Below are positions 1 to 64,000 of a DNA stretch of 64,000 bases, one piece after another. Every line of letters starts with the position of its first letter. Positions within the stretch are counted from its first letter, which is position 1. Source of the stretch: Lingula anatina (Eukaryota > Animalia > Brachiopoda); contig CM120646.1 of NCBI GenBank assembly GCA_051362555.1, positions 24,056,001 through 24,120,000 of the forward strand, written 5' to 3'. The position numbers were made by a program, and so were the translations under genes. The notes below the pieces were generated by a model that worked only from the letters and a program-made list of their open reading frames with translations, did no database searches and was not told where the DNA came from.

Positions 1-54
1 TACAAAGGTACCACTACTAACAATTATTGTACATCAAAAGTAGAATTCTGCTAT

Positions 55-200
55 TATATTATATTATATTATATTATATTATATTATATTATATTATATT
101 ATATTATATTATATTATATTTTGGGTACCAATTCTCCAAAATGTCAGAATTATATTATATTATATTATATTTTGGGTACCAATTCTCCAAAATGTCAGAA
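55..200. repeat. (TATAT)n microsatellite plus a short local duplication
   Basis: ATATT runs; TTTTGGGTACCAATTCTCCAAAATGTCAGAATT occurs twice (~119 and ~170). Confidence 0.85.
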
Positions 201-328
201 TTGGAGTCGTGCTTTTTAAAATTAATTTAGTAGGGTTTGATTTGACAAATGTTATTAAAATGCAGTGAACAACTCAATTTATTCTTGAACAAATCAACTA
301 ATAAAATATTTTCTTTTACATGATGCAG

Positions 329-2145
329 CTAAGGGCAAGGACTGTGCTGAGCTGTATAAAGGGGGTATCCGCCGCAGTGGAGTGTACACCATCAACCTCC
401 TAAATGGCGGCGGTGACGTGGACGTGTATTGTGACATGAAAACAGACGGGGGAGGGTGGACGGTAAGCTAGGGGTTGAACACATAGAGTGCAGGTGACGT
501 GGACGTGTACTGTGACATGAAAACAGACGGGGGAGGGTGGACGGTAAGCTAGGGGTTGAACACATAGAGTGCAGGTGACGTGGACGTGCACTGTGACATG
601 AAAACAGACGGGGGAGGGTGGACGGTAAGCTAGGGGTTGGACACATACAGTCCAGATGCCGTGGACGTGTACTGTGACATGAAAACAGACGGTGGAGAGT
701 GGACGGTAAGGTGCGGCTTAGATGAAAAACAATGGTTCTTAAATCCAAACAAGGTTTTTATATGTACAGACTCATATTTATACATCTAGTTAGTGATCCT
801 GTAATTAACCAAAGGATATGATGAATTCTGGATTCTGCTCAAAACGTTCAATGACATAACTTGTGTGTTTTTCACCACATATTGCAATCAGTGGACGTGT
901 CTGCTTGGATGGTGAGCCAGTTGAGTGCTCTCTAGCAGGTGCCCTTCTGGCTGGTACAAAACTGAACCCCAGCTGAGGACGTACTTCTTAGAAGTTTGCC
1001 ACAGCTATAATGAGAACATCTTGTAGAGAGTAAACCACAAATCTATAATATCTTGTGTTTGAATTTTTTTTCAATATAGTGTACAGTGAGTGATCCAAAA
1101 GTCAACCGTGTGTATACATCACTTCCGTGGCATTGTGTGCTCAAAGTTTGACAGAATCTTTGTTTGTTACCAGGTGTTCCAGAGACGTATGGACGGCAGC
1201 GTGGATTTCTACAGAGACTGGGCAGCTTATAAATATGGCTTTGGGAATCTGAACGGGGAATATTGGCTAGGTAGGTGTAAGAATGACAGGCCGTAGCCGG
1301 GGGGGGGGGGGGGGAAGGTTCTTTGGGTTCGAAAGAACTGCCCCTTTTGCTGGGAATAGGTCCATTTCTGGGTAAAATTTTATCTATGTACATGAAGTTT
1401 TTTATGGAAAGGGTCCACTTTTTCAGAAAAAGAACACCCCTTTTGAAATCCCTGGCTACGGGCCTGCTGCTATACCTTTGACTGTCATTCTGTGCTCTTT
1501 TTTAGGAAACAAGTTTATACACCTGTTGACTAACCAAGCCCCTTACGAACTCCGCGTGGATCTGGAGGACGCCACAAGAGAGAAGAGATACGCCAAATAC
1601 GCCTACTTCACTATAGGAGATGAAGCTGCCAAATACCGCCTGTCTCTTGGCACGTATTCCGGAACCGCTGGTAATTTAGAGATTTACTCAGCTGATGCTT
1701 AAACTTCTCAGTGTTAGAATTTTATTCACGTGAATCAGTTCAGGGTCGCGATAGCAAAGCTATGAACGTTCTGTATGTCTCAAAAACTTCAATGAAAAGT
1801 ATGTATATACATGTTAACTCACTGGATATACTCAGTTTGTAATACAGTGTCTCTCTGTGAACTTCAGGGGACGCCATATCTCACCACACAGGTCAGTTCT
1901 TTACCACCAAGGATAACGACAACGATGAGAGTTCAGCAAACTGCGCGGTGAGACACAGTGGTGCGTGGTGGTATGATCACTGCCACGGAGCCAATCTGAA
2001 CGGCCTCTACAAGCTGGGGAACGACAATCCCGCTAAAGCTGAGGGTGTCATTTGGAGCAGATTTAGAGGGTATCTGTCCATGAAGACATCGGAAATGAAA
2101 GTCCGCCCAGTCTTTTTCAGTTCATCTCCTGTCGTGGTTGGTTGA
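329..2145 (+). CDS. Fibrinogen-related domain (FReD) protein, ficolin/tenascin/angiopoietin-like C-terminal domain; 5' part lies upstream of the window
   Basis: GT-AG exons 329-462, 1174-1270, 1506-1670 and 1868-2145 join in frame. Translation includes [31 protein letters not shown]|[33 protein letters not shown]|[16 protein letters not shown]..|..[32 protein letters not shown], which are classic FReD motifs. Stop TGA at 2143-2145; AATAAA at 2431. Confidence 0.95.
412..710 (+). repeat. 81-bp tandem repeat (~3.7 copies) spanning the FReD exon end and 5' splice site
   Basis: Unit GGTGACGTGGACGTG..GGGTGGACG|GTAAGCTAGGGGTTGAACACATAGAGTGCA starts at 412, 493, 574 and 655; GTAAG donors at 463, 544, 625 and 706. 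Confidence 0.95.
1287..1466. mobile_element. Small MITE-like element in FReD intron
   Basis: Imperfect terminal inverted repeats CAGGCCGTAGCCGGG (1287) and CCCTGGCTACGGGCCTG (ending 1466); no clear target-site duplication. Confidence 0.6.
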
Positions 2146-2771
2146 TTTGACCTAAGTTATGGAAGCACTGTTTTACAAATGTAGTTCGGATTTAACTTTT
2201 ACACGAGATGATAAATTACTTGCCATTGTTTTCAATTAGCACAGCAAATGACACAGTTGAACATCGGAATTGTTTTGAAATGCATATGGCGAATTACCCT
2301 GCACTCAACCCGCTGGGACAAAGTGAAACTGAACGCTTACGCAAAACATAATGATTACTCAGCCCACTTGCCACTACCATGTTTTGAATTAGCTTTTCAC
2401 TTGTTTCCTTATATTTCACCGACAATTTGAAATAAAAATAGTCAAACTATCTTCGTGCTGTCAGCACAACTATCGCAATCAAGATAAGGCTTTGTCGTGT
2501 CTTGGCATTGTCCCTGTATATTAACCTGTGTTAATGCTTTGGTGATGAAGGCCTGTTTCTATAATAATTATATTATTTTTAGAAATACATTAACATCTAG
2601 CTATAATTCAATAAGTAAAAAAATTAATTAATTAATTAAAAAACATTCCGAACACATCGTTTAAAGTCTATTAAAATTATTTGTCAAAATTTTAGAGCCA
2701 TTTCTTTCTTTATATACGGCATTACGGCATCTATAGTGTAACATGCATTATAGGTGAATAGAGATGGTTGC

Positions 2772-2807
<36 letters not shown>

Positions 2808-5800
2808 GTGTGTAAAAGGAGACAAAAAAATATGGCAAATCTAAGTCTTACAGTGTATTATTATTATCATTATTATCTGTTTTACTTGCCACCCAAAATA
2901 AAAGAACCCTGTGATATGTTAGGAGTTTTCCCCGAGGACGGGATCTGTGAGGAGAGCCACTGTTGGGTCACCACCAAGCATGACGTTAGTTAGATTTCCA
3001 CCTGACCGAGTGGCTTGGCTTTGGTGACCTAGATTTCAGCGGGCGGCAGCATCAGTCCCCGAGCTCTGCGAGAGAGAGCATTGATCGGCTTTACGATCAA
3101 AACATAGGGGAACACTTCTGCTAAGTTAGTATCCGCTCTCACCTGTCTCATCTTCTACCATATCTCAAGGAACGCCGCTGCACAATTACTTAACTTTGAC
3201 AGTAGACAAGCTTGGTAGCGTGGGACGCTGTGACTCCAGCAACTTAAACGATCGTATCAGGTAAACCAGTTTTTCCTCTTTCGTGCATTCAGTTTTATCG
3301 GTCTTGCGGTCTTTTAGCTGCAGTGCATACACTCCCCTGACATAACAGTGATTAATAGACGCACTGCTTGAGCTGAAGTCAGAGACTGGTTTAGAGTTTG
3401 ACTGCGGCACCTCACAGGTGGGTAACAGTACAACAACAACCTATACAGTTCTGTTTAACTGGACTGTGACCACGGCCAGGTACACGCCGGGTTATCCGAC
3501 ACTATATTATTGAAGTCATGAAAGCAATACCTTCTTCTGAGTTATATATACATTCAACCTGTTAATATGGTGTGAAAACTCCCGCTGTAGGATCTGAACA
3601 CATTCGTAGTCTGTGTACCCGTCCACTAAGGCCTAAGTTACAGTGACAGTCCCTCGTCTCGTGCTGGCTAACCCCAGTCCCCTTAGCCTGGGGCTACATC
3701 ACCTCCCCCCCCCCCCCCCCAACACACACACACACACACACACACACACCTTTAACAACAAACAGAAACACGTGTAACACTGCATGGATATAGTACTAGT
3801 GCTAAAAACATTCTTAGCCGCGTATTTACAGACATGTTTATATTTCTTAAAACAAATACACTAGAAATATTCGCTTTTGAATAATCGAAGGTACAGTTGG
3901 AACTACTTGTAAAGAAATTCACACAATCGATATTTGCACAGTGAACATTTTGTGTTGAGGGCAGTAGACCAGTTTTAACTGTAGTTTTCCTAATGTAAGC
4001 AGGACCTAAGTATACTCTGTTACTCGGTGAGCGGTGTAGTCCTTGCTGTCTGGGCTTATTATTTACACCGAGTAGTAGTAAAAGATCCCATGGACAAAAT
4101 CACAAATTAAATGCAAAATATCTCGTTGGACAGTAGGGCAATTGTCATGAATATAGAGACATATCTGTGGCTTTCTAGTGAAAAATCAGAAACCCTGGTA
4201 GAGGGTAATGTAGCTAACGTGTGCTGGCGCTGTGGAGATCTGTAAAACTCCCTATCCAGGTATTAGGTGACATTGCTTGTCACTGAAGCACGGGAGGTGG
4301 CATATGATGACAGGGGTCTTAAGTCGTCTGTCTCTGTCTCACCTCTCTCTCTCTCTCTCTCTCTCCCTCTCTCTCCCCCCCTCTCTCTATCTCCACTTCA
4401 CCTCTCTCTCTCCGTCTCCTCCACTCCTATCTCTCTGAAATATAAATTCTTCACCTATGGACTGAAGTATACCACTAAACATTCCGATTAAACACAGTTC
4501 TACAAATATCAGGTGTAATGATTGAACAGAGATTTGGTATATAATCAGGTTTAAAGGCATTAAAACATTAACAACCTCTCGGTGAGAAGTCACTAGGCAG
4601 TAATAACGGACCCTTGCCGTGCTTACCTGGTTCTAAGTAATTCAGGCAATTAACCACAAATGGTAACTAATGCTAACTTTAATATGTTTTTCGTTGCTGT
4701 GCTTCAGTTGTTTTGAGGTAAAAAATAAGCAGAAAACATCAATAACATTGTTTGTGTAACTTTATTTTATCAATATTAGGCGTATACGGTGGTCGCATAA
4801 TGCAGATATTCCCATTATTCGTCCAAGCGCATATTAAGGAAATTGGCTGTACTTGCTATGTCAAAATTAGTTTATTAAAAAAATGACTTTTAATTTCCAT
4901 ACGAGCAATTTCTCTCTAGTGGTCGTCCGTTTATGTAGAAATAGTTGTTCATTTCCGTAACTTTTAATCATCATGAAAGCCTTCAAGTCGGGTTAGCCCC
5001 CCCCTCCCCCCGCTTCCCCGTCTTTTGGTACTCGTGTACCGCGCCCCGTGTCCCCTTCCACAGACGCTCAGCAGTGTAGACTGTCTTAAAGTTCTTTACG
5101 GCAGTCGGCGAACAGTTTGACGTACTGACATTGGGTGGGAGTGCGATAACGAAGAATCGGGCGTCTCTGTAGCTTTTATGTACACTTTTGTGTGTATTGT
5201 TCTAGATCTAGCTGTTTACTTTGGTAAAGGTAGCACATTGTGTATAATTTCAGCAGGTGATACGTATATTTTACACCAGTGTCTAGAACCACGTGCACCT
5301 TCCACTCAAAACTGACATTCCTGATACCGTGCCTTTCTTGTATTATGATATGTATAAGGACCGGGAACCGGTGTTTGACCTTGAGACCTAGAGGTTTGGT
5401 CTAATTTTAATTTAGGATCAGTCCGTAGTGGTTTACGTAAACAAAGTAGCTATTGCTCCAAAGTAAGGTGTCAAATATTTTATTTTTGCGGCAGCGCATT
5501 TATTTATTAAAGTGTAATATTACTGATTTACCTTGGTTAAGGTTGAGGAAGTATTGTTCAAAACGTCCCTAGGCATTTGATGTGTGTCTACTTGGGTTGC
5601 AAAACCACGCCGTAGTATCGAAACAGGGGTGGATCATTTTCAGTCTTTCTTTTTTAATTTAAATACAAGCAGTGCTGAGCTGGCCTGTTTACCTGTGACT
5701 GAATCATGCTCATTCGCGCACATCGTCTCCCTGTATAACGCGCTGTGAATACCGGGCCTGGATGTCTGCAGATCATTTGTGTTGCGGTCAGCTAATTGAC

Positions 5801-6326
5801 ATTCAGTGCCACACCTGTTATGATGTTGATATCCAGAGAACTTGACACCTCGCGGTCACCAACTGGACAGTTATTGCATGATGGGGACGGTCCAGAGGTG
5901 ACAAAACAATATAAGCCACGGTAAGCCTTGAGTGATCAGAGTACAGACTTCACAGTGCCCCACATAACATTGTATTAGTTGAACTTGTAGCAGCTACGTA
6001 ACTTGTGTGTTGGAGTGCTGTGAGTGGTAGTGGAGTGGGGGAGGTGTAAACATGGTCACTGCCAGCCCACCTCGCCCTAGGTTTTGAACCACTTAGGTCA
6101 GACTAACCCTAACCAAACCCTAACCATTGTAACTATATGGAGGACGGACTTTCTTTCACACGGACCTTCCGTTTCGTTACACCGGCACTGTTGACTACCT
6201 TCTACCAGGCCCACCAGGTTGTTGTTTATCGCTAGATATTTACAGATATTTTTCTAGATGGTTCTTTGCACTTCTTATCACTCTACTGGTCACTGGTAGA
6301 GAGTGCTTGTTGAAAAGGGTGAGATG

Positions 6327-6494
6327 CAGAGGCGGATTTAGGGCGTCTTCTGGGTCTTCCAGAAGACGGTCAGATTTTCAAGTTTACATTGGCGGGTATC
6401 TAATTTTTTCTGTCGCAAGACGGTCAAAAATGAAGAACGGATCAACAAAGATAATTTGGAAGACTGTCAGGAAATATCTCTGGATCCGCCCCTG
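6327..6494. mobile_element. MITE with CAG..CTG termini and 5-bp target-site duplication
   Basis: TIRs CAGAGGCGGATTTAG and CTGGATCCGCCCCTG; AGATG flanks both sides (6322-6326 and 6495-6499). Confidence 0.7.
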
Positions 6495-7578
6495 AGATGG
6501 GGTGATCAAGACGAGGAAGTGAAAGACGCTCAGTCTGGGCTTAGTTGGCAACTGGCTAGTTGTCTACACCTATGACTTTGTCAACACTTATTTATTTATT
6601 GCGCCCGGTAATCTACCATATGACACTTGCTATTACGTCTGATATAGCTTTTCCATGGTTGACACTATGTAGGTCTAAAGGTTCAAACGAAGGTAAATAA
6701 CAATGGAGGTTAGCACGGTGTACAAGTACAAGTAATAATACAAATGAGAGAGGTGTGTCCGCACTTGTAAAGTTTATACACAGTGCTATGAGAAAACGGA
6801 AGCTATCTAAATTGAGATAACACCTGTAACTTTATTATTACTATGTACATGTATTTAAACTTAAGTATATTATAATTAGTAGTGTAGAGAGCCTATAAAT
6901 GTACACTCATTTCATGTGCTCAATAAATTATTATTAATTATTAATACATGTAGTTTGGCATTCATCAGATCGGTGTGGGATCACAGCAGGTAGAGGCACC
7001 TAGCAGTTCTTAGTGAAACGTTATATATTCCCCACACTGCACAGGGCAGAGAACATATCATTTACTGGCTCAGGTAATCTGACGCTGATGATTCCTCTTC
7101 CTAGTCCAATAGACAGAAATAGCATACTTAATCAAGCTGTACGCGTCAACACGTTTGCTAGTCTCACTCGGAGATCTCCTGACGCACGATAACACCCTGC
7201 CAATACTCGTGTCCCGTTCTGTCTGCCACACTAACGGAATAGTGGATTGAATGATTAACAATATTTAGATTATTTGAATGAAAATTAACAAAGTGGTTAG
7301 TCCCGGTGGGGTACGTGGGTGGGTGTCTAATACCTAAGCTAATGAGGCTACTAATTTCCTCGCTATAAAATAAGGTTGCTTATGTTTTTTTGTGGCATCC
7401 TCAACAAATTTCTTCCAATAAAATATAGCTTCTTTGCCGCTCAAAATAAAGAAAACACTTCATACACTAATGAATATGCGATTTTAAACCATTTTAGGCC
7501 TTAGACTGAAGTCGATTTAATGGTTTATTTCATGTTTATCTTCCGTAAAAAAAGTATCCTTTTAAACAGCGTTTATCA

Positions 7579-7780
7579 AATTTATTATTCATAAATATCG
7601 TTACTCTCCACAATACATTGAGGAAACTTGGAGGTAAAACCCCTGGTTTCCTTTTTTGACTGCGCATTGGTAAAGTGGAGGCAATTTATTATTCATAAAG
7701 GTCATTGCTCTCCACAATAAATTGAGGTAAAACCCCTGGTTTCCTTTCTTGACGGTGTAGTGCTAAAGTGGAGGCAATTT
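7579..7780. repeat. Degenerate tandem duplication, about 100 bp x2
   Basis: AATTTATTATTCATAAA..CTCTCCACAATA..GAGGTAAAACCCCTGGTTTCCTTT..TAAAGTGGAGGCAATTT occurs twice. Confidence 0.8.
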
Positions 7781-9603
7781 GTGTCGAATTTCACACGTGT
7801 ATCAAAGGTATTTATAATGGAATGTAAATAAACAGGGTTCATTAGTGACATCTTTCGTCCTCTTGATTGGAGTGATATATTGGACAGCATCTACCAGGTG
7901 CCTGTCAATACTTTTTAATTTTAATTCTAATGTAAGGACCGTATACACCAATACCATAGCTTTGATACACGATGATATATTCAGTGGAATTCTCTCGACA
8001 ATTTCTGTTATCCGGGGTGTCTTTTTTATTGAAAAGTAGTTCTGTTACATGTCATACTTAGGTTTTCTAAGAAACTGAGAGATTAAATTTTATCATCGTT
8101 AAGCCGAAAGAAAATCACCCGTGGACCCACACAACAGGCAAATATGCACATAGGCAAACTTTGACGACCCGTTCAATATATTATCTTGGATAAGCTAGCT
8201 AACATGTTGACCAACACTCCCAGATGTAATCACTGGGCGGACATCATCTTTACCCTGAAGACAATGTATACAGGGTGAAGGCACACATACTGTAACTGGA
8301 CATATACAGCATAAATCGATGTAATAATGCACTGGTCACGCGCTTTTTTGTACGTGCATGGATGCTCGCTCGCGTGTTTGTGTGTGTGTGAATCTGAGCA
8401 AGGAGTTTTAACATAGAGTTCCTTGATCTGAGAGAGATACTATTGTTATTCTTCATTCTGTGGGATAATAATTGACTTCTATGAATTAATATACAGTTCA
8501 TATTGGGAATATGCGACTTCAGAATGATTTATTAAGAGGGCCTTGTCATAAGAACTGAGGACAATCACCGTCATATGTACTGGTTAATATTGCTGCAGTG
8601 ACCAGCACACACATACCACTATGAAATAACACCATTAGACCATCGTGGAGGTATGTTAATAACTAAATACTTGGCTTATGACATAGGTAATTATATCCTA
8701 ATGCGTGGAATGAGCGTCTTAATCCCGGCAATCGTCACCTGTATTTAGAGGTCTCGCGTCAGCATTCAACATTCTCTAGGGTTGGGCACTGCGCACTGTA
8801 AGTTCTCAAATGTGAAAATACAGTTTCACTGGATCTCAGTTTTAATGATTGAAAAGTTTTAATTTATGATAGATTCACACATGTGATTTACCTGTTGACA
8901 GTTTCGTCTGTTCACTATGACAGGCTTGGTCACAACTCAGTTCTTCCTTCAGTAAGTTGTGTGAAGAAACCCACGAGGTCAGACATTTTCGTTTTTCTGG
9001 GTTTTTGGTTTGTCTCGTTGCTTTGAGGTATAAAGTTTTCTGTTTTCTCTGTTATGTTGTTATAAAACACAGGAAGGGTCTACTTCTGGCGTAATGCCAT
9101 CAGCACAGTTTTTCCCCCGATAATTAAAACCTTGTGAACACTTCTGTATATCCTGCAACGTTCACATTCAGTGTGTGCTGTGATAAGAGCGTGGCAGAAC
9201 TTAGTATGCCGCAGTTTACTGTCCAGACAACAGCGGACCGGAACAGACCCATTGTTGTTCTGTAAAACTGGACATAGAGCAGAAACCGGTTATTAAGTGT
9301 CACGGCCATATATCTGTGTTATCTTTCATCTTGTCAACGTGTTCCCTGTGGATGACAAAACGACCGTCTTGTGACACAGAGTGTGGAGACGTTCGTGTGT
9401 GTGTGTGTGTGTGCGCGTCTGCTTACTTAGTCCATGCTCTGAACGTGACCGTGTTCCAGACGTATGCTTGCGTGCGCGCACCTGTATGTATATGTGTGGG
9501 CCTGAATATTTGTATACATTCATTTGCCCAAGTCAAATCTTTCAGATATCTTAACTATTGACATACTGACACACCACCCTTCCCCTTCCCGTGTGTGGCC
9601 CTG

Positions 9604-9745
9604 GGCCTCGTAACTCGAAAGCATCGCGCATTGCGACCGAGCGCAAGTGTCTTGATTCCATAACTCGCCCATACTCGTCCCATATAATACATTGTAACCT
9701 CTATATCGCTATTCGCAATGCACGATGCTTTCGAGCTACGGGGCC
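9604..9745. mobile_element. MITE / foldback element about 130 bp upstream of the first PLC coding exon
   Basis: 33-bp inverted arms with 3 mismatches: GGCCTCGTAACTCGAAAGCATCGCGCATTGCGA (9604-9636) and TCGCAATGCACGATGCTTTCGAGCTACGGGGCC (9713-9745). Confidence 0.7.
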
Positions 9746-9958
9746 GTGTTCTACACACTACATACACTGCGGGCTGATGTTTACTAGTACGTGTAGGGAG
9801 TACCAGCCAAGTTATGTGACCTAGATGTAATCACTGGGGAACTGTACTCATGTTTTGGTATTTTTGTTATTCCAGATGCGAGGTGTTTGACTGGTGAGAA
9901 GAGCTAAGAGATACGCAAACAGTACCTGGTGAGCTATTTCTGCCGGACACCTGCCGAA

Positions 9959-10088
9959 ATGGACGCTAAAAAAGGTCAGTGTTTGTATTTTAAATGTTTT
10001 AGTGTTCCGTTCTAATGAGGTCCGGCACGATGAGACGGTGAACCTTTGACCACGTGGGATGGGGAATATTGAGAACTGTAGAAGCTAT

Positions 10089-10127
<39 letters not shown>

Positions 10128-13100
10128 GAGTGGATGGGTGTGCAAGACACGAGTACAAACGAAAGCCTGTCGGTTCTCCTATTTTCACAGGTCAACAACT
10201 TGCTGGCTAACATGACAGGGTTACGTGACAGGTTTTTGTATTTCGAGCACATATAATTTACTTACAAACACTTGTCATTAACAATAATGTACAATATCAC
10301 ATCTGTTACGGGACAAGGTGTGCTACTATTACACCTGAAGTGACGTGTAGTTTTAAACCACGTACGTGGTGTATTTTAATCTACATAGTATACTGGTGTA
10401 TAGGGGAAGATAATGTACAAAATGTGTACGACTAAATGCCCATGATGCGATGTGAATAGTAAATTAACACGAAGACACACATTTGGCCCGCATGCCGCGT
10501 AAAGAGACAAACTTTGGAGCAAAACATGCACCGTTTATTTGTTGAAAAGAGATTTTAAATTAGAGAACACACCACAAAAAAGGCAGCAGAATCTAAATCT
10601 GGCTGTAATTTGGTAGACGAACTGCAGGAATACGCTAACTCATTTCTGTCGACCTACATTTCAAATACATGATATCCGCTCTAAAAACTCTCCATATGGA
10701 AGTCAGTTATTGCAGGAAGACAGTAATCTGAATAAGGTTCCAGGCATGATGTGGTATGTCATAAGTTGTCAACATTTTTTTTTACTGATCGTAGATCTCA
10801 ACTGCTGCATTTGAAGACTATCTGTATCCGATCGCTCAGTAGTTTCTTGTTTTCTGTTCTCAGACACTTTTATACTTCGCCCCATTAATTTTTTCTGCTG
10901 CTGCAATGTACATGTTAGGGTTAAAGAACTGGGGAATCCTTAATGCTCAATGTAATGGCACCGCGCAGGTTATCGTAGAGATTTCCACTGTCAACTTATC
11001 ACTGATGGCACTATTAGGAGTGTGTACTTAGAACAATAGACATAAAACCAGAGTGCATTTTATGCAGATTACAGGATATGATGAGCACTTAGACAGGTGA
11101 TTGTAATGTTTACAGTGTGTGCATGATTCAACGAAGTATATGAGTAATAAAATAGGTAAGATAGATTGAGCTCCAGTTCCGTTATAGTCCATTAGAGACC
11201 AAGTCTACCCGTAAACCTCTGAAGATCCCAGTAGGGAATGGAAAGAGAAATAAAACCTGCCCAATTAGATCGAATAGATAACTTCACCATTTCTGAAAGT
11301 CATTTTGTTAAACATTGGTTGAAACAGTAACAACATTTATGTGGAAGATATTTCGTCGTGGCATTCTCTTAATTGTATAATTATACTAATTTTTTTCGAT
11401 TTCTTTGTCTTGATATACAGATATCCGTGGATCCGGTATGTAGACCGCTAGACATGCACTAAAACACTTCACACATATACTGCTCATACAATATGACAAA
11501 TACGTCTCAAATACTGGCGTGTCACGTGATTTATCTTTTATTTGAAGCATGCAATTTATGCTTGTATAACATTTATATAATTATATCTCAGTTTAGTATT
11601 GTATAATCTATTTATTTGGTTGCATTCTTGGCCTGCTGATATTCATTTTATGATAACTTGATATAAGTCTTGATATCAATAAGTATTAAATTCTGATTTT
11701 GGACAGTTGTTTTTTTTTTTTTTAAATAATTTTTGTCCCATTTCTCTGCCGTCATAACTTTTTTTATCTCTGCAGTTCTGTTGGGTAATATCTAGAATCA
11801 AATACTTTTATGAAGCATGTTGTGTTGGACTAGACTTTTTTTTTTTTTGGGGGGGGGGGGGTGGGGGTGGGGGGGGCGGAGGGCGTTAAGTTTAACGTTC
11901 TGTAAGATTTCCCTGCTTGGCATCAGTTTGACAATAGCGCTCTTGGTTTTGTTCATATCTCCTTTTTAATCAGCATATTATTATTTCTTTTTTGATGAAC
12001 AATCCAGTGGCAGAAAACGGGGAGAGGGTCTAAAACAGCTGTTTGCTATGAGAATGCCTTTTTAAAAATCACAGAAATTTTGTTGTCTTTTAATCATACG
12101 CATTTAACATGATAAATTCTTAAATAATTTCAACCATATACTTTTATGAAAAATGGATATGGTAATTTTTTATGCAAATAGTGGTCCTTATACCTCACCC
12201 GGCATAAGCGTTTATATCTTGCTAGCAAATGAGATCAAACACTTTAATACGTTTTATTTCAGACTTTTGTGTTTTAACTTGAAGTATTGTGAAATTTCGT
12301 ACTTAAAATTGGTAAATGCAGTTATGATGACAGACTGTGCTTTCCATGTATATAGAAGGATTAGAATGATTTTATCTCAGTTGATTTTATCTTCCCAACG
12401 CCAGGACATAAGAAAAATGGAGTATTGCTGCTTGCCGTAAAACCACGTGATACAGATGACGTCACACCTCGTATGTTCAAACTACACGTGATTGAGCATT
12501 GCTTCAAGCACACTCGCTCTACACGTGTGGAATCACAGATGGTTTTTAAATCTTTTCTTCGTTTCTTTGCACTTGTGTGATTTCTTGTCTAAAGTACACT
12601 CTTTTATCCTTTTTATATTGGATCCTGCTGTTCTAACGTGTTGTATATTTTGTTGCAGTTTGTGCAGCAACGAGCTGAAACTCCTGGATATGAAAGCAAT
12701 ATGTGAAACGCCATATGCACTTTGTATAAGGGCTATTTCTCATAATAATGTACCGTGGAAAACACAGTAAACCGACACCATGGGACCCATTTGTACAGTT
12801 TTATGTCATTTTATCCTCATATTTTCCCCTACAGTGGATAATGGCCCACATTTTATGTCCTTGTTCATACAGTGGTAAAATGTTTGCTACTTAAAGTAAT
12901 AAAAGCAATTGATATATTGAAAATAAAACATGCCACTACTTGGAAAACCACCGGGAACAGTAACTTTCCAGTTTTCTGAAACCCCACCTATATTACTTGC
13001 ATCCCTATTAAATTATAACATTGCCTTAAATGAAAATTTTGTTTGAATATCTGACGTTTCGGCATAACTTATATTGTAGTACAATTTGACTCATTACAAA

Positions 13101-13808
13101 ATTCATCTACTTTAAGAATAATAAGGAAATTGTCCTCATGCGATATAGGCGACCTCTTTTCTGTACGTCTATTTTTCTCCTTACTAGCGTGGGCCATTTG
13201 TGCTGAAAAGAATACTTCCACTCAGTACACGTGTATGTTACGGACACGTATCTTTACTGACACTACTAACAGTACTACCAGCATTGGGTGGTATGGTGTA
13301 ATATTTAGTTTATTATTATTTAGTTAAGTATGTTTAGATATGTATTGTACTAATATGTGATGTATTCCCCCTCTCTCCCAGAGGTACTGCAACCAGTAAA
13401 AAGGTAGATTAGGAACTTTAGTAGGAACAACCTATGATATGTATTTGTTCAAAAAAACTTTAACCGTTACATTCATTTGTTGATTTTAGTGCCTTGTGGT
13501 TTCGGTCTGATGTGATATTTATATTTGGTTTTGTAGACTCACGTGTTACACCTAATTTGTTCTCTTTTTAGAACGTTCTCTTTTTAGTGATTGCCGTAGT
13601 TCAGATACAGATATTATTTTCTTGTTAGTTTGATAAGGTTTTATTAAAAATAATTTCATTTGTTATCATATGAATTCGAATTCTCGAAGCTTTCCCACAT
13701 TTGGTGATGGTACTCTGCAATAAAAGTGCATTTTGTTCATGCACGGGGAAAAACCGACCACTGATTTCAGCCTAAAGACTACAGCCTACATACACGCTCT
13801 AATTTCTC

Positions 13809-13845
<37 letters not shown>

Positions 13846-16800
13846 TCCTGGCGGCAGCTCAGTTTGTGTCTGTATACTTCAGGTGACATTAAGACCCTGC
13901 AGAATGGGACGCCACTCCTGAAAATTCGACATAAGAAGACGTACCGCCGCTTCTTCTATGTGGCCAGAGACATGAAACACATTTGCTACAGAGGGTCGCG
14001 AAAGTTTGGACATTCTACTGTACATATGTGTAAGTTCACTGTTGAGTTTGATTGTTTCCAGGGTAGTACTATATTATACTTATTATAGAATAACGCGAGA
14101 AGACTAGCGGTGTTACACGTATATCTCCTTCAGATTAATATTTTAATTTCACCCACCGCAATGAAACCTTTTAAGCCACCGATGTCTTATAACATGGTTG
14201 AATTCCTATTGTAAAAGTGCATGTAGCGTGAGACTTGCATTATTATCGTGATAACTGTTCTGTTTATATATTTTGCTATATTTTAAGTGACAGAGAACTT
14301 CAGTTATAGTAAGCATTTGCCCCTTTATATAAGTCTGTCGTTATGTCAGTCAGCAATGGTCTGTTGTTGTTCCAGGTAAACTAAACGACATTGACGACAT
14401 TAGGGAAGGCAAGTTGACAGATGCACTGCAGAAACTGAAACCCAAACCAAGGGTAATTACTGACTTTTGATACAACAAGTGAAGTAACAACAGAATATAT
14501 TTGTGATTGATAGAATAAAATGAATTTATGAAAACTCCGACAGAGATGTGATCTAATATAAATTACATTCTGCGACGTTTTATACATTTCTTATACATTT
14601 CATTTGTTTGCAGTTTGAAATATTTGTTCTTCATTTGCTGTTTACTTTCTCAGTATAGATATTCAAATGTTTAACTTGCCAATCTTATCACCCTTTTCCA
14701 TACAGGACGAGTTTTGTTTCTCGTTAATTCGCGGGAAGAAGTCATACGATTTTATTGCAAGAAATAGCGATGAACGAAACGCTTGGGTCACAGGCCTTCG
14801 CAAACTTCTTAAACAGAAGATGCCAATACACAAAGACTATGAGAATATACGGAAGGCGTATCCTTTAACTTCATCAGTCTGTCAGATCTAAACGTCAACA
14901 AAACCGATATATGTATGGGCCTGTCTGTTTTGATTACAACATCATTTATTTGATTAATTTATCGTGTAATCTGTTGATTTAATTGTACTGATAACGATGG
15001 ATGCCACTGCAGGCTTGTGAAATTTAAACAGTGCACGGTATCTTAGAGGATCAATGGTATAGGCCTAATATTGATTATGCACAAAAGGCTGTAGAATGAA
15101 CAGTGACAAAGTACTTGTATTTTATGGCGTATTTCTTCCACGCCGCACGTTTGAAAACATCACACTTTGCATCTTTAATGATTTTCTTTTGTGAATTTGT
15201 GCATGAAAGAGTACTTGATTAATAAACACATCAGAATTTAACAGGTTACATTTCCTCAGTGTATGACAGCTGGATTGCCCGGTGCTTTCGCAAGGCGGAT
15301 CGGAGCAAAGATGGCCGCCTGACCAGGAAAGAGGTCGTTGACTTGATGGACGCAATGAACGCTGGGATAGATAAAGTGACAATTTCTGAAATGTTTGATG
15401 TAAGTCGTACATAAATCATTTTTAGTTTCGCGACACATTGGAGGGTATGACAAATTTGTTAGAAATTCAACCATATTTAAACAAATTTATTGTTAGTAAC
15501 GTCAGTGACGTTTGTGTATGCTCTTCAAGTTGTAAAGGAACCGAATTAAAATGTCTTCTTCTCATATTGATTACAGAAAGCCAATTTCCGTGACGACAAA
15601 GACGAACACGGCAGAGATGTTCTGGATCTGGAGGAATTCGTTAAGTTCTACGAACTCCTCACGTACAGGGAAGAGCTGGAAGAGTTATTCAAAAGGTTTG
15701 CAAGACTTTAATTTGCTTTGTAGAAAGAATTCTCGTCTATAATTTGAATTGAATTAAATTTGCTTTTCAGGAAAAGGTAGACTATTCATACAAGTTTCGA
15801 TGAAGATGTTTATAATATCATTTCTCGCAGAACAGCGACAGCGTATGTGCTGAAATTCAATGTTTAATTAATAGAGACTCCACCGTGACATAGGCGTTTG
15901 TTTGTACACATTCCCTGTTTTATCTATGCTTATAGTTATACTGGCGGAGGTGAGAATATGAGCGCAGAGGTTCTCAAGACTTTCTTAGAAACAGAACAAA
16001 AGGTGAGTAGAACCAGAAAGATACCACTTTTTATCCCTCGGTATAAAGAATTGTGATTCTTTTATGTCAGTGAGTGGAGCAATATTCCCGTTTTTTTTTC
16101 AACACAATTATACAAGATATCTGAACATATTATTAGGGTGTGTGTGGTTTTGTATTTTCAGGTGGAAAAGAGCATAGAAGACTGCGAGAAACTGATAAAG
16201 GAGTTTGACCCGTGTCAGGAAGACAGCGACCAGACCCTCATGACAGTGGAAGGTAAGTCAGAACAATCTGTCACGTGTCAAGAAGACAGCGACCAGACCC
16301 TCATGACAGTGGAAGGTAAGTCAGAACAACCTGTCACGTGTCAAGAAGACAGCGACCAGACCCTCATGACAGTGGAAGGTAAGTCAGAACAACCTGTCAC
16401 GTGTCAAGAAGACAGCGACCAGACCCTCATGACAGTGGAAGGTAGAACAGGGCACAACCTGTCACGTGACTTTTCTTCATCAGCAGCTGTTAAGTTTATC
16501 AGAGATCAATTCTACGTTTCCTCTCACAGTAGATTTTGTGGAGTGTAAGATATTTCTAGAAATTGTTTAGCAAACGTTACAGTTAGAAATGTCTAAATAA
16601 ATATAAAAGTATGTATAGAAAAATTATAATAATAAAACAAACACGTGAATCTACCCTTTTTTGGCAGGTTTCAAGAAGTTTCTTCTGTCCGAAAGTCAAT
16701 GTTTGTTCAACGTTGCACACCGGTTGATTTATCAAGACATGACACTACCGCTACAGCATTACTTCATTAACAGTTCCCACAACACGTAAGTAGCTTACAT

Positions 16801-19800
16801 GGCGGGGGATATTTCCCTATAAAATATCTGTCTATTCTTCATTAGGTAAAACAGTGTATTTAGGGCCACTTCTCCAACGCAATCTACATGAGTACACTTC
16901 CTCAACACCACCAAAATGCGGTTCACTGAAACATGTGCATGTAGATGAAATAAAATCATGACAGCTGTTTTATACTTTCGATTTCTATTTGAAATTGTCA
17001 AACTGGTGCTGAGTATCAGATTTACTGACGTTATGTTTCCTTGTAGATATCTTACTGAAGACCAGTTAAAAGGCCCCAGCAGCGTGGAGGGGTACATCCG
17101 GGCACTTCAGAAAGGCTGTCGTTGTGTGGAGCGTAAGTGGCCTTCACACAAGAATATTAGAACAACTAGGGAATATGTATATATTTCGATCAAGAATGTA
17201 TCATTAGGAAATGTATTGTCTGCGGTATAACGGTACTTAAGTGGCTCCTTATGGTGGAGAATATTACCACCTCATAATGTTCTATGATTCGATCATTGTG
17301 GTGTATGTTTTACATGTTTTAACAGATTTTTAAAAAGCACATGTCTTTGAACTACACCAACCTACAACAAAAAGTGAGACAAAACTATTGCTTAAAATAT
17401 CGGAGTAATGTAAATGCTTCAATCCCATTTCCAGTGGACTGTTGGGACGGACCAAATAATGAGCCTATTATCTACCACGGTCACACTCTCACGTCCAAAA
17501 TCCTCTTCAAAGACGCCATCGTGGCTATTAAGAACTTTGCGTTCGTGGCATCAAAGTACGTATTTATAAACTTTATTATTGGGTATTGGAATGAAAGAAT
17601 GTAAAGCCAAGAGAACTGTTTGTTAATTTCTGTGCCTCTCTTGTACGATTCCGTAATCTTTTTCATTAAAAGTAACCTGCCTTATCAAGAACATGTTGTA
17701 TTGAATTATTCTCCCGCCATTGTTGGAAGTTTGTTGATAATTGTGTTATTTGCCCCAGATTTAGGTTGCTTTGCTATAAATTATGGTAAAACAAACTGTC
17801 CCCCCCATTCCAGATACCCAGTGATCCTGTCCCTGGAGAACCACTGCTCTGTACCTCAGCAGACGGTAATGGCAAAGCACATGAAGACTATCCTAGGAGG
17901 TAACTTGGGCTCATCGGGGGGAGGGGGGGTCTTTTTTGACCCCCTTGTATCGTTTTCTATTTATGATAATACTGGCACGCTACACCTTCTAAATACTTGG
18001 TTTAAGAAACGTGTGATCGTATTGACGTCTTCTTTTATGTTGGTTGGATATAAATGTCTCTACGAACTTCTGATGACCTTTTCATGAAAAAAAAAAAAAC
18101 ACTCCAACAGAAAAGAAAGATTATGGTCGTGGTTAGCATTACAAATGTGAATTAAATTATATGATGAAATTTTGCAGCCTATTGATGTGATTTCAGACAC
18201 CCTATATTCACCTCCGGGGGGCATTGAGAGCTTGAAAGAGTTTCCTTCTCCGGAAGACCTCATAGAGAAAATTATAATCAAGGTATCCATAATTCTTATC
18301 ATATAATTCTTATCATATACGCTAGTATGTGCCTTCTTTGCACTTTTTCACTGTTGACCACAATTTGTATGCAGTTAAGCGAGTCAAAGAGGCTGACATG
18401 TGCATTACTTTTGGCAAATGCCTATATTAATCTACTAACAAACTATTTTATATTTGCAATACCAGCTTAAATTTTTATTTGAAATAATTTTGCCTATTGT
18501 CGCTTTACTTCTTCCTAGAAGCCATGCAAACTGATCACTTTTGCAATGATTATATTTTTTCGCGTTTGGATTAAAACGCCATATTTTTCTTGTTCAGCCT
18601 AACCACGGTTTCAATGCATTAAGTTGTAGGTGTTTTAGTATGATAAATGTATTTAGCGTTATTTAACATATGTACACCACTTTGTAGGGAAAGAAACTGC
18701 CGCCTCAGGTAAGACAGGTCCACGTGTATGGGACCCAAGTGTGTCAGATTACTGGTCATGTTAACCATGCCATGCGTTCATTTTTTCCACCAGTTTACAT
18801 TAGATGTGTTGACTTTACCGGTATCCATTACCGTTTTATTTAGAGTGTTTGGTATTTTACTTATTACCTGGTAGTGCTGAAATTAATTGTTTTAAATTTT
18901 AATCAAAGTTAGTGACACAAAAATTTGATAACCCAGGCTTGACCCTTTAATATTTGCCGGTACGTCATTCCCTGTTCATATTACCGCGCGCTACAACAGG
19001 CGGGCAGTGCTTGCCGCTAAGAGCGAAGCATGTCATTGGTTATCAGCGTGTAGGGCTTTACTGCAGGATCACGAGTATTTTACATAATAAATTAGTAGCT
19101 GTGGGAATGAAGGTGTGACTCTAACTAATTTGCATGCGTTTGGTTTTATAACTTTATAATTCGCCTAAATATTGAGTATAATGCGGAAATCGAGGTGAAA
19201 GTTTGCTTGGGATTTTTAAAATAAAAACATGCTTGAGCTTGAGTGTGTGTCATCATTCATTTTGGGTTGTACTCGCACTGGCAAAGAATGGTTTTCATAA
19301 GATTTAACGCACGAACGCATGGTTTGAGGTGATAAAGGTAAGCAGTGTTCCCAGTCACGTTGAACCGACATAACTTAGTATGCCCATCTTAGCTGGAGTT
19401 CTGATTACAATCAGTATCCCTGATTACAATCAGTATTCTGATTACAATCAGTATCCCACAGAAGGCCAAAGTATTGATACCTCAGCCAAGTGATGGTGTG
19501 TGGGATAGCAGAAGGACTAGATCCCATCGCCTCGATCTTATCGTTCACACAGACTTATGATGTGGGACGTTTTAAGAGAGATGGGTTCACCGTGACTGGA
19601 AACAGATTAAAGTTATTTGCTCGTAAGATGTGTGCGATTTGTATTGTGAGCGCGTGTTTTTAAAATACGTTAACTTCAGTAAATTGTGATGGATGTCTGT
19701 TGTAACAGGGAGTTAGGTAGGTGTGGAGACCAGCTAAACCCTAGATTTGGTATTTCGTCTAATAGGCCCTATCGGGCAAAGCATGGAGAGTAGAAGGGGT

Positions 19801-22364
19801 ATATTACGGAGTGGGGTGAATGTGGTTGTATTGTGAAGTAACAGAAAAGTTTGCAGTTCATTCCCGCCTCATGTGCTGCCATTTGGGTGCAACAGTTGCA
19901 TTTGGCTTACACAAACAGGACGGTTAGAGCATCCACAATGCAAATGAAAATCTTTTCAGTGTTAATGACAGCTTTGCTTTATGACCTTGCTGAGTACTCA
20001 GTCGTATCTGCAGTTGGTTTTCGAAAAAAGAATTCCGTACATCTTAGATCATGTGATGAAATCTTTCAGCCTTATCAGAAAAAAGAATTCATACTTAGCA
20101 AAAACGCGAATCTTTCTTCTCCAGGGAAAGAAACTGCCGGCAGACGTTGTGGACGAGGGTGACGTGTCAGACGAAGACGAGGCTGAAGAAATGGCGGAAG
20201 TCGACGAGAACGTGCAAACAGAGGTGCAGAAAAAGTCGACGGAAAAAGTGAAGCTGTCAAAGGAGCTCTCTGACCTAGTGATGCTGAAAGGAGTATCGAT
20301 GAAGAGCTTTGAGCATTCCAGGAAAAATTGTAAGCAAAACACAATGACTATTGCGTATGAATGGTTAGTCTCACTCTGCAATGTTTCCCCTACCCTAAAA
20401 ATTAATTCAGAAATGCTTTTACAAGAGGGAAATTATCACATATGAGTCTTTTAATATTTTTTCCATAAATTAATCCTCAAGTTTTGAATAAAAGAGATAA
20501 ATATTAATACTACTAGTTATTCTGTTTAATCAAATCCCTTAATGCTTTTATTTTATAGATAAGTTCTACGAGATGTCTTCTATAGCAGAAGTGAAAGGGT
20601 TGGGCCTTGTAGACGACGACGCCCTGTCATTTACACGGCATTGCGCATTCCAATTAGTCAGAACGTACCCGAAGGGCGGGAGAATTGACTCTAGCAACTA
20701 TAAGCCACACCCATTCTGGACTGTCGGGGCTCAGATAGGTCAGTAGCATCTGTCAGTTACTAAAAGCACGTCGTTTAGTTTTACGGAAAGAAGAAAGGTA
20801 TTTGTCATCCGATTATGTTGTATAAATACCTTGTAGAAAGGGCGTTTTTACACTGAACACGTGCTGTGACCTTGACTGCCATCAGCTATGAGATAGAACT
20901 CATAAATGTTTTAATTCTTCTTTGCCTTCCAGTTGCGCTGAACTTCCAGACGACAGGTGCCTACCCCATGCGTCTCTACCTGGGCAAGTTCCAGGATAAT
21001 GGTGGATGTGGGTACATTTTAAAGCCGACCTATATGCAGAAAGGTGAGAATGACTATGCACATCCTGGCTTTCATTCCCTGCCAGACAATAAAACAGAGA
21101 ATGTATGTTTGTATTTTCATACAAAAATTAATAATTAGTGTGCTTTAAGACAAATGACATGGAAAATTACAGAAGGATTCGCAGTCGCCGCTTTAGGCAA
21201 ATTGCATCCTCCTTCAAAGCGCTTTACAATCTCTCACTATTCTCGGAGTAAATATTTTAATTGCGTTTTGGTTTCCAGAAAACACAAACTTCGATCCCAA
21301 CTCGAACGATCTCACAAAGTTCTGTGCCCCCCAGAAGTACGTTGTCACAATTCTCAGTGCACAGCAGCTGCCCAAGCCTCAGAGTGCCAGCGAGAAGAGT
21401 GAGATCATTGACCCCTACGTTAAGGTCTCCGTTAAGGGCATTCCCAGCGACTGTCAGGCGGAGACCACAAACTACGTCAGTAATAACGGTAAGGTGACGT
21501 GTGGACGAACGAAGTAGAGGATGTCATAGCTTCTCGCAGTTGACTTGTTTGGAACAACATCAGTATTAAATTTGAAAGCACTATTAGTCCAATTCATAAG
21601 ATAACGAAATGGAAATAAAAACGCACAGATACGGTAAAAATATTTAAAGAAGTGGACAAGATTATTTTTTCAAAAAATAAAGGCAAACTGTAAGAATCCT
21701 GGAAATTGACCTAGTGTAATGACGTGTCATTTCGTTATACATACTATATAACGGCTTACACAGCTATTGCATTACTTTTAACAATTTCTGTTAACTCTTG
21801 CAGGTCTGAATCCAATCTGGAAACACAAGGCCGAATTCAAAATAAGATGCCCTGATCTGGCTGTGATCATGTTTACAATTCGTGATAAGGACAAACGATC
21901 TGGGGACGAATTCATTGGTTATAATGCCTTTCCAGTCACAAGTATGCAACCCGGTAAGTTTGGCTTAACATACACGAGCACGTTAACATTGTGTGGACGC
22001 TGTGTTAAAGCTGTTGCAGGTGTCTGCGTGGAATGAAAAGGTTTCGTGTTTGAATTTTCAAAAGGTCATATTCCAAACTGTACGTAAAATGTCTTAACTC
22101 GTTCATCATCCAAAATCCTTTCACCTCCATCTTAATCGTCGTTATTCCAAAATATATATTTTACCTTATTAACCTTATTAGTATTCATTTTGAAATCTGT
22201 CAGGCCGAAGTATGTATTTCGGAGCTACTTTTATTCAAATGCAAGATAAATACATTCTCTTTATCGTTATTCTAGGTTACCGACACGTTGAACTCCTCAC
22301 AAAACACGGGGACCATATTCCTATGGCAAGTTTATTCGTGCACTTGGAAATCCTTGACGAATGA
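9959..22364 (+). CDS. PLCD: Phosphoinositide phospholipase C, delta-type (PH - EF hands - X/Y catalytic - C2), 746 aa
   Basis: Exons 9959-9974, 13883-14029, 14376-14452, 14706-14857, 15270-15399, 15577-15695, 15936-16002, 16162-16252, 16668-16785, 17047-17132, 17435-17555, 17814-17899, 18197-18282, 20125-20329, 20559-20738, 20933-21043, 21279-21488, 21804-21953, 22276-22364 sum to 2241 nt in one open frame. Motifs: [103 protein letters not shown]. The protein ends just after C2, as in the delta class. The start exon (MDAKK) is less certain than the rest. Confidence 0.93.
14858..15269 (+). other. U12-type (minor spliceosome) GT-AG intron in PLC gene
   Basis: 5' site GTATCCTTTAAC matches the U12 consensus RTATCCTT. 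A branch-like TTTCCTCAG (15251-15259) lies about 11 nt before the AG, with no polypyrimidine tract. Splicing here gives the in-frame KA|[10 protein letters not shown]. Confidence 0.85.
16211..16469 (+). repeat. 63-bp tandem repeat (~4 copies) spanning a PLC exon end and 5' splice site; in frame
   Basis: Units at 16211, 16274, 16337 and 16400; donors at 16253, 16316, 16379 (GTAAGT) and 16442 (GTAGAA). Each unit translates as [18 protein letters not shown](P/S)VT with no stop. Confidence 0.95.
18688..18708 (+). CDS. Candidate 21-nt cassette micro-exon of PLC (GKKLPPQ)
   Basis: tttgtag|GGAAAGAAACTGCCGCCTCAG|gtaaga; phase 0-0; first 15 nt are identical to the start of exon 20125. Confidence 0.55.
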
Positions 22365-24257
22365 GCCTCACTTATATATTGTCACTCTGTCTACTGCTGC
22401 ACAACATACGGGACACTGTTATAGAAGTGGAACACTGCTCTGGAAATAGTGACAACATCATTGTACATTTTCATTTATGCCACTTATTGATGGCCCATGT
22501 AGCCATATGTCAACATTGGATCACTGACGTTTTGATTTCATTTGATTTGATTTATTTCATATTTTAAATAAATCTTATGCAGAAAGTTTTATACATAAAA
22601 ACATTATAAATGTATGGATTACATAGTAAAGTATAAAACTTATTTCCATTTCGCCGAAACACTTAGCTGTAAATGCTTATGCCATGATGACGCTTTGTTC
22701 TGAAAATTAAACTGGTTATTGAGTTTTCAGAGTCATCGTGCTGTAAAGATGTATTTTTCTCGATATTCTACGTATCATTTTCCATAAAATAAAGGATATT
22801 TATCAAATGTTAATTATAGTGAGCTTGATTTTTACTTCATGTTTGATTGGATACCGTTGTGAATGTAAGAGACATCGTAATACAGATCACGAAAACGGAC
22901 CAAGGTGCCTATAGTTCCGCTGGGAGAATTAAAGTTACCTTAAGTTTACGTTTGCAATTTTATCTGTGCCGGGTCCAAAAATGACCAGGCATCTTATGTA
23001 ACCCGCACTGGAAGGCATGTAGCGTGCAGTATACTAGAACTGTACTTCATTTTACTTTAAAATCCAGAAGCAACCATTCACGTCCCTATTGGTATGTCTA
23101 CCAGTCCTCGAGGTTTTAGCGTCCCGGTCGACATACAGGTTTTTTGCCGGTCTCCGCTGCGCTAAAACCCACTCGACGTCTTCAACCAAAACCAGTGGAA
23201 AAGGAATGGTGGGCTAAGTTTCAATTGACGTGTGCGGCAACGAGAAACAAAAAGCTGCTTGTATAAAGTACCTTTAATTTCAAATCTAATACTAATCCTG
23301 GTCTTAAAGTTTTGGTCTGGTTGACGACGTGCGCTGCGTCTACCACTCGGCGATTTCAGCCGGTCTGTTGAAAATACAAGCGCCCTTTTCTGATCTTTTC
23401 TGGGCCTTGTTACTTATTCCTTTAATCCCCCCTCCCCTCCCCCCTCTCCCCCTCCCCCTCCCCCTCCCCATGCCCTGTACATGTAAACTTCATTTACCTC
23501 CTGTTTGTTAAGGCTCGGCGGCTCTCTCCGCTCATATATGGATTACTTTCCACCCCTTCTGAACCAATCTTTCTTGTCCAAGAAGGTAACATTTTACAAT
23601 GAAAAAGTTTTTAAAAAGTTCATTTACCTTCCTATATACCGGAGCACCGCCCTACACTTGCTCAGCGCGGTTAACAATTAGTAGCGTTTTTTTTTTTTTT
23701 TTTTTGTTTTTTTTTTTTTTTTTTTTTTTGTGCTGATAGAGACAGGGTGTAAACGCTCTCACCTCTCTGGGGAGGATAAAGCCTTGCATGCAATATTAGC
23801 GAGACACTGAAAGCTAGCAAACGAACAATATCTGTCTCTGCTAAGCTACCAGGCTTCTCGTGTAAACTTTACCTCTGCTTCAATCTCTAATTACTGAGTG
23901 CCAAGCGGGGAAACAACAGGTACTGTAGGTACAGGACGGGGGCACACTCACACTTTCCCGCTCCGGAGAAGGACACTGATCACAAGGCTATCGATAAAGT
24001 CACAGAGAATGGAGTTTACTCAGTGGCGGATTTTGCCTCTTATATACACCAAGTTGATCCAAGTTGGATTTTTTTTCCTTTTCGGTGGTTTGTTCTTTAC
24101 ACTTTCAACCTACGGCAGAGTAGCGCTTTTCAATATCCTATTCTTTGTACACGGTTATAATTTTTTTCACCCATGTCAAAATCAATTGATTTTTTTTCTT
24201 CTTTGACGGCAAATTGCAATATAAATAGTCAACCCTAAAATTTGACGTTGGTTCAGG

Positions 24258-24265
24258 AAAAAAAA
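24258..24265 (-). terminator. RNA polymerase III T-run terminator of tRNA-Arg
   Basis: T8 on the minus strand, 11 nt downstream of the tRNA 3' end. Confidence 0.75.
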
Positions 24266-24276
24266 GTTGGAACATC

Positions 24277-24349
24277 TACCCCCGGCGGGACTCGAACCCG
24301 CAATCTTCGGTTTAGGAGACCGACGCCTTATCCATTAGGCCACGGGGGC
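24277..24349 (-). tRNA. tRNA-Arg-CCT: tRNA-Arg, anticodon CCT
   Basis: Reverse complement GCCCCCGTGGCCTAATGGATAAGGCGTCGGTCTCCTAAACCGAAGATTGCGGGTTCGAGTCCCGCCGGGGGTA: 73 nt, intact cloverleaf with A and B boxes, anticodon loop CTCCTAA. Confidence 0.96.
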
Positions 24350-26399
24350 GTTGAAGTTTGTTGACTGCTTTTATAATACTAGTCAGTAAATTCCTACATC
24401 AAAATGTTCATTACATTATTACATTAAACTCTCCAATTCCAATGCTTATTATTATTATCCAAATAAAAAACATCACTTTATTTTTAAGCATTACTCAGTT
24501 TATTGGTCTTAACATATTTTTAGGCGGGAAATAGGCTTTCCTGAACACTACTGCCACCTGGTGACCATCAGTGCCTGACTAGTTCCTAAGGTTGAGCGCG
24601 AAGCAATATTTATGAAAGGCAAAGAAAATGTCGCTCAAGGTTGTGTATGAAATCCATTATAACAAAGATCGTAGATTAAATATGATATTATATAATCAGG
24701 TTTCGGCTCTCGGAAACTTGTACGCGCATTGGCCATTGTTACGTTTCAGGTTCGACTTTGGATTGTGTGCAGATTATTCCAACATACAGTTCTTTTTGAA
24801 TCCTTGTTTGTAGCGTTAGTGACCCTGCTGACTACATAAAAATATCAGTGGAACGATTTTCATAGTTACACCAAACTTGCGGATCTCCGCGTAGATCTAG
24901 GTTAAAATGCTTTTTAAGTATATAAGATTGTGAAATAAAGGTTGCTTTAATTCCTTCCTAGACTGTAGCATTTTGACCCCTTCTTGACTTCAGCCTGGCT
25001 CGGTAGGCATTGACGAAATTCAGTACTTCCTTGATCCTATTATTAAATAAATATATATTCGTAGACCCCTCCTCCCCTAAAGCTGCTGGACACTACTGGT
25101 CATTTTACCGGTAATGTGCTGCGTTTTAAGACGAGACTCCACAAACTCTTACTCATGTTAATGTCGTTAATATTTGATGCAATTAAATTTATTTGTTTAA
25201 AAAATTGCATTGTACACAATCACGTTTTGCTTTTTGTCACCAACTAAAAAGCGTACAACAATACTGCATTATAAGAACAAATAAACTTCCCCCCTGCCAC
25301 TGGGTTACAGAGTACATGTATACAGGACTAGCTGCCTAAATATTATCACTTCATTATCAAGCATGTCTGAGTAAATCTAGAGACTGAGGTTAAGTCAAGT
25401 CAAGTATTTGAACTTAAGTCTGTTGAATACGTGACTACGTGCTCTTCTGCAGATCCAAGTACAATCCTAGAGTACTTCACATAGTAAACTGTAGACAAAC
25501 AAGTACTAGTAACTGGTATTCACTTCCAGTTCTACACACAATAAACTAGACACATGAGGCTAGAACTAAAAAACATACATACAGTACTTCTGAAAGTAAC
25601 CTGAAGTATAAATACATTACCAGTATGTAGATTTTTTTGTGTAGAGGACCATTCATTAATACTGATACTGAAATCCTACAAAAAATCACGATCACAATTA
25701 ACATGCTGCGCTGTATTTGTAAATACATTGTATATGCATGTAGGTGTACAGTGAATATCTGCACTTATAAATAAGTCTGTATTTGTACTAAACAGCCACA
25801 CAATATTCTCTCCAGCTGGCAAATATGCCCAAATTGTACTCTTTGTACACAGTTCAAATGTTAATCCACACAATGATGCTATTTCCAAATGTGTTTCATT
25901 ATTTGGTTTACATTTCATTAATTGCACTTCACCCATGATGAGATTTTTTTCAAAAAAATTGGACTTTAAATATCATATCTGATAATATTAAGTAATAATA
26001 AATACCAGTACTTGATTATCATACCAACTAAAATCAGGAAATAAAAACTGTGACAGTAATATGGACCACATACCAACCTATATCTCAAGCAAGAACACAC
26101 ACGCCCCCCTCCCCCTTTTACATGATATATGCCAAAAAAGTAAATAATGATAACTCCAGAAAGCTTTCAGCATAAGAAGCAGAGTCAATTTCATGATGAA
26201 CAGTAGTTTTCCGTTATTTATTAGTTTGCCATTTTAAACTTATTTTAACATACCAAGCAATGAATGTTTTACTTCAGTAAGTATTGATAACAGCAACAAG
26301 TTTCGCAAGCTGACCCATTGCGTGTGTGTGATCTATTATGCTCTAATTAAGAAGTTTTGTAGAGATTTCATCTGCAATGTTAAATGTTCTTCATGAAGT

Positions 26400-29300
26400 T
26401 CACCACTTTTTGATTTTGATGATGATGGCTGCTATGGCGCAGAGTCCCCATCCCCAACCTATAGCCACCAGAAACCCGCGCCATACCTCCATGTAGGTGA
26501 TATCCCAGCCTGAAATTACAACCAGGGAATTTTTTAAATACATTTATTAGTTTATGAGAATTATAAATAGTATATATACTGTATGTGGAGATGGCAAATC
26601 GCTATAAGTATATGTCCTCATCTTATAATAAATCTAAAATGTAACCAATTAACTAATAAATGTATATTCATTATTGAGAAAAAAAAAGAAAAAAGTCATA
26701 TTATGATAAATACTGAAATGATAATTTTAAAAATAAGTTGATTACAGGGGGGGTTGGAGGGTCTGGCACATCTGAGGGTGGCTGTGGGAGGGGGTAGGCA
26801 GTGGGCGAGAATCAACCTGAGGGTGGCTGTGGGAGGTAGTAGACAGTGGACTGGAATCAACCTGAGGGTGGCTGTGGGAGGGAGTAGACAGTGGACTGGA
26901 ATCAACCTGAGGGTGGCTGTGGGAGGGAGTAGACAGTGGACTGGAATCAACCTGAGGGCGGCTATGGGAGGGAGTAGACAGTGGACTGGAATCAACCTGA
27001 GGGCTGCTGTTGGAGGGAGTGGACAGTGGACCGGAATCAACCTGAGGGCGGTCAAGTGGCTAGTTCAGAAATGCACATTTTATAGTAGGAAATTTGCCAC
27101 TAAATACATACAGAATGAATGAATGGGGGGCTGAATTTAGATGAAAACCTGAAGGAGGAAAGCACTGAGTTACTGAAAAATACCAGAATGAATGAAGGAA
27201 CGTGGGGGTGGGGAGTCTTACTGCTGTGTCTCAAGTTATAAAATTATTGGTTCATATGTTTTTGAGAAATGATTAAATAAGAGCAGCCCATGTAACTCTC
27301 TTAGAAAGTTCTCTTTATGAATGGTATTTTTTTTCCTTCACATGGTGTAAATGTTTCCATTATTCTTTATACAAAAATATAATGCAGCACAGTAATACAG
27401 AAAGGCAGTTTTAAAAGCTTCTGCTATTTTCTTTAATGCTAACATGATATTTTCTGTTCAACTGTAATCATTAAGGTTCTCACCTCTACTAAGGATACAC
27501 CTCATTGCTTCTGCTGCATACGTGGAGGGCATAGCAATACTGACATATCTCAGCCACGGCGGCATAGCTTCTAGAGGCCATATTATACCTGAAATACACA
27601 TGTACATATACTGACATATCTCAGCCAAGGCGGCATAGCTTCTAGAGGCCATATTATACCTGAAATACACATCTACATATACTGACATATCTCAGCCAAG
27701 GCGGCATAGCTTCTAGAGGCCATATTATACCTGAAATACACATCTACATATACTGACATATCTCAGCCAAGGCGGCATACCTTCTAGAGGCTTTATTATA
27801 CCTGAAATAAACATCTACATATACTGACATATCTCAGCCAAGGCGGCATAGCTTCTAGAGGCCATATTATACCTGAAATACACATGTACATATACTGACA
27901 TATCTCAGCCAAGGCGGCATAGCTTCTAGAGGCCATATTATACCTGAAATACACATCTACATATACTGACATATCTCAGCCAAGGCGGCATACCTTCTAG
28001 AGGCTTTATTATACCTGAAATAAACATCTACATATACTGACATATCTCAGCCAAGGCGGCATAGCTTCTAGAGGCCATATTATACCTGAAATACACATGT
28101 ACATATACTGACATATCTCAGCCAAGGCGGCATAGCTTCTAGAGGCCATATTATACCTGAAATACACATCTACATATACTGACATATCTCAGCCAAGGCG
28201 GCATACCTTCTAGAGGCTTTATTATACCTGAAATAAACATCTACATATACTGACATATCTCAGCCAAGGCGGCATAGCTTCTAGAGGCCATATTATACCT
28301 GAAATACACATGTACATATACTGACATATCTCAGCCAAGGCGGCATAGCTTCTAGAGGCCATATTATACCTGAAATACACATCTACATATACTGACATAT
28401 CTCAGCCAAGGCGGCATACCTTCTAGAGGCTTTATTATACCTGAAATACACATCTACATATACTGACATATCTCAGCCAAGGCGGCATAGCTTCTAGAGG
28501 CCATATTATACCTGAAATACACATGTACATATACTGACATATCTCAGCCAAGGCGGCATAGCTTCTAGAGGCCATATTATACCTGAAATACACATCTACA
28601 TATACTGACATATCTCAGCCAAGGCGGCATACCTTCTAGAGGCTTTATTATACCTGAAACTAGAGGATCAGAGAGGCGATACCGCCTCCGAATATTGTAC
28701 CACCAGCTGGAGCAAGCGCATTCGTATAGACCCCCCCATACACAAAATAAGGGACACAGCCACCAGTTTTGTGCTTGACAAGCTGTAAAAATGCAATCAA
28801 CAAGAATTTTTAAACTATTGCAAAAAATATATATGGTACAATCAAATTTAAGTTCTTCGTAAGGTAGGTCAAGGGTCAATTTCAAGGTCACAGTAAATTG
28901 CCAGTATATGACTTCCTATTCAAGTTCAAGAGTAACTATGGACCTATCTCTGTCAAGTTTGAAGTTAAAAGAGAAAGAAATTAGCAGAGTTCAGTTCATG
29001 ATAAAAAGTAGGTCAAAGGTCAATTTCAAGGTCACATTTAGATTGCCAGTATATGACATTCTATTCAAGTTCAATAGTAACTATGGACCTATCTCTGCCA
29101 GTTTTGGAGATAAAAGGGAAGCAAAATTTGCAAAGTTCAGTTTATGGTGAAAAGTAGGACAAAGGTCAATTTTAATGTCACATTTATAATGCCAGTATAT
29201 GACTTCCTATTCAAGTTCAATAGTAACTATGGACCTATCTCTGCCAGTTTTGGAGATAAAAGGAAAGCAAAATTTGCAAAATTCAGTTCATGGTGTAAAG

Positions 29301-32300
29301 TAGGTCAAAGGTCAATTTTAAGGTCACATTTAGATTGCCAGTATATGACTTCCTATTCAAGTTCAATAGTAACTATGGACCTATCTCTGCCAGTTTTGGA
29401 GATAAAAGGAAAGCAAAATTTGCAAAGTTCAGTTCATGGTGAAAAGTAGGTCAAAGGTCAATTTCAAGGTCACATTTAGATTGCCAGTATATGACTTCCT
29501 ATTCAAGTTCAATAGTAACTATGGACCTATCTCTGCCAGTTTTGGAGATAAAAGGGAAGCAAAATTTGCAAAATTCAGTTCATGGTGTAAAGTAGGTCAA
29601 AGGTCAATTTTAAGGTCACATTTAGATTGCCAGTATATGACTTCCTTTTCAAGTTCAATAGTAACTATGGACCTATCTCTGCCAGTTTTGGAGATAAAAG
29701 GAAAGCAAAATTTGCAAAATTCAGTTCATGGTGAAAAGTAGGTCAAAGGTCAATTTCAAGGTCACATTTAGATTGCCAGTATATGACTTCCTATTCAAGT
29801 TCAATAGTAACTATGGACCTATCTCTGCCAGTTTTGGAGATAAAAGGAAAGCAAAATTTGCAAAATTCAGTTCATGGTGTAAAGTAGGTCAAAGGTCAAT
29901 TTTAAGGTCACATTTAGATTGCCAGTATATGACTTCCTATTAGAGTTTAATAGTAACTATGGACCTATCTCTGCCAGTTTTGGAGATAAAAGGGAAGCAA
30001 ATTTTGCAAAGTTCAGTTTATGGTGAAAAGTAGGTCAAAGGTCAATTTTAAGGTCACATTTAGATTGCCAGTATATGACTTCCTATTCAAGTTCAATAGT
30101 AACAATGGACCTATCTCTGCCAGTTTTGGAGATAAAAGGGAAGAAAAATTTGCAAAGTTCAGTTCATGGTGAAAAGTAGGTCAAAGGTCACTTTCAAGGT
30201 CATAGGAAGATTGCCAGTATATGACTTCCTATTCAACTTCAATAGTAACTATGGACCTATCTCTGCCACTTTTGGAGATAAAAGGGAAGCAAATTTTGCA
30301 AAGTTCAGTTCATGGTGAAAAGTAGGTCAAAGGTCACTTTCAATGTCATAGGAAGATTGCCAGTATATGACTTCCTATTCAACTTCAATAGTAACTATGG
30401 ACCTATCTCTGCCAGTTTTGGAGATAAAAGGGAAGCAAATTTTGCAAAGTTCAGTTTATGGTGAAAAGTAGGTCAAAGGTCAATTTTAAGGTCACATTTA
30501 GATTGCCAGTATATGACTTCCTATTCAAGTTCAATAGTAACTATGGACCTATCTCTGCCAGTTTTGGAGATAAAAGGGAAGAAAAATTTGCAAAGTTCAG
30601 TTCATGGTGAAAAGTAGGTCAAAGGTCACTTTCAAGGTCATAGGAAGATTGCCAGTATATGACTTCCTATTCAAGTTCAATAGTAACTATGGACCTATCT
30701 CTGCCAGTTTTGGAGATATAAGGGACTAAATGTTATAATTTTGGAGTTACCATAATGTGCCTTAAATTTCGTACAGAAAAAATTAATTAAAATAAAGAAA
30801 ATGTCATTTTGGTCAAAATTCTTGAAATAGGAGGTGCTCTGAAGTTTCAGAAGTTCAAATTTGATGAAATAATGTCATTTTTGAACACAAGTTGTCTGCT
30901 TTGCCAAGCCTTATGTTTTATTTTTCCAGAGTTCAAAATTTATTATCCATTACCGTACTGCACATTATGCTTTTACCACTACTATGTACTTTTTGATACA
31001 GCGTAACTCGAAAACCGTATGGAATACAAAAAAACCGAGACCACCTCCAGTGTTGGGCTTTACATGCTCTACAAAATGCAAAAAAGAATGGGTCTCTAGC
31101 ATTAACGGTTCCCGAATTAGAGACAGTTTTCAGTTTCGGTATCTTATGGTCGCTACTCCCGTGAAAATGCACCGATTGACCCCAAATTCATGGAGATGAA
31201 AGATGACCTGAAGGGTAACACTTTCCAATAATATTATTGGTTAAGTCTGTGTGGTGTCTGAATAACAGGGCAAAAAAATTTTTTTTCGTAAAAAATTTCA
31301 TTTTTTTGAAAATTTTGGCCCATTTGACCTTGAAGTAAAGGTCAAAGGTCAAATCCAAGGGTATATTTGAAATCTACACATATGACTTTTGGAAAGCTGT
31401 CTATAGAAATTTTTCCCATAACTCCTTCCGTAGGGTAGATAATTAGCATTTAATTTTGCCATTTTTAGACAAGGGTGCATTGCAATGAGTGCCACACCCA
31501 GACCCCAATACCGACAAAGCCCAAATTTTACGTGGAACGAGTTGAGATTATAGGTGACCTAAATCCATGAGATGGGTACGGGGGCCCTTACCGTCTAGGA
31601 GGAGAAGCGGTAACGGTAGCCGTCCGGCGGAGCCGGCGGAGCCAACGGAGCCGGCGGAGCCGGCGGAACGATCCGGACGGGACCGAAACCATGTGTACCG
31701 CCAGCGCTAACGCTGGTGGTACAATAAACATCTACATATACTGACATATCTCAGCCAAGGCGGCATAGCTTCTAGAGGCCATATTATACCTGAAATACAC
31801 ATCTACATATACTGACATATCTCAGCCAAGGCGGCATACCTTCTAGAGGCTTTATTATACCTGAAATAAACATCTACATATACTGACATATCTCAGCCAA
31901 GGCGGCATAGCTTCTAGAGGCCATATTATACCTTAAATACACATGTACATATACTGACATATCTCAGCCAAGGCGGCATAGCTTCTAGAGGCTTTATTAT
32001 ACCTGAAATACACATCTACATATACTGACATATCTCAGCCAAGGCGGCATAGCTTCTAGAGGCCATATTATACCTTAAATACACATGTACATATACTGAC
32101 ATATCCCAGCCAAGGTGGCATAGCTTCTAGAGGCCATATTATACCTGAAATACACATCTACATATACTGACATATCTCAGCCAAGGCGGCATACCTTCTA
32201 GAGGCCATATTATACCTTAAATACACATGTACATATACTGAAATATCTCAGCCAAGGCGGCATAGCTTCTAGAGGCCATATTATACCTGAAATACACATC

Positions 32301-35177
32301 TACATATACTGACATATCTCAGCCAAGGTGGCATAGCTTCTAGAGGCCAAATTATACCTGAAATACACATGTACATATACAGACTGGGGCTGATGAAAAA
32401 AACTCCTTTTATCCCAGCAGATTCACAATTAAATGAGACAGAGAGCAATACCTTACCACTCAGTATTATAACAGGATATGCTGTGCCTAGAGCAGCTTGT
32501 ATGGCAGACTGTTCCTTGTCACATACAGCTGATATGAGTAAACCCAGAGACATGCCTGCAAAGCCCTCAATCAACACCAGTAATATTGCCCAGATGACAG
32601 GACCACGCGATGGAACCTGGAAAATAAATAAATATGTTGTACAAACACACTATCTTTTGCAATTTTAATAAATGTGCCAGAAGGTAACTGAAAGTAATTA
32701 ATGAAAATAATACTTTGTAAGAAATTACAAACAAATTATATCAGTATTTAAACCCTTGTTCTAGTATCCAGCACTGAATAAAAATTTTTTAAGTGTTCAA
32801 CTAAAATAATTTCAAAAGGTACCACATCTCAAACTGAAGAGAACATTTATCCAAAGATTTACCTTGAAGACAAGAACCACAAACTAAAGAGAACATTTAT
32901 CCAAAGATTTACCTTGAAGACAAGAACCACAAACTAAAGAGAACATTTATCCAAAGATTTACCTTGAAGACAAGAACCACAAACTAAAGAGAACATTTAT
33001 CCAAAGATTTACCTTGAAGACAAGAACCACAAACTAAAGAGAACATTTATCCAAAGATTCACCTTGAAGACAAGAACCACAAACTAAAGAGAACATTTAT
33101 CCAAAGATTTACCTTGAAGACCAGCAGTGTGAAGACAAACAGCAGCGCCATCTGTACTATGAGCACCAGGAACTGTGTCAATACATGAGCCACCATCACT
33201 TCCATCACATTGACTCCTGACAGTGGAAGACAGAGAACATGACACTGAGTGTGCTGGTGGACAGTGACAGCATGATCTCTGCTACGTTTACTTTTTAATT
33301 CACATAAAGAGCAGGCAATAAAATATTACAACTGAAACAGCCATTTATAAGTGATATCTATTTGTGATAAATTGTGGCAAGGCAGAAGTTATAGCAGGGA
33401 TGCTAGTGGGGTCTGGAAAGAAAACCTGAACTTTTCTTTTGGCAAAGACCGGGGGGGGGGGGGGGGGGGTACAAATTGATTATGAAACAATTACTATATT
33501 TCAAATTTTATTTAATAAATATATTGCAATATATGTCATCACAACTTCATGGTAATTTTCAACAGTTGTTTCCAAGGATAATCTTGACATTGACAAGATG
33601 GAAGTGCCATCAGTACATAAACACCTACCACCCATAGTAGACAGTAATGATCCTTCACGTAAGCTTGATAATCACCAGCATGATAATGATAGTCACTAAA
33701 TGTTAATCCCTTTCATTTATCATTTTCAAAGATTGGTAATGGCTTTCGTGGTAATGCCCAAGCAACAGTGGGGCTCCAACTGCAGTCTCATTAATCAAAG
33801 TTTCTAAAACTCCAACTAAATCTATTTTTGACAGTAATGTCGATGTTTCTAATATCGTCTGTTCCCCTCTCCGCGAAATCCATTTAGTTTGGTTTAGTTC
33901 AAAATTCCGCGCACGCGGTGTCAAAACTTTCCACATGGGTGCCGACATTAAAGCCTACATTTCCAACCAATCAAGCGCCATAAATAAATCACGTGCTACG
34001 GTTGTGACTAGATATTGTGTTGAAACGCAGCTCTGTCGCAATGGTTGAAATGCGACGTTCCTCTGACGCATCGTTCGTCCAGTCCGCGACCACGTTAAAA
34101 ACGAGAATTCCAGAACAAAATATAGTACCAGAAAATTTTATAACTGGACGCAAAAAACCGGAATTCCGGTAAAAACCGGAAGACTAGCATCCCTGTTATA
34201 GTATGTTTTAGAAATAATAGTAACAACTTTAAAATAATCAACAGGCTTCCTAAATATAAATTCTTGCATAAGTGAGTTAACAGGCACCCACAAACACACA
34301 CACACACACGCACACACACACACACATGCAAACAAAAATGAGCATACCTGTTGTCAGACTCCTGTCCAACAGTCCTTCCTTCCTTTCCAGTACAAATGCC
34401 AAAGCTGTGAGTCCACAGGCCATGAAGAATGTAATACTGGAAAAATGAGATCACTATAACAGCAGCTGGGTGTGACATTGTGTTAGTTTGTTAGATGAGA
34501 TCACAGGCCATGAAGAATGTAATACTGGAAAAGTATTATCACTATAACAGCAGCTGGGTGTGACATTGTGTTAGTGTGTTAGATGAGACACATTTAGAGA
34601 AGAGCCACTTAAATTTATGATAACTATACTTTGAAACTTTTTAACATTAAATTATTTGCCTCTCAATAATAATTATAATAAAATAATAAGTAGAAAAGTA
34701 ATGAGGATTATTAACATACATATCTTGTACCAATAAACAAATAAAGATTTAGACATATAAATAAACCTCCATATCTATACTTCTATTCAAAACTATTAAA
34801 GCTGCTACCTGATGATTATCCCAGGGGCCATGAAGTTGGTAAAGGAGGGCTTCCTGTCACCATAAACTGGCTCTTCCAACTGGAAATATATATGACTGTT
34901 CAAACTGACCATATTTCCTTCATCAGCCTATTTTTAGCACACACATAAAAGAACTCTCACATAACCCCATCTCAAACTTTCTCTCTGTCTCTCTCCCATT
35001 CACAGGCACACACTCTGCCATGCCGCTCCCCCTCTCTCCATTCACCTCTTTCCCATTCATCTCTCTCTCTCTCTCTCTCTCTCTGTTCCTCTCTCTGTAT
35101 CTTTTTCACCCTTTCCCTCACTCTCCCTCCCTTTCATCCAAACTCTCTACTCTCTATATTAACTCCTCTCTCTTCCT

Positions 35178-35223
<46 letters not shown>

Positions 35224-38200
35224 AACTAACCTTCACTGGTAAGTCTGCTGCGTGAACATTAAGTCCCAAACTCCTCAACATGTCGGTGGTGAATGCCTGG
35301 AACCCTGTCATGATCTCCTGTTGGATAGACAGGGCTATCTGCTGGTCTAAACACACAATATCAGTATATATGATGTGATAGACAGGGCTATCTGCTGGTC
35401 TAAACACACAATATCAGTATATATGATGTGATAGACAGGGCTATCTGCTGGTCTAAACACACAATATCAGTATATATGATGTGATAGACAGGGCTATCTG
35501 CTGGTCTAAACACACAATATCAGTATATATGATGTGATAGACAGGGCTATCTGCTGGTCTAAACACACAATATCAGTATATATGATGTGATAGACAGGGC
35601 TATCTGCTGGTCTAAACACACAATATCAGTATATATGATGTGATAGACAGGGCTATCTGCTGGTCTAAACACACAATACTAGTATATATGATGTGATAGA
35701 CAGGGCTATCTGCTGGTCTCAACACACAATACTAGTATATATGATGTGATAGACAGGGCTATCTGCTGGTCTAAACACACAATATCAGTATATATGATGT
35801 GATAGACAGGGCTATCTGCTGGTCTAAACACACAATACTAGTATATATGACATTCATAGAAAACACCAAAAAAATGTGTTTAATCCACCATCTACTTCAC
35901 CTCAACATTTAGCTGACAAACATCAGGCAGGTGATTCAATATATTTCTTTATTCTGTAAAAAATGCTACATATAATTATAAATATGCAGCGTTATTTGCA
36001 GTTTTAACTGTCAATATCCCCAAATTCTCTCTTACTTGTCATATCCAGATAGAGTTTGACACTGCTGCCATCTATTGTTTTGTTGTCCACACTGCTGGTA
36101 TTACTAACTCTGGAAAAACAAGACATAAGAATGTTTATTTTACATTTTTCATGGGAAACAAAGTGCTAATGTCTTCATTTTACTATGGCCAATTTAACCC
36201 CATCTTTATGTACAGCCTGTTTTTCAATGTGATACACACACATTACATTACTTTTATAATTTATCACAACCTAAGTTTGTGAAAGTGTGTAACTTCATAT
36301 CTACTCGTGATACGTCAACTCAGACCATCATAACATTGGCAAACTATAACAATTACCTAAGAAAAAGATCCTGAGTGAAATTCTTGCCAACAAACACTGC
36401 CCCCCAGGCGTCTCCTTGCTTGACAGTGTTCAAAGCAGAGGTAAGATCACTATAATTGACCTGAGGAGAGAAGACACAGAATTTACAGTTATAATGCTAC
36501 AATGATGTTAGAAAAATGTAAAGTCAGCGTGCTCTGCCATTAATTTTGTTTTTTACTGTTATTTACAGTATTAAAATCTTGATTGTCAGATATCTTACTG
36601 ATAACCACCTAAAAACAAATTCAAACATTTCACCATAAAGCTTTGACAACACAACAAACGCCAATAATTTTCTGACATTATCACTATTTGACATGTTATT
36701 ATTTCTGAATCAGCTACCTTTGCAAAGGTCTCATTACTCAAGTGATTTATGACCATAGCCCCACAGTTCATTCCCAGCATGCCTTGGTCTTGGTTCACTA
36801 TGGCAACGGTGAGGTCACGTGGCTCTGGACCAATACACAGACAGAACAGAATAATCTGGATGGAAGGTAGCATGAACTCAAAGAATAGAAACCTGGAAAG
36901 ACACATTTATAACAGCAGTGATGTGAAGGAGGATTGCTAAAATAGTCTAAAATGGTATAATTCTTGAAAAGAGGCTATTCACCTGGACAGCCTCATTCCC
37001 TGACGAAGATATTATGCTAGACATCAAAATATTGGACGTAAAAACTACGTCAATATTAAGCTGTTGACTGAAGAAAAATTACTTTATTCCTAAATTAGTC
37101 ATGTTTTAGACAAGCAACAAGTTCAATCTGAAGAAGATGTCTTCCTGGACTCACCCAAGGTTTCTGCTCATGATAATCAGGTTCTTGATCACCAGGGCTA
37201 AGATGTTGGTAGGTTTAGGAAGAGAAAACCAAGACCAGCACCTGGTACAACACTTACTGCTGTGCTCTAGGTCTGGAAGGGTAAATATACAGACAGTTAA
37301 TATACACTTACTGCTGTGCTCTAGGTCTGGAAGGTTAAATATACAGGCTGTTAATATACACTTACTGCTGTGCTCTAAGTCTGGAAGGGTAAATATACAG
37401 GCTGTTAATATACACTTACTGCTGTGCTCTAAGTCTGGAAGGGTAAATATACAGGCTGTTAATTCACATAAATCATTTGTTTCACCAGGTTGTAAATGAT
37501 ATGATATCAGTTATACTGTACCTACCAGTGGAATGTGTATTGGTGGAGAATTCGCCAGGCTGTAAATGTCTATAATGTTTGGAAGTTGAACTACGCTGGC
37601 TATCCTCCAACAGCTGGCTTCTGTCTCCATGGTGACGGAATTCTATACTGTACGCACTGGTCTCAGCACCCTGAAGACAGACGGAAGTGTTGAAGATTAA
37701 GTCATCAAAATTTTTGTAATCTAACAACATAACTCTAGTCGAACCAGCAAGCACATTTGTCTACTGTCCACATGACTCTCAAACAAAACCATTTTCTAAG
37801 CAACTTCTGTAAATATATTTGATATTATTAAGTAAAGTCAAACATACTTCAAGAGATAAAAATAAACTCTGCAGGAATATAACTTGAATACATCATGAGA
37901 TTGTACATTCAAATCTACTAAAAATGAAATAAAACTAAAATGCCCTAGTGTGTTGCCCAGTTATACTGGTCAGTTACCTGAAAGACCAAGCTGTCGTCAG
38001 TGTACACAGTGTTGTCTGTGGTGTTCAGCAGTAAGCCATCTGTAGTAACACCAGGTTCTGCTGTATCTGCCAGAGTGCTGTCTTGCTGGCAAAGCTTGAG
38101 AAACACATCTTCCAGAGTCTAGAACAACAACAGAAACACACCTTTCAGAGTCTAGAACAGCAACAAAATACAAACTTTACAAAAAAGGAATCTTGTTGTT

Positions 38201-39434
38201 GGTTTTAGCTTGTTTAACTAGGAACTATATATAGCCTGTATGGTCAACCCTCTGGTCACTCAGAACAGCATGGACCAAAATGAACTAGTCCAAAGATTAA
38301 ATCTACAGATAAAGGAAAACAATATTAAACAACTGTTTCCACCAGTTAAACAATTGCTCTACTTTGAGACATCCATTTTACAAGATCATACCAAATCTAA
38401 TGGTCAACTCCCAGTGCCCTCTGTTCTTATACTGACCTCCATTCTGTGTGTTATGAGAAGATGTTCAGGACTGGATTCAGCCAAAAGTTTTCTCTGTCGC
38501 ATCAATCCCACCTGGAACACAGCTATCACTATAACTGATATCTTTATATACTTCAACAAATAGCAATATGGGCAGTTTAAAGGTACTTCATCACTACAAG
38601 TCTACCAGCCACTGGGCCTATTAATACTAGGTATATAACTGTGCTCACATCTCACTCCATATACCAACATCTCACAGGATTATAACAATATTACAAGGTA
38701 TATATATATATGTGCTCACATCTCACTCCATATACCAACATCTCACTGGATTATAACAATATTACAAGGTATATATATATATGTGCTCACATCTCACTCC
38801 ATATACCAACATCTCACTGGATTATAACAATATTACAAGGTATAAATATGTGCTCACATCTCACTCCATATACCAACATCTCACTGGATTATAACAATAT
38901 TACAAGGTATATATCTGTGCTCACATCTCACTCCATATACCAACATCTCACAGGATTATAACAATATTACAAGGTATATATCTGTGATCAGGTCTCACTC
39001 CATATACCAACATCTCACCAGATTATAACAACATTACAAGGTATATATCTGTGATCACATCTCACTCCATATACCAACATCTCACTGGATTATAACAATA
39101 TTACAAGGTATATATCTGTGCTCACATCTCACTCCATATACCAACATCTCACTGGATTATAACAATATTACAAGGTATATATCTGTGATCAGGTCTCACT
39201 CCATATACCAACATCTCACCAGATTATAACAACATTACAAGGTATATATCTGTGCTCATGTCTCAACTGATATATACCTAAGCATATTAGCAGCTTGTCA
39301 GAGTTCTGGTTAAAACAACTAGGTTTTAATTTTTATCTACATCAGAATAAATTTATACCAGAGTAAGACAACATATTACATATACATATAGCAGAGTAAG
39401 TCCAGATTTTTACTATGTCAGCCTGCCTGGCCTC

Positions 39435-39515
<81 letters not shown>

Positions 39516-41170
39516 ACAGTAAGTCAAGAGTCTTACCATGTCAGCCTGTCTGGCCTCCTCTATATAATGAGTGGTCAACAAGATGGTAGTGTGGCCTGTC
39601 TTGGCTATTTCTAACAGGTGCTCCCATATCCTGAAGATAAATACCACATTACTGTTATATCTATTACTCTGCAACAGGAGATTATATGCATTTCTCTCCA
39701 ACATTTTATTTGAAAAAAATTCACAACCTCACCACACTTACTTCTGCCTCAGCAGGGGGTCTACTCCAACAGTGGGTTCATCTAAAATAAGGAGTCTTGG
39801 CTCATGAATTAGGGCACAAGCAAATGATACTCTTCTTTTCTGTCCTCCACTAAAATTACAAAATTGTTCATATTCATGTAGCAAATTAATAATTGAATTT
39901 CACATTTAATTAATATCTTTATTTAAGCCCAAACAAAAAACAATTATTTTCATCCTTCACTGATATTCCATTCACCCATCAAACACTTAATAAGTCAAAC
40001 AGTCAATAAATTTAATTATCATTTTTATTCTTTATTTTTCTTTTTGTCTATTTTTTGTTTATTGTGTCTCTTATATTTGGTCAAACAATTTTAGTGTGAC
40101 CTTTTTAATCTCCACACACTACCTTAGAGTTTGTATTTGTCTCCCTTTAGATGGGAGGTCCAGAAATTTTACCAAGAAATCGGTTCTTATCACAGCATTT
40201 TCCCTAGACATTCCGAGAATCCTTCCAAAGTAGGCCAACGTTTCTTCAATGGTCAACTTCTCAAACAGCGCTGTGTCCTGGAATGGCAAAAAATGAAAAG
40301 AAAAAAAGGACAGAAAATTCAAATGCAAGATGAGCTCAATCTAGTTTAATATGAAATTGAGTTCAGAAACATATATTTAAAAGCAAAATATCAAAGCTTC
40401 CAAGAATTAATAGGGGGTTGCATATGTATTGGTTAATTGTATGGGAGTAGCTTGTGACTTCTGTGCACATAAGTAAGTTGTATAAGGGGAGTACATTAGT
40501 AATGGTTGTATGAGGGAGTAGCAGAGAAGTCACAGGCTACCCCCCCCCCCCCCCCCCTCTTATACAACACACTTATGTAGACAGAAATGACATTCTCTTT
40601 AAGTACCTGAGGCATGTAGCCAATCAGCTTTCCAGGCACCTCGTGACCTCTGGCCCCCGGCTTTTGACCTAGAACTGTCACATGACCTGCATCCACCTCC
40701 AGACGGCCAACTAGAGCTCGTAATAGAGTGGTTTTACCACTCCCACTAGGACCTAAGAGCCCATAGCTAAAAAACAGAATGATTAACAAATGTTAAAGAA
40801 ATTTATCTTTCTTTACCTGATTACAAATCACTGGCATCAGTGAGGGATAACACAGCAATTAATCAAGTATTGCTTTATTCTGACATAGATAAATGAATGG
40901 CTTCCACACGCTCAGTAAATACAGCTATCATGTCTAGGTAAGCTACTAGTACATCCACACATCTACTCCCAGATTTCAACTACTGCAGTGTTTTTATTCT
41001 AAGGACTACTAGGACAAATTGTCTGATGTTCAAGAGAGCTGTAACTGCTGTCATACTGACATGCATCCCTGTGGTACAGTGAGAGAACAGTCCTGTAAAG
41101 CCTGGACGCCATTTCTCTTGGATCCATATCTCTTGTAGACACTCCTCACTTCTACTGCATCCTGGGCCAT
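26400..41170 (-). CDS. ABCH: ABC half transporter, NBD-TMD architecture, ABCH / 'ABC transporter G family member 20/23'-like, 737 aa
   Basis: Exons 41170-41061, 40766-40607, 40277-40123, 39849-39742, 39630-39537, 38511-38437, 38118-37978, 37670-37526, 37272-37155, 36892-36718, 36460-36357, 36109-36036, 35346-35231, 34879-34809, 34436-34348, 33216-33113, 32616-32457, 27588-27484, 26509-26400 sum to 2214 nt in one open frame. Motifs: Walker [18 protein letters not shown], signature [10 protein letters not shown], Walker [61 protein letters not shown]. Subfamily assignment is by motif resemblance only. Confidence 0.93.
26771..27052. repeat. 45-bp G-rich intronic minisatellite (~6 copies)
   Basis: Unit CCTGAGGGTGGCTGTGGGAGGGAGTAGACAGTGGACTGGAATCAA in the last ABC intron. 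Confidence 0.92.
27537..28659 (-). repeat. 71-bp tandem array containing the ABC splice acceptor plus 52 nt of exon (exon-proximal block, ~16 copies)
   Basis: Minus-strand unit ..ATGTGTATTTCAG|GTATAATATGGCCTCTAGAAGCTATGCCGCCTTGGCTGAGATATGTCAGTAT..; period 71, with a variant unit recurring every 213 bp. Confidence 0.96.
28660..31724 (-). mobile_element. Non-autonomous Helentron/Helitron2-type (HINE-like) element with internal satellite, inserted in the 71-bp array
   Basis: Interrupts a 71-bp unit with no TSD (minus-strand A|T site). One end is CTAG preceded by hairpin GAGGCG-GTAT-CGCCTC; the other is palindrome GTACCGCCAGCG-CTAA-CGCTGGTGGTAC. Asymmetric inverted repeat TTGTACCACCAGC (28695-28707) pairs with GCTGGTGGTACAA (31712-31724). 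GC-rich CCGGCGGAG microrepeat at ~31620-31680. Confidence 0.82.
28845..30725. repeat. 146-bp satellite (~13 copies) inside the HINE-like element
   Basis: GCCAGTATATGAC recurs at 28900, 29045, 29191, 29337 and onward; 292-bp dimer periodicity is visible in ORFs starting 29144, 29436 and 29728. Confidence 0.95.
31725..32380 (-). repeat. 71-bp acceptor-containing array, distal block (~9 copies)
   Basis: Same unit as 27537-28659, resuming in register after the inserted element and ending about 76 nt from the upstream donor at 32456. Confidence 0.96.
32831..33121 (-). repeat. 50-bp tandem repeat (~6 copies) containing an ABC splice donor
   Basis: Plus-strand ACCTTGAAGA at 32861, 32911, 32961, 33011, 33061 and 33111, i.e. 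minus-strand GTCTTCAAG|GTAAATCT; the functional donor is at 33112. Confidence 0.93.
33395..34195. mobile_element. Non-autonomous DNA transposon, 801 bp, in an ABC intron
   Basis: Perfect 13-bp TIRs CAGGGATGCTAGT and ACTAGCATCCCTG, flanked by direct repeat TTATAG (33389-33394 and 34196-34201). Confidence 0.75.
34414..34588 (-). repeat. 88-bp duplication spanning an ABC splice acceptor
   Basis: CACAGGCCATGAAGAATGTAATACTGGAAAA..GTTAGATGAGA at 34414 and 34502; acceptors at 34437 and 34525. Confidence 0.9.
35324..35850 (-). repeat. 53-bp tandem repeat (~10 copies) spanning an ABC splice acceptor
   Basis: Plus unit GATAGACAGGGCTATCTGCTGGTCTAAACACACAATATCAGTATATATGATGT, i.e. minus-strand TGTGTGTTTAG|ACCAGCAGATAGCCCTGTCTATC; the functional acceptor is at 35347. 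Confidence 0.95.
37250..37463 (-). repeat. 54-bp tandem repeat (4 copies) spanning an ABC splice acceptor; in frame
   Basis: Units at 37250, 37304, 37358 and 37412; CCTTCCAG acceptors at 37273, 37327, 37381 and 37435. Confidence 0.93.
38099..38164 (-). repeat. 33-bp duplication spanning an ABC splice acceptor
   Basis: AGAAACACATCTTCCAGAGTCTAGAACAACAAC followed by AGAAACACACCTTTCAGAGTCTAGAACAGCAAC. Confidence 0.88.
38630..39260. repeat. ~67-bp intronic minisatellite (~9 copies)
   Basis: Unit TGTGCTCACATCTCACTCCATATACCAACATCTCACTGGATTATAACAATATTACAAGGTATATATC; does not include a splice site. Confidence 0.92.
39394..39566 (-). repeat. Duplicated ABC exon end plus donor, separated by an (AT)n microsatellite
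   Basis: ..AGTAAGTCCAGATTTTTACTATGTCAGCCTGCCTGGCCTCCTCTATATA versus ..AGTAAGTCAAGAGTCTTACCATGTCAGCCTGTCTGGCCTCCTCTATATA; the ORF track shows YIEEARQAD twice. Confidence 0.88.
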
Positions 41171-41805
41171 CTTCACAGAGGAAGAAGGACAATTTGAAAT
41201 GTGAAGGGAACTTATTAATTTATCTTTTTTATGTTAATTTCAGTTTAGAATGGAGACAAATCAAATCTATTGTGACCATACTAGGTATGTATGTTTTCAA
41301 GTTCAAATAAATACTACACAAAAGAGAGATGTATTTCTGTCTCTGCTTTTGATTCAAATTATTTCATGATCGATAATACGCTCTACATCCTACAATATCA
41401 ATTCACTATTAAGTAATGCAGTTTAGATTTTGATGAATGAATTTTTACCTTTTAAATGAATTTTTACCTGAACTAAGTCTACAGCTAGTAACTTAATTAT
41501 AATTACAAGAACTGTCTATGACATGTGATATGTATATGCTACGATCCTGGTTGTCAAAAAGATTAGGCAAATATGAGGCACAAAATGCAAAGAATTTTAC
41601 AATTGTAGCTTTTAAGTTAAGGCTTCACTGCCTCACATAAACTACATATAGTACTTCTTGTACCTCACTAGCCTACAATGCACGTAATCCGCTCCTGATT
41701 GAGTCAAAGTACTGTGGTCGAGTTTCAGGTTATCGTCCCTCAATTTCACACTTCATTGGGTTATGTAAGCCCGTGCGCTTATCTTTTCTGTAAAAACAAT
41801 CTTAC

Positions 41806-41900
41806 CTGGGGAATGTTTTCGATCAATATCGGCGATAAACTAACTGCATTTTCTCAGTCCACAGTCACACTGGCCTGGAGGAGTCGACTTTAAACGATCT
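41806..41900 (-). other. Probable non-coding first exon of the ABC gene containing a short uORF
   Basis: Strong donor CCCAG|GTAAGA at 41806/41805; the AG acceptor lies directly before the ATG at 41170; uORF MQLVYRRY* at 41849-41823. The 5' boundary is a guess. Confidence 0.45.
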
Positions 41901-43041
41901 CTAATGATTGGAGGACAGAAAATGAATCGCGCTTACTCGGCTATTCTCGGCTTATATCGTATCCAATATCGTAGCTTTCAGCTGACCAAAAATAAATAAA
42001 TAAATAAATAAATAAACAATCCCGAAAATGGGAAAAGATTGATGAAAACTGAATCTGAATGGAAAATAGATTGGGGCTGGTTTTGAGGCCTACATTTTTG
42101 CAGATACAAATAAAGAAGCTTAATTAATTCATCCAAGAAGACGGTCCCAAGGTCTAAATATCCAGTGATATTTACTTTTTGGTGTAAAAAACCATCCGTT
42201 CCCAAACACAATGTCCTTCGGTGCTTCGTGCTTTTCCAGTTGGAACATAATTTAATAACACACCGCTAGGTGGCAGAGCTGTGATTTCCACGGTGATGTC
42301 AAGAAGGGTCTACGTTCCACTTAATTTACACCCGTTAATTTACACCAATTTTCACACATAAAAAGACAACAAGACACGCAAAGCTACTATTTAAGGAGTA
42401 ATGAGCAATTCTTGAAATTGTGTAGAAATGAAAAAAACGATACATTTCTGTCATTTATTACCTTCCAGTTTAATTTTGGATGATTTCATCTTAGAAAATC
42501 TTATATTGGTGATTGCCAGAAGTTTGCGATCTTACTTTCATATTCTAGTCTCTAAAATAGAATTTTCATGTTCTTATGTCTCAAATATCTAAATTTAAGA
42601 ATTTAAGTAGGGCCTTGTTAATTACAAACTTTTATTTAGGCCTATTTACTTATTTTTTTATTGCAGATTTCGTGTTTTGATACCCTATAGGTTCTAGATT
42701 TCGTTATTGCCAGCTCGATCTCGATTTCATATATTAAGCCAACACATGAAAAGTTATAGTGAGCAAGCTAGCTTTACAGTGCCCTGGCACTCAGGGTATA
42801 TGTTTTGATTAAATTGTTTGAATGATTTTGAGAATAACAATGTTAAGTCTCATTTACCCGCACAGAATACTCTACATGTACATGTGGCAGGTGCTAGTCA
42901 GGCATTAACATGGCGATATAGGGCACACCGGGACAAAGAAATGAAGATAATTTAATAGCAGTGTGTTAAATGTGGCGTCTCATGTACTTTAGATAGATAC
43001 AATTGCTGTCTGAGATAGACGCAGGATCCTAGAAGTAATTA

Positions 43042-44185
43042 GGGGAGAGCGGGGTGGGTTGGAACGCGGGTAAGTTGGAACATTGGCTTTATTTCTTAAA
43101 TCACGAGACCGATCATGTGCTCCTTCAGCATAAAAATGTCACATGGCATGGTCTTTAATCCAGGAAACTTTTGGAAGTATCGAAAATGCGGTAAAAGTTT
43201 TATGCGAAAAAAACGTATTTTCGCCACTCGAAGTAAGTTTTCATATTTTTGACATTCATCGTGCTGTAAACTAAAGTATAAGGATTATATCACTGAAAAT
43301 GTGCATAGCGTTTAGGACCACCTTGATGTTCAAAAAGCTGTAGTTTTTTTTAATCGCCTCACACGTGTTAAAGAAATACAGTGTCATAAGTTGGCCATGA
43401 CGTCGTGGGGGCTGGTCGGAACATTTGACATGGGGCCAGTTGGAACACTGTCAGGGGTGTTCCAACCTACCCCGCACGGTGTTTTTCAATTTTTTATCTC
43501 TCTAAATAGCGACGCACCCAGTACAACTCCAACTGGAGACAAAATCCAGCTGAAAGAACATCTCCAAGGTGCCAGAATGTACATGCGTGTAGAAAATACA
43601 AGGGGGGGGGGGGAGGGGGATGGTCACTGCTTGTTAAATGCAGTTGCTATCTGTTTGGTCGAAATGGGGTTTGCATGTCCATTGTGGCTCTTTGCGATAA
43701 ATTGCTTTTAGAAGTGAAAGGAAATGTCGATTATTACTCTGTTTTTTGCGGCAAAAAAATATTCTAGCTGACATGAGAGCCTACGTTATGGATAAACTAT
43801 ACAACACCAATCCTGTCGATATTGTTTTAAATGCTTTGTGAAATGGATTGGGGGTTGCTCTTAATGGTTAGTGAACGAGGGTACAGAATCCGTCAGAAAA
43901 GACAAACATTCACCTCGTAACTTAAGCAAAAATCCAGTTGAAATCTCATTTGCCCTCACCGGAAGAGGTGCTACAGCACACTATAGCGCACTTAAGAAAA
44001 CCCCAAAACAGCTCAAGTCCAGCAATACCACTTCGAGAAATTAGACCGCTTCCAAAGGCTCAACGTCGCAGTCCAATCATTAAAAGAAGAAAACGATGCA
44101 GTGCAGTTCTTACTGACACACCTGAAAAAGAGCTACTCGAAAAAGAAAAGGCCAAGCCCAACAAAATTAAAAAGGACAAGCGCAA

Positions 44186-44231
<46 letters not shown>

Positions 44232-45018
44232 AAAGATTTCTAGTCGACAGAGAAAATGAAGAAAAATGATATTAAAGATGACTAGCTATTCTGAGTCAGA
44301 AGAAGAGTGGCAATGTCTGGTTTGTTGGGAGCCGTTCAGTAACAGCTGGCCAAAAGAGAAATGGGTACAATGCATTGTTTGTCTGAAGTGGTCACATGAA
44401 GACTGTACTAAGGTGACCAAGTGTACATATGTCAGAACTGCAATTTTGATTCTGAGGTTTAGTTGAAAGAGATACAGCTAGTTTTTATTTGTAGGTCTAA
44501 CATACTGTTGTTGAGAGGTTGAGTTGTGTGAATTCAACTTATTTTCTCTTAAACTAAACCACTTTTGTTATCATTATGAAATGAAGTGTAACTGGATATG
44601 GTTTATACATCGAAAAGACTATTTGAAAACAAATTGTAAACGTAAAAAATGCTTACAAACTATGGAGATACGAATACAAAGTAACATGTACTTGTTGGGA
44701 AATTAATATAGATAATCCTACTCTTAAAATGAATTATACTTTGAATTTATATGCAAGCGTTCCAACTCGCCCTCTTGTTCCAACTCACCCCACTGCCTGT
44801 TCCAACTCACCCCGTGGGTGGGGTGAGATGGAACGTTTTAGGAGGCAACTTTGAGCATTTATTACTCTTAAATGAAAAGACCTACTTGATGTTTTATTTC
44901 ATAGATGAGTGCGGCATATAATTTTCCCCTATCAGATTTTTTATTTTTGTCCCCAAAGCTTTGACTGCTGAGATATCGCAAAAAAGGTGAAAACTGTTCC
45001 AACCAACCCCGCTCTCCC
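43042..45018 (+). mobile_element. Internally deleted Tc1/mariner-superfamily (pogo/Tigger-like) DNA transposon
   Basis: TIRs GGGGAGAGCGGGGTGGGTTGGAAC and GTTCCAACCAACCCCGCTCTCCC, each flanked by TA. Subterminal GTTGGAAC/GTTCCAAC motifs repeat at ~43058, 43074, 43439, 43459, 44759, 44777 and 44798. Confidence 0.88.
43938..44466 (+). pseudogene. Transposase C-terminal remnant with PHD-type zinc finger
   Basis: IRPLPKAQRR..RRKRCSAVLTDTPEKELL, a basic tail, an acidic stretch, then CLVCWEPFSNSWPKEKWVQCIVCLKWSHEDC (C4HC3-like). Interrupted by a stop and a poly-A run; no DDE domain is visible. Confidence 0.75.
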
Positions 45019-48000
45019 TATATACATGACAAAAGTTAATAGCTAATTTGGCATGTGATTTATAAACTGCAGAAGCTGTAGGCCTACTTATCTATTGGTA
45101 AAGTACGTAGTTAATAATATATATTTGCTTTATCACACCTGCCCGATCAGAGGCTGTGGTGGAAAGAAATATGAATCAATACACGATCGCCATATTTTCT
45201 TTAAGTAACTGTTTGTATCTTAGAAATCGCAGTTAATTGGTTAATAAACGAAAAATGACATTTGGAGGAGCTTTATCTTGGTCACGTGACAGCACGGGTA
45301 AGATGATGTGAATTGATAAGGACAGGTATCTGTTAAATAAGGTAAAGAAGAAAAATGACGTATTTCTAAATTGTCCTACAGTTTTTATGAGCTCTGTCAC
45401 TGGTCAGCATTAGCAAGACACATTGGCGAATTATTTGTAATTTATCTCCATCATTTCCGGTGTATTCCGTTATAACGTCGCTGAGTTGTAATTAATATTG
45501 TGAAACAGATGACTGCACATTTCCCATCAACTTTGTTTTGATTAATTCACATTCCACAATTGCCATGTAAGATCCCCTCTAATGAAGGCCTTTCGGCTGA
45601 ATGTACAGTCTCAGTTTTCGAATCTTAGTCCTGAAAACCTATCCACCATAATTTAAAGAACGGCTTCACGGCATTGTCGCCTGCACTTCAAAGTTTTACC
45701 TCAATAAAGCATTCTCAATAGACTGCTATGGCGCCTGAAGCAGAAAAATCAAAACAACCATACAGCCTCCATGGCGCCTTTTGTAGGATCAAAGACTACA
45801 GTTATCTCCCAAAAAGGTCAATGAACTTGTTTTAGGGTTATTTTATTAATTAATTAATTTGTTTAACTTTATTCATTCAGGGTGAAATCATGGTTAATAT
45901 AAATCGTGGCCATCGGGTTATTGTAACCTTACGTTCAAGATGATTTTGTATCTACTCTTTCTAACCGCTGTGAATGTTTCAATGTATCGATACTTTCTCT
46001 CTCCACTTTTTTCGAAAAAAAAAATGCAGTGCAAACAGCATCACGAATTCCAATCATCAACACACAAATTTCCTGCACAAGGGAAATATTAATTCAATTA
46101 CACTTTTCAGTTTACATCCCAATCCCCAATCGTATCATACATTGTCCACAATTAGTGGCTTTGAGACCAAAGGTAGGCAATTCGTGCGTCATTGCAATAT
46201 TGTTCTGTGTCAAGTGGACGTGGACGTGAGGGCCTCTGCGCGTATAGGCCGTGTACGCTGTCTGATGTACGGCGTGTACACTGTGTGAAATACGGTGTGT
46301 ACGCTTTATGAAGTGCCAAATACGTAGGCCTGTAGGTGTATATCTGCCCCCAAACACGCACTTCCCTTCTCCTCTACCAAATTACTGGGTCAGCCCTGAT
46401 AACTGGAAAAGGTTTGGAATCACTTGACGAATTGCCTGCAGCAGACGGTTAATTTCACCTCATTTCATTTATGTTGCTATGGATATAACGTATAATTGTC
46501 ATATTGCCTATACATAATTGGTAATTCAATACAACTCTGAGAAAAAGTGCTCATAACACCGATGCACAAAAAAAAAAAAAAAAAAAAAACATGATTTCCT
46601 CGACAATCCGACCGACAAGATACTTTGTCATTCGACCATTTTGTTTTTGTTAACTTCATCAAGGCATGTTTTGAGTTTTGTGGACAAGATGTGCGAAGAT
46701 GTACGGGGTGCGTGTGCTGAGTTGTGTGGGTGCGTGTGCCAAGTTGTGTGGGTGCGTGTGCTGAGTTTTGTAGGGTGGATGTATCATGATATTCCAATCA
46801 CGAACTGCTGCTGAAAACACTGCACTTCAAGTACCCGCTTTTTCTAACACGGCGGGAGTCTTAATAAATATAATAATTATTGATAATTTATCCAGTACAC
46901 TTGCATACCGGTAGATGTATATGCATTTTTGTTGTGTAATATTAACTAGGCCATTCCATATACTAATTGGAGTGGGGTGAGGTTATGGCATCTTACAGTT
47001 TATTGTCTTGCGAGATATATGCTCTTACACCGCCTATTACCTTGTTTTAACTTTAATTTTAAAGGGAAGAAAAAGCGAGAAACATAGTCGCCTCCATCGA
47101 TTGAAGATCAAATGTTTTGCACACGTATCTAATATCCCTATGTATAAACTGTGATTACTCTCTGTGTCACGACCCATGGACTTGTTTAAAACCATTAGGT
47201 ATATTGAGGACATGTTATAGCAACGGAGCCATAATTGCCGTAAATTTGCGAACTATTATCTGATGTATTAAAGGACGCAGTGGTCCTCCGTTGATTTACA
47301 ATTAGACGCTCTACCTTGATAGAAGAAAAAGGATATCATTATATTTCAAAGCACGCTCTTTCTCCCGCTATGTAGACTGGCTAATCAGTACCGAAGGGAA
47401 AGAGAAGGCTCTTGACATTAAATTTTGGACCGCTCCATTAATCGATTTATTGGAAATCAAGTTTGGAACCACTTTTAGCGACCGTAACACCGTGAAATAT
47501 GTGAATTGATGGAAACTGACAGTTCCAGTTTTCACTTGTTCATTTTGAATAGTTTGTTCTTTCTTTCTCTTTATCTGTATTTTGTTCTAATACAACCCAT
47601 AAGTAAAACAATTGAGACATTTAGATTGACAGTGAAACGCAGGTCCGCACCGTACGAATAGATTCAAACATTCTACAGTAAGCCAAGGCCAAGTCAAAGT
47701 ACAGTATGGGACATTGACATGGAATAATTACCCGAGATGATTGAAACTGTCTTTCGTTTTACATGGAGGAAATAAATAAATAAGCCCAATTTAAATATGT
47801 TAAAGAATATAGTTTATCCTGCCACTTTTAACTGAATGTAAACATTACGACCAATAGAACAAGATGGCGTGGCTCCCTGAGTGGCAGGAACTACTGGTCA
47901 CTGATTGGCTAGATGATACCACTGCCACTTAGGGCCGTGTTGAGGGACATGCCAGCGACAGATAAGATATTTGATCATTAACATGGCGTTTTTTTTTTTT

Positions 48001-50279
48001 CTAGGAACTGCTTGTGATCTTGTGATCTGGAGATGGCATTTAAGTTGTTTGTGGACAATGGTTGCCTGCATAATAACTTAGTTGGGTTTTGTTTCATAAA
48101 CCCGCAGTTTCTGGTGATCTTAGGAAACTCGATAGAAAATGCGTCATTGGATACATGCAAACATCTATTGTTAATTTATTACTAAGTGTGGCACTGATTT
48201 TTTCATATATTACCGACTTTTTTGAAGGACAGGAAGTGCAGAAAGGTTGTCAAGTTTCTGCTGACCCAACCTCCCTCCGCAAAACTATATAAGTTGTATT
48301 CTGTGAAGTGATATCGGGTTTATAGGACCATATGAAAAATATTGTGAGGCATACATGTAGGAGATTGTCACCTATACAATCAACGTACAGAGGTTTGACT
48401 GTTGCATCGAACTATATAGTTGTGGTATCCATGATTTAAATTACTTATAGGTAATGAAAGGGATATTCTGAACATAAAATGTCTCTTCAGGTATTTTCCC
48501 TTACATTTTGTTACTATCGCTGATGCAGGTACGAATACAGCCGTTAAATTAAAGTGTATTTAGTGTCACCTTCCAAGCCACAGCCAACTAAAACGATAAC
48601 AACTCTTCATATGAGATCCAAAATTCCACATTAAATATATTGCAAACAACACATAGAAATAAAATAAGTTTCATTTCACCACAAAAACAACGGTCATCGG
48701 ACCACGTGGACCGTCATAGGTGGCTACAGGTATAAAAAGCACATTTAAAAAACAATCCACAAAATTTGAATTTCGGAACGGATTCATTTACCATTGTAAA
48801 GTATGAAAAATGGTCTTTACCCCAGGGAAATCCGTTTAATGAAACCTTTTTCAAAATAAAGACTTGTTATCCCTCTAAAATTTAATGTCGCATGGACTTA
48901 ACACGGGCATAACTGTGGGGTGCCCTGCAGATCATAGTGTGCTGACGTCTCATTGGACGTCAGTCTGGTCAAAATCACCCCAGCCTTGGTTCAGTGACCG
49001 GTTTATATAAAGGATTTTATACCAAACCAAATCTGAGAACACTGTCTTGAATACAGTGAGGTTTACAATATTACAAGTGTTATAATGTGTTAAACCAGAT
49101 ATGCAGTGCTGTCCTTGTTAGCTTTTACGGACGGATCTAAATATAACGGTCTCATTGAAATAGACGTGTTGTGTGATAACCTAATCAAAAGATAAAATAA
49201 CGCTGCAAGAATGAAGTAGCACACACGCTCCCAGGTGAGGTTCTAAATGATTTATACAATTCCCAAAGACAGCACCGTATTGAAAATGAGAAATCATAAC
49301 AGACAAATCTGATCCCATGAGGATTTCCTTATGCCCATTAAACGAAGTGCTAGCAAGCAATATTTTACGTTTAGATAATTTAGATAAAATGAGTATTGTT
49401 ATCTTTTGGCACGCTTGTTAAAAGAACTGCAGAGTTTTCCTTGGTTCTGGAGTATCATCGTTGGACTTCGGGACATTATCTGTCGGCTTCAAGGCCAGGA
49501 TATGAAACTGGCTAGAATGAAGCATGTCTTACGAGAAGAAACGCGGCATGAGACCTCTAAAGTTCACACAAACTACAGATCATCTTCTCACATGTCGAGA
49601 ACGGCGTAGTTTCAGTGTACATGTAAGGTTGCTGAAAGGTTATTTGTGACAGTTGTGTATAACGCCTTTGATAAAGAAACCTTTCTGCCATTGGGGCCGC
49701 ATTCCAAGACAAGTTTTCTCTACTATCAATTGCATGCAAAACGTACAAATGTATACTTCTACTTTGTCACCGGCAAGCAGTTCAAATATTTCAATAAATA
49801 GCCGTCATAATGAACACAATGTGAGCAATAATTTGCAAGCCGTAACGGCATCGGTGTTTTTTATATGAAAATATCTCAAATAGACGTTTTCTTATAATAT
49901 ACAAGGATTTTAATAATTGTCTCTGTTCGATATGGATAAAAACATATATGACATGGAATTCAGCATTAAAAAGGTTAATAGATGATACCTAGCATTCTCG
50001 ATAATTATGATTTTATTGCTTTGAATTTTGACCTAAATTCCCCGTGATAGCATTGCGTGAAGGGACGCCTGCTTTTCTTTCCTGCCGGCTTTGTGATTCC
50101 ACTGTAGAAGAAGGTATTCAAGCGTACAGTGATTAATGGCAAACATGATAGAAAAATGACGCGCTGTAAACTATATGATCTTCATTCAGTACTTGCACGT
50201 AGATTTTGTCAAAATGTCACTGACTGCATTTATGAGTGCAAGAAACCGTTAATGGCATCAGACGTTTCATAATAGTCGT

Positions 50280-50389
50280 CCTAGCAAACACAGAGCGTTG
50301 TAATAACGTAACCATGGCGTTTATATCGCCCAAATAACGTACTGACCAGTAACGTTGTGGTAACGTCATAAAACGCTGTGTTTGCTGAG
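50280..50389. mobile_element. Possible small degenerate MITE
   Basis: Inverted ends AGCAAACACAG (50283-50293) and CTGTGTTTGCT (50376-50386) with internal AACGT repeats. Confidence 0.45.
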
Positions 50390-51489
50390 GCGTTCTCCCA
50401 AAGAGGGGCGTTATTCTCTAGTCAAATTTGCTTGTCACCAATGCCGCAACAAACACAAACCAAAACAAAGCGTGGATGTCCATGACTTTTTTCTTCAGAG
50501 CAACGTTTCTTTAAGATGGATAGCATCAATTAACTTCTTTTGAACGTCTCTGCGTCTAATTGTCCATGAAGTCACTGACCTTCAAGAAATAGTATGCTTG
50601 ATAGGAAACTAAACTCATTGTTCAGTCGATTATCTGGCAAATTCATGGTAAGAAACGGCGGCTGGCTCTTTTTAATCACTTTACTTCCTGTATCAAATAT
50701 CCATAGGCGCAATGATATGAATTGACTTGCATGGAATGAATAGAACGAACTTACTATTACTCGACAAAGAGCCATTATACATGTGCTTTTCTCTTCATGT
50801 CATAAATATCTGAGGTAGATTAATTAATTGGAATAAAAAAGATAAACTGTTGACAGCATTGTTAGAGTACATGTACATGGCAAAACTCCTAATTCTACCC
50901 AAGACATCAGATATAAAGCAACATACAGACTTTACCAGGACGTTATTGTAGTAAATGGGCTGGTATCTTACAGAGTGCACACCTAGTCCACCCAACCAAG
51001 GTAGCATGGTGGGGCGGGGGGGGGGGTCAGGGTTTCTGGGGTTGAGTGGACAGTGGTGAGTGTGATCGTGTGACGTAATATGTATTTTATTGAAAGCAGT
51101 TTACTCTGCATGCAGCTCTCATTGTCCGCCTGTAGAGTAAATATGTACAGTGAATTATATTAGTCCTTTCTTTTTTATAAATTAATTAAAAATGATGCCT
51201 GTCTATTTACTAAATAGTTGTGCATATCCAACAACGGATTTGCAGCGTGCCACAAATAGCTCATTTTTGGACGGGCTGTTTCCAAAGAATGTCAGTGACG
51301 ATCTCAAGTGACGATCTCAAGAAAAAGGCCACAGTGACCGTCCAAAGATAGCAGTTTATAATTTTATTCACAAAACTGGGTCGATTTGATAGCTATATTG
51401 CTGATTCCGTCTAAAAGTGGATAATTTTGTTCTGTGTAGCATTTTCCTTTCAATATATGCCGGTCAGACGTTTTTGTCAAAACACACAC

Positions 51490-51609
<120 letters not shown>

Positions 51610-52318
51610 TATTCGAACAGTTTTAACAGAGGAAAATGTTTATTCAATGAAATGTTTAACGCTTAAACGACGTGCAATAAAACTCATTAAAATTCTATTG
51701 CTTTTATCATAACAATATATAGGTAAAGGGCGAACTCATTTCTTCATTGTACATTGTTTTATGATGGTACAATAGTACATTATTTCTGTAGACAATTTGA
51801 GAGATAACAACCGTTCTTTTTGGTCAAAAAAAGATTTTCCTGGGGGAAATGACGATTTCCCCATACTTACCAATGGTTAATGAATCTTCCGATATTCATA
51901 GTAAGTCCAATTTATTTTCTGAATATTTTTGTAATAACCTCTTAAGAGAATCTGAAGAGATCATTTTGGCGTAAAGCCATCCATTAAAGTCCATGTGGTA
52001 TGATGGCAAGCACAGATTCCAGAATAATTTCGATAACCGCTGTTTTGGTGGTAAAATGAAATTTATTATATTTCTGTGAGTTTTTTACAGTGTATTTTAT
52101 ATGAAATATGAATCTTAAACGAACGGTTGTTATCCCTATAACTTTCCCACCAATAAGACGTGGTTTGTTTTCATGACATTTCGTCTCTCTAAAAAGGATG
52201 AACGTTTTTGAAACATTCATTCGCATATTAAACACAAAAAAAAGGAAAAAAACAACGTTAAGTTAAAGTGACAAAACCTCGCGGAAAATTTGAAAGAAGA
52301 AAACGCCATTGTTAAAAG

Positions 52319-53644
52319 CTATAAACTGGTCGACTGTAGGGGTAGTAAGTCGGCGTCTGTTAACTGCGTGACACTAGTGTACGTATTGCGTAGACCCACT
52401 GATCTTAATGGCAACGTTAGCGTTTGTGTTTGATGAGGGGTCCCGTTATAATCACTAGGATGGGTATTGTTATTCCCATTTTCGACGACGGTGTTGTATT
52501 TTGTGACTAGCCGACGGTTTCCGTTGTGATTCTGCGTGGTCCTTGTCCTACATATGCCAGGTACCCCCCTGCCGATACAAAACACCTGCACAAACGATGT
52601 TCTAAATTGGGGATTAAAACACATGTAAATGATCACATTAACTGCTGCATTGACTGCTAACAGCATGTCTGTGATCTCCCGGACGCCCTTGACTAAGTTA
52701 TTATTACTCTCGTGGTAGCCGAAGCCAAAGAAAGTAGACATGAAAGCGTCAGGTGTGATACAGACAAGGAACACCACGATCACACTCACTAACATGGCCG
52801 TGATCCGTAACTGGGCCTGGGCAAAGCGCATGCCTTGGCGCTGGAAACTGCGCAGGTGCGCTCGTGTTGCGCGCAGGATACACGTGTTCATGAATAGTAA
52901 GATAACAAGCGGAATCACGGAGCGCAGTAAGTTTTGTATCCAGGTGTAGGTCCCCACCAGGTCCGTGTTCCGCCACAGGTCCGTCAACTCCACATCGTCC
53001 ACCACCTCCTGGGTGTCGTTGCGGAATAAGTGAACGGTTTTGTATCTCAAGGCAGAGGGAATAGCCATAAAGCTCATTGCTATAAACATACACGAGCTAA
53101 CTATAATGGCGCGTCGACGAGTGCACAAAGTTTTAGCCAGCACCGGGTGACAAATAAGAAAATATCTCTCTGTTGCCACTGATACAACAAGCCAAGAAGA
53201 CACGCAGACTGACATGTTGAAAATGTAGTGAGAGTACGGATACAGATGACCGTATAACTTCTGGCCATCCTTGGGCGACTTTTCATATAGAAGAATAGTC
53301 ACAAAATAAAGAGCGTCATTTATTAACTTCACCGTGTCTGATACTGCTAACGCTGAGAAGTAGGCGTTTGTCGACGTCCTCATCTCCTTCTGATTTAAAA
53401 CAATCAGTGCAATGAAGTTCCCAACGATGCCAAAAAGACACAATACAGGGAAACAGTAGAGTCCCGTCACCGTCCTGGCAGTGACGTAGAAGTCCTTGTA
53501 TGGGTCAGAGTGTGAGTGGTTTCCTGTGACACTAGCGTTAAGAGGGTCGTCAAGTACGGTCCCCTTGGCTAGATACCTAGAGTCTGTTGAAGTGTCTCCA
53601 GAGATATTAAACATGAGTGGCAGGACTTCCTGGTGGTACTCCAT
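52319..53644 (-). CDS. Rhodopsin-family (class A) neuropeptide GPCR, FMRFamide/sex-peptide/myosuppressin receptor-like; intronless CDS, 441 aa
   Basis: Single ORF with seven hydrophobic segments. N-terminal sequons NIS, NAS and NHS; TM1 GIVGN; STNAYFSALAVSD; TM3 ERYFLICHP; TM6 FLVCITP; TM7 NAAVNVIIY. The ligand cannot be assigned from sequence by eye. Confidence 0.92.
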   Translation of the reverse strand: MEYHQEVLPLMFNISGDTSTDSRYLAKGTVLDDPLNASVTGNHSHSDPYKDFYVTARTVTGLYCFPVLCLFGIVGNFIALIVLNQKEMRTSTNAYFSALAVSDTVKLINDALYFVTILLYEKSPKDGQKLYGHLYPYSHYIFNMSVCVSSWLVVSVATERYFLICHPVLAKTLCTRRRAIIVSSCMFIAMSFMAIPSALRYKTVHLFRNDTQEVVDDVELTDLWRNTDLVGTYTWIQNLLRSVIPLVILLFMNTCILRATRAHLRSFQRQGMRFAQAQLRITAMLVSVIVVFLVCITPDAFMSTFFGFGYHESNNNLVKGVREITDMLLAVNAAVNVIIYMCFNPQFRTSFVQVFCIGRGVPGICRTRTTQNHNGNRRLVTKYNTVVENGNNNTHPSDYNGTPHQTQTLTLPLRSVGLRNTYTSVTQLTDADLLPLQSTSL

Positions 53645-54946
53645 AGCTCACTGATACGGCAAGAGATCTCAGCTCAGATCACAGTTTCAACTCACTGAAA
53701 ATGTTGAGTTCATTTACTGGAAACTTCTCTCTTTTTGACTTGTGCTTTAAGAATTCTTTGGAATGAAGTTATGTTATTATACGAGTTAACTGGTAAATAT
53801 TCCTATTCATCGTGTCACCTCATTGGTAATATTTGTCACTAAGTGGGCTGCTGACGTCATTCTGACCACTGTGAAACAGCGGGTTATTGTAAGTGACTGA
53901 CAACAAGATCTGACAGATCTTCTCTGCTTCAGTTAGCGCTATGGTGATTGGAGGAAAATAACCTGAGCGCTGCGTGTCACGTTGCAGCAACGGTGTTCTG
54001 AAAAAACAAAATCCTCCTCCTAAGATAAACCGTATAACTGTCACGCTCTCTTGTCCTCAAATGCTGTCTGAGAGAGCGGAACTTTGTATATTTCTTTTCT
54101 GTCCTGTACTTATTAAGTTCACAGTGCGGTACACATAAGTCGCTGTTTATTTATTCAGCGCTTCTTTGTTGTCTAATCCGCCTTTTTGCCGACTGAAAAT
54201 AAAAAAGTATATGAAGGTAGGCTACAAACTGGTATTTCGTGGGTGTAACGTAAATAGCAACATATCGTAATGGCATTGGTTTTATCGAATTCTGTGACTA
54301 TGAGAGTGATATTAGTTGAAAGATGAACTTTTGTAACTTAAGGTGCATGTTGTGACATCTGTTCAATGGTAACAATTTGGTTGACACGTGATACGTACCG
54401 CCGTGTGGAAAAAAAACAACTGTTAACCGAATTTTTATTTTTCGACGAATTACTAGATGTGATTTGGGATACCGTTAACTTGAAGATTGGATTAGCATCC
54501 GTCTAGGAGGTATTCAGTGTAAGGGTATGTGGAGGTAATATAGGGAAGGTTTATTAACAGAAAATAAGGAAAACTTAAAACAGATAAATACATGATGTAG
54601 TGTGGACCTCCAGTTAAACCGTCTCCATTCAATCTTTTCTCGGAGCAGATCTACTGACAGTGCCAGGAAAGTATGATTACAGTACGCTCATTCCTTCTTC
54701 TAAATGACACAGAATGCAGATATATCAATCTCGAGTTAGCAAAGAAGCAAAGGATTTTCTAGGGTTGTGAATTTTCACAAGGCAAGGTAAAAGCTTTAAT
54801 GAAAAGATATCAAGTTGCATAAGCTATTCAAACGCGACTGTCTGTTCGTTGTATCGCTGAAGAAATGAGTAACAGATAATCTGTACTATTTGCACGTTTA
54901 TAAAATTTCCCTTCTTTTAAAATGTAATGGAAGAATAACTGAAAAG

Positions 54947-55360
54947 ACGGACGGACCTACAGACAGAGAGAAACACGGACGGACCTACAGACAGAGAGAA
55001 AGACGGACGGACCTACAGACAGAGAGAAACACGGACGGACCTATAGACAGAGAGAAACACGGACGGACCTACAGACAGAGAGAATCACGGACAGACCTAC
55101 AGACTGAGAAAAACACGGACGGACCTATAGACAGAGAGAAACACGGACGGACCTATAGACAGAGAGAAACACGGACGGACCTACAGACAGAGAGAAACAC
55201 GGACGGACCTACAGACAGAGAGAAACACGGACGGACCTACAGACAGAGAGAAACACGGACGGACCTACAGACAGAGAGAAACATGGATGGACCTATAGAC
55301 AGAGAGAAACACGGACGGACCTATAGACAGAGAGAAACACGGACGGACCTATAGACGGAT
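54947..55360. repeat. 28-bp minisatellite (~15 copies)
   Basis: Unit ACGGACGGACCTACAGACAGAGAGAAAC. Confidence 0.93.
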
Positions 55361-55905
55361 ATACAAAAAATATTTTTTCATCACCTCCTCAACTTGGGCA
55401 AGATGACTGAAGATGTAAATGATCTAACCCTTAAGTAAGAGGAAATAATATTAAAAATTCAAATTTGAACTCGTAAGTTGCCATCACGATGGTTTAATGA
55501 ATGGCCTTAACTATTTAAACTATGAGTCAAACGAATAATAACAAATATACTAATAATAAAATTCATGCATGACTTCGTCATTCCCCCTTACTTTGATCTT
55601 CTACACGACCGAATGTATTCTACCATTGGTAAACAGAGTCGGCACTGGAAAGGTTAATATATTGTTTTAAAGTGAATTAATATAATATGTGGGCTGTCAG
55701 GCTACAGACTAGAGGCAATAAGAAATACAATGTGAAGGATAAAAACACTAACCGTGTCACAGACGGTTGTTTGTTATGAGATATTTGGTCTAAGTAATTA
55801 CCTTGAACAACAGGCACAAGATATCAGTAGAGTTGAAATAATTATTTGCAGTGAGTCTTCCAGGGGGAATTCGACAACAGTAACTAGAGCTTTATTCAAG
55901 ACTAA

Positions 55906-56128
55906 AGCCCCCTTTACACCGGACGGCGTCCTTTCTGCGTCCAGCAGTCCGGCCCCATTTGAGAGTTTAAAAATTATAATATTTTACGTGCCGACAACTG
56001 GCCGATCATTGAGCATTCATTCTGATACAAAATTAATGCTCGTGCCTCCCTATTAAGACCACAGCGATGCCAAATTTCATGGTCGCAGAGAGGACGCAGA
56101 AAGGACGCCGTCCAGTGTAAAGGGGGTA
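55906..56128. mobile_element. PIF/Harbinger-type (Tourist-like) MITE
   Basis: 35-bp inverted arms with one mismatch: CCCCCTTTACACCGGACGGCGTCCTTTCTGCGTCC (55908-55942) and 56092-56126; TAA flanks at 55903-55905 and 56129-56131. Confidence 0.8.
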
Positions 56129-56849
56129 TAACGAACGCTTCCTTACAAATTACTTGAACACACCTCATCGTACTAGTAACGAGTAACTGCTGACGCCTAT
56201 TTTTGTATTCTTTGCCGTCCCCAGGGTATATGCCACATGTTAGCGCTTGGTAGATTGTATGACCTTTACAGCAAAGCAATCTAGAGACAGGTAAACACTG
56301 GTGGTTCCTATTGTACCTGTCTTTTTGTTGAGCTCATATAACAATTGCCATTTTTTCTGATGAAAAACTGCAGCATTGTTCCACTGAGGCGCTGTATCGA
56401 ATAAAATGCCAGTGCGGTTATATTCTCATTAAGCAGCTCGTAATGTGAACACAAGAAGACCTTAGCGTGTTGTCGAACCACACGAACCCATTGTCACACT
56501 TTGTGCTCAGTTCGGAAAGTGATCAACCGAAAGATAGGTCAATTCCCGCTCTGAAAAAGAAAACCAACAAATCAAGACCTTGAAAAAGTTGAGAAAATAG
56601 GGAGCAAACTCCGAGAAACAGTGACTGGCACGACATCTATGTTGACTTCCGTGCCCAGTAGTGATTTCTAGTCACCACGTTTGATGCACGATAAAAGATG
56701 CTTCACATTGATTTGCCGTTAAATTGCAATCAAACAGCAATTGTACTTGTGTTTCCTGAGGGTGTGCAAATGCAACAAGAATTGAAAGCGGGCCAATTTT
56801 TAAGATATGTCTGTGTACTGCTTTAATGAAACAGCAACCTTACTTTCCA

Positions 56850-57160
56850 TAACAGAAAATCTATGCCTGTAAATTTTACCCCGTCCGTGCCAAATTTCCC
56901 GTCAGTTGATGTTAGAGATACTTAGTCAGTGAATTGTCTCATTGCAAACTTTTGGGTGTATTTATCACTAACAAACTTAAATGGTCTAAACATGTTGCTT
57001 ATAACCACAAAAGACCTATAACTTAAGCGTGTCACACTGCCCTCACCAGATCTTGTACAAGTGTATTGAATTCGCCCTGTTCTTGAATATGTTTGTCCTG
57101 TGTGGTACCTCGGGGTGAACCAGTGAGCAATGTAATATAACAGAGACTATTCAGTCGAAG
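56850..57160 (+). mobile_element. Degenerate LINE (CR1/L2-like) reverse transcriptase C-terminal fragment
   Basis: Broken frames encode CKLLGVFITNKLKWSKHVAY (~56943-57002) and IRPVLEYVCPVW (~57070-57105), typical of the post-RT region of non-LTR ORF2. Confidence 0.78.
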
Positions 57161-58853
57161 TCGAAGACCCCTGTTTCACGAAAGGACTTGGAAATCCCTA
57201 AAATTTTACAAGACATGGCGTTTGCAAGATCAAAATAACAGTGAACCATTAGCTTGTGTAGGAACGCTGCCATCGGACATCTAGAGTTCAAAAAGTATCA
57301 ACTACCGCTGCAAGTTTGCAACTTATTTTTTCAGTAACATTCAAAGATATTATGATAGAATTTCTTCAAGGAGGTTTGTACTTCCGACATTTTTTTTATT
57401 ATGCTAGAATTAACCGAGTTTTAGGTGAACTTTGATGACTTTATGAGAAGTGTTTTCACCCTGTTCACCCTAAGTACTAATATAATTCAGGGCAGCGGAG
57501 AATATTTGGTAAAACAATTGCCGCCATTGCCAGTGAGCAGCACGCACCTGCGGAGCTCTGTTTTATATGAAGCCTTATTGTTGACCAGAGCGGCAGTTTT
57601 AGCTAATCCCATGGTTTCATGAAACCTTAGTTAACTTTATGACTGGTCACAAACATTGCTTACCTGATACTGTAGTTTCTTTGCTCTGTTACTTAAGCAC
57701 TAAATACTACATGTAGCCGAGGCATAGCGTCTTGCCTATGCCCTTCATTCAACCCACCGTTAATTTCACACACAAGCTGAACCCTTATTAAATAGTCTTG
57801 ATCCGATTATTCTAAATTGAAAAAGCGCAAATTACTAAGGAGACTATAGCGTTATCTGCAAACGTATTCAAATCAATCATTTGTCTTTGTAAATTCTGGC
57901 GAAGACTTAACGTAACCTGTGGGGTTTCACAGCGAAGAAATGAGTTTACTGAGTGCATTGTTGTCCACGTGTATTGTAATAGGTGACACTCAGCATTTAG
58001 GTATTCTTTTTATTTCACATTATTTTTGTTTGCAGACGTAATCAAGAAAGAAATGTTACAAGACACAAACATAACATATAGTATCCTGACATACCTAGGA
58101 GGAGCTTCAGTTGAATTGAAAACAAAGCATGGAAAAAAAGCTTTAGGCGTGCTGACTGTCACACGCCTATTAATTTGGTCTTGCGTGTGGTAATATATTG
58201 GCATTTACCTATTGGTTCACGATGTTACAAACAACAGGGACATACTTAATCTTATATTTGTGCTTAAGTATCAAATTTTGTGTTTTCTAAAGAGGTATTC
58301 ACTCGTCATCATGAACAAAAGAGAAAGCTGGTAGAGGCATGACTCACTGAAATACAATACATGCCTTTCCAATTTGAGCACCTAATCATAGCTATATCAC
58401 GCTATTTCAGTATTATATGACAAGTGCATGCAACCATCTCATCATACGATCTCCCCTGTCCCTGTGGTCGGAACTGATTCCAGACAACAGAAATCCCAAC
58501 TAAAAAATAGGGGACTGCAAGACAGGAGCAATAGCTTACTGTACGGGGGGGAGGGGGGGGGTTGAGAGGGTGTGAGGGATGTGAGGGGAGGGGTAGGAGT
58601 GAGGGCAGGGGGGAGAGTACAGCAGGGGAGGGGGGGGTCGCACCAATTTCCTGGAGCAGGTTTTTTCACTAACATTAATCTGAGGACATATCAGAATTGA
58701 AGGGGCACATGTGTCGACAGCGACAATCTTATGCTGCGGTAATAAGATACAACGCTTCTCGTTCGTGGAATCGTCTGACGACTGCAATATCAAAATAAAG
58801 TTTGGTTGTCCTGTCTTCTGGCAACACATTGTTTATCATTTCACTGTTGGCTG

Positions 58854-58899
<46 letters not shown>

Positions 58900-61800
58900 C
58901 GAAAATGACAATTTGATCCCAAAGCGCTTCTATTACGTCAACTGGCGAACACATCGATTTCACCAAATAAATAGCAATGGATAATGTTTCTAGGTGTGTT
59001 ATATCAATAATGTCGTTCTACTTGTCATTTTCTATACCGTGAACGGTCCATCTGAGGTGCATTACAGCTGATTACACAATAAAAGTTTTACATGTAGCAA
59101 AACAGGTTGTGGAGTATATAATTGCAAGACGCATTTAAATACGCTGTTAGAGTAACACGTTGGGAACGACACAGAACAAGATAAAGTGAGCGAAAGTCAC
59201 TTTCAAAGTTTTTTTAGTATGTGATTGTTTAATAATGGCAAAGGTAACGTGCTGCTGATTTTAAACAGCTTCTACTAAAGCTGCTTTACAAAATGCAGAA
59301 ATGAATCATGACCTGAACAGATACATTTACTGACAAAAAAGCTCCAAAACACAAAATCAACGATGATATTCCCCCCCTCTCCCCCCCCCCCCAAAAAAAA
59401 ACTTTATAAATATGGCAGATGTACTGTTATAGGTGGTTGGCGAACATCAGTATATATATTTTATTGTTATATAGTTTATTATTATTGTTTGGAATATATA
59501 TATATATATTCTCCAAACAATAACAATAAAGTTTATTTAAAGAGGGCTAAAACATGTTAATTAAGCGTAAACACGTTTAAGTTGTCTTAAAATTGGCCCT
59601 CTGAGGGGTTAAAATAAAATGTAGTGTTCATGAACAATAGTTGAATATTAAAAAGAATCAAATTAAATAAATAAATAAACAAATAAAACGATAAAAATAA
59701 TGAAGTAATTCTACCTGTCATGTTTATGGCCGTAAAAGCCAGTACATCTCTAATTTATTTTGGTGAAAATTCGTTTAGTAATTTCAAATCTAGCGTTGCT
59801 TTCTTTAATCCTGTTCGTTCATAAATTGTTTGCTAGTTCAGTCACTGAAATAGTTTAGTTGATGGATGGCTCTTGAATTCCTTTTCTAGGATACCGAAAT
59901 GATTCTGATTTCGAAGTTTGCGTATGCCATTTAGTTTTGGGCAGCTGCTCCATATAATGAAGCAATAAACTAAATAAGGAAGTGTTTGTGTGTGCGCATT
60001 ATAAAAGAGTTTTCATGAGTTTTAGTCATAGTCTATACACAATCACAATCCCCGAAGTTGTGCTGAAAATCCATACAATTTACAAATCAGCACGGTTTTG
60101 ATGTATCATCCAAACATTTGTTGTATTTAAATTGCATTTCCTTAATAGTCAGCGCATCTTTACTATCCCATCAGTTTTTGAATACAGTAACGATAAAAAG
60201 GCTAAACTGCCGGAAATACTATTCGACTTTTTACTGTAACGAGCGGGTTAAATTCAACAATCTACCAGTTAATTTCGAGAGAGACTCAGACATCTGAAAC
60301 CTCGAGCTCAAATACAGGTTAAGATTTTTTATTATTAATCGTTTTTGTTGTATTTTCGCGATTTAGGGAAAATATTGAAATTTCCAAGAACATATTTCGT
60401 AAGCCACCGCAATGTTTACACTAATTGCGTGTCTCTGGGGTCGTGAACTGTTGACAGGAAAACGGTGGTCGATAGCGAGCTAAGGTGAAAAAAATACTGC
60501 AGCTCCCTTATCAGGGTTGAGACACCGCAAAAGAAGGAAGGAAACCGTAGACAACGGAGATTTACTGGCGTTAATTTCCTGATTGCCAGCGGTTTGTGGA
60601 GACCAAGTGTATTTCGGATCTTATCATTTCCTGTCTAAACAATGGCATCGTTAAATGATATAATTATTTTTTATACCTAGTGTGAAAACACTTGCACACC
60701 AGAGCCTCCATTGTGTATTACAGTATTTTGATATCTGAAATAGGCCTTCAACTCTTCAAATACGAATGCAAATTTACCGAGTGTATTTCGTATCTAATCA
60801 TTTCCTGTTCTAAATATCACTAAAAGTATTATTTACATATTTAGGAATGTTTGTGTTCCAGAGAGACCTGTGCCATAAAGCCTCAAAACAGACATGCATG
60901 ACATAGATCAGTTTATATATCTAGGGTGCCTGTAATCCCTTGGGAGTAACGGTAGACAAATAGCGGCAATAAAACACTAATTTAGTCGATATATCTAATC
61001 ACATAGACTTCAGACAGACAGATATTGTTTTAACAAAATAACAGCAAAATACTCCGAAGATTTGACTTTGCCAAAAGGGCTTGTCCTGGTAACAAATAGT
61101 CTTCCTCCGGGCCGTCTTTCTTTGTCATCGCGCGTCCCTGAATTATACCACGCCGGTGGTAAGAAGACCTTTTATGAAAACGCATGACGGAAGTTTCATT
61201 ATGAACTATTTTTTCTTGTCCACATTTAGTATATGGCCTGATACGGACACCTCCCCTGTCCCGTTCCGTCTACAGGATTCACCTTACTGGACCCCCCTGA
61301 TCAAAATAGGCTATGTAGAGACACGCTCAATTAAAAATATAACATTATAATGAACCGCAGTCAAACAAGCAAATTCTATAAAATAGGTGCTTCTCGCTGT
61401 GTTTCCCGCTTGTTGCATGCGCCGCCATGTCTTTGTACCATGGCTCAACATGGAGAGGCAAAAGACGGCTGAACTATGCATTCGCACATACGCATATGGG
61501 CAGTAGTTCTGAAAATGGAGGTGGACCAAATGTGCTACTATGGCTAAGAGTCACACTATGACCGCCTGAAAAGAGTCAGATTAATCTGTTCCCCGGACAC
61601 CTAACCCTGACACTGTAGACGTGTGTGTCGAAGTCATTGTTCTTGCGATAGTATCATCGGGTTCCCCCAGGAATTATATACTGATGAGCCTTTTCTGAAT
61701 ACCTTGACATTCTCTGAAATAAATGTCCCTTTGGTATAGTGTGAAACACGATAATACATGTACGTTTATCCGGACACTTTTCTAAGACCAATGAAATATA

Positions 61801-64000
61801 TAAAAAAAATGTAGCACAACAATTTTTGTGAAAAGATGACGTTGATAGACATGGAACCCTATATCAGAGTTCAACCTCAAGTTCTAGTAAATGGATCACC
61901 TTTTCCAGCCCAGAGTGGTCAGCTCGGGAGTTATTAAATTGGTTTCAGGGAGGAAAGAACAACCACATGTTGGGCAACATAACCACATTCACCTTTTCAA
62001 ATAATATTTTTCCAAGCACTGTATCGGCACTGTACAACCATTTCTGGTTAAGTAGCGAACTATTTTCTACCGTAAGACTAGAGCACGGCGTTTACCCGTT
62101 CAATGGAAAAATGCGGGCAACTATCAGTACTAAAAGTACTACTAGCACGGCATGCAGAAAGATATGAAGACATACATACATACATACATACATACAATCA
62201 GACAGAGAAATGATGTAGAAACCGAACTTAACCATAACACCAGAACCACTTTGCAAAATTATCCATATTAGGATAATAAGTCACAAATAAGTACTAATGT
62301 CATAAACTCCGAGAAGACTCAGTCCATTTCTCGTTCAATCTTACTTGGGAAGACCCTGGACCGATCACGATGGCTGTTTTATTTATCTGCACTTAATCAA
62401 CTGGGTAATTCACCTGAAAACAGTACTTGCAAAATGGTACAGCAATTTTATATCTTCATTAAGAAGGATCGTAGTTTACCAATCACCTGCTGGGTCGGTT
62501 CAAATGCCCCGTTGGGTGCATAAACTAGATTGAAACGATACCATCGTCAGAAAAGAAGTATGCGTCTTAATAAAGTGCTCAGTATATCTCTTTTATAGCT
62601 CCTCTGAGACGAGGCAGCCGCACTGTTAATATAGTGCCATGAAGCTGGCGAATTTTTTTTTTTTCTTTTTTTTTTGTGCGAAACCATAACTGAAAATATT
62701 AAGGAAGAGTCACTATAAGTATATAAACATTTATCTACAGATAAACCCCCAATTTTTGTTTCTTTCTATTATCCCTATAATAAACCTTTATATTTTCAAC
62801 TACCATTTTATCAATTTGATTATCGCAATATTTCTCCTAAAACAGACATTCCGTTGTCAATTGGCGAAGGTTCCTGTGTTTAAAGACAATGTCCAAACGA
62901 TCTTAGTATATACTTGTATGAACTTGAAGACATTGGCAGTCTTATCCATTGGAAGACAAATATTTAACTGAAATATCTGACTGATTTACCGAGTTTCTAC
63001 AATGTTAATTAAAATACATCAGGTTACAATGTCCAGTTCCCCTGCATTCTGTCATTGTATTTGTATATAAAACAGTTGAAAAATATCGACCGCAATATCT
63101 GGCAAATCACCTAAGCTTCACCATATTGTGCAAGCATGTTCACAGCACGATGTCCTGAAGTCAGAAGAACAGCGAAGTAACAAAAATATAATTGAATACC
63201 TGAGAGGAAATCGTGACCTTTTATGATTTAAGTGATTTTAAAAATATGAGATCCGTCTTTTTGCCTTTTTGTTCTAAGCCACACCGAGCTCGCCTCTTCG
63301 GGCTTTAGGCTCCAGAGCACTATAGCAATGTTAACGTAAACATTGAAGCCATATTAAATTATGTCCTTAAGGGAGATCGGTGTGTTAGGAATTTTCCCTA
63401 TCCGGTTACACAAAGTGAAAATAAACACTCATGTTATGGCATATAGCTGTCAGATCAAAAATACGTTGGGGTGAATTTGACAAGTCATGTTGACGTAACA
63501 TCAGTTTTTTTTTTTTTTTTTTTTTTTTGTGTGTAAAAACTGTAACATATCCCTTTTCAAACATATCTGCTTACCTGAGACAGCCTGATGTACATCTTCA
63601 GCTTTACTGCGTTTCTGCACTTTTTACAGTTCAACAACAGATTGGTCGTCAACTAAGTAGCTGCTCGATAAGTATAAAACTGTACATATAATTATATTGC
63701 TAAGTAAAAGTGCGTGATCCAGTATGAACTGTGGCGATCACGGACCACTTGGAGATTGCCGTTATTTGATAACTACATCAAACATATTAGTGTGTATGCA
63801 AAGAGAAAGAAAAGCTCATCTCAACTGAACATGGTGGAATACATTGATTTTACTAGTAAATGTTATTTTTTAATTTGCCATCTCGTTTAGAATAATATTT
63901 TTGAAATCGAAAGTTACAGTGTCCAAAAAGAACCGTCTATTATAAATCTCGGAAAATAACAGATCAAGATCTGTATGTATACTTCAGTGGTTTGTGTCTG

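Follow-up and report, generated by a model that had tools for sequence, protein, structure and literature searches.

Tandem repeats that span exon-intron boundaries are known from amphioxus as mirage repeats. In the globin gene BflGb6 the repeated segment comprises the 3' end of an intron together with exon 2's 5' part, in 6 and 3 units, and further examples occur in BflGb9, Adh3, and PGBD5 (PMC3087553, PMC3902484). In the accessible portions of these reports, mirage length differs between haplotypes and splicing is described as undisturbed (PMC3087553, PMC3902484); the mutational origin of the repeats is called unclear (PMC3087553). Competing sites also arise in the human F7 VNTR, where, according to the available part of the report, the exon-proximal donor is the only one in use (PMC1557585). 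Our literature search returned no genome-wide account of splice-site arrays, a weak absence, most subscription journals lying outside its coverage.

Here we describe an array from the brachiopod Lingula anatina that fits a large, probably harmless example of this known repeat type. It lies in a 64,000-nt stretch of contig CM120646.1 that was analyzed as a whole (the window; Table 1). The tandem duplication spans an exon-intron boundary, a splice signal is found in most units, the mRNA is regular, and the units at the boundaries lie outside the homogenization. The affected gene is predicted to encode an ABCH (ABCG20/23-like) transporter, with a nucleotide-binding domain followed by an ABC2-type membrane domain and ABCH1/ABCG20/23-like proteins as the nearest named relatives. 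Such proteins were matched at 62-77% in a search with exon 2, the transporter is 33-53% identical to 10 aligned homologues, and single-exon Pfam searches matched ABC_tran and, weakly, ABC2_membrane. Exon 17 alone as a protein query gave no match at E<=1e-6 among 387 candidates. Elsewhere in the window, a single-exon receptor gene shares 59% identity with a Lingula protein and 43-56% with the other relatives listed, of which the named ones are lophotrochozoan.

Table 1. Features of the window, in window positions; gene and element names are predictions
Feature	Positions	Strand	Description
ABCH / ABCG20-23-like half transporter gene	26400..41170	-	19 coding exons forming one open frame; 737 aa
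Exon 17	32457..32616	-	Donor opens the expanded intron; RNA joint at donor in 32 reads, 5 runs
Stretch across exon 17 donor	32432..32512	-	Tandem duplication in DNA runs X3 and X4; single in window and X1
Intron 17	27589..32456	-	4,868 nt; 99 nt without extra units and insert
Array, upper block	31725..32384	-	9 decoy acceptors, 3 with AAG
Non-autonomous Helentron-like (HINE-type) insert	28660..31724	-	3,065 nt; inside one 71-nt unit; no target duplication
Insert, 5' subterminal repeat and adjacent inverted copy (hairpin)	31694..31724	-	Terminal-repeat and hairpin analysis
Insert, microsatellite	31624..31667	.	9-nt unit x 4.9
Insert, central tandem repeat	28864..30725	.	146-nt unit x 12.8
Insert, 3' subterminal repeat (28695-28707) and 6-bp palindrome (28673-28688)	28673..28707	-	Terminal-repeat and hairpin analysis
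Array, lower block	27537..28659	-	15 decoys and functional copy; variant period 3 units (213 nt)
Exon 18	27484..27588	-	105 nt; behind functional acceptor AG at 27590-27589; 72 RNA read continuations
Mirage, exon 16 donor	32830..33121	-	50 nt x 5.8
Mirage, exon 15 acceptor	34414..34592	-	88 nt x 2
Mirage, exon 13 acceptor	35324..35850	-	53 nt x 9.9
Mirage, exon 9 acceptor	37250..37463	-	54 nt x 4; 3/3 decoys in frame, stop-free
Mirage, exon 7 acceptor	38099..38172	-	33 nt x 2.3
Mirage, donor of neighboring phospholipase C-like gene	16211..16468	+	63 nt x 4.1; in frame, stop-free
Mirage, donor of fibrinogen-domain gene	412..710	+	81 nt x 3.7

Intron 17 carries 25 acceptor copies spaced exactly 71 nt apart, with first exon bases at 32357..31789 (9 copies) and 28653..27588 (16 copies). 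Each unit joins the intron end to about 52 exon-like nt, and 99 nt on the donor side precede the first acceptor copy. The intron length is accounted for exactly (99 + 24 x 71 + 3,065 = 4,868), in agreement with the original prediction of a 4.87-kb intron that would be about 100 nt long without its extras. Also borne out was the claim of about 25 near-identical 3' splice sites of which the last alone gives a full protein: all 24 upstream copies lead to a stop after 25-27 codons, and only the last reads on into sequence conserved in 10/10 aligned homologues. The truncated reading foreseen for use of an early copy was recovered exactly in the translation of copy 1. The acceptors end in CAG (22 copies) or AAG (3), so most, not all, units retain the signal. 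Setting aside one copy joined to the insert, units differ from the real copy at 0-6 positions, and they fall into 12 types in an ordered pattern. Homogenization within the array is evident from a recurring 3-unit pattern and from private bases in the first and last copies, among them a plus-strand C at 27557 that within the window is private to the last copy.

The insert splits the array into 9 and 16 copies and left no target-site duplication; the rejoined flanks form an intact unit variant and the lengths add up exactly. At the copy at 28653 the 3' end of the insert, not a unit, stands upstream of the TTTCAG. Features of a putative HINE are a 5' subterminal repeat with an adjacent inverted copy, a matching 3' subterminal repeat, a microsatellite in the left module, a central tandem array, and a 3' palindrome. 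As far as the accessible description goes, Cg_HINE of the Pacific oyster shares the subterminal repeats, the inverted copy, the microsatellite, and the palindrome, and HINEs also have a central array, with units of 140-180 bp (PMC7492417). The insert differs in two lengths: unique sequence of about 0.9 kb separates its microsatellite from the array, against a reported 10-500 bp, and its microsatellite unit is 9 nt, against a reported 3-8 (PMC7492417). No further copies were found in the rest of the window. Because the 3-unit higher-order pattern continues across it, the insert is probably later than the expansion of the array.

Evidence for acceptor use comes from five poly(A) short-read RNA runs (X12, X13, X14, X15, and X18), in which joints and loose ends were listed from 3 reads upward. 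Where the real exon and the decoys diverge, all 72 listed continuations go into the complete exon, that is, into the last copy (X12, 23; X13, 15; X14, 21; X15, 7; X18, 6). In all five runs the short side of the exon 17 joint reads is at most 49 letters, reaching exactly to this divergence point. The private base originally proposed for assigning junction reads from 32457 was counted in the RNA: in four runs, 73/76 reads carry this base of the last copy. The private base of copy 1 is carried by 0/51 reads. The C at 27557 is not a universal marker, as 0/7 reads in X18 have it, yet 6 reads there continue into the complete exon; private bases were defined on the array of the window, and the RNA animals may carry other array haplotypes. 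No decoy joints or decoy-type loose ends were listed at 3 or more reads in the five runs, and with 0/72 decoy continuations the 95% upper bound on steady-state decoy use is about 4%. Roughly 2 sense-strand reads in X13 traverse intron parts of internal units, and 3/22 reads there lack the last copy's private base; these array-type reads may be pre-mRNA or decoy-spliced transcripts. Overall, the RNA fits entry of the mature transcript into the last copy, making a regular mRNA.

Local strength cannot decide this choice. Decoy acceptors score 8.7-10.2 against 8.7 for the real one (the three AAG copies score 2.2), and weaker decoys were rejected as an explanation given that 21/24 score the same or higher. 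Masking of decoys by RNA structure was also rejected, as the real site is not predicted to be more open (unpaired 0.08 versus 0.18-0.55, a weak result from folding the last four copies once).

We favor, at a probability of roughly two in three, the reading that this is a repeat in which an intron end and the opening half of the exon behind it stand in 25 copies, split by a Helentron-like element, and in which RNA enters the last copy, probably via recognition of the exon as a unit together with the acceptor nearest its own donor, the other copies probably being neutral intron. The unit, the number of units, the precise insert, and the RNA junction are direct observations. The array may have arisen where 7/8 letters match between the intron, 27 nt upstream of the AG, and the exon, about 45 nt downstream of it; slippage or break repair at this 8-nt near-match would have started it, and unequal exchange would then have enlarged and homogenized it. 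The last copy alone would be followed by the part of exon 18 that is unique, its second half, and by a strong donor at a distance of 105 nt; exons defined from the next copies would measure 176, 247, and 318 nt, up to 4.9 kb, with the same local acceptor sequence as the real one. All eight splice-site arrays in the window share this geometry, with the complete exon adjoining the last acceptor or the first donor. Exon definition favors the sites closest across the exon, and for 3' sites it merely reduces an upstream preference, according to the accessible part of the source (PMC9225289). Short introns favor the site nearest the donor (PMC9225289). By this human rule, the ancestral 99-nt intron implies that the first duplication should have favored the decoy, which counts against our preferred reading.

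Alternatively, splicing into decoys may occur at an appreciable rate, chiefly at the closest few or as 44-nt mini-exons via the unit-internal donor, with stop-bearing products degraded so that mature RNA is clean and output is lower. Nonsense-mediated decay follows a 50-55 nt rule, and the stop read from every decoy would lie 99 nt or more upstream of the last junction, making degradation of even rare decoy products likely. Moreover, the donor in each unit outscores 4/35 native donors, and the roughly 2-3 array-type reads in X13 point the same way. Since products lost to decay are invisible in poly(A) RNA, strict choice and decay of decoy products are inseparable in these runs. We nevertheless consider appreciable decoy use unlikely: the bound of about 4% and the lack of any listed decoy joint argue against it, in-frame arrays, immune to decay, persist as well, and F7 minigenes left in-frame pseudo-sites unused too in the portion of the study available (PMC1557585).

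Recursive splicing, in which exon 17 would join a decoy AG and the GT behind it would be reused as a donor for stepwise removal down to the last copy, is very improbable and not supported. It would yield the same end product, hence is compatible with the mature RNA, and AG is followed by GT in every copy. This ratchet arrangement, correctly observed in the original prediction, is not special: 10/38 annotated acceptors in the window have it, and the GT represents the second and third bases of the codon for a glycine conserved in homologues. The regenerated donor is indeed weak, as was anticipated; on a matrix built from the window's own donors its score of 0.3 bits is exceeded by each of the 35 native donors (3.6-12.5) and by the cryptic donor lying 44 nt into every unit (5.0). 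It matches the U1 consensus at 4/9 positions, and native donors at 5-8. Joining exons 17 and 18 in the mature RNA gives the same nine letters, and there exon 18 stays; no exon 17-19 skipping is listed in the RNA runs. At exons 7, 9, 13, and 15 the AG of the acceptor arrays is not followed by GT, yet these arrays persist. Because the mirage pattern occurs at five other splice sites of the transporter gene, it is not a device of intron 17. In Drosophila, as far as the available text reports, weakening a ratchet donor below the donor of the cryptic exon causes a switch to exon inclusion (PMC8605326), a rule that would predict frameshifting 44-nt exons here, not ratcheting. The copies resemble Drosophila ratchet points in the AG directly followed by GT and in what may be a short cryptic exon equipped with a donor; they differ in a regenerated donor that is far off consensus and weaker than the one of the cryptic exon, in sites that derive from a recent repeat instead of conserved motifs, and in a pre-expansion intron of 99 nt (PMC8605326). 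Of the two routes originally offered, strict exon definition or recursion, choice of the last copy agrees with the RNA (72/72 continuations, decay being inseparable) and the second is not supported, its donor scoring 0.3 bits.

The array is present in raw genomic reads, which had been set as a test. The unit is multi-copy in DNA runs from three studies, X1 (possibly the source of the window itself), X3, and X4, with summed contig depths, which are not copy numbers (25 units is the assembly count), of 612-3805, 398-2324, and 310-582 against 83.5, 117.6, and 49.5 in unique flank, respectively. Depth ratios, again not copy numbers, and listed unit variants differ among the three runs. The amphioxus Adh3 mirage is reportedly unstable in somatic cells. 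That assembly inflated the array, or that it is missing from real chromosomes, is extremely improbable: near-identical units are difficult to assemble and ratios in X3 and X4 are below that in X1, but the unit lies far above flank depth in branching contigs in all three runs, X1 contains the same unit variants as the window, and the 12 unit types are ordered.

Three results add to what was known: enrichment at splice sites, a polymorphic donor duplication, and two in-frame arrays. Minisatellites inside three genes straddle splice sites in 8/11 cases versus about 3 expected, a count for which gene boundaries matter only within a few bases. We take the neighbor carrying the array at 16211..16468 to be phospholipase C-like from its translation, and the gene carrying that at 412..710 is presumably a fibrinogen-domain gene on the same basis; the hand annotation of the former is not one open frame, so at least one boundary or exon is off. 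At the exon 17 donor, X3 (depth 111.6) and X4 (27.1) show a joint of the duplication that returns 81 nt, with 5 letters in between, and depth in X1 is flat; the duplication is polymorphic for presence and absence. It is conceivable, though we hold it doubtful, that this lineage makes tandem duplications preferentially at exon-intron junctions, through an active, polymorphic mutational bias, and that the spliceosome, faced with as many as 25 acceptors that are locally identical, takes the copy adjoining the exon nearly without error and without decay, even with a 99-nt ancestral intron.

By itself the array is ordinary, a known repeat type that appears to be tolerated. Its decoys, as strong as the real acceptor, combine with private markers, in-frame sister arrays, and a duplication, present or absent, at the intron's opposite end into a natural experiment that would separate acceptor choice, decay, and recursion from RNA data alone. 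The two in-frame arrays (exon 9 and the phospholipase C-like donor) permit a test of true choice versus nonsense-mediated decay. The roughly threefold excess of minisatellites on junctions in three neighboring genes, if genome-wide, calls for a mutational explanation. Should both the junction bias and nearly error-free choice be true, the genome would provide a library in which exon definition could be measured and the birth of exons and introns from mirages watched. Splice-site arrays can also mislead gene annotation into stop-bearing models.

Compared with known systems, the array is like the 37-bp VNTR of human F7 intron 7 in that a minisatellite across a junction makes identical competing sites, of which the copy beside the intact exon alone is used; F7 differs in lying on the donor side, with 5-9 copies and silent 5' pseudo-sites, at least in the accessible text (PMC1557585). 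On the acceptor side, as here, 5'-to-3' scanning from the donor would choose the wrong copy. With the amphioxus mirages, so far as their available descriptions extend, it shares head-to-tail copies across an exon-intron boundary, a 71-nt unit within the reported 10-160 bp, signals in most units with normal mRNA, end units that escape homogenization, and occurrence on both donor and acceptor sides (PMC3087553, PMC3902484). It differs from them in its lophotrochozoan rather than cephalochordate host, in its 25 units, in the mobile element that splits the array, and in the six arrays, plus a polymorphic seventh, that occupy a single gene (PMC3087553, PMC3902484).

In a protein search, exon 2 of the ABC half-transporter gene matched ABCH1 and ABCG20/23-like proteins; over its full length the protein shares 33-53% identity with ten homologues picked among 107 hits. 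The length of intron 17 sums exactly to 99 + 24 x 71 + 3,065 nt, the last term being an insert that splits an array of 71-nt units (intron 17 end plus exon 18 start) into nine above and 16 below. Removal of the extra units and insert thus leaves 99 nt, close to the roughly 100 nt originally noted. Acceptors end in CAG in 22 copies and in AAG in three. Every upstream copy ("decoy") runs into a stop codon within 27 codons, truncating the transporter as proposed, so that its 55 C-terminal conserved residues are lost, whereas the last copy alone reads on like the homologues. Unit count, stops and homologue alignment confirm the description of near-identical acceptors of which the last alone yields a full protein. 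The array is genuine and a large further example of a known repeat type, the mirage, which spans an exon-intron boundary.

Features of the window, in window numbering
Feature	Position	Strand	Description
ABC half-transporter gene	26400-41170	minus	19 exons, joined in one frame; 737 residues
Intron 17	32456-27589	minus	4,868 nt; holds 25 copies of the 71-nt unit
Minisatellite, same gene	26772-27048		45 nt x 6.2; wholly intronic, touches no annotated splice site; unit also has CAG then GT
Minisatellite, same gene	38625-39265		67 nt x 9.4; wholly intronic, touches no annotated splice site
Transporter exon 5 end, copied once more	39396-39566	minus	behind a (TA)38 run; donor decayed
Fibrinogen-domain gene donor array	494-705	plus	AG before and donor after a 50-nt exon-like piece in every extra unit
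21-nt in-frame piece	18688-18708	plus	matches first 14+ bases of phospholipase C-like exon at 20125; AG before, GTAAGA after
G-protein-coupled receptor gene	52319-53647	minus	single exon; FMRFamide/RGWamide-receptor-like going by match names
tRNA-Arg(CCT) gene	24277-24349	minus	

The array was looked for in contigs built from genomic reads, and its unit is multi-copy there. In contigs from three of the 11 listed DNA runs (X1, X3 and X4, from three studies; X1 is possibly the assembly's source sample), depth of the unit is many-fold that of unique flank, contig depth not being equivalent to copy number. In X3 and X4, but neither in X1 nor in the window, the stretch 32432-32512 across the intron 17 donor is tandemly duplicated; the evidence in X4 is a between-letters entry at depth 27.1 plus a rise in depth, the joint table having no such entry. 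Given the acceptor-end duplication in the window, this species carries duplications at both ends of an intron that formerly measured 99 nt, and the distribution of the donor-end duplication makes at least one event polymorphic.

The junction between units sits at a 7/8-letter match between intron and exon, where slippage or break repair may have produced the first duplication. Unit variants show a three-unit periodicity above and below the insert alike, with private bases in the end copies, a pattern suggesting that unequal exchange spread and evened out the array. The insert lies precisely within one unit and has the component parts given for non-autonomous Helentrons in the available text of PMC7492417. 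Its position, with the three-unit pattern on both sides, indicates that it arrived after the expansion.

Acceptor use was assessed in five of nine listed RNA runs belonging to three studies, with roughly 6% of every run from X12 to X15 and 25% of X18 sampled (listing threshold, three reads). Reads were aligned to 32270-32825, a region containing exon 17 and, of the array, the first copy only, and are thus separable by private bases and point of continuation. The exon 17 joint has 32 reads with a short side of at most 49 letters, the exact point where decoy and real exon diverge, and all 72 loose ends listed there run on into that part of exon 18 which the decoys lack. The 0/72 decoy continuations limit decoy products to at most ~4% of steady-state RNA. 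The base private to the last copy in the window haplotype, plus-strand C at 27557, occurs in 26/26 reads of X12, 19/22 of X13, 21/21 of X14 and 7/7 of X15, where it serves as the proposed marker; X18 has it in 0/7 reads, yet reads of this run continue into the full exon, so the marker is allele-dependent. Copy 1's private base is in 0/51 RNA reads (X4 DNA suggests that some haplotypes lack it). The picture is not perfectly clean: depth of ~2 across intron parts of internal units in X13 may reflect pre-mRNA, with 25 copies collapsing on one, or decoy-spliced molecules. The diverged X18 allele carries nine listed differences, synonymous in type, within the 160-nt exon 17 (32457-32616), other runs matching the window; it would represent a strongly diverged population or cryptic species under one label.

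Acceptor scores equal or exceed that of the real site in 21 of 24 decoys, and predicted folding gives the real acceptor no advantage; the choice must therefore rest on downstream features, where the non-repeated part of exon 18 and its strong donor, 105 nt from the acceptor, would decide it. Under exon definition, sites nearest across the exon are preferred, according to the available text of PMC9225289. For 3' sites, the same text has it merely lower upstream preference, with short introns following the opposite rule, so neither how complete the choice is nor how the first duplication survived when the intron was 99 nt long is fully explained. The main rival is decay of stop-bearing decoy products, with which poly(A) RNA would look alike. 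The original prediction that strict exon definition or stepwise recursion is required thus stands in part: RNA enters the last copy, recursion is unsupported and decay competes.

Mature RNA leaves room for recursive splicing, in which exon 17 joins a copy and the GT behind its AG is reused as donor, but no result speaks in its favour. On a matrix from the window's 35 native donors (natives scored leave-one-out), the donor regenerated at any copy scores 0.3 bits, under all native donors (3.6-12.5) and under the 5.0 bits of a cryptic donor located 44 nt inside every unit; identical letters arise at the mature exon 17-18 junction, yet exon 18 is retained. When the ratchet donor is the weaker one and the donor of the cryptic exon the stronger, Drosophila includes the exon (PMC8605326, available text), which here predicts a frameshifting 44-nt exon; none is among the listed RNA reads. 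Nor is AG then GT special, being found at 10 of 38 acceptors in the window, and in the array the GT derives from a glycine codon whose residue is conserved in homologues.

Tandem arrays straddle five further splice sites of the transporter and one in each of two neighbouring genes. In a post hoc test (one window picked for such an array, exons set by hand, no composition control), a splice site lies under 8 of the 11 arrays (period at least 20) within the spans of the three annotated genes versus 2.6 expected (P = 0.0006), each array being collapsed to one unit. Barring wholly exonic placements raises the expectation to 3.07 (P = 0.002); excluding the focal array gives 7/10 versus 2.73 (P = 0.005). 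Across the whole window the figure is 8/17. Microsatellites, periods below 20, nested rows and the insert's own array were dropped before the count, and the upper block was merged with the lower. Two arrays are in frame and stop-free, at the exon 9 acceptor (54 nt) and a phospholipase-like donor (63 nt), and offer the best internal control. The exon 5 copy is an older, interrupted mirage, unlisted by the tandem finder. AG and donor around the 50-nt piece make each extra unit of the fibrinogen-domain array a possible frameshifting mini-exon. The 21-nt piece is a candidate micro-exon; it may have originated when the start of an exon was copied, in line with the mirage model of exon/intron gain.

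The locus can serve as a natural experiment on how an acceptor is chosen, and it shows a local excess of junction-spanning repeats; the literature searched, with most subscription journals outside it, gave no genome-wide account of splice-site-spanning arrays. A donor-side counterpart, the human F7 intron 7 VNTR, has been minigene-tested (PMC1557585, available text). Mirages were named in amphioxus Adh3 and also occur in globin, troponin C and PGBD5 genes; in the available text of PMC3087553 and PMC3902484 their splicing is reportedly undisturbed, their length varies and their origin is called unclear. Depth ratios and listed unit variants differ between X1, X3 and X4, which may reflect haplotype differences in array length; the Lingula array shows every other feature of the amphioxus mirages that is testable here.
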